A stretch of DNA of 64,000 nucleotides, taken from positions 29,437,611 to 29,501,610 of the forward strand of contig OZ316891.1 in assembly GCA_973895155.1 (NCBI GenBank), read 5' to 3'. Both the position numbers and the translations under genes were made by a program. The notes under the pieces were generated by a model. It worked only from the letters and a program-made list of their open reading frames with translations, searched no databases and was not told where the DNA came from. This stretch comes from Marsupella aquatica. Taxonomy: Eukaryota; Plantae; Marchantiophyta. Positions 1 to 64,000 of the stretch are shown here, piece by piece. How positions within the stretch are numbered: position 1 is the stretch's first letter; every line of letters starts with the position of its first letter.

Positions 1-1122
1 TTCAGGCAGACCTCGCTGGGCGTATGCACACTTTCACCCTTTCCAGCATCCTCTCCGAGGCACCTGACACGGACCGAGCTCGGATTCTTTCTTCTGGAGG
101 GAAGGGCGCAGGTGGATGGCTTCAGGCCAATCCAGTCATTCCTCATTTGCGGATGTCTTCAACGGAGTTCTCCACAGCCATGCGTCTTCGTCTGGGGCTG
201 TCCCACCCACTTCTTGCAGGTTTACCTCCTTCTTGCACTTGTGGGAAGCCTTGTGATGCCACAGGTGTCCATCTTCTTCGGTGCAGTTTGGGAGGTGAAA
301 CCATTATTGTTCACGACGCTGTGCGAGATGCGACTGCTCAGGTTCTCTCTGGCTCTTTGGTATGCGTGCGGCGGGAGGTGGTACTCGAGTTACCTGGTCC
401 TCCATCACAGCGGTTACGGGTGGATCTTACCATGGTCCGTGAGGGTCAACGTACTTTGGCAGATGTTGTGGTGGCAAACCCATTGCGCCAAGACATCATT
501 GGGACAGCGGCAACTACGGCAGGGGCAGCAGCGTCACGTGCGGCAACAACGAAGGAGGCCAAATATGCTGCACGAGCTTCATCCGACAGCTTCCTCCCCC
601 TTGCTGTGGAGCTATTTGGGCGTCTTCATCCTCAGTTTGATGGGCTTCTTCGGCAAGCTGCCCGGGATGTTCATGGCCGAATGGGTCCCACCGGACCCCC
701 GCTTTCTATTTTGACCACGCACTTTCGCCAACGCATTTCAGTCACCTTACAGCGTGCTCAAGCTCGGGCCATCTATCGTCGATCTCTTACAGTGGGTGCT
801 AGTGTGCCTCCGCAGCGGCTAGCTCCCCTTGAGGATGTTCCAATCCCACTTGCCGATCTAGTTTTGACTCTTGATGTGGACCATTAGCTTTTTGCCACAA
901 TCGGTAGGAATGATGAGGACCTCGGTCCGCTTGGGTTAGTTTTAGTCTCTCTCTCTTTCTTGGTTTTTAGGGGTTCCCTATTGTTCATTTCTTACTTTTA
1001 GTTCCTCTTTCTTGGTGTTTAGTGGTTCCCTTTTGCTCACTTCTTTTTCGATTGGTTTTGTCCACTTGGGCCCTCTTTTGTTTGTTCATTTGTACTCTGT
1101 TTGGTCCCTTTGTATATAAAAA
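1..1122 (+). mobile_element. 3' end of a CRE-clade-like non-LTR retrotransposon (zinc knuckle plus restriction-like endonuclease). ORF runs from before the window to 887, followed by a T-rich 3' UTR
   Basis: Frame is open from the window start to TAG at 885-887. It carries a CCHC knuckle (CTCGKPCDATGVHLLRC), then HDAVRD, RVD...ADV, KEAKY and PLAVELFG, the RLE motif series of CRE/R2-type elements. The UTR ends in a short A run near 1117-1122. Confidence 0.8.
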
Positions 1123-1132
1123 GTGTGTATAT

Positions 1133-1680
1133 TTCTTTTTGCTAACGTATCTCCCAAAGTGACCATAATTAACAACCTGTCCCCCAAACTATTTTAATTC
1201 CTAAGTGGACCCCCCTTCCATATATGGGTTAACTTTAACTCATGTACTTAACCTGAGGTTATTCCCTATTGGTTGGACAACACATGGCCAGGTGCTATTG
1301 GCCATGCCAAACCCCATCTTGTTCTACCACAGTTTCTACCCTAAATCAGGCCGACTCCTCATCATGACGATTACGGGAGTACCAGGCCAGCTCCCTCGCG
1401 TTGCAATAGGGCAGCCACAACCCCGGCTTCCTCCTGGCCCCGACTAACCCGCAAAGGCAGGCCCAACGACATGACCATCCCTTCCTTCCCATTGCACCCC
1501 TGTTTCCTTCCCAACGTACTCCGGTTGTAAATAATGCTCCCGGGCCAATGGGAAATGACCTCGGGTTAAGTACATGAGTTAAAGTTAGACCATGAAAAAG
1601 AGGATCAACATAGAAATTAAAATAGTGTGGGGGATAGGTTGATAATTATGGTCAGTTTGGGGGATATTTTAGTAAAAAAC
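1133..1680. mobile_element. Non-autonomous foldback/MITE-like element with ~150-bp imperfect terminal inverted repeats
   Basis: ~1135-1285 is the reverse complement of ~1530-1680, e.g. aactttaactcatgtacttaacc versus ggttaagtacatgagttaaagtt. There is no coding capacity between the arms. Confidence 0.75.
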
Positions 1681-3904
1681 TGTTTCATAAAATCCAGTTT
1701 TGGGACTCCTTGTTTGGCCAACAAACTTGCTAGCCGTATGAGGTCGTAGAAATGCACTAGGAATACCTGGAGTGAGTAGGGCAGCCTAGTAATCAGAAAT
1801 GCAGTAGGAATTCAAAATCAAAAGGCATAAAGAACCACGGCAGTGACTTGCTAAGCAATACTCTTCCTCACTTGCAAAAATTCTTCTTTGCTCATGTCTT
1901 AAAAACTCTAGAGATGCAAGTTAATCCTATGGATAATAAACGATGGTTCACAGGAATAGTGTCTTTCTGCGAGAGATGACATTTGGCTGCTTGGATATGC
2001 TGATCTGCAGGGGACCCATAGGAGATTGAAGCACCTTTTTGTTTCAGATCTTATAAAACTGCTTAGTGTTGCACCACCTGTGCTTTACATCATTTAGAGT
2101 TATTGCTAGGTATAGAAGAGAAGAGATGCCTTGATTCCTTGCCTGTTTCCAGATCTGTTCTATTGCCTGAGCGACAGGCCTGATCTTCTTGTAGTGTTTC
2201 TGATACATTTGAGCCTGAAAATGCGGGTTGGGACTTTTCTAGCATAGTGATCATTTTGCTGACTGGTGAACTGGGCACTTGGTGTAACGGATGAAGAGAG
2301 CATGATTTGCCTCTTATGGTTTTCTTTGCCCCTCTGGACTCTGCTGCCTTTGGGCCTGCTTGGTTTCCCATCCATGAGGTTCAAGCAGAATAAAATTTAA
2401 TTACACATAATAAGCAAATGATGATTCATGCATGCTATAGCAAATGAATGCACAAATTTTCATTTGCAACTACACAAGTTTGGGATGGAGTATGTTAAGA
2501 GTTGTGGTGTAGGCACAGTTTCAACTTGGAACCTGCCTGTTTGTAAAAGGATGCACTACTGTGCCAGATGCTCTCTCAAGTGTTTAAGGAGATCCATTTG
2601 GGCAGCTTAAAGAACATATCGACACAGTGCACAATGTAAAATCAGACAGATGCACCACTGGATCATTTAAAGAGGTATATGCTAAGGCATCTTGATGAGT
2701 ATTGTCAACACAATGCACTACCCATTCAAGCATTTAAAGATTCCATTCAGGCAAGGTAAGTAGTCGTTGCTAGCCTGAAAGTTAGATCACTCTAAGACCA
2801 TCTGTAGAGGAGGTCCAAATTTGTCTTCTTCCCAAATACATCTTTTCCTAGCTGAGACAATGCATGGGTATTTGTGTAAACAACTTTTAAGTATATTGTC
2901 ACTAAACATGTTAACTTTGAATTTACAACATTGCCATTGTTTTTTTTGTATTTACAAAAATGTCATGGTTATCTTATATAGCTCTCCTGGTTACCATGGT
3001 GAACTTGTCATCCATATAGGAAATAGTGACATTTTTATAAATATAATAAAAAATGATAATATTATCAATTAGAATATCTTTAGTGACAAAGAACTTAAAA
3101 ACTATTTGTGTAAACTAGCCAAAATACCCTGCTTCTACTCAGGAAGTGCTCCCTCGATCTTGACTCCCCATGCCCGTCTCTACTTGCACACTCTCCCCTA
3201 TTTGCAAGCACACTCCAAATACCAAAATTTGTTACCTGAGAGATTTTGGCTATGGTTTCTTCATCAATGGTAAATTCTGATCCTTGAATCTACAACTATA
3301 ATAAAGAAGCCTGCCAAAAGTAGTTAATCATCCCTTTACAAACTCAGATTTGGGATTTGGTGGGAACAAAGCCTGACCATTGGATTTATGTTAGGTTTAA
3401 TTCTAGTCTTTGATCAACTAGAACTAAGTGTACACCAAAGCAAATAAGATCTTAGGGTACGTAGGTGATAATAATTATGAGTGGCAGTAATAATTATAAG
3501 GGGAGACCCAAGGGGTACAAGTTAAGTACACTAAGACATTTTGGTACACAGAAGTATATTTAATAGAGGTACTCAATCATTACATGTTAAAAGACTATGT
3601 ATCTAATAGGAAATACATGTAGAATTAGGAATATGAAATAAATTAAAATGGGTGTATGTGATTGTGAAAATTATATTTTTTAATGGGAGTGAAATTAAGT
3701 AGTTTTTTTTCAAAAAAGCTAAAAACTAATTATTTGAGACCAATTAAAACAAAGTCATGGAAAAGTGGAAACCAATCTTGATCCTTTGTCTAAACTATTA
3801 TTTTTGGATTTTGTCCCATGAACCTCATTTAGAATAAAATGCTTGCCCTTTAGCCTGCCCACAAAAACATAATTAAACTCTATGATGTGGTGGCTATTAT
3901 CTTG

Positions 3905-4731
3905 GGTCTCTAATTTTTATGTGCAACGCACGGGTTATTGAACACAACCACAACAACTATAATCATTCAAGATCACACTTAACATGTCTCGCCATTACAT
4001 CTCAAAGCGTTTTTGTTTTTGCCTTGTCTTGACATCCTTTTTTAATCTTTACATATTTATTTATTCTCAACCTCTTTATCTTGCTTTGATATATTTATCT
4101 CACATTCACATCTTTATCTTACCACGACATTTTTTCTTACCTTTGATGTCTTTTCTTTCCTTGAGAACTTTTCTCACTTGACATCTTTTCCCCGCCTCAA
4201 CATCTTATGTTTTCCTAATCTTGCCATACTTTCCTCACCTTCAGATCTTTTCCTCACCCTTGACGTTTCTTTCTCTCCTTGAGATCTTTCTTTCATCTTT
4301 ACGTCTCTTTGTCACCTCAACATAGTTTATCTCCTTGACATTTTTTCTCACCTCGACTTCTTTTTCTCATCGACATATTTTTCCTGGCTTTTTTCACCTC
4401 AATATCTTGTCCTCACTTCAACATCTTTTCTCGCCTGGACGTGTTTATCACATTTTTTGCTCACATTGACAATTAACTTCTCTCCTCTACATCTTTTATC
4501 ATCTCAACATCTTTGATCTCATTGACATCTTTTGCTCACCAAGACATCTTTTATCTCTTTGACATATTTTCTCACCCCGAAATCATTTATTTCCTTGAAA
4601 TCTTTTGTTCACCTTGACATCTTTTCTCTCCGTGACATCTTTCATTACCTCAACAGTCATCTTTTGCTCACTTCAACTTACATCATTTCTTTCCTCAACA
4701 TCTTTCGTGCAACGCACGGGCATTGGGCTAG
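3905..4731 (+). mobile_element. 3' part of a non-autonomous Helitron with a degenerate CT-rich ~19-20 bp minisatellite
   Basis: Hairpin cgtgc-aac-gcacg (4706-4718) followed by CTAG (4728-4731) then T, the canonical Helitron 3' end. An internal relic end gtgcaacgcacggg lies at 3921. The 5' end was not located. Confidence 0.75.
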
Positions 4732-5064
4732 TAGTAGTATAGATCTCAAACTCAGGGTATTCAAGTTATTGGGGTTACCTAAAAAAGTATTTAGTGAATT
4801 TTGCTTACTTACAAGGGTATTGTGTAGATTTTCACTCCAAGGAAAGGAAAAGTGGTCATTATTTAAAAACAAGGGCCAATCAAAGTACACTAAGGACAAG
4901 CAAAAAAGGTAAGTTGAATCGACACCAAAAGAAGTGGGCTAACGAACCATTACCAAAAGAAGTGGGCGAATGCAAACCAACAAGAAAGGGTACTTTGTAA
5001 CTTTCCAAAATGCAAGTCACAATACCCCATGGCAGCTACAGTGACGAAGGAACCCTAGCTGGTC

Positions 5065-6007
5065 TTTCCTTTCCTTTCCTTTCCTTTCCTTTCCTTTCAG
5101 GTAAGCTAGGTAAGCCATACAGTAGCTGGGTGGCTCCATCTCAGCTGGACATTTGTCGAAAGCCTTCTTGATGGATCGCAGAACAAGAATGATGAAATTT
5201 GTGTGTGTGTTGTGTAGAGAGAGAGACAGACAGATGATATGTTGTGAGTTTGCCTGATCACACGTTTGGCGATGGGCCCCGAGCTGTTTCAGTTGTTCTG
5301 CAGGAGGAGGAGATGATGAAGGTCGTAGAGGAGAGTATGAGAACGGAAAGGAGGGGCGAGCTGGAGTATGGATGGAATGGAGAGTTTTGAGATCTCTCTG
5401 ATGAGGCCAGCGGTCCAAACATGAAGGTGGGGGGGGGGGAGTGATTGAGCGAGCATTTGGCATCCTAGTTTGGGTTTTAGGTCATTGGCAGAGATGTGAC
5501 GGGGAGGAGAATCGATAGCGTGAGTTCAAATCTGTTGTGAGGTACCATTTCTTCTTTCGGTTTGCTTTGTGAATTTCGTATGGGAGTTGTCGTTGATTTG
5601 GAATTATGATGCGAATCCCTGAAGTTCACTTGAAGGTGATGGAGAAGAAGGGGACAGAGAGGGATATTCTCCAGGAATTTAAAGAGGAGAGAGAGGGGGA
5701 ATGCTTTTTGATTTCCTCGGTTGGAAGAGAGGGTTATTCATGTTCTGCATTCGGAGTTTGTTTTCACTCTTAGTTGTCCCCAATCGGTAGTATGGGACTG
5801 AGAGGAGACAGATCAGCAAATGGTGCTGACGTGACGGACGAATTGAGAGCTTTAGAGGTGATTTTCTCCCGTTAGTGGTCCAAAGATGCTCATTGGTGGT
5901 ACGAGTTTATGAAATTTTCTGGATGGGGAATCGAGAGCTGGGAGTTCTTTTGTATAAATAGAGGGAAGAGTGATTCTTGCACTGTTTTGTGTGGTTCTTC
6001 TTTCCAG
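5065..6007 (+). promoter_or_regulatory. Probable spatacsin 5' leader: (TTTCC)n tract, then a putative 5'UTR intron at 5101-6007
   Basis: Telo-box-like aaccctag near 5051, strong donor CAG|GTAAGC at 5100/5101, and a pyrimidine tract plus acceptor ttcttctttccag at 6007. Confidence 0.5.
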
Positions 6008-6023
6008 TAGTTGGACTGACAGC

Positions 6024-6056
6024 ATGGGATCTCGTGAATTGGCAGGAAAGTATTAG
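6024..6056 (+). other. uORF (MGSRELAGKY*) ending 2 nt before the spatacsin ATG
   Basis: ATG at 6024, TAG at 6054-6056, main ATG at 6059. Confidence 0.5.
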
Positions 6057-6058
6057 AG

Positions 6059-9000
6059 ATGGAGAGCAGCGAGCCAGAGGGGACCGGGAACAATGTGCCA
6101 GCGGTGCTTCAGCTGTACAGTTGGGGCAGCAGATCCACAGAGCTGCCGGTGTCCGCGTTTGCTAGAGCGGCTTTCTCTCCTTCCCGGGAGCTCCTCTTGC
6201 TGCAATCCCGAGATCGCGAGGTAATTCTTTTTCCCCTGGGAGAAAGAATTTCAAACGCTGGGGGCAACATCACTCCCAATCCGTTACGTAGTGCACCTCC
6301 TCCTCCTTCGTCCGGAAGTCCTGACTTACCTCCTGCCGTTTCATCTCCTATTTTCCAAGGAATCCGTTCCAGAAGTGTGTCCGATACTGCAGAATTTGCA
6401 TCCTTTCGTCATGGATCGTCCTCTGCTGCTGTCAATCCTCTGCTCCAGACCTCCCCCTCCACTTCTTACTCGAATCCTCCTCAAACGTTCAAGACCTCTT
6501 CCCCCAACTCTCCCCATACAAGTTTGTACCCTCCCCCTAGCCCTAGCCCTAGCCTTGGAGATGTGGATTGCTTCGCTTGGGCATCCCATGGAGATGGATT
6601 TGGTTGTAAGGGTCCGAGCGGGTGGTTCAAGGAGCTGCTTTTCACGAGCAATGAAGAAGGTCTGTACATACACGGCTTCTCGCCCAAATCCGTCGCTGAG
6701 AATGTTAAGCGAAGTAGACCCAAGGCGCCGGATGGACTTGTTGGTACGGAGGAGACAGATGAGAGCACAGGGTCTGATGTGAATGGAACGTGGAGAGAAG
6801 GGAAATGGAGGGAATGGCAGGCAGAAACAACTGGAGTTGCTAGTGAATCGGAATTTGAGGTGTGGGAGGAGAGAAATGACAGTTCTTCTGATCGAAAAGA
6901 AGGCGATAAGAGGATTGTCTCATATGTAGTGGATGCGGAGCTGGAGGACAGTCCTGAAGGTCTGCATTTGCGATTCGATGGGCGTAATGCCTCCTGGCCT
7001 CCTTCAGCGGACGTAGTCTCCTTTAGATTCGGTGCAGGGTCCCCCTTCCTTTCCCGATTAACATCATCAAACAGCAGGACAGCTTCCAGCAGCAGCAATA
7101 ATAATCCCATCTCGTCTGCAGAAAGTAGTACTACTGGTCCAGAGACTGAGGATGGTTTGACCTCAGAGCAGCCAAGGGCTCCCGCTGAGGACAGTGCAGA
7201 CCACCATGGAAGTATCGAAATTGTAGATATCATCTCGAATCCATCCCAAACTTTGATTGGTATCGTGACGTGCCAGAGATCTTCCACAGCTGAAGACTCA
7301 GGGTTACAGAAAGTTTCCTGTGGAGGGGATGGAGGAAGGGGCTTGGGAGAAAGGAACGCCATAGACGAGAAGAAATCAAAACTGGGATTGATGGGAAACA
7401 CCATCGTTTCCATAGCCCTGGCTCTTGAGTGGGGCGTAAAGTGGATAGCTGCTATAAACCTGGATGAGAGGACAACAGTAAACGAAGCTGGAACTGCACC
7501 ATGGGCATCATTGGTTCTGACCAACGATAGGCTATTAGGGCTTAAACAGGATGGAGGAATTTTTGTGTGGGCAGCGTCGATTGGAAGTTTAGTAGCATTC
7601 ATTGATTTGGTGAGATATTGTGATTTGAGACCTAGCTCGCTGTTAGGGGCGAAGAAGGAGATTGCACATGAGACCGAGGAGAGTGGTGATTTGCAGCAGG
7701 AGAAGACCAAATCAATTCAGACAGAAGACGAATCCTCACCCCATGCTTTTTTGAATGGGGAAAGCGTAGAGTCAGCAGAAAAGGAAACCCCTTTCTCTGG
7801 AAATTTTGAAAGCAGTGTTGAATCAAAAGAAAGCGGTGGACATCGCCATCGGCCGAAGCGTCATTTTACAAGGCTGGTTGCAACCGCTGACTCCTTGTTA
7901 CTTGCCGTGACTGATGATCAGGGCCTACTTTTCGTAGTGTCAACAGATGATTACTTTGTGTCCCAAGGCCACCACTATAAGAGTCCATCCACAAATAAAA
8001 AACCCTACATCTGTACAGAAGACTTAAAGGCATTGTCATATTGGGATGGTGCTGGGTCAGATATTGGGCGTGCTCTCTCTACCACTCTACTACCAAATCG
8101 AAGGTTCCTGAAGTCCTTAGATGACGAGACAGACATTCATGGAGTGCACAAATCTGTTCCCAACACCGGACACAAGATTTCTGGCGGGAGAGAAAATGGA
8201 CCCGGTCCTCCCGTTCACACCAAGAACATATTGCAAAGTGCCACAGGTTTTACATCGAGGATGGAAGTTGCACGGAGAGGACCTATGAATTTTAATAAAA
8301 GTCAAGTCAGGCCTATCAGGAGAGTTTTCCTTCCATACAAGAGCACTGAAACATTAATTGCAGTAGCTTTGAGTTTTAATGCAATCACCACTATGGTACG
8401 TTCTATTCATGATGGCGAAATATTTTCCATAACACAGAATGGACTGCATATCTTGGATGGAGCTATTGATGAACGAGACTTCTATGGCAACATGGCACGG
8501 AAGATGGAAGACCGCGTGCAGAAGAGAAGTAACTACATTGGAGATGTTCTTCCCTTTTGTTCTCAGGGTTTTCTTTACTTGCTGACAGCATCCTCGCTTC
8601 ATGTTGTGCTTCCTCCCTTGGCTCTATCGCAGTCCAAGTCTGCTCCCTCACAACTAAATTTTCATGAGGAAAGGCGGTACCCTGGATTTAGTCTTGAAAC
8701 TCAAATCGGGAATATTTCGTTCCGAGGACAAGGATTGCTACGTCACCCATGGCAAACTGAAGTAGTTGACAGAGCACTTGTTTGTGATGGGAGTGAAGAA
8801 GCGGAGCTGTTGTGTCTTGAGAATGGATGGAGCTTGCAGCTGTTGCATTTGCGGAGGTTACAGCTAGCTGTTGATTTTGTGAGGACCCAGGATGTACAAC
8901 AGGCTTTAGAGGCACTTGCACGTGTTGGAGCTGTAGAGTCAGGGGTGCTTTGTTTGCTATTTGCTGCTGTCGAGCTTATGCTCAATCAACATATCTCAGA

Positions 9001-12000
9001 TAATGAGCTTGCTCAAGCATCCAAATTGCTCTCTTCTGCAGCGTCCTTCACCACAAGGTTGGTACGTCAGCATGGAGTCACGGGCTGGCAAAGTCCATAC
9101 CAGCAGAAAAGTTCTCATGGATCTCTTGAGTCCAGTAGACACAAGACCGCGGTTACCTTGAGTGAACTGGCACGTTTTCTTGAAGTGATTCGGACCCTTC
9201 AAGTTTGTCTTGAGGAGAAAAGAAAGGGGCCTAATATTAAGAAGGGAGAGAGTGGAAGAGATAAAGCTTTTGTTTCTTTTGAGGACCCAAATGTGAAAGC
9301 TCCGCTAGAAGCAATTGATGAAGGTGTTGAAGAGACAATAGCCCCTTACGTCGTTGTGGAGCAAGGGTCGGGTTCTAAGGTGAAAGCTATGTTATCTGTT
9401 ACTGGGGTCCCTTCGTCAAATGATAGCACTGCCCTTGGCTCACCATCCTCGAGTGCACTGGTGCCAACAGGGAGTTTTAGTACTGGGACTGGAGCCTCTT
9501 GGGATATTTCACCCACTGAAGTAGAGGGAGGAAAGAGTAGGCGGCGGTCTCATATTGAAAGTCCAGGTGAAATGTTCTCAAGGTGGGAGAATGAAAATGT
9601 GGATGCGGCCGGTGTTGTGAGAGATGCCCTCAAGTCATCAGGGCGGTTGGCCTTGGCTGTCGCTCAACTCCAGCGAATGCGCATGATATCTGCAAGGGAT
9701 AATCCTCCACAGGAGCAGGGGGTGGAATCGGAAGACGTCTTTAGTGAGCTTCTCAGGATAGGCCGTGGCATTGTCTATGAACTTTTCTGCAAGGGAAAAA
9801 CAGCTCTAGCAATTGCTGCATTACGGCGGCTAGGAGAAGACATTGAATCTGCTCTTCGTGACCTAGCTCTGGGAACTGTCGGCCGTTTTTTGCACGCACA
9901 AGCTGTAAAAGAATTGCAACGTCTTATGCGTCTGAGCACTAGTGATGTTCAGTTATTTGAAAGAGTTTCACTCATAGAGAAGGAGTATGCAAGTAGTAAC
10001 TTCTGGAGGACATACGAGGCTCGACGACGGCAAGGAGTCGGGGCTTCCCCCTCCCCAGCTTTAGAGTCCAATAGAAATGCTTTGAGTCTTGTGTGCGAGA
10101 TATTTGGAGAAGACGGTTTCAAAATTGAATGTGGGGAAGTTGATGGTGTTGTGCTGGGTTCTTGGAGCATGATTGATGACCAACCAGGGGTCGTTGAAGA
10201 AGAATTGAATTTGCAAGAATCTAATACTTCAGGATACTGGGCGGCTGCAGCTGTCTGGCTTCAACCCTGGGATTCACAAACAGTTGACAAAATACTTTTG
10301 GAGCCCCTTCTTCTCCAGGAGGGGGTGGTCTCATGGGAAGCGAAGTTGGAGTTCCATGTTGCCCACCATAACTGGCAAGCAGTGATACACTTGCTGGAAG
10401 AAGTTCCTTCGTCCGTACAATATGAGGGAATGCTTCATGTGCATTTAGACTCTGATGATACTCTTTCCTATGACCCATCTTTGCCATTCTCCGGTGTCTC
10501 AGACGGCCTTGCAAGAGGAAATCTAAGAAACCCTTGGCTGGGTGATGGAGACACGGGTGAAGCAGTCATACCAAAAGTGCAGATTCTGGCTCTTGACCTA
10601 TCATCTGTGTGCAACACATCAATGTGGCAAATTATAGAGGAGAGACTAGTGAGGAATCACATATTTCTCAAAGAGCACTGGAAGGGCACTGTGGAGTTAA
10701 TGGCATTGTTTTCCAGAGCAGGTTTGCTATTCCACCCGTACAGTTGGGGAAGAAATACCAGAAGCAAAGATCTGATGTTCCCTGGTCCTACGAAGGGGAG
10801 CAAGCTCCACAAGGATGCTGTTTTTGGTTTACATGAGCTGGTTGTGCAGCACTGTCTTAGGCACTCACTTCCACATTTCCTTGAACTTTATTTGGACTTC
10901 CACTCGCTTGCTCTCGATAAAGGTTATTCTACCATTATGCAGTATCTTGTAGGACACTGTAAGTGGGCTCTATGGCTGTTATATACTGGACTTCAACGCC
11001 GTGAATATGATGCATCATTTGCAAATTCTCTGACAATTCTGGCCCCAACAAGGAATTCCAAGGAGAGTGTAGAGGATGTCAACTTTCTGAAGACTGTGGA
11101 TGACATGGCCATAGCTGGAGGAGAAATTATGGCTTTGGCAACCTTGATGTATGCACCAGTCCTGTTGCAAAAGTGCTTGTGTACTGGCCATATCAGCAGC
11201 AGACATGACCGAGGATCATGGCAATGTACACTAGAAAGTCTTCAACCTGGTTTACAGCACTTCCCTACACTATGGAGTACTCTTGTTGGGGCGTGCTTTG
11301 GTCATGACTCTTGGGGATTTGCCTATGGACGACCTTTAAACCCAGGAAGCCCAGGAAGATTAAATCAATATCTTGAATGGCATCAACGGTTGTTCTCATG
11401 TGCTAGGGGTGACACGTCGCTACTTCAGATGAGTCCCACATGGCTTCCACATGGGGTCAGGTACCTCCTCCAGCTTACTATCCGGGGACCTGAACTTAAT
11501 GGAGGTAACATTGATCTGGCCGTACCAACTATAGGCAGTATGGGATCTTATGAGGAGAATTCACAATTGTTGGAGTCTTTGGTTTCCCCCTGGGAGGAAG
11601 GCATTCAGAAAACAATCGAAGAAGAGCTTTATGCTCACAACTCGGAGGACTTGGGCTGGGATTGTAAGCACCATCTTCGTCGGGGCCATGGTGTAGCCGC
11701 ATTCAGCGTGTTACTCAACTCAAGAGTTCAGTCGTCACAAGACTTGAAATCAGGATATGGAAGACTCCATTCATCAGAAATCCAGGCACTTTTCTCACCA
11801 CTCACGGCAGATGAAGAGAAACTCATTGCATCCGTAATTCCTGCAGTCGTGATGGACTATGAAAATTCTACAGTTGTGGCTGCGTTTGCATTATTTGTTG
11901 AACTTTGCGGTCTGTCAGCCAATCTATTGAGAGTTGACATTGCAGCCTTGAGACGTATTTCCAGTTACATGAAGAGCTTGAGTCACTTGAGTAACAATGT

Positions 12001-15000
12001 TGTCACAGTAAGTGGTAGGAGGACAACCTCACCTTGGGACACTCTCAATGAAGGAGGGGGCGATGTAACTGGGTCTCTAGCAGCTGAGTTGGCGGATGAT
12101 TATGTACGTGCTGGAGTGAGTGCATTATCATCATTCAGTGCTGACAGAAGAAATCATGATCGAAGATCTGGAAAATCTTACTCGACCATACAACAGTTGC
12201 TGGAGAAAGCAAGCCTCAAAGATGAAGGAAGAAAGAGAGCTGAAGATGGCAGTCCCGGTGCTTGGCTATTCGATGGGCAAGGGGATGGTTTGCTTTTGAG
12301 AACCATGCAATGGTCAGCTAGTGAGAGCTGGAGTCTTGTTACGGCATTTTGTCGAGCCCATGGTCTTCCATTCAGTACGACGTATCTGGAGATTCTTGCG
12401 AGAGACAATGATTGGGTGGGGTTTTTAGCAGAGGCCCAGCTAGAGGGTTGCCCTCTTGACCTGCTGGTGACAATCGTTTCGAAAGAGTTCACTAATCCTC
12501 GTCTTCAGAGCCAACTTTTATTTGTTTTGAAGAATTTACCAGGAGCTGCTTCAGAGAAGCCAGCTGGAGTTGCAGCTCCGGAGTACAACTCTTTTCTTTC
12601 ACCGAACCTGGAACCCCTTGTTTCCGGCATGAGTGCAAATGCTGAATTGTTTAGCCTTCTGGCAGATTGTGAAGGAAGCAAGCATCCTGGGAAGGACTTG
12701 TTGAGGAAAGCGAAAAAACTCCGGTGGCCTCTTCTAGCTGTTGTGGCATCTTGCTCCACAGATGTCACTCCTCAAGCTTGTTTGACCACATGGTTAGAAA
12801 TTACAGTTGTTAAGGAAGCCTCAGTAACTGAAATCACAGACGCTGCAACGCAATCAACACTGTCAGGCCGCATCGCTGCTGCAGTGGATGCAACAAATGC
12901 CGGAGCAGGTACGGACTCCATAAGTGCATTTAGATACAACCGGACTTCTTCCAACAAGAGACAGCGTTTGTCATCAGAGGACGTTGTAACGGAAGTAGAT
13001 GTAGTCCATGCCGTCCCTGATGGTGGCAATTCTGACCTTACTACGGATGCGCAAGCGTCACAGACGGATGAACGTGCATTCCCAGCTGGACGTCCGCAGG
13101 GTGAAGGTCCATCAGGGGCTGGTGGTGATGGTGGTCGAGAGCAGGAGGAGTCTTTGGCATCTTTGGTAGCTATTCTATGTGAGCAGCAAAGATTTCTTCC
13201 ACTACTCAGAGCATTTGAGCTGTTTACACCAACTTCGTCATTTCTACCTTTCCTCCGTTTCCTCCAGGCCTTCTCACAAATGCGGATCTCAGAGGCCTCC
13301 GCGCACTTAGCTTCTTTTACGGCACGTCTCAAGGAGGAGATGCAGCAAAACAGTAGAAGCATCAGTAGAAGTAGTAATACAACAGCCTGGATAACGAGAG
13401 CTGCGATTGCAGCTGCAGACGCTATGCATGGAGCATGCCCATCAGCATATGAACGTCGGTGTCTTCTCCAGCTACTCTCGGGATCTGACTTTGGTGATGG
13501 AGGCGTTGCAGCTATGAGATATCGCCGGCTGTACTGGAAGATTCAGCTTGCAGAGCCTGCCCTACAAGAGGGGTCCGGGTCGGATCCTGTGACTGACGGT
13601 GCTAACTTGGATGATAAAGCATTGTTTGACACACTGGAAAAGAGTACTCAATGGGAGCAGGCCAGGAGCTGGGCAAGACAGTTGGATCCTGTTCAGAGTG
13701 GATCAGCTCTTCACCGTGTTACCGAGACACAAGCTGAGGCAATGGTGACTGAGTGGAAGGATTTTTTGTGGGATGTGCCTGAAGAGAGAGTTGCTCTTTG
13801 GAATCACTGCCAAGCACTCTTCACTATGCATGCTTTTCCGGCGCTAAAGGCTGGAGAATTTTTCCTCAAACATGCAGATGCATTGGAGCCAGAGCTTTCC
13901 TCGTCCGAGTTGCATAACATACTATTAGTGGCTCTTCAGTGGCTGAGTGGATCAATCACTAATTGTCCCCCGGTGTACCCACTGCATCTCCTTCACGAAC
14001 TGGAGACCAGAGTGTGGCTACTTGCTGTGGAATCTTCTGTAGATGATGAACGGGCTGGGAGTCAAGATGCAAGCTCCTCTCTTGCGTCAATGCGTTCTAC
14101 ACCTGTTGGAGGACTAAGTTATGAAATCTCGGCTGCCTCCCCCATGGCCATGAACTTTGTGGACCGAACAGCTGCTACTGTTTCTATCGTGGACAGCCAT
14201 TTGAAAAGGTCTTCTTCAAATAAATATGATGGAGATGAGGTTGCTCGTCACTGGAGTCAGAGTCCAGAGACGTCGACCAGTTCTTCACCGACAACCAAAC
14301 CCACCACTTCACGATTCAAACGGAAACAGAAGGAGCAACAAGACCAACCAAGGCGGGTTCTTTCTTACTCACCGGAAGTTGCCCCAAGCAATTTAGAAGA
14401 AGCTTTGCAATCAGAAGTAGTAGACCAGAGGGATAATGCTCCAGAAGTGCAAAGGCCTAGGTCTGACAAAGGTCCAACTGGAGAAGAAATTGTTGGTAGG
14501 TGGGAGGAAAGGGTTGGAGACGGAGAAGTAGATCGAGCAGTTCTTACTCTTCTGGAAGTTGGGCAAGTCGCTGCAGCAAAACTACTCCAACAAAAACTCT
14601 CACCAACAAATGTACCCTTGGAGTTTTCATTAGTGGAGGCTGGTCTAAAAGTTGCATCATTGTCTCCATTGACTATCACTGGTTCTGCCGTTTCCTCAGC
14701 CATTCCACCTGATGTGGTAGAGCATCTACAAACGTCAGGGCTTGTTGAAGATGTAATGAGGGTCTCGGCTATTGATATGCTTGAGAAGCTTACTGCAGCT
14801 TGTCGAGAAGGGTGTGGGAAGGGGCTATGCCAGAGAATATCTGCCATAGCAAAAATTGCAGATGTTTTGGGCCTGACTTTCGGTGATGCTTTTGCAAAGT
14901 CTCCAACACAGTTGCTGCATCTGCTAGCTCTAAAAGGTCAAGATTCTCTGGCTGAAGCAAAACTGTTGGTGGCCACTCATCCGATGCTTCCGGCAAGCGC

Positions 15001-16318
15001 CGCACGAATTTTAGCGGAGTCATTTCTGAAGGGCCTATTGGCTGCTCACCGTGGAGGATACATGCAATCCTCTTCCCAAAAGGAGGAGGGTCCTGCTCCC
15101 CTTCTTTGGAGACCTTCCGACTTCATCCGGTGGGCCCAACTCTGTACATCAGAGCCTGAAATAGGACATGCCCTGATGAGGCTTGTGATCAGTGGGCGTG
15201 ACATGCCCCATGCTTGTGAGGTGGAGCTCATTATTTTATCATATCGGTACTATGAAAGATCAGCGTGTCTGGATGGAGTGGACGTGTTAGTAGCCCTGGC
15301 AGCTACACGAGTGGACTCCTATCTTGCTGAAGGGGATTACTCATCGTTAGCGCGTCTGGTGACTGGGATAAGCAACTTTCAGGCGCTCCATTTCATAATT
15401 GATTTTCTGATTGAGAATGGTCAGCTTGAGCTGTTGCTTCAGAAGCGGTCAGCTGTGGATGCTGAACAGGAGTCTTCGGCTTCTATTCGAGGGTTCCGCA
15501 TGGCAGTCCTTTCAGCACTAAAGCACTTCAATCCTGATGATCTTGATGCTTTCGCCATGGTTTACAGCAACTTCAGCATGGCTCATGAAATGGCTTCCTT
15601 GCTGGAATCAAGGGGTCGGAGACTCCCAGAACTGTGGACCAGTAAGCAATTTGACCCAGAGGAGAGCGAGGAGTTCCTGGATATGATGCGCTTTTATGTT
15701 GAAGCAGCTAAAGTGTACTCAGGAATAGATGCAGGGAATAAGACGACGTGGTGCTGTGCTCAAGCATCACTGATATCCCTGCAACTTCGGATGCCTGACC
15801 ATATGTGGCTGAATCTCAGTGATACGAATGCGAGAAGGCTGCTCGTAGATCAACCTCGTTTCCAAGAGTCTCTCATTGTTGCAGAAGCATATGGCCTCAA
15901 CCAATCAGCAGAGTGGGTGCCAGTGATCTGGAATCAAATGCTGATACCCGGGAGAATCGACCAGTTTCTCAATGATTTTGTAGCAGCGTTACCCCTGACA
16001 CATTCAATGCTCATGGAACTAGCAAGATTTTACCGAGCTGAAGTCACTGCTCGAGGAGATCAGAATCAGTTGGATTTCTCCAAGTGGCTCACCCCAGGAG
16101 GAATTCCAGTTGAGTTGGCCCGGCATATCAGCAAGTCATTCAGGGCTTTGTTGAAGCACACACGGGACATGAAGGAGCGGCTACAACTTGCTACGGTTGC
16201 CACTGGATTCCCAGATGTTGTGGAATTGTGCCTCAAAAACATTGATAACATGCCTGTTACGTCAGGGCCGCTCATTCTGCGAAGAGGTCATGGGGGAACT
16301 TACGTGCCCATTATGTAG
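6059..16318 (+). CDS. SPG11: Spatacsin (SPG11 homologue, AP-5-associated), 3419 aa, single coding exon
   Basis: Uninterrupted ORF with motifs typical of plant spatacsins, e.g. LARDNDWVGFLAEAQ, HACEVELIIL...ACLDGVDVL and FQESLIVAEAYGLNQ, and a C-terminal GPLILRRGHGGTYVPIM. Confidence 0.92.
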   Translation: MESSEPEGTGNNVPAVLQLYSWGSRSTELPVSAFARAAFSPSRELLLLQSRDREVILFPLGERISNAGGNITPNPLRSAPPPPSSGSPDLPPAVSSPIFQGIRSRSVSDTAEFASFRHGSSSAAVNPLLQTSPSTSYSNPPQTFKTSSPNSPHTSLYPPPSPSPSLGDVDCFAWASHGDGFGCKGPSGWFKELLFTSNEEGLYIHGFSPKSVAENVKRSRPKAPDGLVGTEETDESTGSDVNGTWREGKWREWQAETTGVASESEFEVWEERNDSSSDRKEGDKRIVSYVVDAELEDSPEGLHLRFDGRNASWPPSADVVSFRFGAGSPFLSRLTSSNSRTASSSSNNNPISSAESSTTGPETEDGLTSEQPRAPAEDSADHHGSIEIVDIISNPSQTLIGIVTCQRSSTAEDSGLQKVSCGGDGGRGLGERNAIDEKKSKLGLMGNTIVSIALALEWGVKWIAAINLDERTTVNEAGTAPWASLVLTNDRLLGLKQDGGIFVWAASIGSLVAFIDLVRYCDLRPSSLLGAKKEIAHETEESGDLQQEKTKSIQTEDESSPHAFLNGESVESAEKETPFSGNFESSVESKESGGHRHRPKRHFTRLVATADSLLLAVTDDQGLLFVVSTDDYFVSQGHHYKSPSTNKKPYICTEDLKALSYWDGAGSDIGRALSTTLLPNRRFLKSLDDETDIHGVHKSVPNTGHKISGGRENGPGPPVHTKNILQSATGFTSRMEVARRGPMNFNKSQVRPIRRVFLPYKSTETLIAVALSFNAITTMVRSIHDGEIFSITQNGLHILDGAIDERDFYGNMARKMEDRVQKRSNYIGDVLPFCSQGFLYLLTASSLHVVLPPLALSQSKSAPSQLNFHEERRYPGFSLETQIGNISFRGQGLLRHPWQTEVVDRALVCDGSEEAELLCLENGWSLQLLHLRRLQLAVDFVRTQDVQQALEALARVGAVESGVLCLLFAAVELMLNQHISDNELAQASKLLSSAASFTTRLVRQHGVTGWQSPYQQKSSHGSLESSRHKTAVTLSELARFLEVIRTLQVCLEEKRKGPNIKKGESGRDKAFVSFEDPNVKAPLEAIDEGVEETIAPYVVVEQGSGSKVKAMLSVTGVPSSNDSTALGSPSSSALVPTGSFSTGTGASWDISPTEVEGGKSRRRSHIESPGEMFSRWENENVDAAGVVRDALKSSGRLALAVAQLQRMRMISARDNPPQEQGVESEDVFSELLRIGRGIVYELFCKGKTALAIAALRRLGEDIESALRDLALGTVGRFLHAQAVKELQRLMRLSTSDVQLFERVSLIEKEYASSNFWRTYEARRRQGVGASPSPALESNRNALSLVCEIFGEDGFKIECGEVDGVVLGSWSMIDDQPGVVEEELNLQESNTSGYWAAAAVWLQPWDSQTVDKILLEPLLLQEGVVSWEAKLEFHVAHHNWQAVIHLLEEVPSSVQYEGMLHVHLDSDDTLSYDPSLPFSGVSDGLARGNLRNPWLGDGDTGEAVIPKVQILALDLSSVCNTSMWQIIEERLVRNHIFLKEHWKGTVELMALFSRAGLLFHPYSWGRNTRSKDLMFPGPTKGSKLHKDAVFGLHELVVQHCLRHSLPHFLELYLDFHSLALDKGYSTIMQYLVGHCKWALWLLYTGLQRREYDASFANSLTILAPTRNSKESVEDVNFLKTVDDMAIAGGEIMALATLMYAPVLLQKCLCTGHISSRHDRGSWQCTLESLQPGLQHFPTLWSTLVGACFGHDSWGFAYGRPLNPGSPGRLNQYLEWHQRLFSCARGDTSLLQMSPTWLPHGVRYLLQLTIRGPELNGGNIDLAVPTIGSMGSYEENSQLLESLVSPWEEGIQKTIEEELYAHNSEDLGWDCKHHLRRGHGVAAFSVLLNSRVQSSQDLKSGYGRLHSSEIQALFSPLTADEEKLIASVIPAVVMDYENSTVVAAFALFVELCGLSANLLRVDIAALRRISSYMKSLSHLSNNVVTVSGRRTTSPWDTLNEGGGDVTGSLAAELADDYVRAGVSALSSFSADRRNHDRRSGKSYSTIQQLLEKASLKDEGRKRAEDGSPGAWLFDGQGDGLLLRTMQWSASESWSLVTAFCRAHGLPFSTTYLEILARDNDWVGFLAEAQLEGCPLDLLVTIVSKEFTNPRLQSQLLFVLKNLPGAASEKPAGVAAPEYNSFLSPNLEPLVSGMSANAELFSLLADCEGSKHPGKDLLRKAKKLRWPLLAVVASCSTDVTPQACLTTWLEITVVKEASVTEITDAATQSTLSGRIAAAVDATNAGAGTDSISAFRYNRTSSNKRQRLSSEDVVTEVDVVHAVPDGGNSDLTTDAQASQTDERAFPAGRPQGEGPSGAGGDGGREQEESLASLVAILCEQQRFLPLLRAFELFTPTSSFLPFLRFLQAFSQMRISEASAHLASFTARLKEEMQQNSRSISRSSNTTAWITRAAIAAADAMHGACPSAYERRCLLQLLSGSDFGDGGVAAMRYRRLYWKIQLAEPALQEGSGSDPVTDGANLDDKALFDTLEKSTQWEQARSWARQLDPVQSGSALHRVTETQAEAMVTEWKDFLWDVPEERVALWNHCQALFTMHAFPALKAGEFFLKHADALEPELSSSELHNILLVALQWLSGSITNCPPVYPLHLLHELETRVWLLAVESSVDDERAGSQDASSSLASMRSTPVGGLSYEISAASPMAMNFVDRTAATVSIVDSHLKRSSSNKYDGDEVARHWSQSPETSTSSSPTTKPTTSRFKRKQKEQQDQPRRVLSYSPEVAPSNLEEALQSEVVDQRDNAPEVQRPRSDKGPTGEEIVGRWEERVGDGEVDRAVLTLLEVGQVAAAKLLQQKLSPTNVPLEFSLVEAGLKVASLSPLTITGSAVSSAIPPDVVEHLQTSGLVEDVMRVSAIDMLEKLTAACREGCGKGLCQRISAIAKIADVLGLTFGDAFAKSPTQLLHLLALKGQDSLAEAKLLVATHPMLPASAARILAESFLKGLLAAHRGGYMQSSSQKEEGPAPLLWRPSDFIRWAQLCTSEPEIGHALMRLVISGRDMPHACEVELIILSYRYYERSACLDGVDVLVALAATRVDSYLAEGDYSSLARLVTGISNFQALHFIIDFLIENGQLELLLQKRSAVDAEQESSASIRGFRMAVLSALKHFNPDDLDAFAMVYSNFSMAHEMASLLESRGRRLPELWTSKQFDPEESEEFLDMMRFYVEAAKVYSGIDAGNKTTWCCAQASLISLQLRMPDHMWLNLSDTNARRLLVDQPRFQESLIVAEAYGLNQSAEWVPVIWNQMLIPGRIDQFLNDFVAALPLTHSMLMELARFYRAEVTARGDQNQLDFSKWLTPGGIPVELARHISKSFRALLKHTRDMKERLQLATVATGFPDVVELCLKNIDNMPVTSGPLILRRGHGGTYVPIM

Positions 16319-18162
16319 GCTGCTGAGCCTCCGATCCAGCATACTTCTTCAGGGCGATCGCACCATTTGGACCTGGGTCAAGCCAAGCGTTGCCTGGAAT
16401 TGCAGCCATTGTAGATTATTACCGTTGCCCGTGAAAGCAACCGCTGTAGTTCAGTTGGTGTTACTTCAAGGGTGTAACACTTTTTGTTCAAGCAGACTAG
16501 GACATGAATGAACCCCACACTCCCACAACCATCCTGTCTTTTGATCATGAGTCTGGGTCATGGATCCTTTAAATTGATGAGGCACGATTCCATGAAAGAA
16601 AATTGGAATTAATTATTTTGGGCACCATGCTGCTCCCGGAAAGGTTTTTAGAATTTTATGGGCACTACCACCCTGGTATTGATTGTACAGCATTTGGAGA
16701 TCTTCAAATGACAAGAATACACAGGACTGCACTTTTCAATCAATAAATCAAAACGACTGGCTGAGATTGATGGCCAAGGTGCCCAGGATTTGGAAGTTAC
16801 GTCCCTGACTCTAAAGTGTCCTCTTTCATGTACCATAGCGACAATAGTTTGCAAAGTTGCAGAAGGCATAGTTTCGTTGCAGATTTTGGTTTGTGGACAT
16901 TTGTCCAGCGAATTAGTGCTATGTAATCAATCTAAGCTGGAATTCGAATTCATATCCCTGCGCCCATGCGGACATCATCAGTATGATGTGAAGGCCATCA
17001 TCGACTTAGTGGTGACAGAGGTTCTGTTCATTTCGATGGTAAATGGTTGGAAGGCATAGGAACAAAGTTTTACAGAGTCGTATACGACAAATATTGGGAC
17101 TTGCAATTGGATGTCCGGGTTCAATTCCAAAACCCAGCTCCAGAAGACTTCGACGAGCCAGCCCCAGCAAACTATCTTCATTTGAAACGTTGATCTTAGG
17201 GGCTGACACTACAGCATGGTACGTTTAATCTTGTCAAAATTGATTCTGTTAATCTTGTCAATTATTGCTGTAAAATCCGTTCATGGAAAAAACGTCAAGG
17301 TCTGGGAAAGGGACAGTTTGAGTGGACGAAACGTTCTGCTTTGTATTATGACACAGAAATCGGGGCTAAACTTTTCATTTCTTTCAGAAGCGGGATAACG
17401 AAGTTTGATGCTCCGTTATAGTTTTTATATCTTTCAGAGACGGAGTAACTAACTTTGATTCCGGTGTTAAGGTTTTAGGATTTTGCGAGAATGTCTTTTT
17501 CGTGGCTCCAAAACCATGATCTGTCCTCGCATTCAGTACATATATCAGGTGGAACAGAGACAGTATCTTACAGGGTACACATCCCAAACGTCACACTGAA
17601 AGAACAGCTCAAACGTTCGTCATAGTTTGGAAAAGAATCAAAGGTTACGAGAATAAATATTGCCCAACACTAATGAATATTGCTTGGCCACCAAAAAATG
17701 GAAAAGAATTTGTTGAGGCAGAGCAAGAGTTTGGATTCTGTATCAAAATGGTGGACGTGAGGACACTTTCTTTCTTTTGAGCGAGTCATACTCCCCTCCG
17801 AAAACTCCTATTTCCAGTGACACTTTAATCTGCTTCACAGGTCACCTGGAGAGTCCTCCGCAGCTGACAGTTGAAACTCAACTGAGGAGACTCAGCCGTT
17901 TTACGAGCCGTTCAATCTGTGGTTGCTTTTTTTGCCCTTCAGCTGCAAATCGAACATGTCCCTGAACTTGGTCTCTACTTTCTCGGTTACCCACGTACTC
18001 CCAGCACGTCCAGTTCATCAACTTTCAGCATCTTCTTAAGATGGCAGCCACAGGAGTTTTTTGAGTACCAGTTTGTCCAATCATTTGAGATTCAGAATTT
18101 GACAGTATTGGGTATACACAGCTAGCAGGCTTTTCAGTCACTGCAATCCACTCATTCTTGCT

Positions 18163-18232
18163 CCCTTGCAAGAATGAGGTACCCAAATTGCCAAGAAGGG
18201 CCCTTCTTTTGGGTACCTCATTCTTGCAAGGG
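18163..18232. repeat. Perfect 25-bp inverted repeat hairpin just downstream of the AT-1 stop codon
   Basis: cccttgcaagaatgaggtacccaaa ... tttgggtacctcattcttgcaaggg, with an internal palindrome aagaagggcccttctt. Confidence 0.9.
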
Positions 18233-18257
18233 CCAGACTGTCATTTGGGTGAGTTGT

Positions 18258-21200
18258 TCACGCCCGCCATGCAGCTTCTTTTGACATCTCAAGTTCTCGT
18301 AACTTCCTATAACACAGGTGACCAATTACTGCACCAACGAGAACCATTCCAAAAGATAGCGGATAGAAACCATCCAGCGTCGTGACACATTTTCCTGCTG
18401 CATCTGTGCACGAGCTAGTGGAGCCTTTCTTCAAAGTACAACTGAGAGCGAGACCTCCATGTTCCCCCTTAGCATCAACACAGTGTTGAACCGTGAGCAT
18501 ATCTAGCAGAATGAATACAAAAAACTTGGGCCAAGCTGATCCGAAGTTTGAAATCGTGTTCAGCAGTGTTAAGTAGGTGCCTCCCATAGATGAATCACTG
18601 ATGCGAGAAAAGAAGGTTCCCTGCACAACGAAGTGGTAGCGGTGTTCAATACACCAACGCTACTGTAGTAGTGGATTCCGGAGGGTACAAGAGACACACA
18701 GGGTTGGAAATCTTTACCTTTCAGCTAAATACAAAATCTCTCTGTGATCTTTAACTGTCACACCTAATCCAGATGCGCAAAGCAAGGACCCACCCACCCA
18801 TCCAAGACTGCAACCAACGTACCTGAGCAACGAACATCATGGTCGAGGCAAAAGATGTGACCACTCCAGATAGAATAATCAAAATGTAGAAAAATGGCGC
18901 ACTTCTCAACGTGGCTCCAACCGGAAATAAAGCAACAAGTAAGGTGGACACTGCCGCCATGCTCAACCGCAAGTAATACCCTGTCAACCAAGGTGTGAAT
19001 GGACGCCCCTTGCTTGCCCACCTCCCAGCAAACACAGCAAATATAAGCTCCAGTGGGAATTCGATGAGTACCACTAGAGACACCACTTCCTGTTTGCAAG
19101 GCGGAAGGGAGAGGGTTAAAAGCACCTTTCTCTTTTTGCTGTGCTGTCAAGTATGCATGGAAGTTTCTACATCTGCACTTTCAGCAAAGGGGCCTATTTT
19201 GTAGCGCAATCTTTATTAAAATGGCATTGAGCATTGCACCGACAGCATAGTTGAATTAAAGGACGAGCTTGAGTACTCTTGAAAAGACTCAATCAATATT
19301 AGTAACGAAGAGGACATGTTTAATAGTGTAGAATCAAGGCAGATACACTACCCCGGTGACAAACACTCAGCGTTATGTTCAGGATAACTCACTCGCGTTA
19401 CACCTTTCTCCATCAGCTTGAACACACTAACAGCTTCCGCAGTTATACTCCCAAGCTGTTGTACACAAGAAACCATACCACATAAGAATCAACAAACGAG
19501 AATCATGGCTCCAGTTCAGTAATCCATTTCGAATGAATGTATTTGCCAGCGAAAATAGGTGTCCTTAATAGACTCCACAGAAACGTCATTGATAGACCCA
19601 ACTTGAAGGGAAGAGAGTGACGTTGTCCCTTGTAGACCTTGAACCCTTCACAAAAATGCATTAACTTCATGACAGCCAATTTTATGCTAGGTGGAGCTCG
19701 GACAGTTGAAAAAAAGTGGTCTTGGTATTCTTACCTTCGAGATCAGAAGTATGGTGGTCAGAAGACGAATATCTGCGTTCTGGGTAAAGGAAACATTACC
19801 TATGCTCCTTAAGCCATGATGTGGAACATAGCATCAAGCGATGAAATGAAAGAGAACGACTTTCACACAATTCTACACACAAAAGTCAAGAGATATCTGA
19901 TAGTCACCGTAGACTTATCAACAAACTGAACAATTCCAATTCTCTGTTGATGTGAAATTTTTTCCACCCGAGAACGCGCGACTGAGACGAAAATTGGTAA
20001 ATCTTTCAACGAGAGAGCTCCAATCTTCACCAGACGACAGCAGACAAAGGATACTGGGTAAAGTGACTACCGCCCATAGTCTTTTGTACATTCGTTTCAC
20101 TCCCATTTTTTGAATAGTCCCAGCAACCTTATCATCCAAACTACCAGACCCAAGACTGTATAAACCATCTTTGCCACGTCGTCTCTCATCTGCAACCTCT
20201 CCAGATTTGGAAAAGTCTGATCTTGAGTGACCAGGAGAGGTATTGACGACCTGCGTATCGTGATGCGGCTTCTCAGACTTATAGAGTAGAAGGATGGTCG
20301 TAATGATGTAAAACCATCCCCAAAAGTAGAAGTACTTTGAAAGAGTCAAAATTCCTGCTTCCACAAGACCAAAGCTCATCTCGTAAGACAACCTCCACAC
20401 GTACCCGAGTAGCTCGTCCATTAAGCAATATTTGAACAGACAACAGAAACGGGGTACTGACCTTTAGGGTTTGGTATTGAGCGAAGATAATTGTTGCAGA
20501 AAGAGGAATCATTCAACGCAAGGAAGATTGTGAATGACATAAAATATCCAATATTTATACCTATACTCTGCAAAGGATCCAGACGTAGGGCTGATCAGCG
20601 ATTCTTCTTTCTTCTCCTTATGTGAACAAGACTGTCAGAAACTGGGGTTACGTACCGAGATGGAAGTACCTATATTCCTCAGTTGTTATGACACAGTGCT
20701 GAGAACCAACTTTCCCAAGTGGAGCTATCAATTCCAACTAAGCCCATTTTTACGAAATAGTGAAGTCATTCTACATTGACAGTCACTCTTGAACCATAAA
20801 AGAATACACGCAGTTCTGCAAAAGTGCGAATTGTCAACAAAGGAATCACATAATCGACTGCTGAGCTGCAACTCACGAAATACCTGGCAAGTGGAAGCAT
20901 GGCCAACATTTTTCCGTGACAATAATGTCAATGCCCAACCTATAACCCAGGAATGACAGCAAAGTGTAAATCAGTTACAGCTTCTTGCTATCTAAAGTGA
21001 ATGGTCAGCCACCCATATCTGGTTTCAACACTACCTCATCGTTTGTTCAGACTGCCAGTTACAGAGAGCTTACATCATACAGTATTGAACATACAAGAGA
21101 GGAATACCTCTACAAAAACACCTTAGATGTACGACTTCCGGATTCTTCTCTACTCAGTGTCATCAATATTGGGCAAGCTGCAAAATTGAGTCAGTGTCTT

Positions 21201-23982
21201 ACCATCCACTGCAATGTCCTGCGAAATGAAACAAAACTCAAGATAATGAGGCACACCCCATAACCATAGAATCTTCTATCTATTGCAAGATTCTTGACAT
21301 CAACAATCTGCAGGAACTATAATTTATTGTAGCAGATACCCACATTTTGTAAATAAAATTATTCCATGTCACATTCACGATACAGGCTGCACACAGTTCA
21401 CTGTGGAAGGCATGAGCAAAAAGGATCGACAACCTTACCTGCGTTGCAGCCAGAAGAATGAAGACAAAGAAAAGCGTTGTGATGGAATGAATGTTTGCTG
21501 TCTCCAGCTACAACAAAAGACAAATAGGATTCTGAGAAGGCATAAATAAACTGTTTGTAGGTTCAAAGTAGAGTTAGATGGAAACGGACTAACAGGACTC
21601 GTTTTGATCGTAGCCCTCAAAACACACAAAATCCCAGCGATGTTTCATTATGGAACTTGCTCACTGTCACCAAGTTAGACTAGGCAGATTACAAACGTTA
21701 GTATAAAAGATCTTCAACACTAGACACAATGTCGGAAATCCCCCAAAAGAAAATTCGTCGAAGACACTAATAACAATATCACAGAGGTACAGGCGATATA
21801 TGTGTCTACAGCACTTCTTGAGGAGAATTGCACTGAATTAATATAGCCTATAAACTTCAAATGGCCCTTGCCATCGAATGCAACTGAGATAGAATATGTT
21901 CTGCCACTGGGCATCCTTTTGGGCATCCTTTTAGGCCAAAACATGACAGAAAAGTCAAGCACAAGTGCATTCTGGAATAATTGAAGCTGAGACATCAGCA
22001 ACGTGTCTTTGCCCAAAGAAAGACCCGGCCATAGAAACTGTCAACGAAAAGGAAACAATACAATCCCAGAATGAAAAGAGAAGCAATATAATTTTACCCA
22101 GTGATCAGCAGTTCGTGCTGAAAATATCATCAGGAGACCCGAAGCCATCTGCATCGGAAGAACCCTGAAGAGAAACAAAATCGTGAGCTGATGAAGTCCT
22201 TGTTATGAATCAATCAGGTCTTTATGTCTTCCAGAGAGCTGTTTGTTTCAATGGCGGAAGTGACTGCAACAATGAAACATAGCTCAACCAAGTACAGAAG
22301 TTTCCGTCGCTGACAGCCAAACCACTAAACTTACTAAACTGACCCACGCAATTAGCTCTGAGTTTACTAAGTTTACATAAGATCTAATAAAAACTTCTTC
22401 GCTCATCACTCAGAGTTTCTTCAGTGGCAAATGCAACCAACGTTCAAGAGCAAATAAACGCAAAGCAGGCCTGTGAAGGGCACACTCAAATACCACCACC
22501 AAAGAAATCAGGAATTAAAGGACGGTAACTTACCAGGACTTGCGCCAGCCAATTTTTGAAGAGAAAATTGTGTCAACGATGGGACTCCAAAGGAGTTTCA
22601 TGGAGTAGGGATATGCAGCCAATGAGAATACACTGGACAAAATCAAGCAAAACGGTCAAAGACCGGATAAAGGTGAGATATACATTCAAAGAAGTTGAGC
22701 AAAATCGCAAGCAGTTCTTCTCGACACAAACTGACTTCTTCAAGTTCAAATCACTTTGCCAGAGACCAGATTGTCATTAATTGTGATCCATACCCAACCT
22801 CGGTGTAGGTCGCATGAGACTTCAGTATGAAAGGTATGCTCCCCAGTGAGAGGCCTAGTGGGACACCCTGCATCGCATCTGCATCGTTATGTTGTTAGAC
22901 TCTGAGCAATCCGACAAATGACTCATTAAAGTCTCAACTACAAAATGCTAGCCAATTATTAGACTTTATTAGACACTGTAATAAGCTTCCATACAGTATC
23001 AGTTTGAAAACAGAAATAGGAATAAGGACCCTCAGCTCAAAAATATTCGGGGAATGAACCAAGAGACATGACAAATTGCCTGCGGCAGGCAGAAGGATGA
23101 GAGTAGAAGCCGGTTTCTGGAGGACAAATCCGTTAGGCCATTGATGTGGGTGAAAAGGAAAAAAATTATTCTCACACGACTAATTATCGTAGACGACGGT
23201 AAACAACCTCGCAGAAATGGTTATCCTGTAGCTGCTTTGCATGTGAAAGCTATTAGAGTTATAGGTTAAAGAACGGGGTGAAATGAGATATGATCGCCCG
23301 AAAAAAGAGTAACCGAAAATTCTCACACCGACACAGATTGACTACTGACTGGTTGAGGTCGTGGGGCAGTGCTGTGAACTCGAAGTTGTCTCATTTTAAG
23401 TTGTCTCACTCTGGTTATCTCATTCTGCTCCAGTAGAGCGAAGCACATCCAGTCGTCGCATTTGGGTTGTCTCATTCTGCTCCAACAGAACTGCCGGTGA
23501 CTTAGAGCTAAGCACATCCCAAAGCCCTTCTGGCAGTTTCTAGTCCTATTCGAATCCTCAGTAGTGGAACTGAGAGATGACAGTCAGTTCACCCTAGATC
23601 CGTGCCTAAATAACAATGGCCTCACCCCGATTTGGCCACATTACATTCCAAAGACGGTTTGCTTCTCCATCAAGATTAACAACACACAATGCTTTGCTTC
23701 TCGATGTGGACAGACAGGCAACACGATTGAAAAATTGCAATGATTATCGACCGAGGCACGGATCAAAGAGGGAGTTTAGGGTAAGGAAAAGAGAGTGGAT
23801 ATGCGAGCGGACGAACATAGGATTATGAGAAGAGCCATGTTGAAAGAGTCCGAAGCAGAATTGGTGGCGCCGTTGTTGCTGCTGCTGCTCATGTCTCCCC
23901 CCAACTCCGAGCTGCTGGAACGGATCATACCAGCCCCTTCCTCCATCCCCTGCAACTGCGAGCTTTTCGATCGTTGATGCAT
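18258..23982 (-). CDS. SLC33A1: Acetyl-CoA transporter 1-like (AT-1/SLC33A1, MFS), 13 exons, ~564 aa. Exons: 23982-23817, 22878-22794, 22632-22534, 22164-22098, 21507-21439, 21218-21203, 20939-20884, 20567-20462, 20354-20055, 19772-19735, 19455-19393, 19089-18823, 18620-18258
   Basis: Hand-spliced at GT-AG sites into a 1695-nt open frame. Family motifs present: LLIILYAMQGVPLGL, YPYSMKLLWSPIVD, RKSW, AATQDIAVDGWALT, GGTYLTLLNTISNFG, DGFY. Confidence 0.9.
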
Positions 23983-24419
23983 TGTCGCTACTGCTACTTG
24001 TTTCCCTCTCCCTCCTCCGCTGCTGTTGCCTAATCCCCTCCTTCACCAGAGCCCCCCTGATCTTCTTGCTCGTGCCCACCTCTGCGTGTTGTACCGAAAT
24101 CCGCTAACCAACTCGATTAGAGAGCTTCTCTCGTGAATGCCTTCTCCCAGTTGTTCGAAATTTCAGTTCTGAAATTCATGGACAGCATCAATTCCAATTT
24201 CTGCTCTCAAGCTTGTTGAGACCAGCCGTGCATGAGGAAGGGAGGGACATATCCAAGCATCTCTCTGTTCCCACTCTCTGTTCCCTCTCTCGCTTCCTCA
24301 GATCCTGCTCTGTGGGCTTCACAGCCCAAGTCAGTTGAATTGGAATTCAGAAGGAATCACAGATTTGCAGCTCAAATTTTTCACCACAAAATGTACAGCA
24401 GCAGCAGTAGATCTCGTCT

Positions 24420-24815
24420 TCTCCAATAAACTGTCGAAGATCCACAGAGATTCAGTCCTGTGCTCTGCACATTACAGTACAACACAGTACCCTACAGTCA
24501 GCTCTCGATAAGTGCACCAACCCTGGTTAATTGCAAGGCATCCTATTACTCCCTTTTCCGTACCTCACAGTCAGCTCTCGCTAAATGCACAAACCCTGGT
24601 TAATTGCAAGGCATCCTCTTACTCCCTTTTTTCAGACCATTACAATTTACAGCAGATCTCGCCTTCTTGAATAAATTGTCGAAGATCCACCGAGATTCAG
24701 TACTGGACAATAATGTGCAGTACAGTCCCTTACAGCCACCTTTTGATAAGTGCACATCCTGTAAGAGCAAACCCTGGTTAATTGCAAGGCATCGTGTTCC
24801 TCACTTTTTTCAAGA
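24420..24815. repeat. Local degenerate duplications upstream of AT-1
   Basis: aaccctggttaattgcaaggcatc occurs three times (~24519, ~24593, ~24770), and tgtcgaagatccac.gagattcagt occurs twice. Confidence 0.8.
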
Positions 24816-27115
24816 CCATTTTGAATATAGAAAGATCCTCTTTACAAAGCATTTTGGGTCATAATGCCCCCCAAAATGAGGGCTTTGTAAACCTCATGTA
24901 TACAAAGCATTGTCTGCCAAAAATCCCTCAAACATGAGATCTCTATGTAGTAACTTTCTGTTTACAAAGCGTGGGCGGCCATAACATCCAAAAACTAGTG
25001 CTTAAGTTTTCAGAGGGAGATTGTTCCCCACAATTCTCTGGTGAGAGTGGGCTTAATATGGCCTAAGAGATTTAATTTTTTAATATTTTAGTAAAAGTAG
25101 TGGAGAATTTTCATAGTTGGCCAATCTAAAGCTTGACTTTGCCAAATTCCAAGGAAATCTTGACTGAGCAATCTTCTCCATAAACAATTGAATATTACAG
25201 AGAGACAAAAACCTAAGGTCATTAAGCATTGTTTTTGCACTCTATGTAAGTGCAAAGAGTGCTGCACTAGACAACAAGTATATAGTACAAAGTCTCTGGA
25301 AGGATTTATAAACAGTTATGGGTAAGCAAACAATTCCTTTGACTAGCACTTATTGATAAGTGCAAGCCATTTATGTAGAGTAGAAGTTGCACTGGTGAGG
25401 TAGGGGACACAGGAGGAGATGGATGTACAATTTAGGAAGGTGTCACAGGAATGTAGATTGACCCATTGCATGTCAAGGCACTGTAGTTCTTGAATCATTA
25501 TCATGTGTGCTTGCACTGATATATGTTTCCAAACTATGTATTTATGATGTAGTGCAAACCCTAGTTACATGCACTTAGGGAGAGCTGGTTGTAGATGCAA
25601 GCTTGGTCAGCACCCACTGCTCTCTCTGCCTCTCCACAAATTACTTCTTTGGCAGTCTGCCATCACACTTTTGTGTTTGACTTAAACCACACCTGCCACT
25701 ATAAAAGCCTCATTCCATGTCTCACTACTCACCATAAAAGGTGGAACACTAGCACCTTTTGTGGAGTACTTGCCGAGAAAAGATTTTGCAGTCAGCACCT
25801 TTTGTGAAGCTCAAAGTCCATTTCTGAACTTGTACTCTTTAGAATGAGAGCTACGGGTTACCCGTAGCCCTTTATAGGGGCAGGTGTGGTTTAACAGTAC
25901 ATGGGTGCACAATGGTGCCAATAATGCAGTGTTAAAAACATTGGCAATATCCACTTAAACTACAACTTATCATCCATTCTGAGATCACTAAGTAATCATT
26001 TTGGGAGATCAAACATATACCTGGTCACTCGTTTAAGTCACTCTTTTTAGTTTAAGTAGTAGTTTGTCCCTCCTTTAACCACAAGAGACTCACCCATGAG
26101 CCGTAGCACGGTGGGATTTCAACTATTTGATTCAAAAAAGGAGCAAGATGACCACAATGGAATCAACTCTAGGCTGACCAGAGTTAGTTTGGCCGGCCAA
26201 CAGAATTCAAGTAAACTGAGTAACAAGGTACGTATAGGGGTCAAAAAAGTTGACAACCTAACCAACAAAAGTTGGCAACCCAGTGAGCACAAAACAGTGT
26301 GACATCTTACTAATAATTCACAAGGGAAGCTACTTTTAAGGCCTATGGTCTAGAGTGAAGCCACCATAGAGTGAAGACTCTAGACCATAACTCCTAATAG
26401 AGACAAAACTGATCAGGACTCTCTAATAGGCACACAACATAAAATGAGGATAAACAAAACACAGGATGGGGGCAAAGATAACAAAAGGGACATTGACTCT
26501 GAATAAAGACACAACTGAAAAGAGGGTGGGCAAAGAACAAGATGGGGCAAAGATGAAATAGAATTGTTTTTGTGCAATATTCTTTTTTTTCTTCGTATCT
26601 ATTCAACTTCAAAGAAGGGGTAAATGGGGCTAGTGTGTACAAAATCTCACTTGGCCAGTTTCCCACCAACCAACAGATCCCACAATCGGACAGATCTCCC
26701 AAACTCTAGGGAGATCTAAGGGTCAGAACAAATCTAGCATAAGAAATATTCTTAGCATCTTCTCCTTGATCCGCCCACAAGGTAACATATGCCACCATGG
26801 CAAATTTAGAAATACCTCAGAACTATTCTGTTCCAGAGATCAATTCAGCAGAGAAGAGCGAGCAACAGCTAAAGGAAAGGAAAGCAGGAGTGCAATCTTC
26901 ATTTGGGTCCGGATCTTTCTCGTGCACGAGACAGTTTTCTTCCTCTCTCGAAGATTACGATGAGTTCAAGGTTGCTTCGGTTCCGAGTGGCAGAGCCTTT
27001 CCTTTGATGAATTTTGGAATCCATTGTGGGTGAATTGAACATCAAGTCAAAGGTCCTGTGCACGCCATGGAGCTTCTCTCCCTTTCGACATTTTCTTGAG
27101 ATATACCATTTCGCA

Positions 27116-27163
27116 GAGAAGAGAAGAGAAGAGAAGAGAAGAGAAGAGAAGAGAAGAGAAGAG
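27116..27163. repeat. (GAGAA)n microsatellite
   Basis: About 9 perfect pentamer units. Confidence 0.95.
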
Positions 27164-28554
27164 CCGAATTGTGCAGAGAATAGATAGGAAAGAGAAGAGA
27201 AGAGACTAGACTAGAAGAGAAGGGAAGTGTGCAGAGAAGGAGAGAAGGAGATAGGAAAGCGAACAAAAGAGAGAAGAGATTCCAGAGTGTGGAATTGGAG
27301 AAAGGGGGACTGCACAGAAAGGAGACTAGAGGAGAGAAGACGGTGCCTGAAATTGAGAGAAGCGATCCCCTTATTTAATCAAGGTAGGGAGGACAGCAGA
27401 AGTTGCGCGATTGTCTTTCGACACGGAGAAGAGCAGTCTCACGTAGAGGACTAATAATACGCTACTTCTGCGAAGGGCTGTGGCAGGAGGGGTCGTCTGG
27501 GATTGCACGGGAGGGAAGAATACTACTACTTTACGTCAGATCAGGAATCGAAAGGAAGGGAAGGCGACGTGGGGATTAGTTCTCTTCTTTGTTTATGAGA
27601 ACTCCAGGCCAGAAGACGTTTGTCTTAGTTTCGTATTCCGGTTCTCTCTCTCTCTGTCTCTCTCTCATCATCGGCACTTCATTCTCTCTGCGCTGGTACT
27701 CGGTAGTGTATTGTGGAGGGAGGAGACAAACAGGCCCAACCCAAACGGCACCCCATCGTCAGGTTACCGTTCTAAGGAACACCGTGATTCGTGCCGTGCA
27801 GTTGCGTCGCAGCGATTTGCATGGTGTTGGACGTCCTAGAGTGCTCCTGAATTGCCACCACAGCCAATAGGTATCGAGGAAGCAAAAGCGCAGGCAACAG
27901 TGACCGAAAGGTGGCAAGTAAGCCAACGGAGGCCCCACCAAACGATCCACGAGGAGAGGAGGTGGCCCACCCTCAAAAGTGAGGGAGGCGCAAGAGACGA
28001 GAGGAGGAAGAGCATCATTTCGGCACCCGTGCATCTACTTTTTAATTTTTAGTGTCCGAACGCATTTCCCCCTCCTTGAATCCGCTGCTTGCAAAGTCGG
28101 TCGGGAGGCACTTGGGTTCGGGTGAGACGTTCTATTACCTGATGAAGGTGGAACAGTTGAAATTGGAAGCAAAGCCGTCTTATTGAAACCAAGTTGATTT
28201 GATCGATGTTTGGGAAGCTGAAGTGAGATCCGAAGACAAGACGATGCGAGCGGATTAGCTTTTGGAGATTGCGGCGGTTTTTGGACGGAAGAATGTCGAG
28301 GGACATAATTGCATACACGAATCAGAGAGGAGTCGTGCACTGCGTGTTCGATTCCCTCGCGTATTGCTGCAATACCCTCGTCATCCTCGTGGCAGTACTC
28401 GTGCTCAGTTGCTTGGGATATATTTAGAACCGCATCCCAGAGAACGCTCTAACGGAAGGAAGGAAGAGGAAGAAGAGGACGAGGACGAGGAACGGGAGAG
28501 TAATAGGACGGGGAATAAATAATTAAATTCTACTGTGGCGTGTTCTGTTTGACC

Positions 28555-31500
28555 ATGTCTCTCGCTTCTCTGGTGGCAGCAGCAGCAGCACCTCCGAGCA
28601 CTTTTCCTTGGAATTCAAGCATCAGCAGCAGGAGCAGGAGGAGCAACAGGAGTAGAAGTTTTGAGGATGCGAGGGTGGTCTCCTTTCAACGAGGTCGTGT
28701 CCAAGCTCACATAGGAGGGCGATCTCCGTCTCCAGGAGTCATATGCAGCATCTCGTTGGGCTCTTCAATTCTAGGAGGGGGTTCAAAGCTTGATAGGGTT
28801 TGGAGGGAGAGGAGGAATGAGGATAAGGTTGTTGGGTATGGGGGTGGGTTGAAGAAGGGCAGGAGCTGGAGTAGGAGAAGTGTGGGATTGGAGGCAAGGG
28901 CAAGCAGCAGTTTTCAAGACGTAGCTGTGGGGGTCATGGAGGCTGTGAAGGCCGCATGGATGACCGACCCGCCTACGTGGGAGGCTGCCTTCACATCCGT
29001 GGGAGCTGTGTGTGTGGTGGGAGCACCGTTGCTGCTTGCTGGGCTTACGAAGTCGGGCATAGCCAGCGCCTACTTGTTGGGATCGGTCATCTGGCGAGCG
29101 TATGGAGGGCAAGGACTCTTGACCATCATGGCCTTCTACATTCTCGTATGTATGCAAGAGGCCTTTCTTTATTTATCCTGTTTGTGATTGGGTAAGCTTG
29201 CTGCAATTCTGATCCCACGGACAAATTAGTTGGATTGCTCTGGTCATTCCTTTCAGGTTCATTCGTTGTTTGTTTTCGCTGGCTCCTGATTCTGCATACT
29301 TTGCGATTTATTCCCCTAGTTCGTTCTATGGATGCACTGTGTTCCTGACGGCTTTCTATGGTTAAGAAGTTTTAACCAGATATATTCCTCTATTGCATCT
29401 CCCCCTCGTGTCCCCCTCCCGCCTCTGGATGCTAAATTCATTCTTCCTTTCTCTCTCGCTGCCTACCGTGTGTGGCTAATGACTCTGATATCATTCATGG
29501 AATTCTTTTTACATTATTGGTCCAATGGCCAATTTGGGTCTCAGGACTTCAAATTCATTTTTCCATTCTTTCTGTGTTTCTCGGACTCTAAAGACCTTTT
29601 AATTTTAGAAGTGACTCTGTTTCGACCTGAACCTAGAATATGCCAGATTGCAGTCAAGGAAAGGTTGACGACAATAAACTAATTTATCTTTGCACCTCCT
29701 TTCACTGCACTACGAGGAGACTGTTTCATTCCTTGTTTAGTGATTCGCCTGAATCAGTTCAAAGGTTCTTTAGCACTGAGATTCATTTCTACCTTTAGAT
29801 CCCAGACTGGCCTAAACGTACATTACAATTATTGCGTATTATCGCCGTAAGATCAGAGTGAATGAAAAGAATGAAGATATTGTTCGCTGGGACTCAATGG
29901 GGCCGAGGGAATGATCTACGGGTTCTCTCTCCTATTTCGTTTATTCCCAAAAGTACCATGGCTAATGTAAAATGAAACATTATTCGAACAGAAGAAAATG
30001 TAAATGAGAAATGAAATGTAATAGAAGATCTTCATCCAGCCTCTGCCTGCATGGATGTTAAACGGCTATCTGCAGTCAATAGCAGATAATTTATCAACAG
30101 ATGCCATCGCTCCTCTTAACCCCTGACAGGCAACAGGAAAGTGAACAGAACATGGCGATCGATCTTACTGTCCTGTACAGAAGTGACATCTCTAATTTGA
30201 CTTAATTGAAAGAACCCTGCCAAATATCGTGGTGAAATTGACATTTAAACGAGCGACACAATTCTGAGCAGCCTTTTAAGCTATTTCAACATCAAAAACA
30301 TGTGCTGTGCTGGTCAGATGGGCTTCGGAAGATGCTCCAAAAGAACATCACAAAGGAAATCTTCCTCATCAGACTCGGTATTTTTGTCCCCTCCCCTATA
30401 TCGGTATTTTTGTCCCCTCCCCTATAAACTAAGTACAGATCCCATGACTTTCTTTCCCAAGATGAAAGTTTCCTAAGAAAACTTAGAAATGAAACAAAAG
30501 TTTCTGGTGACTTTCGTGACGGTGTGCTTATAGGGACATATCCAACCTCCAGAAAAGTTTACACCATCAATCGTTTGTCAAATTTGCCGTTGAATGCAGG
30601 GCACAGCAGCTACAAAACTGAAGATGAAGGAAAAGCAAAAAGAAGGCATCGCCGAGAAGAGAGGTGGAAAGCGAGGGGTTAGTAGCGTAGTGGGTTCTGG
30701 AACAGCAGCAGCAGTTTGCGCTCTGGGATCTATCTGTGGAATTGGAGGGCCGAATATTGCTCCTTTGTGGCAACTGGGGTATCTGGCGAGTTTATGCACA
30801 AAACTTAGTGACACGATTTCAAGTGAGATAGGAAAAGCTTATGGCAAAACCACGTATGTTCTCTCTGGCCAACGCTCGGTTTTGCCAATTCTTATGAAAC
30901 ATTTCTCTTTAATTGATAGAATGCACAAATTCCAAGACATAAATAAGACCAAGCGCCACAGATAGGTGCTTCTGTGCAAAGATTGGATACTGAATCTGAC
31001 ATGTTTATAGAAACGTTGGACAGTGCCGGTCTGTTCGTACACTGATTTGGCTGATTAAAGTCCGAGCTTTGAAATTTACGCCATCAGCAGCATATTCAGA
31101 AAAAAAAATTGTATGGCATACTTGCTGACGTGAAGTCGACAATGGCACCAGTCTATAAGCTAATAGCATGATACCAACCAGGAAAGGTCTTACTTATTGA
31201 CATGTGCCAATGTATGCTACAGGTACTTGATAACTACATTATCTATAGTACCTCGAGGTACAGAAGGGGCAGTAAGTGTTGAAGGCACAGTGGCCGGTGT
31301 TGTTGCTGCAATATTCCTTGCAGCAGCTGCATATTCACTTGGCCAGGTCGGATAACATGATGCTGTTTTTCTTCTGAACCGTTTGGCTTTCATGGTGTAA
31401 GCAATGCAACAGGATGTACGATTGCAAAGATGGGCTCAATTAATTCTGTATTTTGGGGGTTGGTGTGCAGGTGGATAAATCAGGAGCAATTATTGCTGTG

Positions 31501-32066
31501 GGTGCCTCACAACTGGCAAATTTGTTTGAGAGTTTCTTGGGAGCTACTCTCCAAGGTCGGCCTGGTTACGAGTGGGTACGTTTCACCTTACGCGACCTTT
31601 AGGATGTTGCTTTTTATGTGGAAGGTCGTATTCTGTCATATTTGGATAGGAATGCCTACATGTTGCTTTGCAACCTTAAGAGAAAGCTTGCAAATGGCAG
31701 TGTTACGGCGTGCACCACGTGTTGCCGATGTAAAGGGTTCAAATGCCGGAACAATCTAAGTACAATCCAGAAACCACATCTACAAATAAGATATATCGTG
31801 TGTTTGCTAGATTGATTCTTGTATTTGAGGCTAGAGTAGGGGTTTGATTGCTTCAAAACCCTGCTTTCATGGTAAGCTTCACAGTCCTAGTATAGATCCC
31901 TGAGGTGCATTAGATCCCTGACAAGGTGTGGTCAAAGAAAAACTCTACTGAAAAGCTGTGGTCTGATGAATTGCAGCTATCCAACGACCTTGTGAATGTC
32001 GCCAATGTTACAGTAGGAGCTGTTCTTGCAATCCTGCTTGGAAAGTATTTTGGCTCAGGAGTGTGA
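28555..32066 (+). CDS. VTE6: VTE6 phytyl-phosphate kinase (DUF92/TMEM19 family), plastid-targeted, 5 exons, ~387 aa. Exons: 28555-29145, 30600-30853, 31223-31346, 31471-31575, 31977-32066
   Basis: S/R-rich transit peptide and motifs PPTW, GTAATKLKM...GIAEKRGGKRG, TKLSDTISSEIGKAYGKTTYL, VPRGTEGAVSVEGT and WLSNDLVN. GT-AG splicing gives a 1164-nt frame. Confidence 0.93.
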
Positions 32067-32732
32067 GGTTCATATGCGGAACAAGAAGGTTTTGTCCTAG
32101 GAGCAAAGAAATGGAAATGGGCGTAAAGTTTGTTAGCTGTACAGGAGACTCTAAATGACCTCTCTAGCCTTCACGGGGGTATTTGGATACCAGATTCAAC
32201 GCACCAAATTGGTGCAAGCATGCAGGGGCAGACGTTTCTCTTACGGTTGTGTGTTGGTGTGAAGTTTAACGGGACATTGGCTGTGAGCCTTGCGTTACTA
32301 TGAGAGACACAAAAAGTTCCGAGTATTTCTTAAAAGTGTATTTGTTGGGTTAGAAGGACACAATTTTTAGTTCCCAATTTAAGACATCAAAAGATTCAAC
32401 GAAGATTGGGATTATTCAAAACATGAGTGCAATTTATGACAACCTAGGAAAAACCATACAAGTCTAATTGGTGCTCTTTGGCATTTGTTCTGTGCTTCAT
32501 ATCAAAATTGGGATGCCTTGAAAAGACTGCAGAGTTTAGAGGCAGCTTGTGAGATGCATGGGGTGCCAAAGATTGTGAGGGACGACGAGGCTGAGGAGTA
32601 CAGAAATCTCATGAGAATATCCGAGAAGTACTCTATTACAAGTACTAATGTAGTTAGCTTTCCCTATACCATTACTAACTAAGGATAGCTGGTTCGAAAT
32701 TCCACACCTATGTGTTGCACATTATTTTCAGC

Positions 32733-32958
32733 AGAAAGTGATGTTGTAGAGCGTAAGTGATATGCCCAGGCGGTTGGACACTATGGGGAGTCGGTTGGAC
32801 ACTATGGGGAGTCGGTTGGACACTATGGGGAGTCGGCGTAGAAAGTGATGTTGAGTGGAACTGTTAAGAAAGTGATGTTGAGTGGAACTGTTAAGAAAGT
32901 GATGTCGAGTGGAACTGTTATTGAACGTAGGTGAGATGGCCAGGCAGTTGGACACTAC
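32733..32958. repeat. Compound minisatellite: 21-bp unit x3 and 27-bp unit x3
   Basis: cggttggacactatggggagt x3 (32771-32833) and gaaagtgatgttgagtggaactgttaa x3 (32841-32920). Confidence 0.9.
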
Positions 32959-33146
32959 AGTGAGTCAGAGATTCAACCTGGCAAGTGAATTTCAAGGGAA
33001 AGTGGTGGGTAGGGGTGTGGAACCTATGATAGGGGCACAATTAGTCCATTTCACCATAACCCAAGAGTTAGGGGACCATACCCCAATAATGACATTTCCG
33101 AAACAAACCATGAGAAAGACAGAATAGGTTTGCATATTGTACTGTC

Positions 33147-33365
33147 TAGATACTTGGTCTATAATCATCCTCTGCTTTCTGTTGCACCTATGGCGCATAG
33201 TGCATTTCGCTTTTATGAAGAATTGCATGAATGATATCCTGTGCACTTAAGGAATAGATACTTGGTCTATAATCATCCTTTGCATTCTGTTGCACTTATG
33301 GCGCATAGTGCATTTCGCTTTTATGAAGAAATGCATGAATGATATCCTGTGCACTTATGGAATAG
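33147..33365. repeat. 108-bp tandem duplication
   Basis: tagatacttggtctataatcatcct...gatatcctgtgcactta starts at both 33147 and 33255. Confidence 0.9.
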
Positions 33366-36300
33366 TGCATACGTAGATAAGTTCTGCCTTGTGGTGTAGT
33401 GCATACTGCACTTAGATGCGGTTCTTGTGTACTATTTCACCTTACTTGGTGGAAGTTTTCTGGTACGCAATCGTACCAAAATATATCCCAATGTCGGTTC
33501 TGTTACGGACAATGTGGTCGTGACCACGACATCGCCAAGAGTCGTAGCTTTCATTGCGAATGAGATTCTGCATGCATGCAGCATCATCAGGACACCATCG
33601 CCGTGATCTTTCGACATTTTTCTGATGCATGGTCAGCTACCCCTGGATAAAATCTCGAGTGTGTCAAAGAGAGTACTGAACTCTTCAAAACTTTCCAGAT
33701 AATGATAAACTTTGGATATGCGTATTGTAAGTGAGTGCTGAGCTGCTGCCTCTCAACCCCTTTAGGATTCAGGAAACAGAATTCAGCTCCAAACATGTAG
33801 AACTCGGCCGTCGTTTCCTTCGTTGCGAGTAATCTACAGAATTGCAAATTTGGAAACCATTGCCGTAATCTGTTAACGTTGTTGGGATGGATGCTTATCG
33901 AGCTGGCTCTAGCTTTCTCTAGTGTCTAGTGGTGCTGCAGTCATCAAGAAGAGTTAAACTTTACTGCAATTGGGCCACCGAAGCACATTTCATATTGAGC
34001 TACCTCTAGCTTCTCAATTGTCTATTGGTGTTGTTCTCTACCGTCACAAGAAAGGGAACAACTTTACTGAAACAGGGGCACCCCTTTCTCAGCAGCTTAC
34101 CCAAAAACGGGAGAAGACGGTACCAACGAAACCCTCATACCTTTCCAGATCACGACCAACGCTGTCTGCCTCGACAAGTAGTGTCGACCGAGTTCCGCAA
34201 GATCTGGAGCCGCGGGACCCAGTGCTAACTTTCAAATCTGTTCGTACTATGCAAGGGGTTGGGCTCCATCTCAACTTCTTTAATGTCAAGAGCCTCTCAA
34301 AAGCTTTCCAGATCATGAAATTTGGATGTCTGGACAAGTGTCGAAAGTGTTGAGCTCCAATGTACAACTTCCGCGACATGAGGAGGACGGGGACCCACTG
34401 ATTAAAAGGTATGCTCACAGCATTTAATCGTCGCGAAATTGTGTACTGAGTTGCCTCTCAACCTCGTTAGAGTCGAGACTCTTGAGTTGAGCTCGAATGT
34501 ACGGTGCTTGATGCTGCGAGGTCTGCAGATGGGTAACCTCTCCAACCTCGCCACATTCTATCCATTTCGAATTCGTAATTGAGTATTGAGCTACCTCTCA
34601 ACCTAAGTGGCGACAGAATTGAGCTATTTCAGGTCTGGAGCAGGGGCATCCGCTGTACAGGACATCCTCCCAACATTCAATCCTTCTTCTGATGCGTAAT
34701 TACGTAGTGGGCTGCCTCTTAACGTATTTAGCGCAAATCACCTCTCAATACTTTCCAGATCATGATGAACTTTGTGTGTCCTCACAAAACAGTATCGAAA
34801 GAGTTGACCTCCAGTGTGTGCAAAGTTCCGCGAGGTATGGAGCAGGGGCCCACTGTCCACACCACGGTAAATACACAAAAGTTTCTCGAGGTCTGGAGCG
34901 GAGGGACCCAATCCTGACTATGCCGCTTCGACAAGTGTCGAAAGGGTTGCGCTCAAATGTCACGCAGGGGGCCCATCGTACTTGGTTTCCTTCCCAATAT
35001 CCAATCCTCCACCACGACGCTGACGGCGTTCTCTACTGCAATTTATTTTGCAGCATCACATCCGTTGGATGGCAGAGAGGTGATTGACGTTGCACTTTGG
35101 ACCACAATGTAAAGTGGGTGCGTTTGGGTGCTCCTCGGTTCTCTCGTACTTATGGAGTTAAAGCAAGCCGGCAATCAGCCAAAAAGTATCATTACGAAGC
35201 AACTGGTATGGCAGACTGTCAAAACATCCCGTCACCGTGATGACGGCTGATTTAGAAAATGAAGGGCCGAACCTCAGGTCAAGATTCCAACACAACATAA
35301 GAAAACCAAGGACACTCAACAGTCTTTCGAATTTACGATAAGTTCAGACCAACGATCGTTACAACAGACACTATCATTCGCCACAACTAAGAGCCCAAAT
35401 AATTGTAATTTTTGTGATTATTTTGGGATCTTAGTCATCACAATTATAATCACAAAAATATCGTTGACGATAGGAGCAACTTCCGATAGCTCGCTCATGT
35501 CCAGAGACTACAACCTGCGAGCGATAATTCTCGCCCACATTGCAAACGCATCTCCTACCAAACGAAAGCAGGACTACAGTATAACTGACCTACACTGCAC
35601 TGAATGGTACCAGGTATTGTAATTAAGGGAAGCGGAACGTACAGTTTCTCCCCATCTAAAATGATTGAAAGAATGATTCACTTCAGATTGCGTCAAGCAT
35701 GTTTAGCTCAATGAAATATAATCTACAGAAAGAAGACCGTCAAGGAGCACCAGGTAGCTTCTTTCAAAGAATGCATGAATTAATGAATTACCCTGCTGAG
35801 GAAACTCACAGGCAACATTGTCAAATTCTCACAACGACCAAGACAGAAAGCTCATTCAGTGAGCCCTTCCCTTTGATGTCCCATACTTACATGCGAATCG
35901 CGAGGGCAACTACATCATCAATGTCATCACCGAAACTACTAGATTATGGGAGTACGTCCCCGACATTACACCAGTTTCTCGCCAACTACAGTTCAATTCC
36001 TGTACTACAGAAAATGTCTAGCAGAAGATTCGCTGGCATTGAAGTCCGCTGCCCAGAAAGTTTTTCCGTCGTGTAATAATGGCAGCTAGCTAAGTAGACG
36101 TACTGTAAACAGATCGACAACTGCCATCGATTGTAACGATTACAGAGTGTGTAGATACTACGAAAAAAAATTCAGCGTGAGTTGCACCGGTCAACGGCCT
36201 CTTTCTTGAGTTGAAATGGACCACGACATTTAACCGACGCTCTCCATTATCTTCTGCTCTCATGAAGACTGCATGCTGAGTAGCTTTGCGAGCAATTAAT

Positions 36301-36694
36301 CGGGGTGGGGGGTTCAGATAAGATCTATATTCACAAAGACGAATAATCTGATTGGTACAAGCTAGGGCTAACTACTCACTCTTCCAAGCGCTCTTCGTCC
36401 GCAACGTGCACATCGGTACAGACGCCAGTACAATTACTGTATAGCTCTCCCGAGCCGCTGAAACAAAATTGCTCCCCATCTGTCTCAAATGCTGCTGCAA
36501 GCACCGTGCAATCACTCCGGGTACCGCTTCCTTGCGCGATAATCTTCTCAGTGAGGAGCTCTCGGTGCATGCACTGTTTTGCGGACAAGGAGGAGACTTG
36601 TTTTAACAACAGTACGTAGGCCCGTCTCCGGTAATGGTAATTGTAGAAGAGAGATGGAACTAGGTGATGAAGGAGTATCCCATCCAAAATGGGA

Positions 36695-37681
36695 TTACTT
36701 CGCTAAACATTCATCTTCTCCAGTATCAACTCTACCTGATTTTCCTCCACCAGCAAGCATAGAAAGACTGCGCCCGAGCCTTCTCCAAGAGCTCTGACTC
36801 TGTAAACAATTGCCACTACTGTGAGTAAGATTCTCTGCTTCTGCAAGGGAGACGGGGTCCACGACGAAGGCCCCTTCAACCTCCATGTGGGAGATCCTAA
36901 CCGCCCCCAAGAGCCTCTCCGGAAGCTCATCTTCCGTCTGCCCCTCTATCAAGAACGCCAAGTCGACCGCCACAGAGGTGACATACCCCAAAGCGAGATG
37001 GAGGAGACCATTCGCTATGACGGAGGAACCAATGTCCACGTCAATCTCTAGGTAATACTCCCCCTTCATATAATTACACGTCAGTGCTTTCCCAAGAAGA
37101 CATGCCGCGTGATTCCCGCAAGCCGCTTTCACAATCCATGGCCCTCGCACAACTTTATTGATCATCTTCAGTCTGCTATTCCTGAACGCGTCGTCTTCAT
37201 GGATGAAGCGGTAAAGGAGAGAGCCATGCACGATCGGCTCCTCGGTCACGAAATAGAAGACGGCACTGTGGTGGTCCTTACCAGGAATCATCAAATTCAC
37301 AGCCAGGACGAACGCCTTGAGGGCCTCGCCGTGCGCATGTGCATCCTCTATGGCTCTCCTGACAACATTGTCCGGGTGGGCAAGGACATGCTCTAACTTG
37401 GCAGTGGACTTCAGCCAGTCCACGCCCAAGGGTCTGAAAATGGAATCCTCGACCGAGGGCATCTTGGTCTTCTTGGCAAAGTAACTCGGGCCCCGAATGT
37501 GGAAGAGATCCGAAGATGGCGCTCCCCATCCGCCTCGTCCAGTCTCCAAGTCCACTTCGTTGAGACTCGTCTCCTTGGTTATGATCTCCTTCCAGTCCAA
37601 TTTTCTGGACGGGCCGTCGTCTTCCTGTTTTCTCTCGAGCACCTCGTTCGTGCCACCGTTTTCCATCGACTCGACCGTCAT
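36695..37681 (-). CDS. EDR2-like protein (DUF1336/EDR2 C-terminal domain), 328 aa, single coding exon
   Basis: Motifs GWGAPSSDLFHIRGPSYF, DDAFRNSRLKMINKVVRGPWIVK, YLEIDVDIGSS and AFLIEGQTEDELPERLLGAVR. Confidence 0.92.
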   Translation of the reverse strand: MTVESMENGGTNEVLERKQEDDGPSRKLDWKEIITKETSLNEVDLETGRGGWGAPSSDLFHIRGPSYFAKKTKMPSVEDSIFRPLGVDWLKSTAKLEHVLAHPDNVVRRAIEDAHAHGEALKAFVLAVNLMIPGKDHHSAVFYFVTEEPIVHGSLLYRFIHEDDAFRNSRLKMINKVVRGPWIVKAACGNHAACLLGKALTCNYMKGEYYLEIDVDIGSSVIANGLLHLALGYVTSVAVDLAFLIEGQTEDELPERLLGAVRISHMEVEGAFVVDPVSLAEAENLTHSSGNCLQSQSSWRRLGRSLSMLAGGGKSGRVDTGEDECLAK

Positions 37682-39104
37682 TTCTCAAATCCACTTGTAA
37701 AATCCCCTTTCCCAACAACCTGACCACCCCGGAGAACGGAATAGAACCTACCCCTTCTCCCCCCAAACAAATGCCGCACAAAACAAAGACGTTCCCTGGC
37801 CGAGAGGACGAGACGATTAGAGGCGGAGAAAGGGAGGAAAACGTCAATAGTAAATATCCCTTAGTGTCTTTCTTTTCACAGCTGGATCTCTCCCCTGGCG
37901 ATCAAAGAGCGATTACTCCTTGGAGAAAAGATCGAAAAACGTTGTCACTGCAGGAGAATTCTTGAAATCGGACCTCGTCTCTACCCGTCCCTCGCACCTC
38001 CTACTAATCACTGGCAAATATCAAGAGAGTATGGAACTAAACATAGATCTAGTCAAACGTTGATTCCGACGATCATGCAATCTACCAACCGGGCCCCCTC
38101 CCCCTCTGCTTCCTATCTAGAAACATAACACAGAGTTCATGGCGATGGCAATAGCATGCGACTCTGGCAGTCGTTCTCCGCAAACCCTGAACAGCAGCAG
38201 CTATGGCAGGTGTTCTGACTTCCTCACGTCCCCACTACTTCCTCCTCCCTTCTCTCTGTTTCGCCCCTGCGCGTGTGTGCAGAACGCAGACAAAATGACG
38301 CCCTCTTCCTTCCACAATTCAAGCGACGACTCCCCGCTCAGTCGTTGCGACCTCCCTAATCCCCGTCCTCCGACCGCTCGTCCTTCCACTGCCAGGATGT
38401 GTTTCGCGATGCTCCTCTCCTCTTCCTCCTCCTCTCCTCCTCCTCCTCCTCTCCTCTTCCTCTGCTCCGTGCGCGCAGCTATAGATGCAGGCGTACCAGC
38501 AGCGACTGAACGCAGAACATGAGCCACCCACCCGTCAGTCTTGTACAAACTCGGACCGAATTCCACCACGCTCACAAACCAATAATGCAATTCACAATTC
38601 AATCCCCAAGCAGACTCTTCTCAAGCACCGTGATCCAGATAAGCTTCCTCCAGATAGCTTCTTCTCAAGACATGCAGCTCGTCGTCACTACTGAAGTTTC
38701 CTGCTTCTCCTTACCCACCCTCTGCACTGACGGACCGACGAAAGCTCCCAGAACGCCGATTGTTTTCAGCACATCGACACCTCCTCCTCCTCCTCCTCGC
38801 CCTGCCCCACCACGATTCCTGACGCTCAGTCGAGGAAACCTTCCGCGAAATGCACGCCCACAGCAGCGGACCCACTACACAGTGATTCACACTAGTCCTG
38901 CTTCACTGCTTCACTGCTTCCGCATTGATGTTGCTGAGGACGTCCACTCAATCGGACAGCCAGGCGTAACAGCGCATATTTCTGAACATTGGCAGGACTT
39001 TTGTAGCGTCATCGCGTCTCTCGACAGACGCAATCAAAGAGCTTCATGAGCACTAAACATATCTTCAATGGACAGGTGCCCTCTGCTGTTGCTCCTCTAC
39101 TTCA

Positions 39105-41000
39105 TCTACCATATACTATATACATGTTATTATTAAGTATAGGGTAATGCAGGTCTGGGCGCAGGGTTACTAGGCTGTACCCTTGCATCCGGAATATGAA
39201 AAAAAGTTGACCGACGGTAGACTATAGGAGCAGGTTACAGACTATAACCCAGCAGCCGGAAAGCTTCTTTGAATATTTCGGGAGCAAGTTACAGACTATA
39301 ACCCCAGCCCTGCCCTGCACGTAACTTTTGCCCAGAAAGAGGTTACCGGTTTAACTTTTCAGGAGAAGAGATTATGACTATAGCATAACCCCAGCCCTGC
39401 CCTACATGTAACTCTTGCCCAGAAAGAGGTTACCGGTTTAACTTTTCACGAGAAGAGATTATGACTATAGCAGGCCCCTGCAAAAATGGTAGGTTACAGA
39501 CTATAACCCCAGCCCTGCCCTGCACGTAACTCTTGCCCGGAAAGAGGTTACCGGTTTAACTTTTCAGAAGAAGAGATTATGACTATAGCAGGCCCCTGCA
39601 AAAATGGTTACACACCGATAACCTCTTCTCCTGACAAGATTTACATACTATAATACAAGGTTGCACCATTTTATAGAGTGGTCATTTTTCAAATTTGCAG
39701 TGTACTTTGAATGACAAACATAAAAACATGTAAGCAAAGATAAGGAATAAAGCAAAAAGAACATTTAATGTAAGGTGAATGAAAATAAAGGGCACGGTTT
39801 CCAAGTGAGATCACACAACACAAAGAAAATGAGGAGTGACTCTATCAATGCACTAGACTTCCCTTTACAAACTCAATAAAAAATGTGAATTAATAACAAC
39901 CCTTTACTAAAAATTTATTCTCCTGACAAAGTCGTCTGATCCATCCATACCCCTTTAAATCTCAATTGCCTCCTGACCAAGATGAAAATATAATTAAAAA
40001 AATTTAATTATTACAATTGGAATTTAAAAAATTGGATATAATTTTTAATTTTAGGAAAAACTTGAATATAAATAATTTTTATTTATTTATATCAATGTTA
40101 ATATACATTTATTTCTATCACTTGGTTGTGCTTGGACCTGCAAGCACTCGATGTTATCTCCCGTCTCCAATTTCTATGTGTAATGCACAGTTTATTGAAC
40201 ATCACCACAACTTTACCTTACCTTGATACCTTTACTCATCTCGCTAGTTTTTTCTCACATTGACATCTTTATCTCACCACAACCATTTTTTCTCACCCTC
40301 AACATTTTTTCTCTCCTGGATATCTTTTACTCATCTTTACATCTTTTTTTCACCTCACCATCTTTTCTCACCTCAACCTCTTACCTTTTTCTCACCTTGA
40401 CATATATATGCATCTCACTGCAACATCTTTCCCTCACTGCAACATTTTTTTCTCTCCCTCACATCTTTTTCTCATCTTAAATCTTTTCCTCGCCTTGACA
40501 TCTCTTTCTCTCATGAATTTCTTTTCACATTGACTTCTTTTCCTCACATCAACATCTCTTCTCTCATTCACATCTCTTCTCTCATTCACATCTCTTTCAC
40601 CTTGACATCTTTTCGTCACCTCAACATCTTTTCTGCAACACACGGGCATTGGGTTGTATAGAATAAAACAATAACTACCCAAAACTTGAGATGTAACCCT
40701 CATTTTCTCAAAGAAAAGGCAGCCAAGCCATTTCGTTGCCCCAAAGGGTCTTGGCATTGGGGCGACCAAAGCCAAGACAGTAAACTTCATGACATCTTGG
40801 GCGACACGACATCATTTTTCTTCACAACATCTTGGGCAACACAATATCTTTTTTCTTCATGACATCTTGGGCAACACAACACGGTTTTCCTTCATGACAT
40901 CTTTTCTCTTCACGATATCTTGGGCGACATAATCTCTTTTTTCTTCACAACATCTTGGGCGACACGACATCTTTTGTGCAACGCACGCGTATTGAGCTTG
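39105..41000 (+). mobile_element. Composite non-autonomous Helitron with several stacked 3' ends
   Basis: Candidate A|TC 5' end (tctaccatatactatatac) at a compositional boundary. Relic 3' ends at ~40180 (gtaatgcacagtttattgaac), ~40634-40656 (tgcaacacacgggcattgggttg) and 40976-41000 (gtgcaacgcacgcgtattgagcttg|t). CT-rich GACATC minisatellites lie between them. Confidence 0.55.
39233..39610. repeat. Tandem ~100-120 bp repeat, about 3 copies
   Basis: ccccagccctgccct.ca.gtaact.ttgccc.gaaagaggttaccggtttaacttttc...gagattatgactatagca repeated three times. Confidence 0.9.
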
Positions 41001-42421
41001 TACATACATAATAGATATATATATATATAATACTATATATTAGGACGTCTTAAAACACTGAATTTTTTAGATTTGATAATGCTAAGGATTGTTGTGGGTC
41101 GGGGCTACTGTCATGATTCATGATTGTCAGGCACCAAATGTGAGGCCTGACCAATCACTCCGGGAATAGTAAGAGGCCCTGAATTTTGCCAAAGCCCCAC
41201 AGGTCAAACCCAAATGTGAGGTCTGACCTGTCACTATGGGAAGGGTAAGAGGTCCTGAAGTTTGCGAAAAACCCAATTGCATATAGTGTGCTAGGACCCC
41301 AATCATATTTCTATACCCGAGATTTCTTTTGCCCCATTGACCCTGTTGCTGTGTGCCCAAGTGCCTTCCATGCTGCCTGTAAGGTCCTGTTTCTTTTATT
41401 ATATGAGACACCCTGTTATATATGTATATAATTATGATGGTGCCAAATAACAGAAATGCTGAATTGGGAGACAGGATCCAAAAGGCTGAAGACCCATGAA
41501 GGGGGAGAAGGAAAAGAGCACAAGAATGTGGGGGCACTGGTGACGTTTTTTTGGTCTTAGTTTCCTACTGTTTTTTTCAAACCATCACGAGGGAGAAGGG
41601 AAAGACCACTAGAATTTAGGGGAACTCGTGACTTTTTCTTTTCTTCCCTCTTTGTTTCATACTTTTTTTCAAATCCTCTACAAAAGTGCCTTTACAAGAA
41701 GTTGGGGGCACTAGTAACTTCTTTTTCAAAACCCTATGCTCTGGGCCGTTGCTCCTCTACTCAGCTTCTTTTTTTTCAAATCCTAAGCTCTTCAAAGATG
41801 GCCCTACAAGAAGTTGCCATCATTTGTGACTTTTTTTTCAAACCCTGTGCTCTGGGCTGTTGCTTCACTGCTCAACCTGTAATAAGGGTGGCTTTACAAG
41901 GCTGCCTGGGCCCATAGCTTGTTTTCATTAATTTTGAGAACTGTAATGAGTGGAAATTGCTGCAATTGGCTTTAAAAGAACTCACATTGAGATCATTTCG
42001 GATCCTGTTGGCAGGGCCACCGTCGTGATTGTTGTCCATGTACTGGGCCATGCTGCAGCCAGGCTCATGGACTACACAATCATATGCTGCTCATTACCTA
42101 GGAAAATTAATGTTTTTTACTTGCTTGCATGGGACGTCTTTGGTGCTCTTCAACCTATTTTTTTGCTTCACCCTGTTTTTGACCACTTCCTTGAGCTTGT
42201 GAAGGTTTTTGTGTACAATGGCAGCCTTATCCCCAGTTTCTCTCCTCACTGACTTCTTTGGACAATGGATATGAATTGCACTAGAGAGGGCTCGGACATT
42301 CACTATTCTCCATAGGGCCGAGGTGGTTTGTTTGAGGACCTTTAGTGAAAATATGTTACCCAAGAGAGTAAATCATGCATACTAAACTTCAATAGTGAAC
42401 TGTAATATAGATTGGGTACAA

Positions 42422-42656
42422 TCTATAACTCTAATAAGGGATCCCACCTTTTTTCATCCTTCGTCCCAATACAAAAAAGCTCTTGGGCGGGAAAGATACA
42501 CAGCCACTACATTTGATTGGTTGTTTTCCCTGACCATTGATGGAATAAATGTGCACCTCTAGCACATATGTGCTTCCCGCTGCCCCATAAATGCCCCGGA
42601 CCGACTCCCTATGGGCTGGCCTCCTTGCCCCGTGCAACGCACGGACATAGGGCTCG
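42422..42656 (+). mobile_element. Mini-Helitron (~235 bp)
   Basis: 5' end A|TCTATAACTCTAATAAG, hairpin ccgtgc-aac-gcacgg (42630-42644), terminal CTCG|T (a CTAG variant). Inserted between A and T with no TSD. Confidence 0.7.
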
Positions 42657-44444
42657 TAGGTCATGAGTAGTGGACTTTCATCACAAATTTTAGTATAGAT
42701 CACAAACTGCCCTTACCAAGGATGTTGAGTTGTGCCTGCTGTCTCTTTCTTTCCTTTTGGTGCCTTGAGGTAATAAGGTGGGTGCCCCACAAAAATGACC
42801 ACCTATGGTTTCACTGTACAGAATAGGCCATCAACAGTAGACTTCAATCACTAACCATAGCATAGATAACGTGGTAGAGTTCTATTGTGAATTATAATTG
42901 AGACAGATAGACTGCATATTCTACTAGGTCATGAATTGTAAACTTGAATCAGAATATGAAGAAAATGATGCTCCCATGGACCACTACGATGGTCTTTGGA
43001 AACCCCCCTAACCACATTTCCCAAAATATGAGTCTAATTATGATAACTTGATGTTCATAGATTGAAATATTTTTCAGTTTTGGGGATGTGCTAGAGTAGA
43101 TAAGTTACACTTCCATCAAAGTGAAAATGAATTTTTGGCCATTTTGGTTGAGTTCTTCAGCGTGGAATGCCAAGAGGTAAATTCTATTAGATTAATTTCC
43201 ATTATATTAATATGAAATCTACTCACTATAATATACAATCCCGCCTTTTTGTGCTCATCGTCTGCTTACAAAATCCACTTTTGGAGGGAACTCATTATGA
43301 CCATTGGATTTAAAACTTAAATTTTCCTGCCCATCAGATTTGTGTAAGGAAGAATAAAGAGTTTGTCCTAGCCTAAGGCACCGATGGGCTTCCATTCACA
43401 CCTAGACTCATACACAAACATCTAGAAAAAGATCATTGGGAATTGAATGTGAGTTCACATGTGGCTATCATGGGTAGATGGGTCTGACAAGAAAATCTAA
43501 GTAGACCCCACATGATTGCCCCATTCAAGTAAAGTAAAAGTATAGACAAAGTACAATACAAATTAAGTTGTGAGTTCAAAAGGGATGATTTATAGGAAAA
43601 TGGAAAAAAAATTAAGTCTACTAGGAGTAGATAAGAAAAATTGTTTTTTTTTTCTAATCTCTATAAAGTACTTTTTCCAAGTTACATTAACAATCCTATA
43701 TTCTTTATTGCAATAACCTTATTGACCAAAGACACAATGGCCTTAAGAATAAAATGGCCCCAACAACGAAAAGGCCAGAGTGATAAATGATTGTAACAAT
43801 GAAATGGTTGTAATGACAAATGTGCAATGCAAGTTAGGGCAATGGGTTTGTATATATGTCATATTTGAAATCACATTATAAAAAACTATCCCATCTCAAA
43901 GAGTTAGTGCAATCTACAAAAGTGGAAATGGAAGGAACAAACCAATACCATCACATATATTTCAATGATTTTGACACCCTTGGATTGAGTGAACAGGATC
44001 ACCTATATGGAAGTGAATACCATGGATATTTTTGCTTCTAAAGTAGGTATTTACAAAATACATGTGCTGGCTAAATACTTTCAAGAATGACATGTGCATT
44101 ACATTGGTATCAGATTTATTTTTGTTTTTTTGCTAAGGAGAAGAAAATTTTTCATTTTTCTGAAAGATCATCTATCTTTTGCTCCATGTTGTTTCTTCTT
44201 CTCTTTCTTAATCATGTTGGAAGGGGGAGGGAGGCTGCCAAAGAGCCAGGATGGGAGACTGAAAGGAGAGAAAGGAAGGGCACGGAAGAGGAGATTGAAG
44301 AAAAAAAGGAAAAAACATGAATTTCTCTCCCTCCATATAGCTGAGGGCAACCACACTTGACCCCATAACACCCCAGCCGTCGCCCCGTCTTGTGTTCCCT
44401 CCCATGCTCTCACCCTCTCCACAACATTGCTTTCACAATAGCAC

Positions 44445-45787
44445 CTTGGGACATACTTTGCCTCAATATCTTTGCCTCGACTTGACAAATTTTCTTGCCT
44501 TGACATATTTTTCTCATCTTGACATCTTTTTATCTCCTCAACGACTTTTTATCATATTGACATGTTTTCCCTCCTTGACATATTTACCTCACCTCAATGT
44601 TCTTTCAATCTCACATTGACATCATTTTTTCACCTCAACATCTTTCCTCTCCTTTACACATTTTCTCTCCTCAACATCTTTTATCATCTCAACATCCTTT
44701 TCTCACCTTGATATATTTCTTCTTGACATATTTTCTCTTTGACATCTTTTCCTCACCTCATCATCATATTCTCATTTTCACATTTTTTTCTCTCATGGAC
44801 ATGATTCCTCACCTTAATATCATTTTCTCACCTTGACATTTTTTCTCTCATTAATGTTTTCTAACCTCAACATTTTTTTCTCTCCTCGACATCTTTTTCT
44901 CACCTCAACGTCATTTTCTCATCTCAACATCTTTTCATCTCCTCGATATCTTTTCCTCACCTCAATGTCTTTTTCTCACCTCAACATCTTCTGGGCTATT
45001 TGTATATATATTCTGCCAAAATAATGAGACTTTCACATCCATAAACTATGACAATATTACTATGGTTTTTCACTGCAATTGTCTTACAAAATTTGACTTT
45101 TATCGTCCCAAAGAAAGCCTTGGAAGCAAAACAAAGAGGGGAGAGGCAAGGAGAAAGGGGGGCACATGGATGGGAAAAGAGGGAGGGAGAGGCTTCATCT
45201 TGCCCCTTCCGGTCGCAGGTAAGGGTGGAAAAAGTGTCAAGTTTATTTTCTCACCTCAAAATCTGTTGCTTTATTTTACAGTTTTTTCTGCTCAAAATCT
45301 TTTACTCTCCTTTGCACACGTTTTTCTTCTCAACATCTTTTGTTCACCTAGACATATTTTCTCCCCTCAATTTTTTTTCTCATCTCACCATCTATTTCTC
45401 TCCTCAACATCTTTTTTCTCCTCGACATATGTTTCTCACTTGGACATCTTTTCTCTCTTTGACATCTTTTTCTCTCCTCGACTTCTTTTATCACCTCAAA
45501 TCTTTTCCTCACCTCGACATCTTTTCTCTCCTTGACATCTTTATCACCTTGACATATTTTCTCTCCTCGACATCTTCTATCACCTCGACATCTTTTGCTC
45601 ACCTCAACATCTTTTCTCTCCTCGACATCTTTTATCACCTCGGTATCTTTTTCTCTCCTCGACATCTTTTGCTCACCTCAACATCTTTTCTCTCCTCGAC
45701 ATCTTTTATCACTTCGGTATCTTTTTCTCTCCTCGACATCTTTTATCACCGTGACATCTTTAGTGCAACGCACGGGCATTGGGCTAG
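44445..45787 (+). mobile_element. 3' part of a Helitron with two CT-rich minisatellite blocks
   Basis: Arrays of ctcacctcaacatctttt/ctctcctcgacatctttt, most homogeneous at ~45470-45760. Ends gtgcaacgcacgggcattgggCTAG|T at 45787, identical to the terminus at 4731. Confidence 0.8.
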
Positions 45788-45869
45788 TATAGTATAGTAC
45801 AGATAGGTAGAAATATAGTACAGACAGGTAGATGGCCCATTGTGATGTTTTTTCCTTTTAGTTTCGTTT

Positions 45870-46430
45870 TTGGTGCCCCTAGTGTCCAAGGGGGATCCCT
45901 CCTCAGCTCACACCGAGGTTCAAGTTGTGTACTCCGTGACGTTACCGAGGAGATTGGACTAACCACGGTCAATCGAGGGCTTCTGACTACGTCTGAGGTG
46001 GGTGTCCCGCCGGCACCGCGCCTTTCGATCTAGGACACCTGGCGACCAAGCGCCCCGGCGGGTCTGTTTCCTCTAGTCCTTCTGTGTCCGCCGCCGTCGT
46101 CGTCGTCGTCAGCTAGGGCGGCGTCGTCGTCTTCGCGACTGTACTTGCTACAGTGTTACAGACGTGCATAACTTCTGATCGTTTGTTTCCGATGACCTTC
46201 CGGTAGCCTTTCGAAGCAAGGCTTCTCTGCCCAAGGCGTTCTTCCCGGCAGGCTTTTCCGCGACTGGTGTCGGTGCTACGGCTTCCTGTCTTTCCGGTCA
46301 CAGGTTCTTCTCCCAATAACGTCCCGCGCACTTTCCTTCGTGGTACCAACTACTACAGGAGAGGGACGCCTTCAAGTCTTCAACGGCCCTCAAGTCTCGC
46401 ACTGCCCTCACAGAGTAGTCTGTCTTTGAA
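45870..46430. other. GC/CpG-rich block of unknown origin with many self-complementary segments
   Basis: Sharp compositional shift from AT-rich flanks, a (GTC)n run, and pairings ggtgtcc/ggacacc and cccgccgg/ccggcggg. Confidence 0.6.
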
Positions 46431-47129
46431 AAATTGAAAATAAGTTAGAATGGAATAGAATAAATTGGGTGTCTCAAACGAGCTGTCCCTGATCAAAATG
46501 CTTTGGGGCAGGGTCAGACCAAAAGTTTGCGGTCCCCACATGACAAGACTATCAAAATGTCAGGCGATGAGTACACTGGCTTCAGCACAAAAAATATCTC
46601 TCTGCAATGTATGTGGACTCCCTTCAAGAATTATTTAGTGCCCAATTGACCTGCAACTCTGCAAAAGTTGAAACTTGTCTCAAACCAAAAACCCCATGGA
46701 TTAAGTTTACCCCGAAAGTTGGGTTCCGGTCAGGGTTGTGGATGTAAGTTTCTCACAGCTGCTAACTAAAGACAAAAAACCAGCAGGTTTAAGAGGCCCT
46801 ATTATGGGGACGAAGCATATGGTGTGCACTTATTGTGGGTTCACATTACATGCTAAATGCAATGGCATGGGATTGTACATTTATCGATAAGAGCACTTAT
46901 GGTATGGCTGGTTTGCACTATGTGATAAATGCAATGATATGGAATTGTACTCTTATCAATAAGAGCACTTATTGTGGGCTCTGGGGTCTCATTTCCATGA
47001 AAATAGTACATCATGTGCAACTTAGGACAAGGTCTTGTGGACGTCTTCCTGGACCTCCAAACTTCTAAGTGACCTTGTTGAACATGGCTGGCTGATTGGA
47101 CAGACGCAAAACTTGAGAATTTCATCTTT

Positions 47130-47265
47130 AGGATGGACACCATAACACAGTGCCTTCCATAAGTTGTTGTTGTCGTCAAACAAACTGCATATGACAACTG
47201 CAACGACACTAGATGCATCAGGTATCTCAAAAAACATTTGCTAGTTGTCATTAGATGTAGGATCC
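47130..47265 (-). pseudogene. Possible F-box-like gene fragment
   Basis: With one frameshift it reads roughly ...LRYL/DASSVVAVVICSLFDDNNNLWKALC, resembling the DxxLWxxLC end of an F-box. Weak. Confidence 0.25.
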
Positions 47266-47829
47266 CCAAACTACTCTGAATCTAATCATATCCCCCAGTG
47301 ACAATGAGATTTGTTCTGCAATTTCCAGATCTTATAAAATAGCCGATAGGATCGCCTCGCATGGGGACACTCTAATATCTCGTCGAATATATTGAGAGGC
47401 AGCATTTTGGTCAACCATCTATAGTACTATAGTTAGGATTATGGGGACTCTAGGGCTCTATGGGGAACAGGGTTTCTGCCATACCCATCATGTAATGACC
47501 CAAAGAGAAGGGGAAAAAAAGGCATTGTATAAAAGTGTATGCCCCTTGTGTATGAATGTGGGACTTGTTCAAGTGAGGGTGTTAAGTTGTAATGATGATT
47601 AAATTGATATAATTCAAATGAATTTCACGCCTTGATGAGAAAGCCTATGCTCCTATGACAAAAAAGACATTTTAATTCAAACAGAACGTCTATTTAACAT
47701 GATGCACAGGCGTTGTGTTTGAGTTGGATGTTGTGTTGGAGTTTTGACCCTAAAGTATTATACTTGAGCACAAAATGTACCAATTCATGAATCAAATTAC
47801 AACGCCAATATTCAAACACAAAGGCAACA

Positions 47830-48480
47830 TTTTAACACAATGCCCTGCAAGATACAAACAATGAAAACAGGTTGTCAAAATTCAAATACAACACCTTGGG
47901 CATTAATTTGGTGCACGTATGACTTTTTCCCACTAAATCAAATTGGAAGGTCACTTCTCGTTCTAAAAATACATTCCAGATGATTGATTCCAGATCAGAA
48001 TCTTTCGAAACAAACTTCAGTAAAATGCAAATCCATGGAATAAAGGAGCCAAAGTTTGGAAATGTTGTGACCACTATCATTCCACTATCTGTGGAAGTGG
48101 TCCAAATTTCTAGACAACATAAGCTCCATAGTAAGGGAGTGCTTATTTTAATTATTGCCATATACCATACTTACCTAGATATTCCCCCCAAGTTCCTGTA
48201 GAGCCAACAGAGCCGTTTCCACCCATTATAGTATTATACTGACCAGATTTTAGCTCCAAGAGGACAATGGATCCAGACATCTTGTAAAGCCACCCTCGAC
48301 TTCAATATGATTGTGTTTATAGAATCCTATCAAAAATGGGAGAGACAAATGAACCTAATCCAATCAATAGGCGGGTCAAACAATCAACAGGATGAGGGAT
48401 TGAGACATTCCTGAAGCAATTGACCTTCTTGCTCCATAAAATCTCTAATCAGGGGACACCTCTGTCACTTAGTTGAAAAA
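47830..48480 (-). mobile_element. Degenerate L1-type LINE ORF2 C-terminal remnant
   Basis: Fragments WIHCPLGAKIWS (like zf-RVT H..C....W) and IIWNVFLERE (like W.IW..RN), with stops and frameshifts. Confidence 0.35.
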
Positions 48481-48660
48481 CAAAGGATTTCCTGTTGTTG
48501 TACCCCTCAAAGATATTTGTCAAGTTACAAATCATGCAGGCTGACAAAAATGTCCCAACTTTCAAAGTTTTGGGGGAGCACAAAGTACAGCTAGCCAATA
48601 GTCCAATTGAGTATACTTTTCATTCTCAACCTAAGATATGCATCAATGCATGTACAGATT

Positions 48661-48833
48661 GCTTGATTAAGAAGCCAATGAGAGATATCTCAAGCTCATC
48701 TATCATCTAGCTCACTAAAATGTTACCCAATATCAATGGAGCCAATTGCTTGATTAAGAAGCCAATGAGAGATATCTCAAGCTCATCTATGATCTAGCTC
48801 ACCAAAATGTTACCCAATATCAATGGAGCCAAT
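48661..48833. repeat. 87-bp tandem duplication
   Basis: gcttgattaagaagccaatgagag...caatggagccaat starts at both 48661 and 48748. Confidence 0.95.
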
Positions 48834-49314
48834 GCCCCGGCTAATCCAACATCTATGATGCTTTGGGGGATTTTAGGAGTTGGAGCTAATAAATTTGTGG
48901 GTGATGTGTGTTATGTCAAGGGTGATTTGGTCTGTGCGACCCTTTTGCATCCTCAATTTTAAGTCCGAACAAACCAGAAGAGAGGATGCTCTTGATTGGA
49001 ACCGTTATTTAAGAATTATTTTCATTGATTTTTCTATATAATGTACCTTCAATAAATTTGCCTACATTGCTAAATGGCGAACCTCTATTTCAGTCTACCA
49101 AGTTGATTTTATTTAGTCATAATTTTAATTTTGATTGTAGCCTATGAAGGCTGTTTTCTTAATATTCCATCCAATCATTTTGAATTTAGTTTAAACACCC
49201 CTAAATCTTAGTCATTCTTCCAATTTTGATTCTAATTGAGTCCTCAGTTATGTTTTTCTTTGTTTCTTTCTCTCCCTGCCCTCCATAAATTTCCTTGTCA
49301 TCTTAGGGGAAAGA

Positions 49315-49385
49315 GCTAGCGGCAGGCTTCGAACCCCCACCCTGCAAGTCCTAAATAATGAAATGTACCCACCACTACACTACAC
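49315..49385 (-). mobile_element. tRNA-derived SINE-like head (Pol III A and B boxes)
   Basis: On the minus strand: A box TAGTGTAGTGG (49382-49372) and B box GGTTCGAAGCC (49335-49325) at tRNA-like spacing. No complete cloverleaf. Confidence 0.5.
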
Positions 49386-50749
49386 ATTGATTCTGTCATA
49401 TTCATACCTGTCATTATATTTATTTAAGACCTTTGTGGCGCACACCCATAGTTCGCATCTGCATGTCTTGCGCATGTCCAAGACTTGCTGCACCTGCATT
49501 TATTCATAATGAAGTTGTTTTAATTATTTTTCTTGAATTGTCACTTTAACAAATTTAAATAAGATACCATAACATGATTATATATATTTTTTGAATAAGT
49601 TAAGATAGGAAGGTATTAGAACGAGGTAGCTATAATAGAAGTGAGAACGTGTGAGCAACTGGATGGAATTCGCCCCTGGGCCCTTAGCTTACGTAATCCC
49701 GGAAACATGTGCGCCCGCTTGAAGGGTATTTTTTATCCAAATCCGGGTAATAATTATATTTCAATTCTAAGAACCCAACCCGCAACTTTATACAAAGTTG
49801 GGTTTATAAGAAATAAGGGTATTTCCAAAAGGGTGGCATATTAATATGGCCAAAGGGATCCTATAATATATGTGACACGTGTCATTGTATAAGTGGTCCA
49901 TGTGTCAAGGTCTCATTGGAACACTTGGCAATGTCTTATATTTCCAATTCTATGGGTGTGCCTATCCTAAGGTACAATAATTTTGGGGGTTAGGAGGGGG
50001 GTAAGTTTGGTATGTTGGTTCGTATGTTCACCCAAGAATGGATCGGGGCAAACCTCATTCAAAATCTCAAACGCGAGCCCCGACTCGAGCATTGAAAGGG
50101 TTTAGGGGGGGTTAGGCCCATTTAGGGTTTTGTCCTTTGTCTCTTGGCCGCGTTCATTCCTGTCCTTGATGCCGGCTTCATTCCCGCCTTTGGTGTTGAC
50201 AGTTTTTCCATGTTCGGGCGTGAACGGTGTGCGCTCTCTATGCCCGGCCTCCATTGAACCTCTTTGCCATAGCTGCTACCCCCGGCCATTGTTACCCCCG
50301 TTGCTGCCGTGTTGAAGGTCGTTGAAGCTCCTTGTTCGCCAAAGCTCAAGGCGAGCCCGAACGCTCATTCCGTGTTCTTCCCGAGGTTCTTCTTGCTGCT
50401 ATCGTGCACTTCTGTAAGCTTTCGTTCTCTTTGTTGCACCTCTTCTTGCATCCTGGTTTCTTTGTTCTTGCATCCCTAGCTGCCTGTTCCTTTTTGTTGC
50501 GCTTTCTTATTCCCAGATATCTTGCATCCATTTATTTTCCAAGGAGAAAGCTTAGCTAGTGTAAGCATGGCGGAATGTCCCGCGCAATGATTGTGTACTC
50601 TGTGGCTCAGTGGGCTCTTCAAGGTTAAGCTCCCGGCTGCGCTGCCTCTCACTCCTGCTCTCATTCTGATAAACTTAGAAGTTGATACTTGCATAGCTTG
50701 GATTGAGAAGGTTTGGAGGCAATCTTTGATCTGTTTTGGGATATATGTT

Positions 50750-53700
50750 TGGAAACTTGCAGATGTGCGTTGGCTCGTGCACTGGAGCTTGATTTTCTTA
50801 GGTCAAGAGCGCCATCTTGGTCCCAACATTTTGCAGACTGAGCGGGGATCTAGGACCGGAGTTGAAGCAAGAGCGACAGCAAACCTAGTAGTCAAAGAAG
50901 AGCGGATTGGTTGAAGCAAGTTTAAGCAAGCCCAGAGCCAAGACGATTACCGCACACGGTAAGATCCTTATTGCACTTTCCGATCTTGGACCAGAGCCTT
51001 ACCTTCAAGAGCATTTCATTTCCGCCAGCAGTCCCTCAGAAGTGTCTTGGCTTATTGGACACCCGGTTGGACAGTTATGAAATGTCTGTTCATTGCAGGC
51101 CGCGCCCCCAAACATTTGCCCTTGGTTGACCCTTGGGCCACCTGTTCTGTCATTGGCATCAAACCAAGGACGAGGATCTCGAGTAAGAGTCCTGCCAAGG
51201 AAAGGTATCTATAGTTATCTCCACCTATACCTACACAATTGTCTTAGGCTATTGCATTTGAGATATGGCCCCCGATATGGCCTCGGATGCCTTGGACAAT
51301 GGTTGACAACTTAGTGGAATTTCATGCAGGGAGGCCGCAGGGAGTTCAAAGACCTTGCATACTTTGAAAGTTGTCAGTTGCTGTATGGGTGGCGCTTCAG
51401 ATTAATTGGCACCACCATCAATTTGAGGTCGAGCCTGTGTGCAAGTAAGTCACCGATTATTGCTTTAGGGAAAATATACCTGACAGGTTTAGGTTCTCTC
51501 ATTTTCATCACTTTGTTTGTTGCTGAAATGAGTGCATGTCGTCGGAGCTTGTCAATGCCTTGAATGCATACCTGCAGGTTTGCATTTCTTGTTAATTAAA
51601 GTCAATCCTTACCTTACATTCCAAATGTAATTCCTTTGCAGGGGAAGCTCTTTCATTGAAGTCGTGCAGTCTTCATTCTGTGGGGTTGGTGAGACGGTGG
51701 TTGGTAGAAATGGTAACTACTCGGAGCCATTCTGTAGGTCTTCTATACGAGAAGGCAGTCAGGTTGCGCATTAAGCTGCAAGACTTAGGCATGATTAGAG
51801 GGAAAGACCCTCTTGCAATTTATTTTGGCTCTGACCGTCCAAATTTGCTCACACAACGCTCAGCCTGGGCAGATTTTCTGGAGCCGACTTCTATTGTTTT
51901 AGCGTGTACTAGGGATGGCGCCGAGTACACTGTTTTTGCAGGTTGTATCCATCCTTTGGACAAGAGGTGTCCAGCATGTGAAGTCCATGAGAATTTTCTT
52001 AGATTGCGCTCTTGGCACGTCTGCCAACTCTGGAACAGTGACCCAATTGTGTTAGGGTTAGTTGAGCGTGTTCCGCCATGGGTGTGTCTAGCCAAGTCAC
52101 TGGCGGAATGTCAATGTGGAAACACAGTAGTTGATTAGGTATATATGTGCAGGTTTTTGTCTAGCAATTGTGGTAGAATTGTGTACTTAGCCTCGTGGAT
52201 AGGCAATTTTGTATGAAGCGTTGTGATTCTTGCACATGCTTTGTTTTGTTTAAACATCTCAGCAACATATAAGTCTGTACGCCGGTCTGTACATGGTAGC
52301 ATCGATGAAAAAGATCTGAGTTTCTCAAATGTAGAAACAACGATGATCAACCCTCATACATTCTATTGAACAAAAGGAAGGGCATCGAATGCATTCCATA
52401 TAGATTTATATGCTTCTGGGCTGACTTGGATAGAAATTTACAATGTGGGTATGATTGTCTTGCAATGGGGACTATCCACAACCATGTGCATTTGAAGAAC
52501 GATGATAACAATATACCACGTGTATACTCAGATTTCTTAACGGCAGGGCTTGTGGTCAGTGTCAAACAGGGGGTGCATAGGTAATTCTGAATTAATTCCG
52601 TTTGTCATTTACGCATTGTTTTTTTGTTTTAGATTTAGGGTTTGTTTGCAGGGCCAATCAAATCAAGGAGACCATTGGGGAAGTGACGCCCCTAGTGGAG
52701 ACTGCTAGGTTTCATTGCCAGCAGTCTAGCGCTCCTTGGAGGAGAGCGCAGGTTGCCTGTGAGGGGGGGGCCTTGGACTTTGCACCCAATGGCATGAGAG
52801 AATAGAGCCAAGTCCATCAGGGTTTGGGTGGTCCGGGATTTTTACTTGGTTCTGCTGGTGTTGTCGAGTCAAGAACAAGTCAATATAGAAGAAAACAAGT
52901 CAATCATAGGCCATGATACGCTCTTGGAGGAGAGAGATTGGAGTGATGGGCCTAGCCCCGACTGCACATGGACCAAGCACATATATGGGACAATCTTATT
53001 GGGACAAGCTATTTTGGGAGAAGCTTTTATGGCCATGTGCAGATCCCATACTTTCTTGTGCTTACGCAGAATCTGGAGTCTTTGCATGCAAAGGGTACGT
53101 CCCTTCCCACCCGAAAGGAGAAAGCTGCAAGGATCTTACCCAAGCCAACCCCACGAGAAATGGCGGGATGGGGCAAGGCCCTTGTGGGATTGGTCCAGTG
53201 GATGTGGTCTCCAGGAGTGTAGTGGTTTGGGTCTGTTTCACTACAATCAATTTATATATTCCTTTCAAGTTTGTTGCGTAAGGAAAAACCATGAATTCAG
53301 ACAAATCAAACCGCTTCACGGACTTCAACTCACATGAGGAATTTTCCTGTTTTGAACTGGCGATGTTGGAGAACCACCAATATGTCCCATGGATAGAGCC
53401 TCATCATTATGGCAGAGGAAACCTCTTGGAAGAGCTAAGGAGGCTTGATTCCAGCCTTGTTATGCGTATCATTGGCATCATTTGTAAGCCATGGGACTTG
53501 AATTTATATCACTTTTTTCTTGATGAAGAGGAGCGGATGATTTACATCCGTTGGGATCGATATTGTAGTTACAGTAGAAGTATTATTTTACTCCTAGCTA
53601 CTCAAGACAGGTGCCGTGAAGAAGATAATTCTTCACTGTTGTCATGTAGTTGATGACAATCTGTTGTTTGAGCCACACTTCTATGCAGCCAATAGACGGG

Positions 53701-54280
53701 CAGCATTTGATGAGATCCAGGAGGTCATTGACGACCTCTTGGATCCTCTTGGCACTGAATTTTTTGTGGACACCGGTGGGAAATTGTATTCCTATCGAAC
53801 AAGGAAAATGCCCCCCCGACCTGTTTGTAGGTTTCTCCTTGTCATTTTTTATTGTGGTCTTTGGACCAGTTTAATGGCAAATGGGGAGGTGTGTATGTGC
53901 TGCACCCATGCCTGTTGTGACATTCCATCACGCAGATATTCGATTGCAGTGGTTCATCCCGTTAGCGTGGAAGTTGAATTTCATTGGCTGTTTACTTATT
54001 CTCATAGGGTGAATCATGTACCCTTGTGGCCTCTTAGAAAGACTGAAAGAAGGTAGCCACACTACGAAGATACTGATTGGGAGAGTGATGGCGAGGACTA
54101 GTAGAAACAAGATAGTTTTTTGCGAATGTAGTCTTAATCAGGGTATGTCAACCTGGGGTCATCCTTCACCAGACAGACATACCCAATGTTTGTCAGTAGT
54201 AAGAGCCATTGTTGGACTGTGCAATCATGGAAATTGTCTATCAGTTTTGTCAATCATGGAAGTCTTTGGAGTATGTTGAT
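50750..54280 (+). pseudogene. Decayed, apparently spliced coding-like segments of unknown identity, probably part of a large transposon
   Basis: Clustered broken ORFs with gcag/gtaag splice-like signals. No family was recognised with confidence. Confidence 0.3.
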
Positions 54281-55518
54281 AATTATATTGGGTACAGACT
54301 TGTTTACAAATCCGTGGTGTATTGTTAGTATATATATATACTTAGGATGATAAGAGGTGGGTGGTGTTGATGGTTTTTTGTATTATGAAATCTTTGCAGG
54401 CCACCCTATGAGTGGTGCTTAGGGAATCAGAGGTGTTAGAGGATGCCGTCAACCCAGATTTTTGAAGTAGACACAGTGTCTGGGGATCGGGTTCCTGTGT
54501 CATCGTATAGTTACAAGGATGGCAAAACATTTGCAAATGCCAGGAAGAAGTTGGGTACACTGTTTGATTATGACATCCAATTTATTGATGTCAGTCTTGT
54601 CTATAGAATGCTAGAGAAATGGGAGAAGGTCAATCGGTTGGAAGATTGTGGCGGAAAGATCATTGTCATCCGCAAGGTCACCGACGGACCTATGAATGAT
54701 CTTGTCCGTAATGGGCCTACAGGGGTGCCACAAGTCCTAGTGAGCAACAATGCCTCTAATGGACCGACCTGGACAGAGAGTCTAGACTGGATTAATTCTC
54801 CCAACACTGCAGAACCTCATATCCAGGTCGGGATCCAGGTAGACCAGGTTTAGCGTGACATGCTAGCCAGGATCCACGTAGAACAGGTAGAACCACATCC
54901 TATTGTGGCACCACTGCAAGAGGCTGACCCCCACATTAGGTTTGAGTTAGAATTAATGACAAAAGAGGTCAAACGAATCTGGTTGTCAAATGTGGAAAAA
55001 TTGAAGAGTCACATGGAGTTCATTAAATGTGGTCACCACAAATGGAGGGCCAGCACATGGGACAAAGACAACCAGGTCCGTGGGCAACTTGAATGTTTAG
55101 AGTGTGACACTTGTTAGGATGGGTGCGCCAAGGGATTGATGGATAGGACTACCATTAGTAATGCCTTCACCAACTACAAGAGCAAGCACTTGCGTTCAGC
55201 AAAGCATGTATCTCGCGTGGCACAGAACAGGGGTGAGCGAGTTGACACTACGAGATTGCCAGGAGGGCTCAAGCAAATACACTGACTGATAGAGCCACAC
55301 TTGAGCAACATTTGAAAATTGTCGAGAAGGCCAATGAGTCACAAAGAGTCTTGGTTGGGCGGGAGACATTTACAGTCATAGGTGATCAGGAGAAGGAGCC
55401 CTTGCAGCTTCTGAAATTCAAAATTCTTTGCAATTTTTGTATAGACACTCTTACATTGGTCCCAAAGCAACGTAATTTGGAATCCAACCTTCAAACCCAT
55501 ATTGACAGTGGTGGTCAT

Positions 55519-58500
55519 TGTAAGTAGTGGGTAATTCCAAAAGTAGGAAGAAACTGAAAATTTTAAATTTTTTTATGGTGTTTAGACTATAATTATTGCT
55601 AACATAGCGGAGATAGCATTCTGTCTACAAGTTACGGGTTCTCAAGTTTAAGTTTGCGAGTAAACTCTGGTTTACAAGTATACGGGTTTACGAGTTAGGA
55701 CTAAGAGTTATGCCTTACGAGTTGGCGACCAGTGACCGTGATGTTTTACGGCTAGTTTTAACAGGACTCCACAACGGAAGAAGAGCGCGACTTGAAAAGA
55801 AGACAATGTAGACTTGGGCGCTCACTCTTGACTAAATTCCTGCCTCCTCCATTGATTCTATCAGCCTCCCTACTTCTTCGCGCACTCGACAGAACAGATT
55901 AGAGCTATGGCGGACCTCGGCACTGATGAGCAGTATTGTGTCAATTCTTTGCCAACTCCTAAGAGTGTAGTAGCTCAAATTCCTCTGGCGCCCAATAGTT
56001 GTGAAATTTTGAGAACATTGTTACGGCAGCTGGGACTTGAGCATCTACTCGCAATTCCTTGGAATGTAGAGCTCGACACGTATTTACATGATTTTGTGAA
56101 AGGGTCGCTGCTTGCTCCTAAATTTCGACAGACCATTCAAGCTCGACCCAGCTTATGGAATGTGGAGAAAATTTCCCAAGCCTTCCGCTGCCCCTTAGAA
56201 GGAGAAGGATTGTATTCGAAGAAGAAGGATTTGTCAACTCCTTACTTCTTAGGGATTCGCAGTATTACTAATGGCTGGAATCTGACACAATGTACTTATC
56301 CGGATCTGAGAATTCTTCTGGAATTTTTAGTACCCATTTTTCATCCGAAAAAGCCAACCATCTATCCTATAGCTTTGGTAAACACTATTGTGGCTGCTCA
56401 CAGTGGAGCCATCCAGGTGAATTGGGCCTTGTTAATTTTCAATGTGATGAAGGATCAGGTGAGAAGTATAAAGGCAAACAGTCCCACTTATCTGCAAGTT
56501 TATCTATCTCAACTCTACCAGGCTCATGACTGTCTACATCCGGAGGAGAGAACCGAAAGAGGGTTACTTTTGATTGAGTTGGACATTGAGGAAGAAATTG
56601 GTGTGGATGCCATTTCCCTGGATCCCCATGATCAGAATGATGATATGGACATAGAAGATGTGTCAGTGGGTGGTCTTGAAGCTTCGCCTGCTCATAACTC
56701 AAGAGAAGTCAGTGCGGGAGATCAACCTGGAGCTGAAGAAGACAAGGATTTCTTTGAGCAACCAACAGACGTTGTTGAACTGGCTTTTGCTGCTGTCAAC
56801 CTAAGGACCAACTCATCCACTCCTTCGAAAGAAGAATTGAATCAGCAACTCATTGATAAGTTGACATCTCTTCTCAATTGCAGTGGTGATGGACTCTATG
56901 ATGCTGTTAATGATTTAAGAATGGAAGCTGTCAGTTTGAAGTCACCATTCCCTGACCAGTTAAGCCCTATCAGGATGACCTCTCCCCCAAGAGAATCAAC
57001 ACCAACAAAATTTGTGACTCTCACCCGTGCTACCCAACAGGTCCCTCTCCTAAAACTAAGTGACCTTGTTCCAGTGACAGAGGGTATCAGTCGTGCAGCT
57101 ATTGTGGATGAATTACTAGAAATGCTTCAGTGTGAACCTCGACAGATAACATCTGCAGTCAACAACTTAGTGCAGCGATGTCCTACTGCTACACTTTCTC
57201 CTAGTCCAAGTTCCACCCTTACAGTCCTGATTCCAACTACGAACCCACAAAAGGACCACCCTACAATCAGTCACAGTATGAGCATCCTTATGTTTGAGAG
57301 GATCTACCTGAAGATTCTGACCCACCCTCTGATTTTAATTCCATTCGATCTTATGCCAACTCTTTAACACCGTCACCAAGCCAAGGGTTTGAAGATGTTG
57401 ACACTGCCTTAAGATCCAATCCAAACTTAGTAGCAGTCGTCACCTCATCTACTCAGACCCCCCGGAATGTTGTCATCGAGAGTAGATACTTGAGACCTCC
57501 AGAGTTCCAAGTACGCAGGTATGTAGAGACCTGTAAGATTATGCAGGCCAACAAACCACCGGTTGGAGAGTTCTGGAGATACTACTATCTCAAGAAAATA
57601 GAGGCCAGCTACATTTTCGACCTCAGGTGTTTTGGGACTTCCAGAGTGGAGATGGCACAATTTGATGAGTTTTGGACCGACTCTCTCTACTTCCGGCCTA
57701 TTCTTGCTATGATGCTACTTCAAGGTGATGTAGAGGTAGAGGATTCAGATTTAGTTTTGGCATACTTTGGAAACTTTGCAGCCTATGCCTTGGATTTTGT
57801 GGTTTCTTTCCTGATGCAGAGCAAGAAGTCTACTGCTCTACAACATGATTACATCCCTTGAGAACCCAAAGTTACCCTTGTTTCAACCAGTTCATTAGCT
57901 GAGAAACAGAGAATTTGGAACAATGTCACTACTCAGACCCTGACCCACTTCAACTGGTACTTCAGAGATGTCAGATGGAGGCTTTGACCTTTCTATTCCA
58001 AGATGATGAATAGTGATGAGTTCCTGTACCATTATCCCCTAGTATATGCTGCTTCTTGCAACAATTATGATGTAATTGGGATGTATAGAGAAGCTCTTCG
58101 TATAGATTCATGTTATTTAATGAAGAGAATGTCTCTGATCTATCCTGAGAGACAACTAAGATGCCTACCTTACTCCCGAGGATCCCCACGCCAAACTGAG
58201 TTGATGGAGGTTACGCAGAATCGGACTGTTACCCTTGTGGAGTTACTAGAACCAGAGGACATCCGACAGCAAGCTTGAAGAAGTCTTCTAAGTGTTTTTA
58301 GTTAGTTTTAGGAGTAGTGCATCTCATCTGATTTTTATAAATGTGTTCTAGAGTTTTGGAAGCTATCATACTTCTTTAGTATATAGACTGTACCTAGGAA
58401 AGCCTGTTGGCAAAACCTCAGAGTTTTCTGACTCATATTTAGGAAGTTAAAAATAGTTGAGTTTGCTAAGTCTTTACTTTACCGCGATTACGAGTTACGA

Positions 58501-59482
58501 GTTAATGAGTTTACGAGTTTACGTCTTTACGACTTTACGTTTTTACGAGTTTACTAGTTTACGAGTTTACACTTAGCCAATTTTCCGACTTTTCACTTAC
58601 TGAATCGTCATTTTAGCTTTTTGAGAGGGTCGAAGAGGCATGTCTCTTCGACCTTATGACCTCTCACTCTGTAGATTTTTACTTTAAGACCCCTCCACCA
58701 CTAGTGTAGTTTATGGTTAAGTTATGCATTTTTGCCTTTTCCTTGTGTTAAACTAGTTGATCATGAATCTATGAGTTCGAGATCAGGTTTAACATTTGGA
58801 GAGACTTACCTCATTCTTGTGTTTTTACCTATGATTATAAACACAGGAAGTAAAATTCCTTTTGTGCAAATCTTTGGATGTTGTGATGATAGATTCCTTT
58901 TTGGTGATTCATTGCAATCTCCTAAGTTCTTAGAGTTAACTCATTGAGTTTATGTTTTAATGAATTTGATGGATTTTCTTTCGTGTTGCTTAGTACCATC
59001 TAAATGTTGAAGTAGCTACCTTTTAGATTTTATGTGAGTACCACTTAGAAAGAAAGGATAAGACATGTTGATGGCATTTGAAAAGGTACTCTAGTAAGCA
59101 ATTTAGATCTGAAAAGCAAACGTGGATTTGAATCCTAAATCTATTCATTTTGACTTATGATTAAGGAGTGACCTTGGTCTATTCCAGACTCCCTTAGCAT
59201 ACTTTAAGATATTTTTCCCTGTGTTTTTGTTAATCATTCCCTTTTCATTAATTTATGTTTACATGATGCTGAGTTATCATTGAAAATTACTCACCGTTGT
59301 GGAGCGATCTTCAAAATACCTTAGTAAAGTAATCAAACTTGATTACTATGTGTGGAAAACATTTTAAGTCTATTATTGTTGTTTAAATCTATCAAACCAA
59401 CCCCATCTTGTCCTTTACGGGAACGAATACCGAGTTTGAAGACCATTTTAAGTGTGTTTTTGGTTCTTCATAGCAAACTACA
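55519..59482 (+). mobile_element. Element A: 3964-bp TG...CA solo-LTR-like insertion with an internal ORF
   Basis: Begins TGTAAG, ends ACTACA. 5-bp TSD gtcat (55514-55518) / atcat (59483-59487). No gag/pol and no internal terminal direct repeat seen. Confidence 0.85.
55907..58278 (+). pseudogene. Element A ORF (~790 codons), plant transposon accessory-protein-like, with a frameshift near 57200 and later stops
   Basis: 486-aa ORF at 55907-57367 continues in the 57490/58003 frame. Its N-terminal domain (PDLRILLEFLVPIFHPKKP...VNWALLIF...YLSQLY) is homologous to the element B ORF. Confidence 0.7.
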
Positions 59483-60286
59483 ATCATGTTACTTATGTGG
59501 CAAGAAGTCAAAAGTCTGCGAGAGGTGATCCTGTACTGTCAGGACGGCCGGGAAGACCCCATATTGTAGATGGGAGGGATGTGAAACAAAGGACAATCAA
59601 CGGGTTTTTGACCCGGAGTTCGAATCCAGGTGCCTTGAGCAGTTCAGATAGAGGTACCATTGAACCCTTTTCATTGCTGTGTTGGGGACTATGGCGTGAT
59701 GTGGTCAAGGTTGGTGGTCAGACTAGGCCAATCAAGGGAATGTTAGATGATCTCTTAAGAAATGGAGCAATGTGGTCCACAGAGCCTGCTGTGAACCAAG
59801 AGGTCTTGTGTGTGGATAGTGGTAAGCTTTGTACCATCATTGGTACATTTTGACATTCTAACTGTAGTAGGGTATCAGATGAAGGGCTTGGCTTTGAAGA
59901 CCTAACATGTGAGAAGTGTTTTAGCATTACCAAGGAGGAGGACTTTCGAGCACGAGTGCGTAGAGAGTTCAAGGCGCCTGAGAAAAGAGGGACAAGAGGG
60001 ACTGGTAAGGGTCGTCGGATAGGTTACTTAACAGTTTATGAGCTGCACATTCAAGCCAGGACATACAAGAAACGGATCTTGACTATGTAGAGAACAGAGA
60101 GAATGCTTTTTCATAAAGTGGTAATGATGAAGTTTCGGGTCCCAAGTATCAGTGAAGTGTGTCTTCACTATCAAGAGCCTAATAAAGTGTTCAAGTTTTG
60201 CCAATCCATAGTTTTGGCACATAAAAATGGTGCATTCGGTGGAAGAGGTGCTCTATGGGATATGTTATCAGACATAGCTTCTAACC

Positions 60287-63200
60287 TGTGAGATAAGGAT
60301 GTTTGTAAAAGAAGGGTTAACTAACCATAAATTTTAGAATTTTTACGTTTAAGATCTCAAATGAGGCTGAAGAGGGACCTGAAGACTACTTTGAAGTGTT
60401 ATGAGACTTTCAAGCCCATCTGAGGTCAACCCGGATTGATATTAGAGAAGGAGGATCGACCCGGAACTTTTTACTATAAGCCTTGAATGAGATATAAAGC
60501 TTATACCGAGACTCTACTCAACAACAGCTGTCCATTGCCAAAGTTTTTAAAATCACAAGTCAAACACAGGCACGACCACAACAGAATCCGGATATAAGGA
60601 AGGAGAGTCGATCCGGCCTCTCACACCTCTCAAAGCCGAACTTAGTAGGTTTTGAGCTCCCGAGCGCATTAGGCTATTTAAGCAGTAGAGTGAGGAGGCT
60701 CTATCCTTTTGGTAGAGGATCTTGGGTCCGGATTATAGGACCAATCTTGCATTGCATGATGAGAGCCTGGATATGAGGGTACTGACTGATTCATTGTGAG
60801 GGGAATGCCTACTCCACCGCTGGAAGTGAAGGCAGGAAGTTTGAGATCCTGGTCGTGAATACATCGGTTGTGAGAAGGGAAGCCAGGTCAACCCGGACAT
60901 CACCATTGCAGGCCCTATTGAGTCCAGATTTTCCCCACGTTAGATGACCCTGTATTGTGGTTGATGAAATCTTGATGCAATTCTTCCGAAACGATTTTCA
61001 GTTGATCAAAAACGCTGCGGCCAGGTCGACTCAGACATTTCTACCATTGGTCGACACCGAAGCGATTGAATATTCTGAAGTTGCAGAATTGTAGAGCTTG
61101 CCGTAGAGGAGGCAGAACATTTATTGGAAATCAATTTGTTACTTCCAGAAATCCTATGGAGCAAGGGGCGGATCCAGCCGGAATGTCCACTTCTCGCGTC
61201 TCTAAGGGGCATTCAACCTCAACATCACCTGCACCTACTCCGGTTAAAGCCCCTGTGAGACGATCGAAGAGAAAAGAGGTCCCCATTGCCATGAAAATTC
61301 TGAGGCCAGCTATTCCGGACAGTGAAGCTGAGAAGGTCAAACTGAGGGAGTCTTTGCTCAGGATGGGCTGTGAGTCTCTGATGGAGCTACCCTGGAGTTA
61401 TCAAAGCAAAGATATGATCAAAGAGATCCGATCCAAGGAGTATCCGGCTGAGTTTAAGGATACCTCCAGAGGCCGACCTGAGCGATGGACTCAGATGATG
61501 ATTGCAGGAGATTTTGTATTGGAAGATGAAGGAGAAGGTCCAGTGGGGAGAGCTGTCAATCTAATCCTTCCTTACTTCAAAGGAGCCATCAACAGTAAGG
61601 ATGGGTTCAATGTTTCTAAGTGTTTGGATCCTGATCTGAGACGAGTCTTCAGCTTTCTGCTACCCCTGCTGTACCCTGAGAAGCCAAGAAGAGTTACTGT
61701 TGGAGTTGGCTCTACCATTGTTGCTGCTTACAAAGGAGAAAGAAAAGTCAACTGGGCTAAGCTTATCTTTGATTTGATAAGGAAGTTGGTACAGAACCTA
61801 TCCAACAAGAGTCCTACTCCCCTCTCCTGCTACCTGGTACATCTATATAGCTTTGAAGGAGTCTTGTTCAGAGAGGAGAAGAAATTACTATTGGCCAAGT
61901 TCAACTTCATAAAGTATGGAGAGATAGATTCAGATATCACCCAGGCCACCTCTGATGACAGTGAGGATGAGGAACCAACAGAGACAAATCCTCGAAAGAC
62001 CCGGTCTGCTGCCCGGAACCTCGACCCGGACTTTGCCGACCCGGCCTTCGTCGACCCGGCTGAATTTCCGGATGCACCCGGCCATGCCTCCCTAGACACC
62101 CTAGTTGATTTCCAGATCATCTCAGACACATTCTAGAAGGTGAAGAGGAAGACCACTGTGATGGAGAAGGCCATCACTGATATTTCTCAAAAGTTAGGAG
62201 TGAAACCAGGGCAGATTCTTGAAAAGATCTCCACCATGAGTGATGCCACAGATAAGAGGAAGTTGGAGAAGGAGAATGAGTTCCTCAAGAAGAAGGTATC
62301 TAAACTCAAACAACAGTTGGAAAGGAGTAAGAAGAAGAATGAGCTTGAGCATACTCTCCAACTCAGTATCACTCAATCTTTGGATCTGATTGAGCCTTTG
62401 ACTAAGATAGCTTCTCTGGATCTTCTTAAGGCCCAAATTTATGATGAGTATTTGGCCAAGAACACCACACCCATCCTTTTCTCCAAGATTAACCATTTAG
62501 TGGTAGATGTGAGTACCAAGATGGATGATGCACTTACGAGTCTCTCAAAGACCTGTGAAGCCTTAAGGGAGATGAGTGACTTGACTACAGAGGAGCTATT
62601 AACTGATATTGAGATTCCTCCCTTTACTACCAGATCTTTCTCTCCTAGTCCTCATGAAGGAGTCTATTCCACTGGCCCCTCATCACCCCTCAACCCTCCT
62701 GGTTTCCCCACTCCCAGTACACACTTCCACTCCCATTCTTACACTTATTCTCATGACCCAAGTGCCCATCAGGAGAACATGGATATTGACCCGTCCATCC
62801 CTTTTACCACTGGCCAGCAGGAAGTTTTCCTTCGACCAGAACCCCTTGCCATGGCTAACCCTGAGGAGGTTCCTTCCCAAAAGCCAGGACCAGAATAGAG
62901 TTATATTTAGAGAGTTAGAGCCACATTAGTTTAAACTTAGAAATAGCTATATAGATTAGTATATGAGTAAGTAGACTCCAATATTTTGTTGATGTATCCA
63001 TTGGAGACTCTACTCCATTTTTGACTAGGATAGTTCACTTTTATTTACATATTTCTTTAGACTTGGGTTTTGAAGAGGCATGTCTTTTCATAATCTCCAC
63101 TTTTAGTACAAAAGGAGGAGAACCCAAAGTCAACCTTGAGAGAGAAAATATACATTTTGATTTCCTCATTGTCTTTAAAGGAATCTATGTCTTTTCTTCC

Positions 63201-63887
63201 CTTCTTTTTACCATGGTTGAGTAAAAGGAAGAAGTTTTAGCAACCCTTGAGTTGTTGTGAAGTGTTCAATGAATGCTAGAGTGTGCCTTAATGATATTGA
63301 AAGATCAATGAGATTTGTGATCAATACATTTGGAAGATTCACCAAAGAGGAAATTGACATTTACATAGAACTCAAACAAACAATCTTAAGGATTGTAGGA
63401 GAAGTAAACCAATTCGAGTATCCTAGTACCGTCTTAAGCAAGACCAAAAAAGTGTCCCGGGTTGATTTACATTGTTGTCTTCTAAATTCAATAGATGGAG
63501 AAGAGTTGCTACGAGAAATCAAAAAGTATAGAAAATGTTGATTTCTGAATCTTAAATTAGGCCATAATCCTTATTGAAAGAGTGGTGATGGTCAGAAATT
63601 CAATTCCCTTGCACTTTGAAAACTCCTATCAACTCTCTCTCTAGTTTCAATCTTTATTAATTCTAGTCTTTATTATTGCACTGTGAATCCTAAGGATTAC
63701 CCACTTGAGTTTGTGGTTAAACACTTATGTTAAAGAGATCATTAGAAATCTCTCCAACCTAAGAATGTTGGTGTAAACTTCTCAAATCGTGTTAATTAGG
63801 TCTTTTCGATCTTATCCACTCCTAACCGGAACGAAATCGAGTTGTTAAGGAGTAAATAGTCATTTATCTCTTTATCACCTTGCTACA
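60287..63887 (+). mobile_element. Element B: 3601-bp TG...CA solo-LTR-like insertion with an internal ORF
   Basis: Begins TGTGAG, ends GCTACA. Perfect TSD taacc (60282-60286 / 63888-63892). No gag/pol and no internal terminal direct repeat seen. Confidence 0.9.
61156..62898 (+). pseudogene. Element B ORF (~580 codons) with a single in-frame TAG at 62134-62136: conserved N-terminal domain, acidic linker, coiled coil
   Basis: ORFs 61066-62136 and 62140-62898 are in the same frame. Motif PDLRRVFSFLLPLLYPEKP...VNWAKLIF...YLVHLY and a K/E-rich heptad segment. Confidence 0.75.
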
Positions 63888-64000
63888 TAACCTAAACAAG
63901 AGCAAGGAGGGATATAGGTTTAAGCCAGGGACAAAGCTTTTGTGCCAGATACTATTCTTGCATGGTGGTCGGCGCATTGTTGATTGCCTTGCGAGTAATG

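Follow-up and report, generated by a model that had tools for sequence, protein, structure and literature searches.

What are the two insertions that interrupt a decayed open reading frame (ORF) of Marsupella aquatica, and why does each carry a long gene? In the window, the whole 64,000-nucleotide (nt) stretch analysed here, an initial annotation described two elements with TG...CA ends, A and B, and proposed that they are 3.6-4 kb long terminal repeats (LTRs) with an accessory gene inside the LTR itself. The insertions, their flanks and their target are as follows.

54440..64000, + strand: decayed host ORF, insertion target of both A and B
55514..55518, + strand: left target-site duplicate of A (GTCAT), from sequence and the empty-site join
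55519..59482, + strand: element A (TG...CA, 3,964 bp), probable solo LTR with a gene
59483..59487, + strand: right target-site duplicate of A (ATCAT), from sequence
60282..60286, + strand: left target-site duplicate of B (TAACC), from sequence
60287..63887, + strand: element B (TG...CA, 3,601 bp), probable solo LTR with a gene
63888..63892, + strand: right target-site duplicate of B (TAACC), from sequence

The proposed termini and 5-bp target duplications were found to be correct, the duplicates agreeing at 5/5 bases in B and 4/5 in A (GTCAT vs. ATCAT, one mismatch), and the + strand frame of the host does continue across both sites once each element and one duplicate are removed. Contigs were available from four public runs (X1, X2, X3, and X5) of three studies, one of which may be the source of the window. 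The empty site of B is joined in contigs of X1, X2, and X3, which skip 3,606 nt (3,601 + 5), and that of A in contigs of X1 and X2, which skip 3,969 nt (3,964 + 5). A join from 55502 to 59484, near the empty site of A, occurs in X3, and neither empty-site join occurs in X5 contigs. Some contigs join 60285 to 63904 within the host ORF region, with other letters in between. Terminal inverted repeats of at least 10 bp are absent from A and B, which have only TGTA/TACA and TGT/ACA (3-4 bp). The first bases of A were considered as a CACTA end and rejected, because the empty site fixes the insertion boundary; a deleted form of A, suggested by short joins from 55600-55690 to ~58540 (sides of 25-29 nt), was also discarded, since a shared 8-bp motif explains the joins. 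The host ORF had no Pfam match in 7/7 pieces and shows extra depth in run X1; it has a C2H2-like motif, and its C-terminal stretch may be akin to P-element-like transposases. By the apparent likeness of its genes, the window is land-plant DNA. Elsewhere in it, a single uninterrupted 3,426-codon ORF (6038-16318) may resemble spatacsin/SPG11, a gene that usually has many introns, and a fragment at 3-887 may correspond to the restriction-like endonuclease region at the C-terminus of a non-LTR retrotransposon protein. Four degenerate tandem-repeat tracts, related to one another (4020-4740, 40200-40670, 44460-44990, and 45240-45800) are 66-81% alike.

Neither element has a second terminal repeat: BLAST of each against itself, a repeat finder and local alignments judged by shuffled sequence showed only an 8-bp motif array in A. 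Nor is gag or pol present, in keeping with the initial annotation: the gag, protease and pol of a relative (L001, described below) gave no tblastn match in the window at E ≤ 0.1. The contents of the two elements are listed here, A first.

55626..55723, + strand: loose cluster of TTACG(A/G)G motifs 5′ of the ORF
55907..58278, + strand: broken ORF of ~790 codons, ATG at 55907, stop at 58276-58278
55937..56587, + strand: conserved N-terminal domain with predicted VANC21-like fold
58487..58598, + strand: tandem array of the 8-bp unit TTTACGAG, 3′ of the ORF
59420..59436, + strand: subterminal motif common to B
60429..62080, + strand: dispersed and clustered CCGG-core motifs of B, before and within the ORF
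61156..62898, + strand: ORF of B, ~580 codons, first ATG at 61156, stop at 62896-62898, one internal stop at 62134
61276..61932, + strand: conserved N-terminal domain with predicted VANC21-like fold
63098..63122, + strand: T-run and purine run 3′ of the ORF; purine run at 63110-63122, no TG after
63828..63843, + strand: subterminal motif common to A

Each element was said to carry one long ORF of ~580-790 codons. Both ORFs are present, but neither is intact, that of A having a frameshift near 57214-57247 and internal stops at 57295, 57859, and 57985, and that of B a single stop; these copies are broken and presumably inactive. The ORF of B consists of the conserved domain, an acidic stretch and a coiled-coil-like part, and ACCCGG occurs nine times in the element. 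The domain common to both ORFs has 33% identity over 214 aa (E = 2e-36), and the motif GGAACGAA..CGAGTT, noted earlier near both right ends, occurs once per element; 0/100 shuffles reached one match. At the left, A and B can be aligned starting with their first base, and the parts downstream of the ORFs (1,204 bp in A, 989 bp in B, about 1,114 bp in L001) align above 60/60 shuffles. As left and right ends thus align colinearly, sequence comparison identifies A and B as separate insertions of common descent. The A protein has a second, C-terminal conserved region (57500-57813), which it shares with the relative P0101 (30% over 106 aa) and which was not detected in B, indicating that the family swaps C-terminal modules. 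A 26-bp near-palindrome lies at 58628-58653 of A; part of it, GAAGAGGCATGTCT, recurs in B (63072-63089), the two being comparably far from their right ends (815-850 bp).

A profile of the two sequences was searched against 1.84 billion representative proteins (E ≤ 0.001) and matched 574, with intact members of 600-810 aa among the 150 listed. Three of the 30 clusters looked up have a name and one an organism, the liverwort Calypogeia fissa; word-index protein searches returned 0, 2, and 2 proteins. The ORF of A has intact 808-aa relatives (P0003, P0155, P0156), and P0003 shares 62% and 73% identity with the A protein in its two halves. Contigs of intact relatives measure 3.4-3.9 kb, which fits the size of the units, although they could equally be transcripts or fragments. 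A match to PF20167 (Transposase_32) was weak (11.7 bits vs. a gathering cut-off of 45), and 2/54 family members matched PF20167 or PF03078 in Pfam at E ≤ 0.1 (best 0.014). In the ESM Atlas the domain adjoins PF20167 and PF03078 ATHILA clusters, with scores of 0.86 and 0.85 when B is the query and 0.91 with P0003; the score of 0.91 is a lead towards kinship with these families.

The domain that the initial annotation had marked out by its motifs was also compared as a predicted structure. Its best match was VANC21, a DNA-binding anti-silencing factor, over ~197 of 217-219 residues; sequence identity was 10%. No DUF1985/PMD match appeared among the best 25 of 33 Pfam families for the 54 members or in a single-protein Pfam search, and Foldseek found no match in PDB or BFVD at E ≤ 0.001. 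Profile searches of PDB sequences returned only acidic and coiled-coil noise outside the domain, and in one of these searches 9lnk was not among the best 60 of 85 rows. The highest Kyte-Doolittle 19-mer ranged from 0.66 to 1.73 in 10 sequences and exceeded 1.5 in only one; by this measure the family protein shows no clear membrane segment. From the modelled fold, the family protein is likely a soluble DNA-binding protein, and the gene of A and B likely encodes a VANC-type protein.

A metagenome scan gave 125 pattern matches and 35 confirmed loci, among which neither the A/B layout nor a gag-pol parent of A or B was found. Viral contigs, scanned with three alignments, with the RT region of L001 and with an end motif of 19 nt, yielded no relative, and neither did a scan of prokaryote genomes. 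One locus, L001, is a circular 10.7-kb contig with a 123-bp overlap and is the only complete relative, its domain being 31-33% identical in amino acids to those of A and B. A Pfam scan of L001 identified a Ty3 capsid (gag), RT, one RNase H stretch and integrase, and a protease ORF had no Pfam match; the order gag-PR-RT-RH-INT, with no extra RNase H or chromodomain, is that of the Athila lineage. Downstream of pol lie a polypurine tract at 3753-3770 with GG after it, the family ORF (4222-6450) and a copy of the tract at 6556-6573 with TG after it, so that the tract is duplicated on both sides of the accessory ORF and only the downstream copy has TG next. A 991-bp LTR ending in CTACA follows, its limits deduced from signals in a single copy, and then an Athila-type primer binding site (PBS). 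This PBS, TGGCGCCGCTGCC, differs by one mismatch from that of Athila, TGGCGCCGTTGCC, and begins 11 nt after the LTR; the Athila site sits a few bases after the LTR, with a gap of 3-6 in Brassicaceae, according to the accessible part of the source (10.64898/2026.03.20.713144). By gene order and PBS, L001 is a complete Athila-like Ty3/gypsy element. AGCGCT arrays occur in it before the ORF, in the ORF, in the LTR and before gag. The initial annotation had seen no polypurine tract in A or B; this needs amending, as B has its internal purine run, albeit with no TG after it, and comparison with L001 makes it possible that the run is a vestige of an inner polypurine tract.

The other 34 loci form one family (92-96% DNA identity over the ORF), 22 of them with the left end CACTACTACA and 15 distinct flanks. 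In L004 (9100-13660) the gene lies in a 4,561-bp CACTA unit, CACTACTACA...TGTTGTAGTG, with AAA flanks and TCGCAA subterminal arrays; the unit has no other ORF of at least 200 aa, hence none of transposase size. A pol fragment 5′ of the ORF in L030 was rejected as part of the family, because it belongs to another element that hosts a CACTA copy. When short motif arrays were compared with shuffles, A, B, and L004 stood out (0/50) and L001 was borderline (3/50); 2/14 control pieces also passed.

By analogy with VANC, which acts in this way for VANDAL transposons, the protein could bind the short CG-containing motif arrays of its own family and keep that family unmethylated and expressed, for which we see about even odds. 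A rival that shares the fold and differs in function only, and to which we give somewhat less than even odds, is that the VANC/PMD-fold protein would bind DNA or chromatin for another job, such as transcriptional activator of the family, particle or integration aid, or TnpA-like end binding in its CACTA host. TnpA binds subterminal motifs of CACTA elements, and the motifs of the CACTA unit are subterminal. A common fold proves no function, and PMD proteins of this fold oppose Polycomb, not DNA methylation (10.1101/2024.09.27.615353). On the other hand, short arrays specific to a family and next to a gene with the VANC fold match what has been described for VANC and its targets (PMC5735166).

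The ends, duplications, empty sites, repeat status, single repeat, lack of gag/pol and family links to L001 and CACTA are observed for A and B. Our reading of them, with a probability of roughly 0.55, is that A and B are solo LTRs of Athila-like Ty3/gypsy families in which the LTR grew to 3.6-4 kb by gaining a VANC-like gene. Of the original proposal, LTR-retrotransposon origin and a self-contained accessory gene are supported; a position of the gene within the LTR is no more than the likeliest reading, since the loci and scans gave no parent of A or B with a gag-pol core. Depth over the ORF of B was 33, 19, and 225 times that of the host in X1, X2, and X3, a rough sign of a repeat family and not a copy number (X5 was excluded, its depth being low, 0-84, throughout). 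Over the last ~1 kb of B, depth was 0.74-0.86 of ORF depth in the three runs, which favours the whole unit as an LTR, since a separate short LTR would give a ratio of 2 or more. B also differs by only ~1-2% from deep family contigs (5/429, 2/299, and 6/333 differences) and yet has no inner copy of its left end, again favouring a whole-unit LTR. The same is suggested by the alignment of the left ends and post-ORF parts of A and B together with the 3,794-bp segment of L001 from the upstream tract to the LTR end, which resembles them in size, order and motif placement. The first 60-80 nt of A match L001 best just after the upstream tract, although this match is marginal and unseen in B. Against a whole-unit LTR, neither 3′ part matches the L001 LTR above shuffles, the 5′ 1.7 kb of A is ~5-fold shallower than its end, and in one run the ratio of the last kb to the 3′ half of the ORF was 1.58. 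No copy of A or B with a PBS or polypurine tract beyond its ends was seen.

For the origin of such an LTR, we consider it probable that an L001-like ancestor had the order pol, polypurine tract 2, accessory ORF, polypurine tract 1 and short LTR, and that plus-strand priming and the integrase end moved to tract 2, so that the ORF and the old LTR would be copied to both ends; the inner tract would have decayed afterwards. In standard reverse transcription, priming at an upstream tract turns the whole stretch as far as U5 into a terminal repeat. The two long LTRs would then recombine, leaving one copy between the original duplications, and an intact solo copy would be a stand-alone cassette of a gene and its target sites. 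The reverse direction, with the long LTR arising first, is possible.

Two layouts had been named from the start as pointing to ordinary internally deleted elements. Short LTRs at both ends were not seen, there being no inner copy of the left end in A or B; an ORF outside the LTRs of a parent is what L001 displays with its 991-bp LTR, but L001 is a different family. A and B might accordingly be deletion or recombination products of L001-type elements (about 1-kb LTR, internal ORF), in which a 5′ LTR sliver abuts what precedes the ORF and the 3′ LTR comes after. The layout of L001, the similar post-ORF lengths, the purine run retained after the ORF of B and the shallow 5′ half of A (about 5-fold below its 3′ end) speak for this explanation. 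We nevertheless think it improbable: the left end has no internal copy, flat read depth further disfavours a short LTR in B with no rise over its last kb, and the left ends are colinear between families 33% alike in protein, which independent deletions would not yield. Similarly unlikely is a self-standing, Revolver-like class of single units, each copied whole by an integrase or transposase acting in trans and with no two-LTR stage. Standard reverse transcription cannot regenerate a unit without a PBS and two R copies, the terminal inverted repeats are only 3-4 bp, and in ends and layout A and B mirror a true LTR element between tract 2 and the end of its LTR. In favour of this class, depth is flat over B, no parent was seen, the 4,561-bp CACTA unit carries a gene of this family and no transposase ORF, and Revolver, in the part of its description available, has TGT ends and a gene, measures 3 kb and is related to LARD LTRs (PMC2851119).

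A broader proposal, which we regard as tentative and on balance doubtful, is that in early land plants Athila-like elements possess a sequence-specific anti-silencing gene of VANC type, that some families moved it into the LTR by a polypurine-tract switch, and that the same gene family serves CACTA elements. If it were true, every solo LTR would be a self-contained cassette of a gene and its own target motifs, and the main route by which hosts purge retrotransposons would leave the family's shield behind; VANC-like anti-silencing would be far older and wider than dicot MuDR elements, and the long-unexplained "env-like" ORF of Athila would gain a function. A plant LTR with a full 580-800-codon gene would in itself change what solo-LTR formation removes, and would explain misses by tools that assume non-coding LTRs of 1-2 kb. 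For a large unnamed protein family and, through similarity, for the accessory ORFs of Athila, the fold match provides a testable function (motif binding, anti-silencing), and the candidate protein-motif pairs (TTTACGAG, ACCCGG, AGCGCT, TCGCAA) could serve to study the evolution of specificity. Within the openly accessible literature covered by our search, nothing described the family, a plant LTR that contains a gene of this kind, or a protein of VANC fold in Athila or CACTA elements; these families may already be represented in Repbase or REXdb.

Coding sequence within an LTR has its familiar examples in MMTV sag and lentiviral nef, which overlap U3. The initial comparison with sag holds for position at most, as the present protein shows no clear membrane segment by hydropathy and has a predicted fold matching VANC21, and sag and nef are unrelated proteins of vertebrate retroviruses. 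The closest earlier example of an LTR-like unit with a gene, likened to A and B by description, is Revolver of rye, in the available part of its report a ~3-kb unit starting with TGT, with one gene for a DNA-binding-like protein and both ends related to LARD LTRs; it differs in its 20-bp imperfect terminal inverted repeats and spliced gene, and according to the same review, from 2010, no gene-encoding LTR had yet been recognised (PMC2851119). Long plant LTRs are known from Ogre (>5 kb), BAGY-1 (4.2 kb), and Retrosat2 (>3.2 kb), with many solo LTRs, and the accessible portions of this literature describe no 580-800-codon gene within an LTR, the extra ORF of Retrosat2 lying upstream of gag-pol (PMC1142308; PMC3485330). 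With VANC21 and VANC6 of VANDAL (MuDR) elements and the PMD/MAIN fold, the family shares its predicted fold, a coiled-coil-like part after the domain and candidate family-specific motif arrays; sequence identity to them is 10%, and the carriers here, LTR-type and CACTA elements, come from an apparently non-flowering plant group, whereas VANC is described as dicot-specific in the text available (PMC13547354). The 3′ accessory ORF of Athila, a non-chromovirus OTA lineage of Ty3/gypsy, resembles it in the sense ORF downstream of pol in L001, the Athila-type PBS, the weak PF20167 match and the Atlas similarity to PF20167/PF03078; a 3′ ORF of a sunflower Athila element, in the part of the report accessible, likewise matches PF20167 and has a nuclear signal (PMC11728184). 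The present family differs in matching below the Pfam cut-off, L001 being Athila-like by gene order and PBS. In the sections available, plant LTR elements are described with their accessory ORFs in the internal region (PMC7264820; PMC6317226), whereas in A and B the ORF sits inside a single TG...CA unit.
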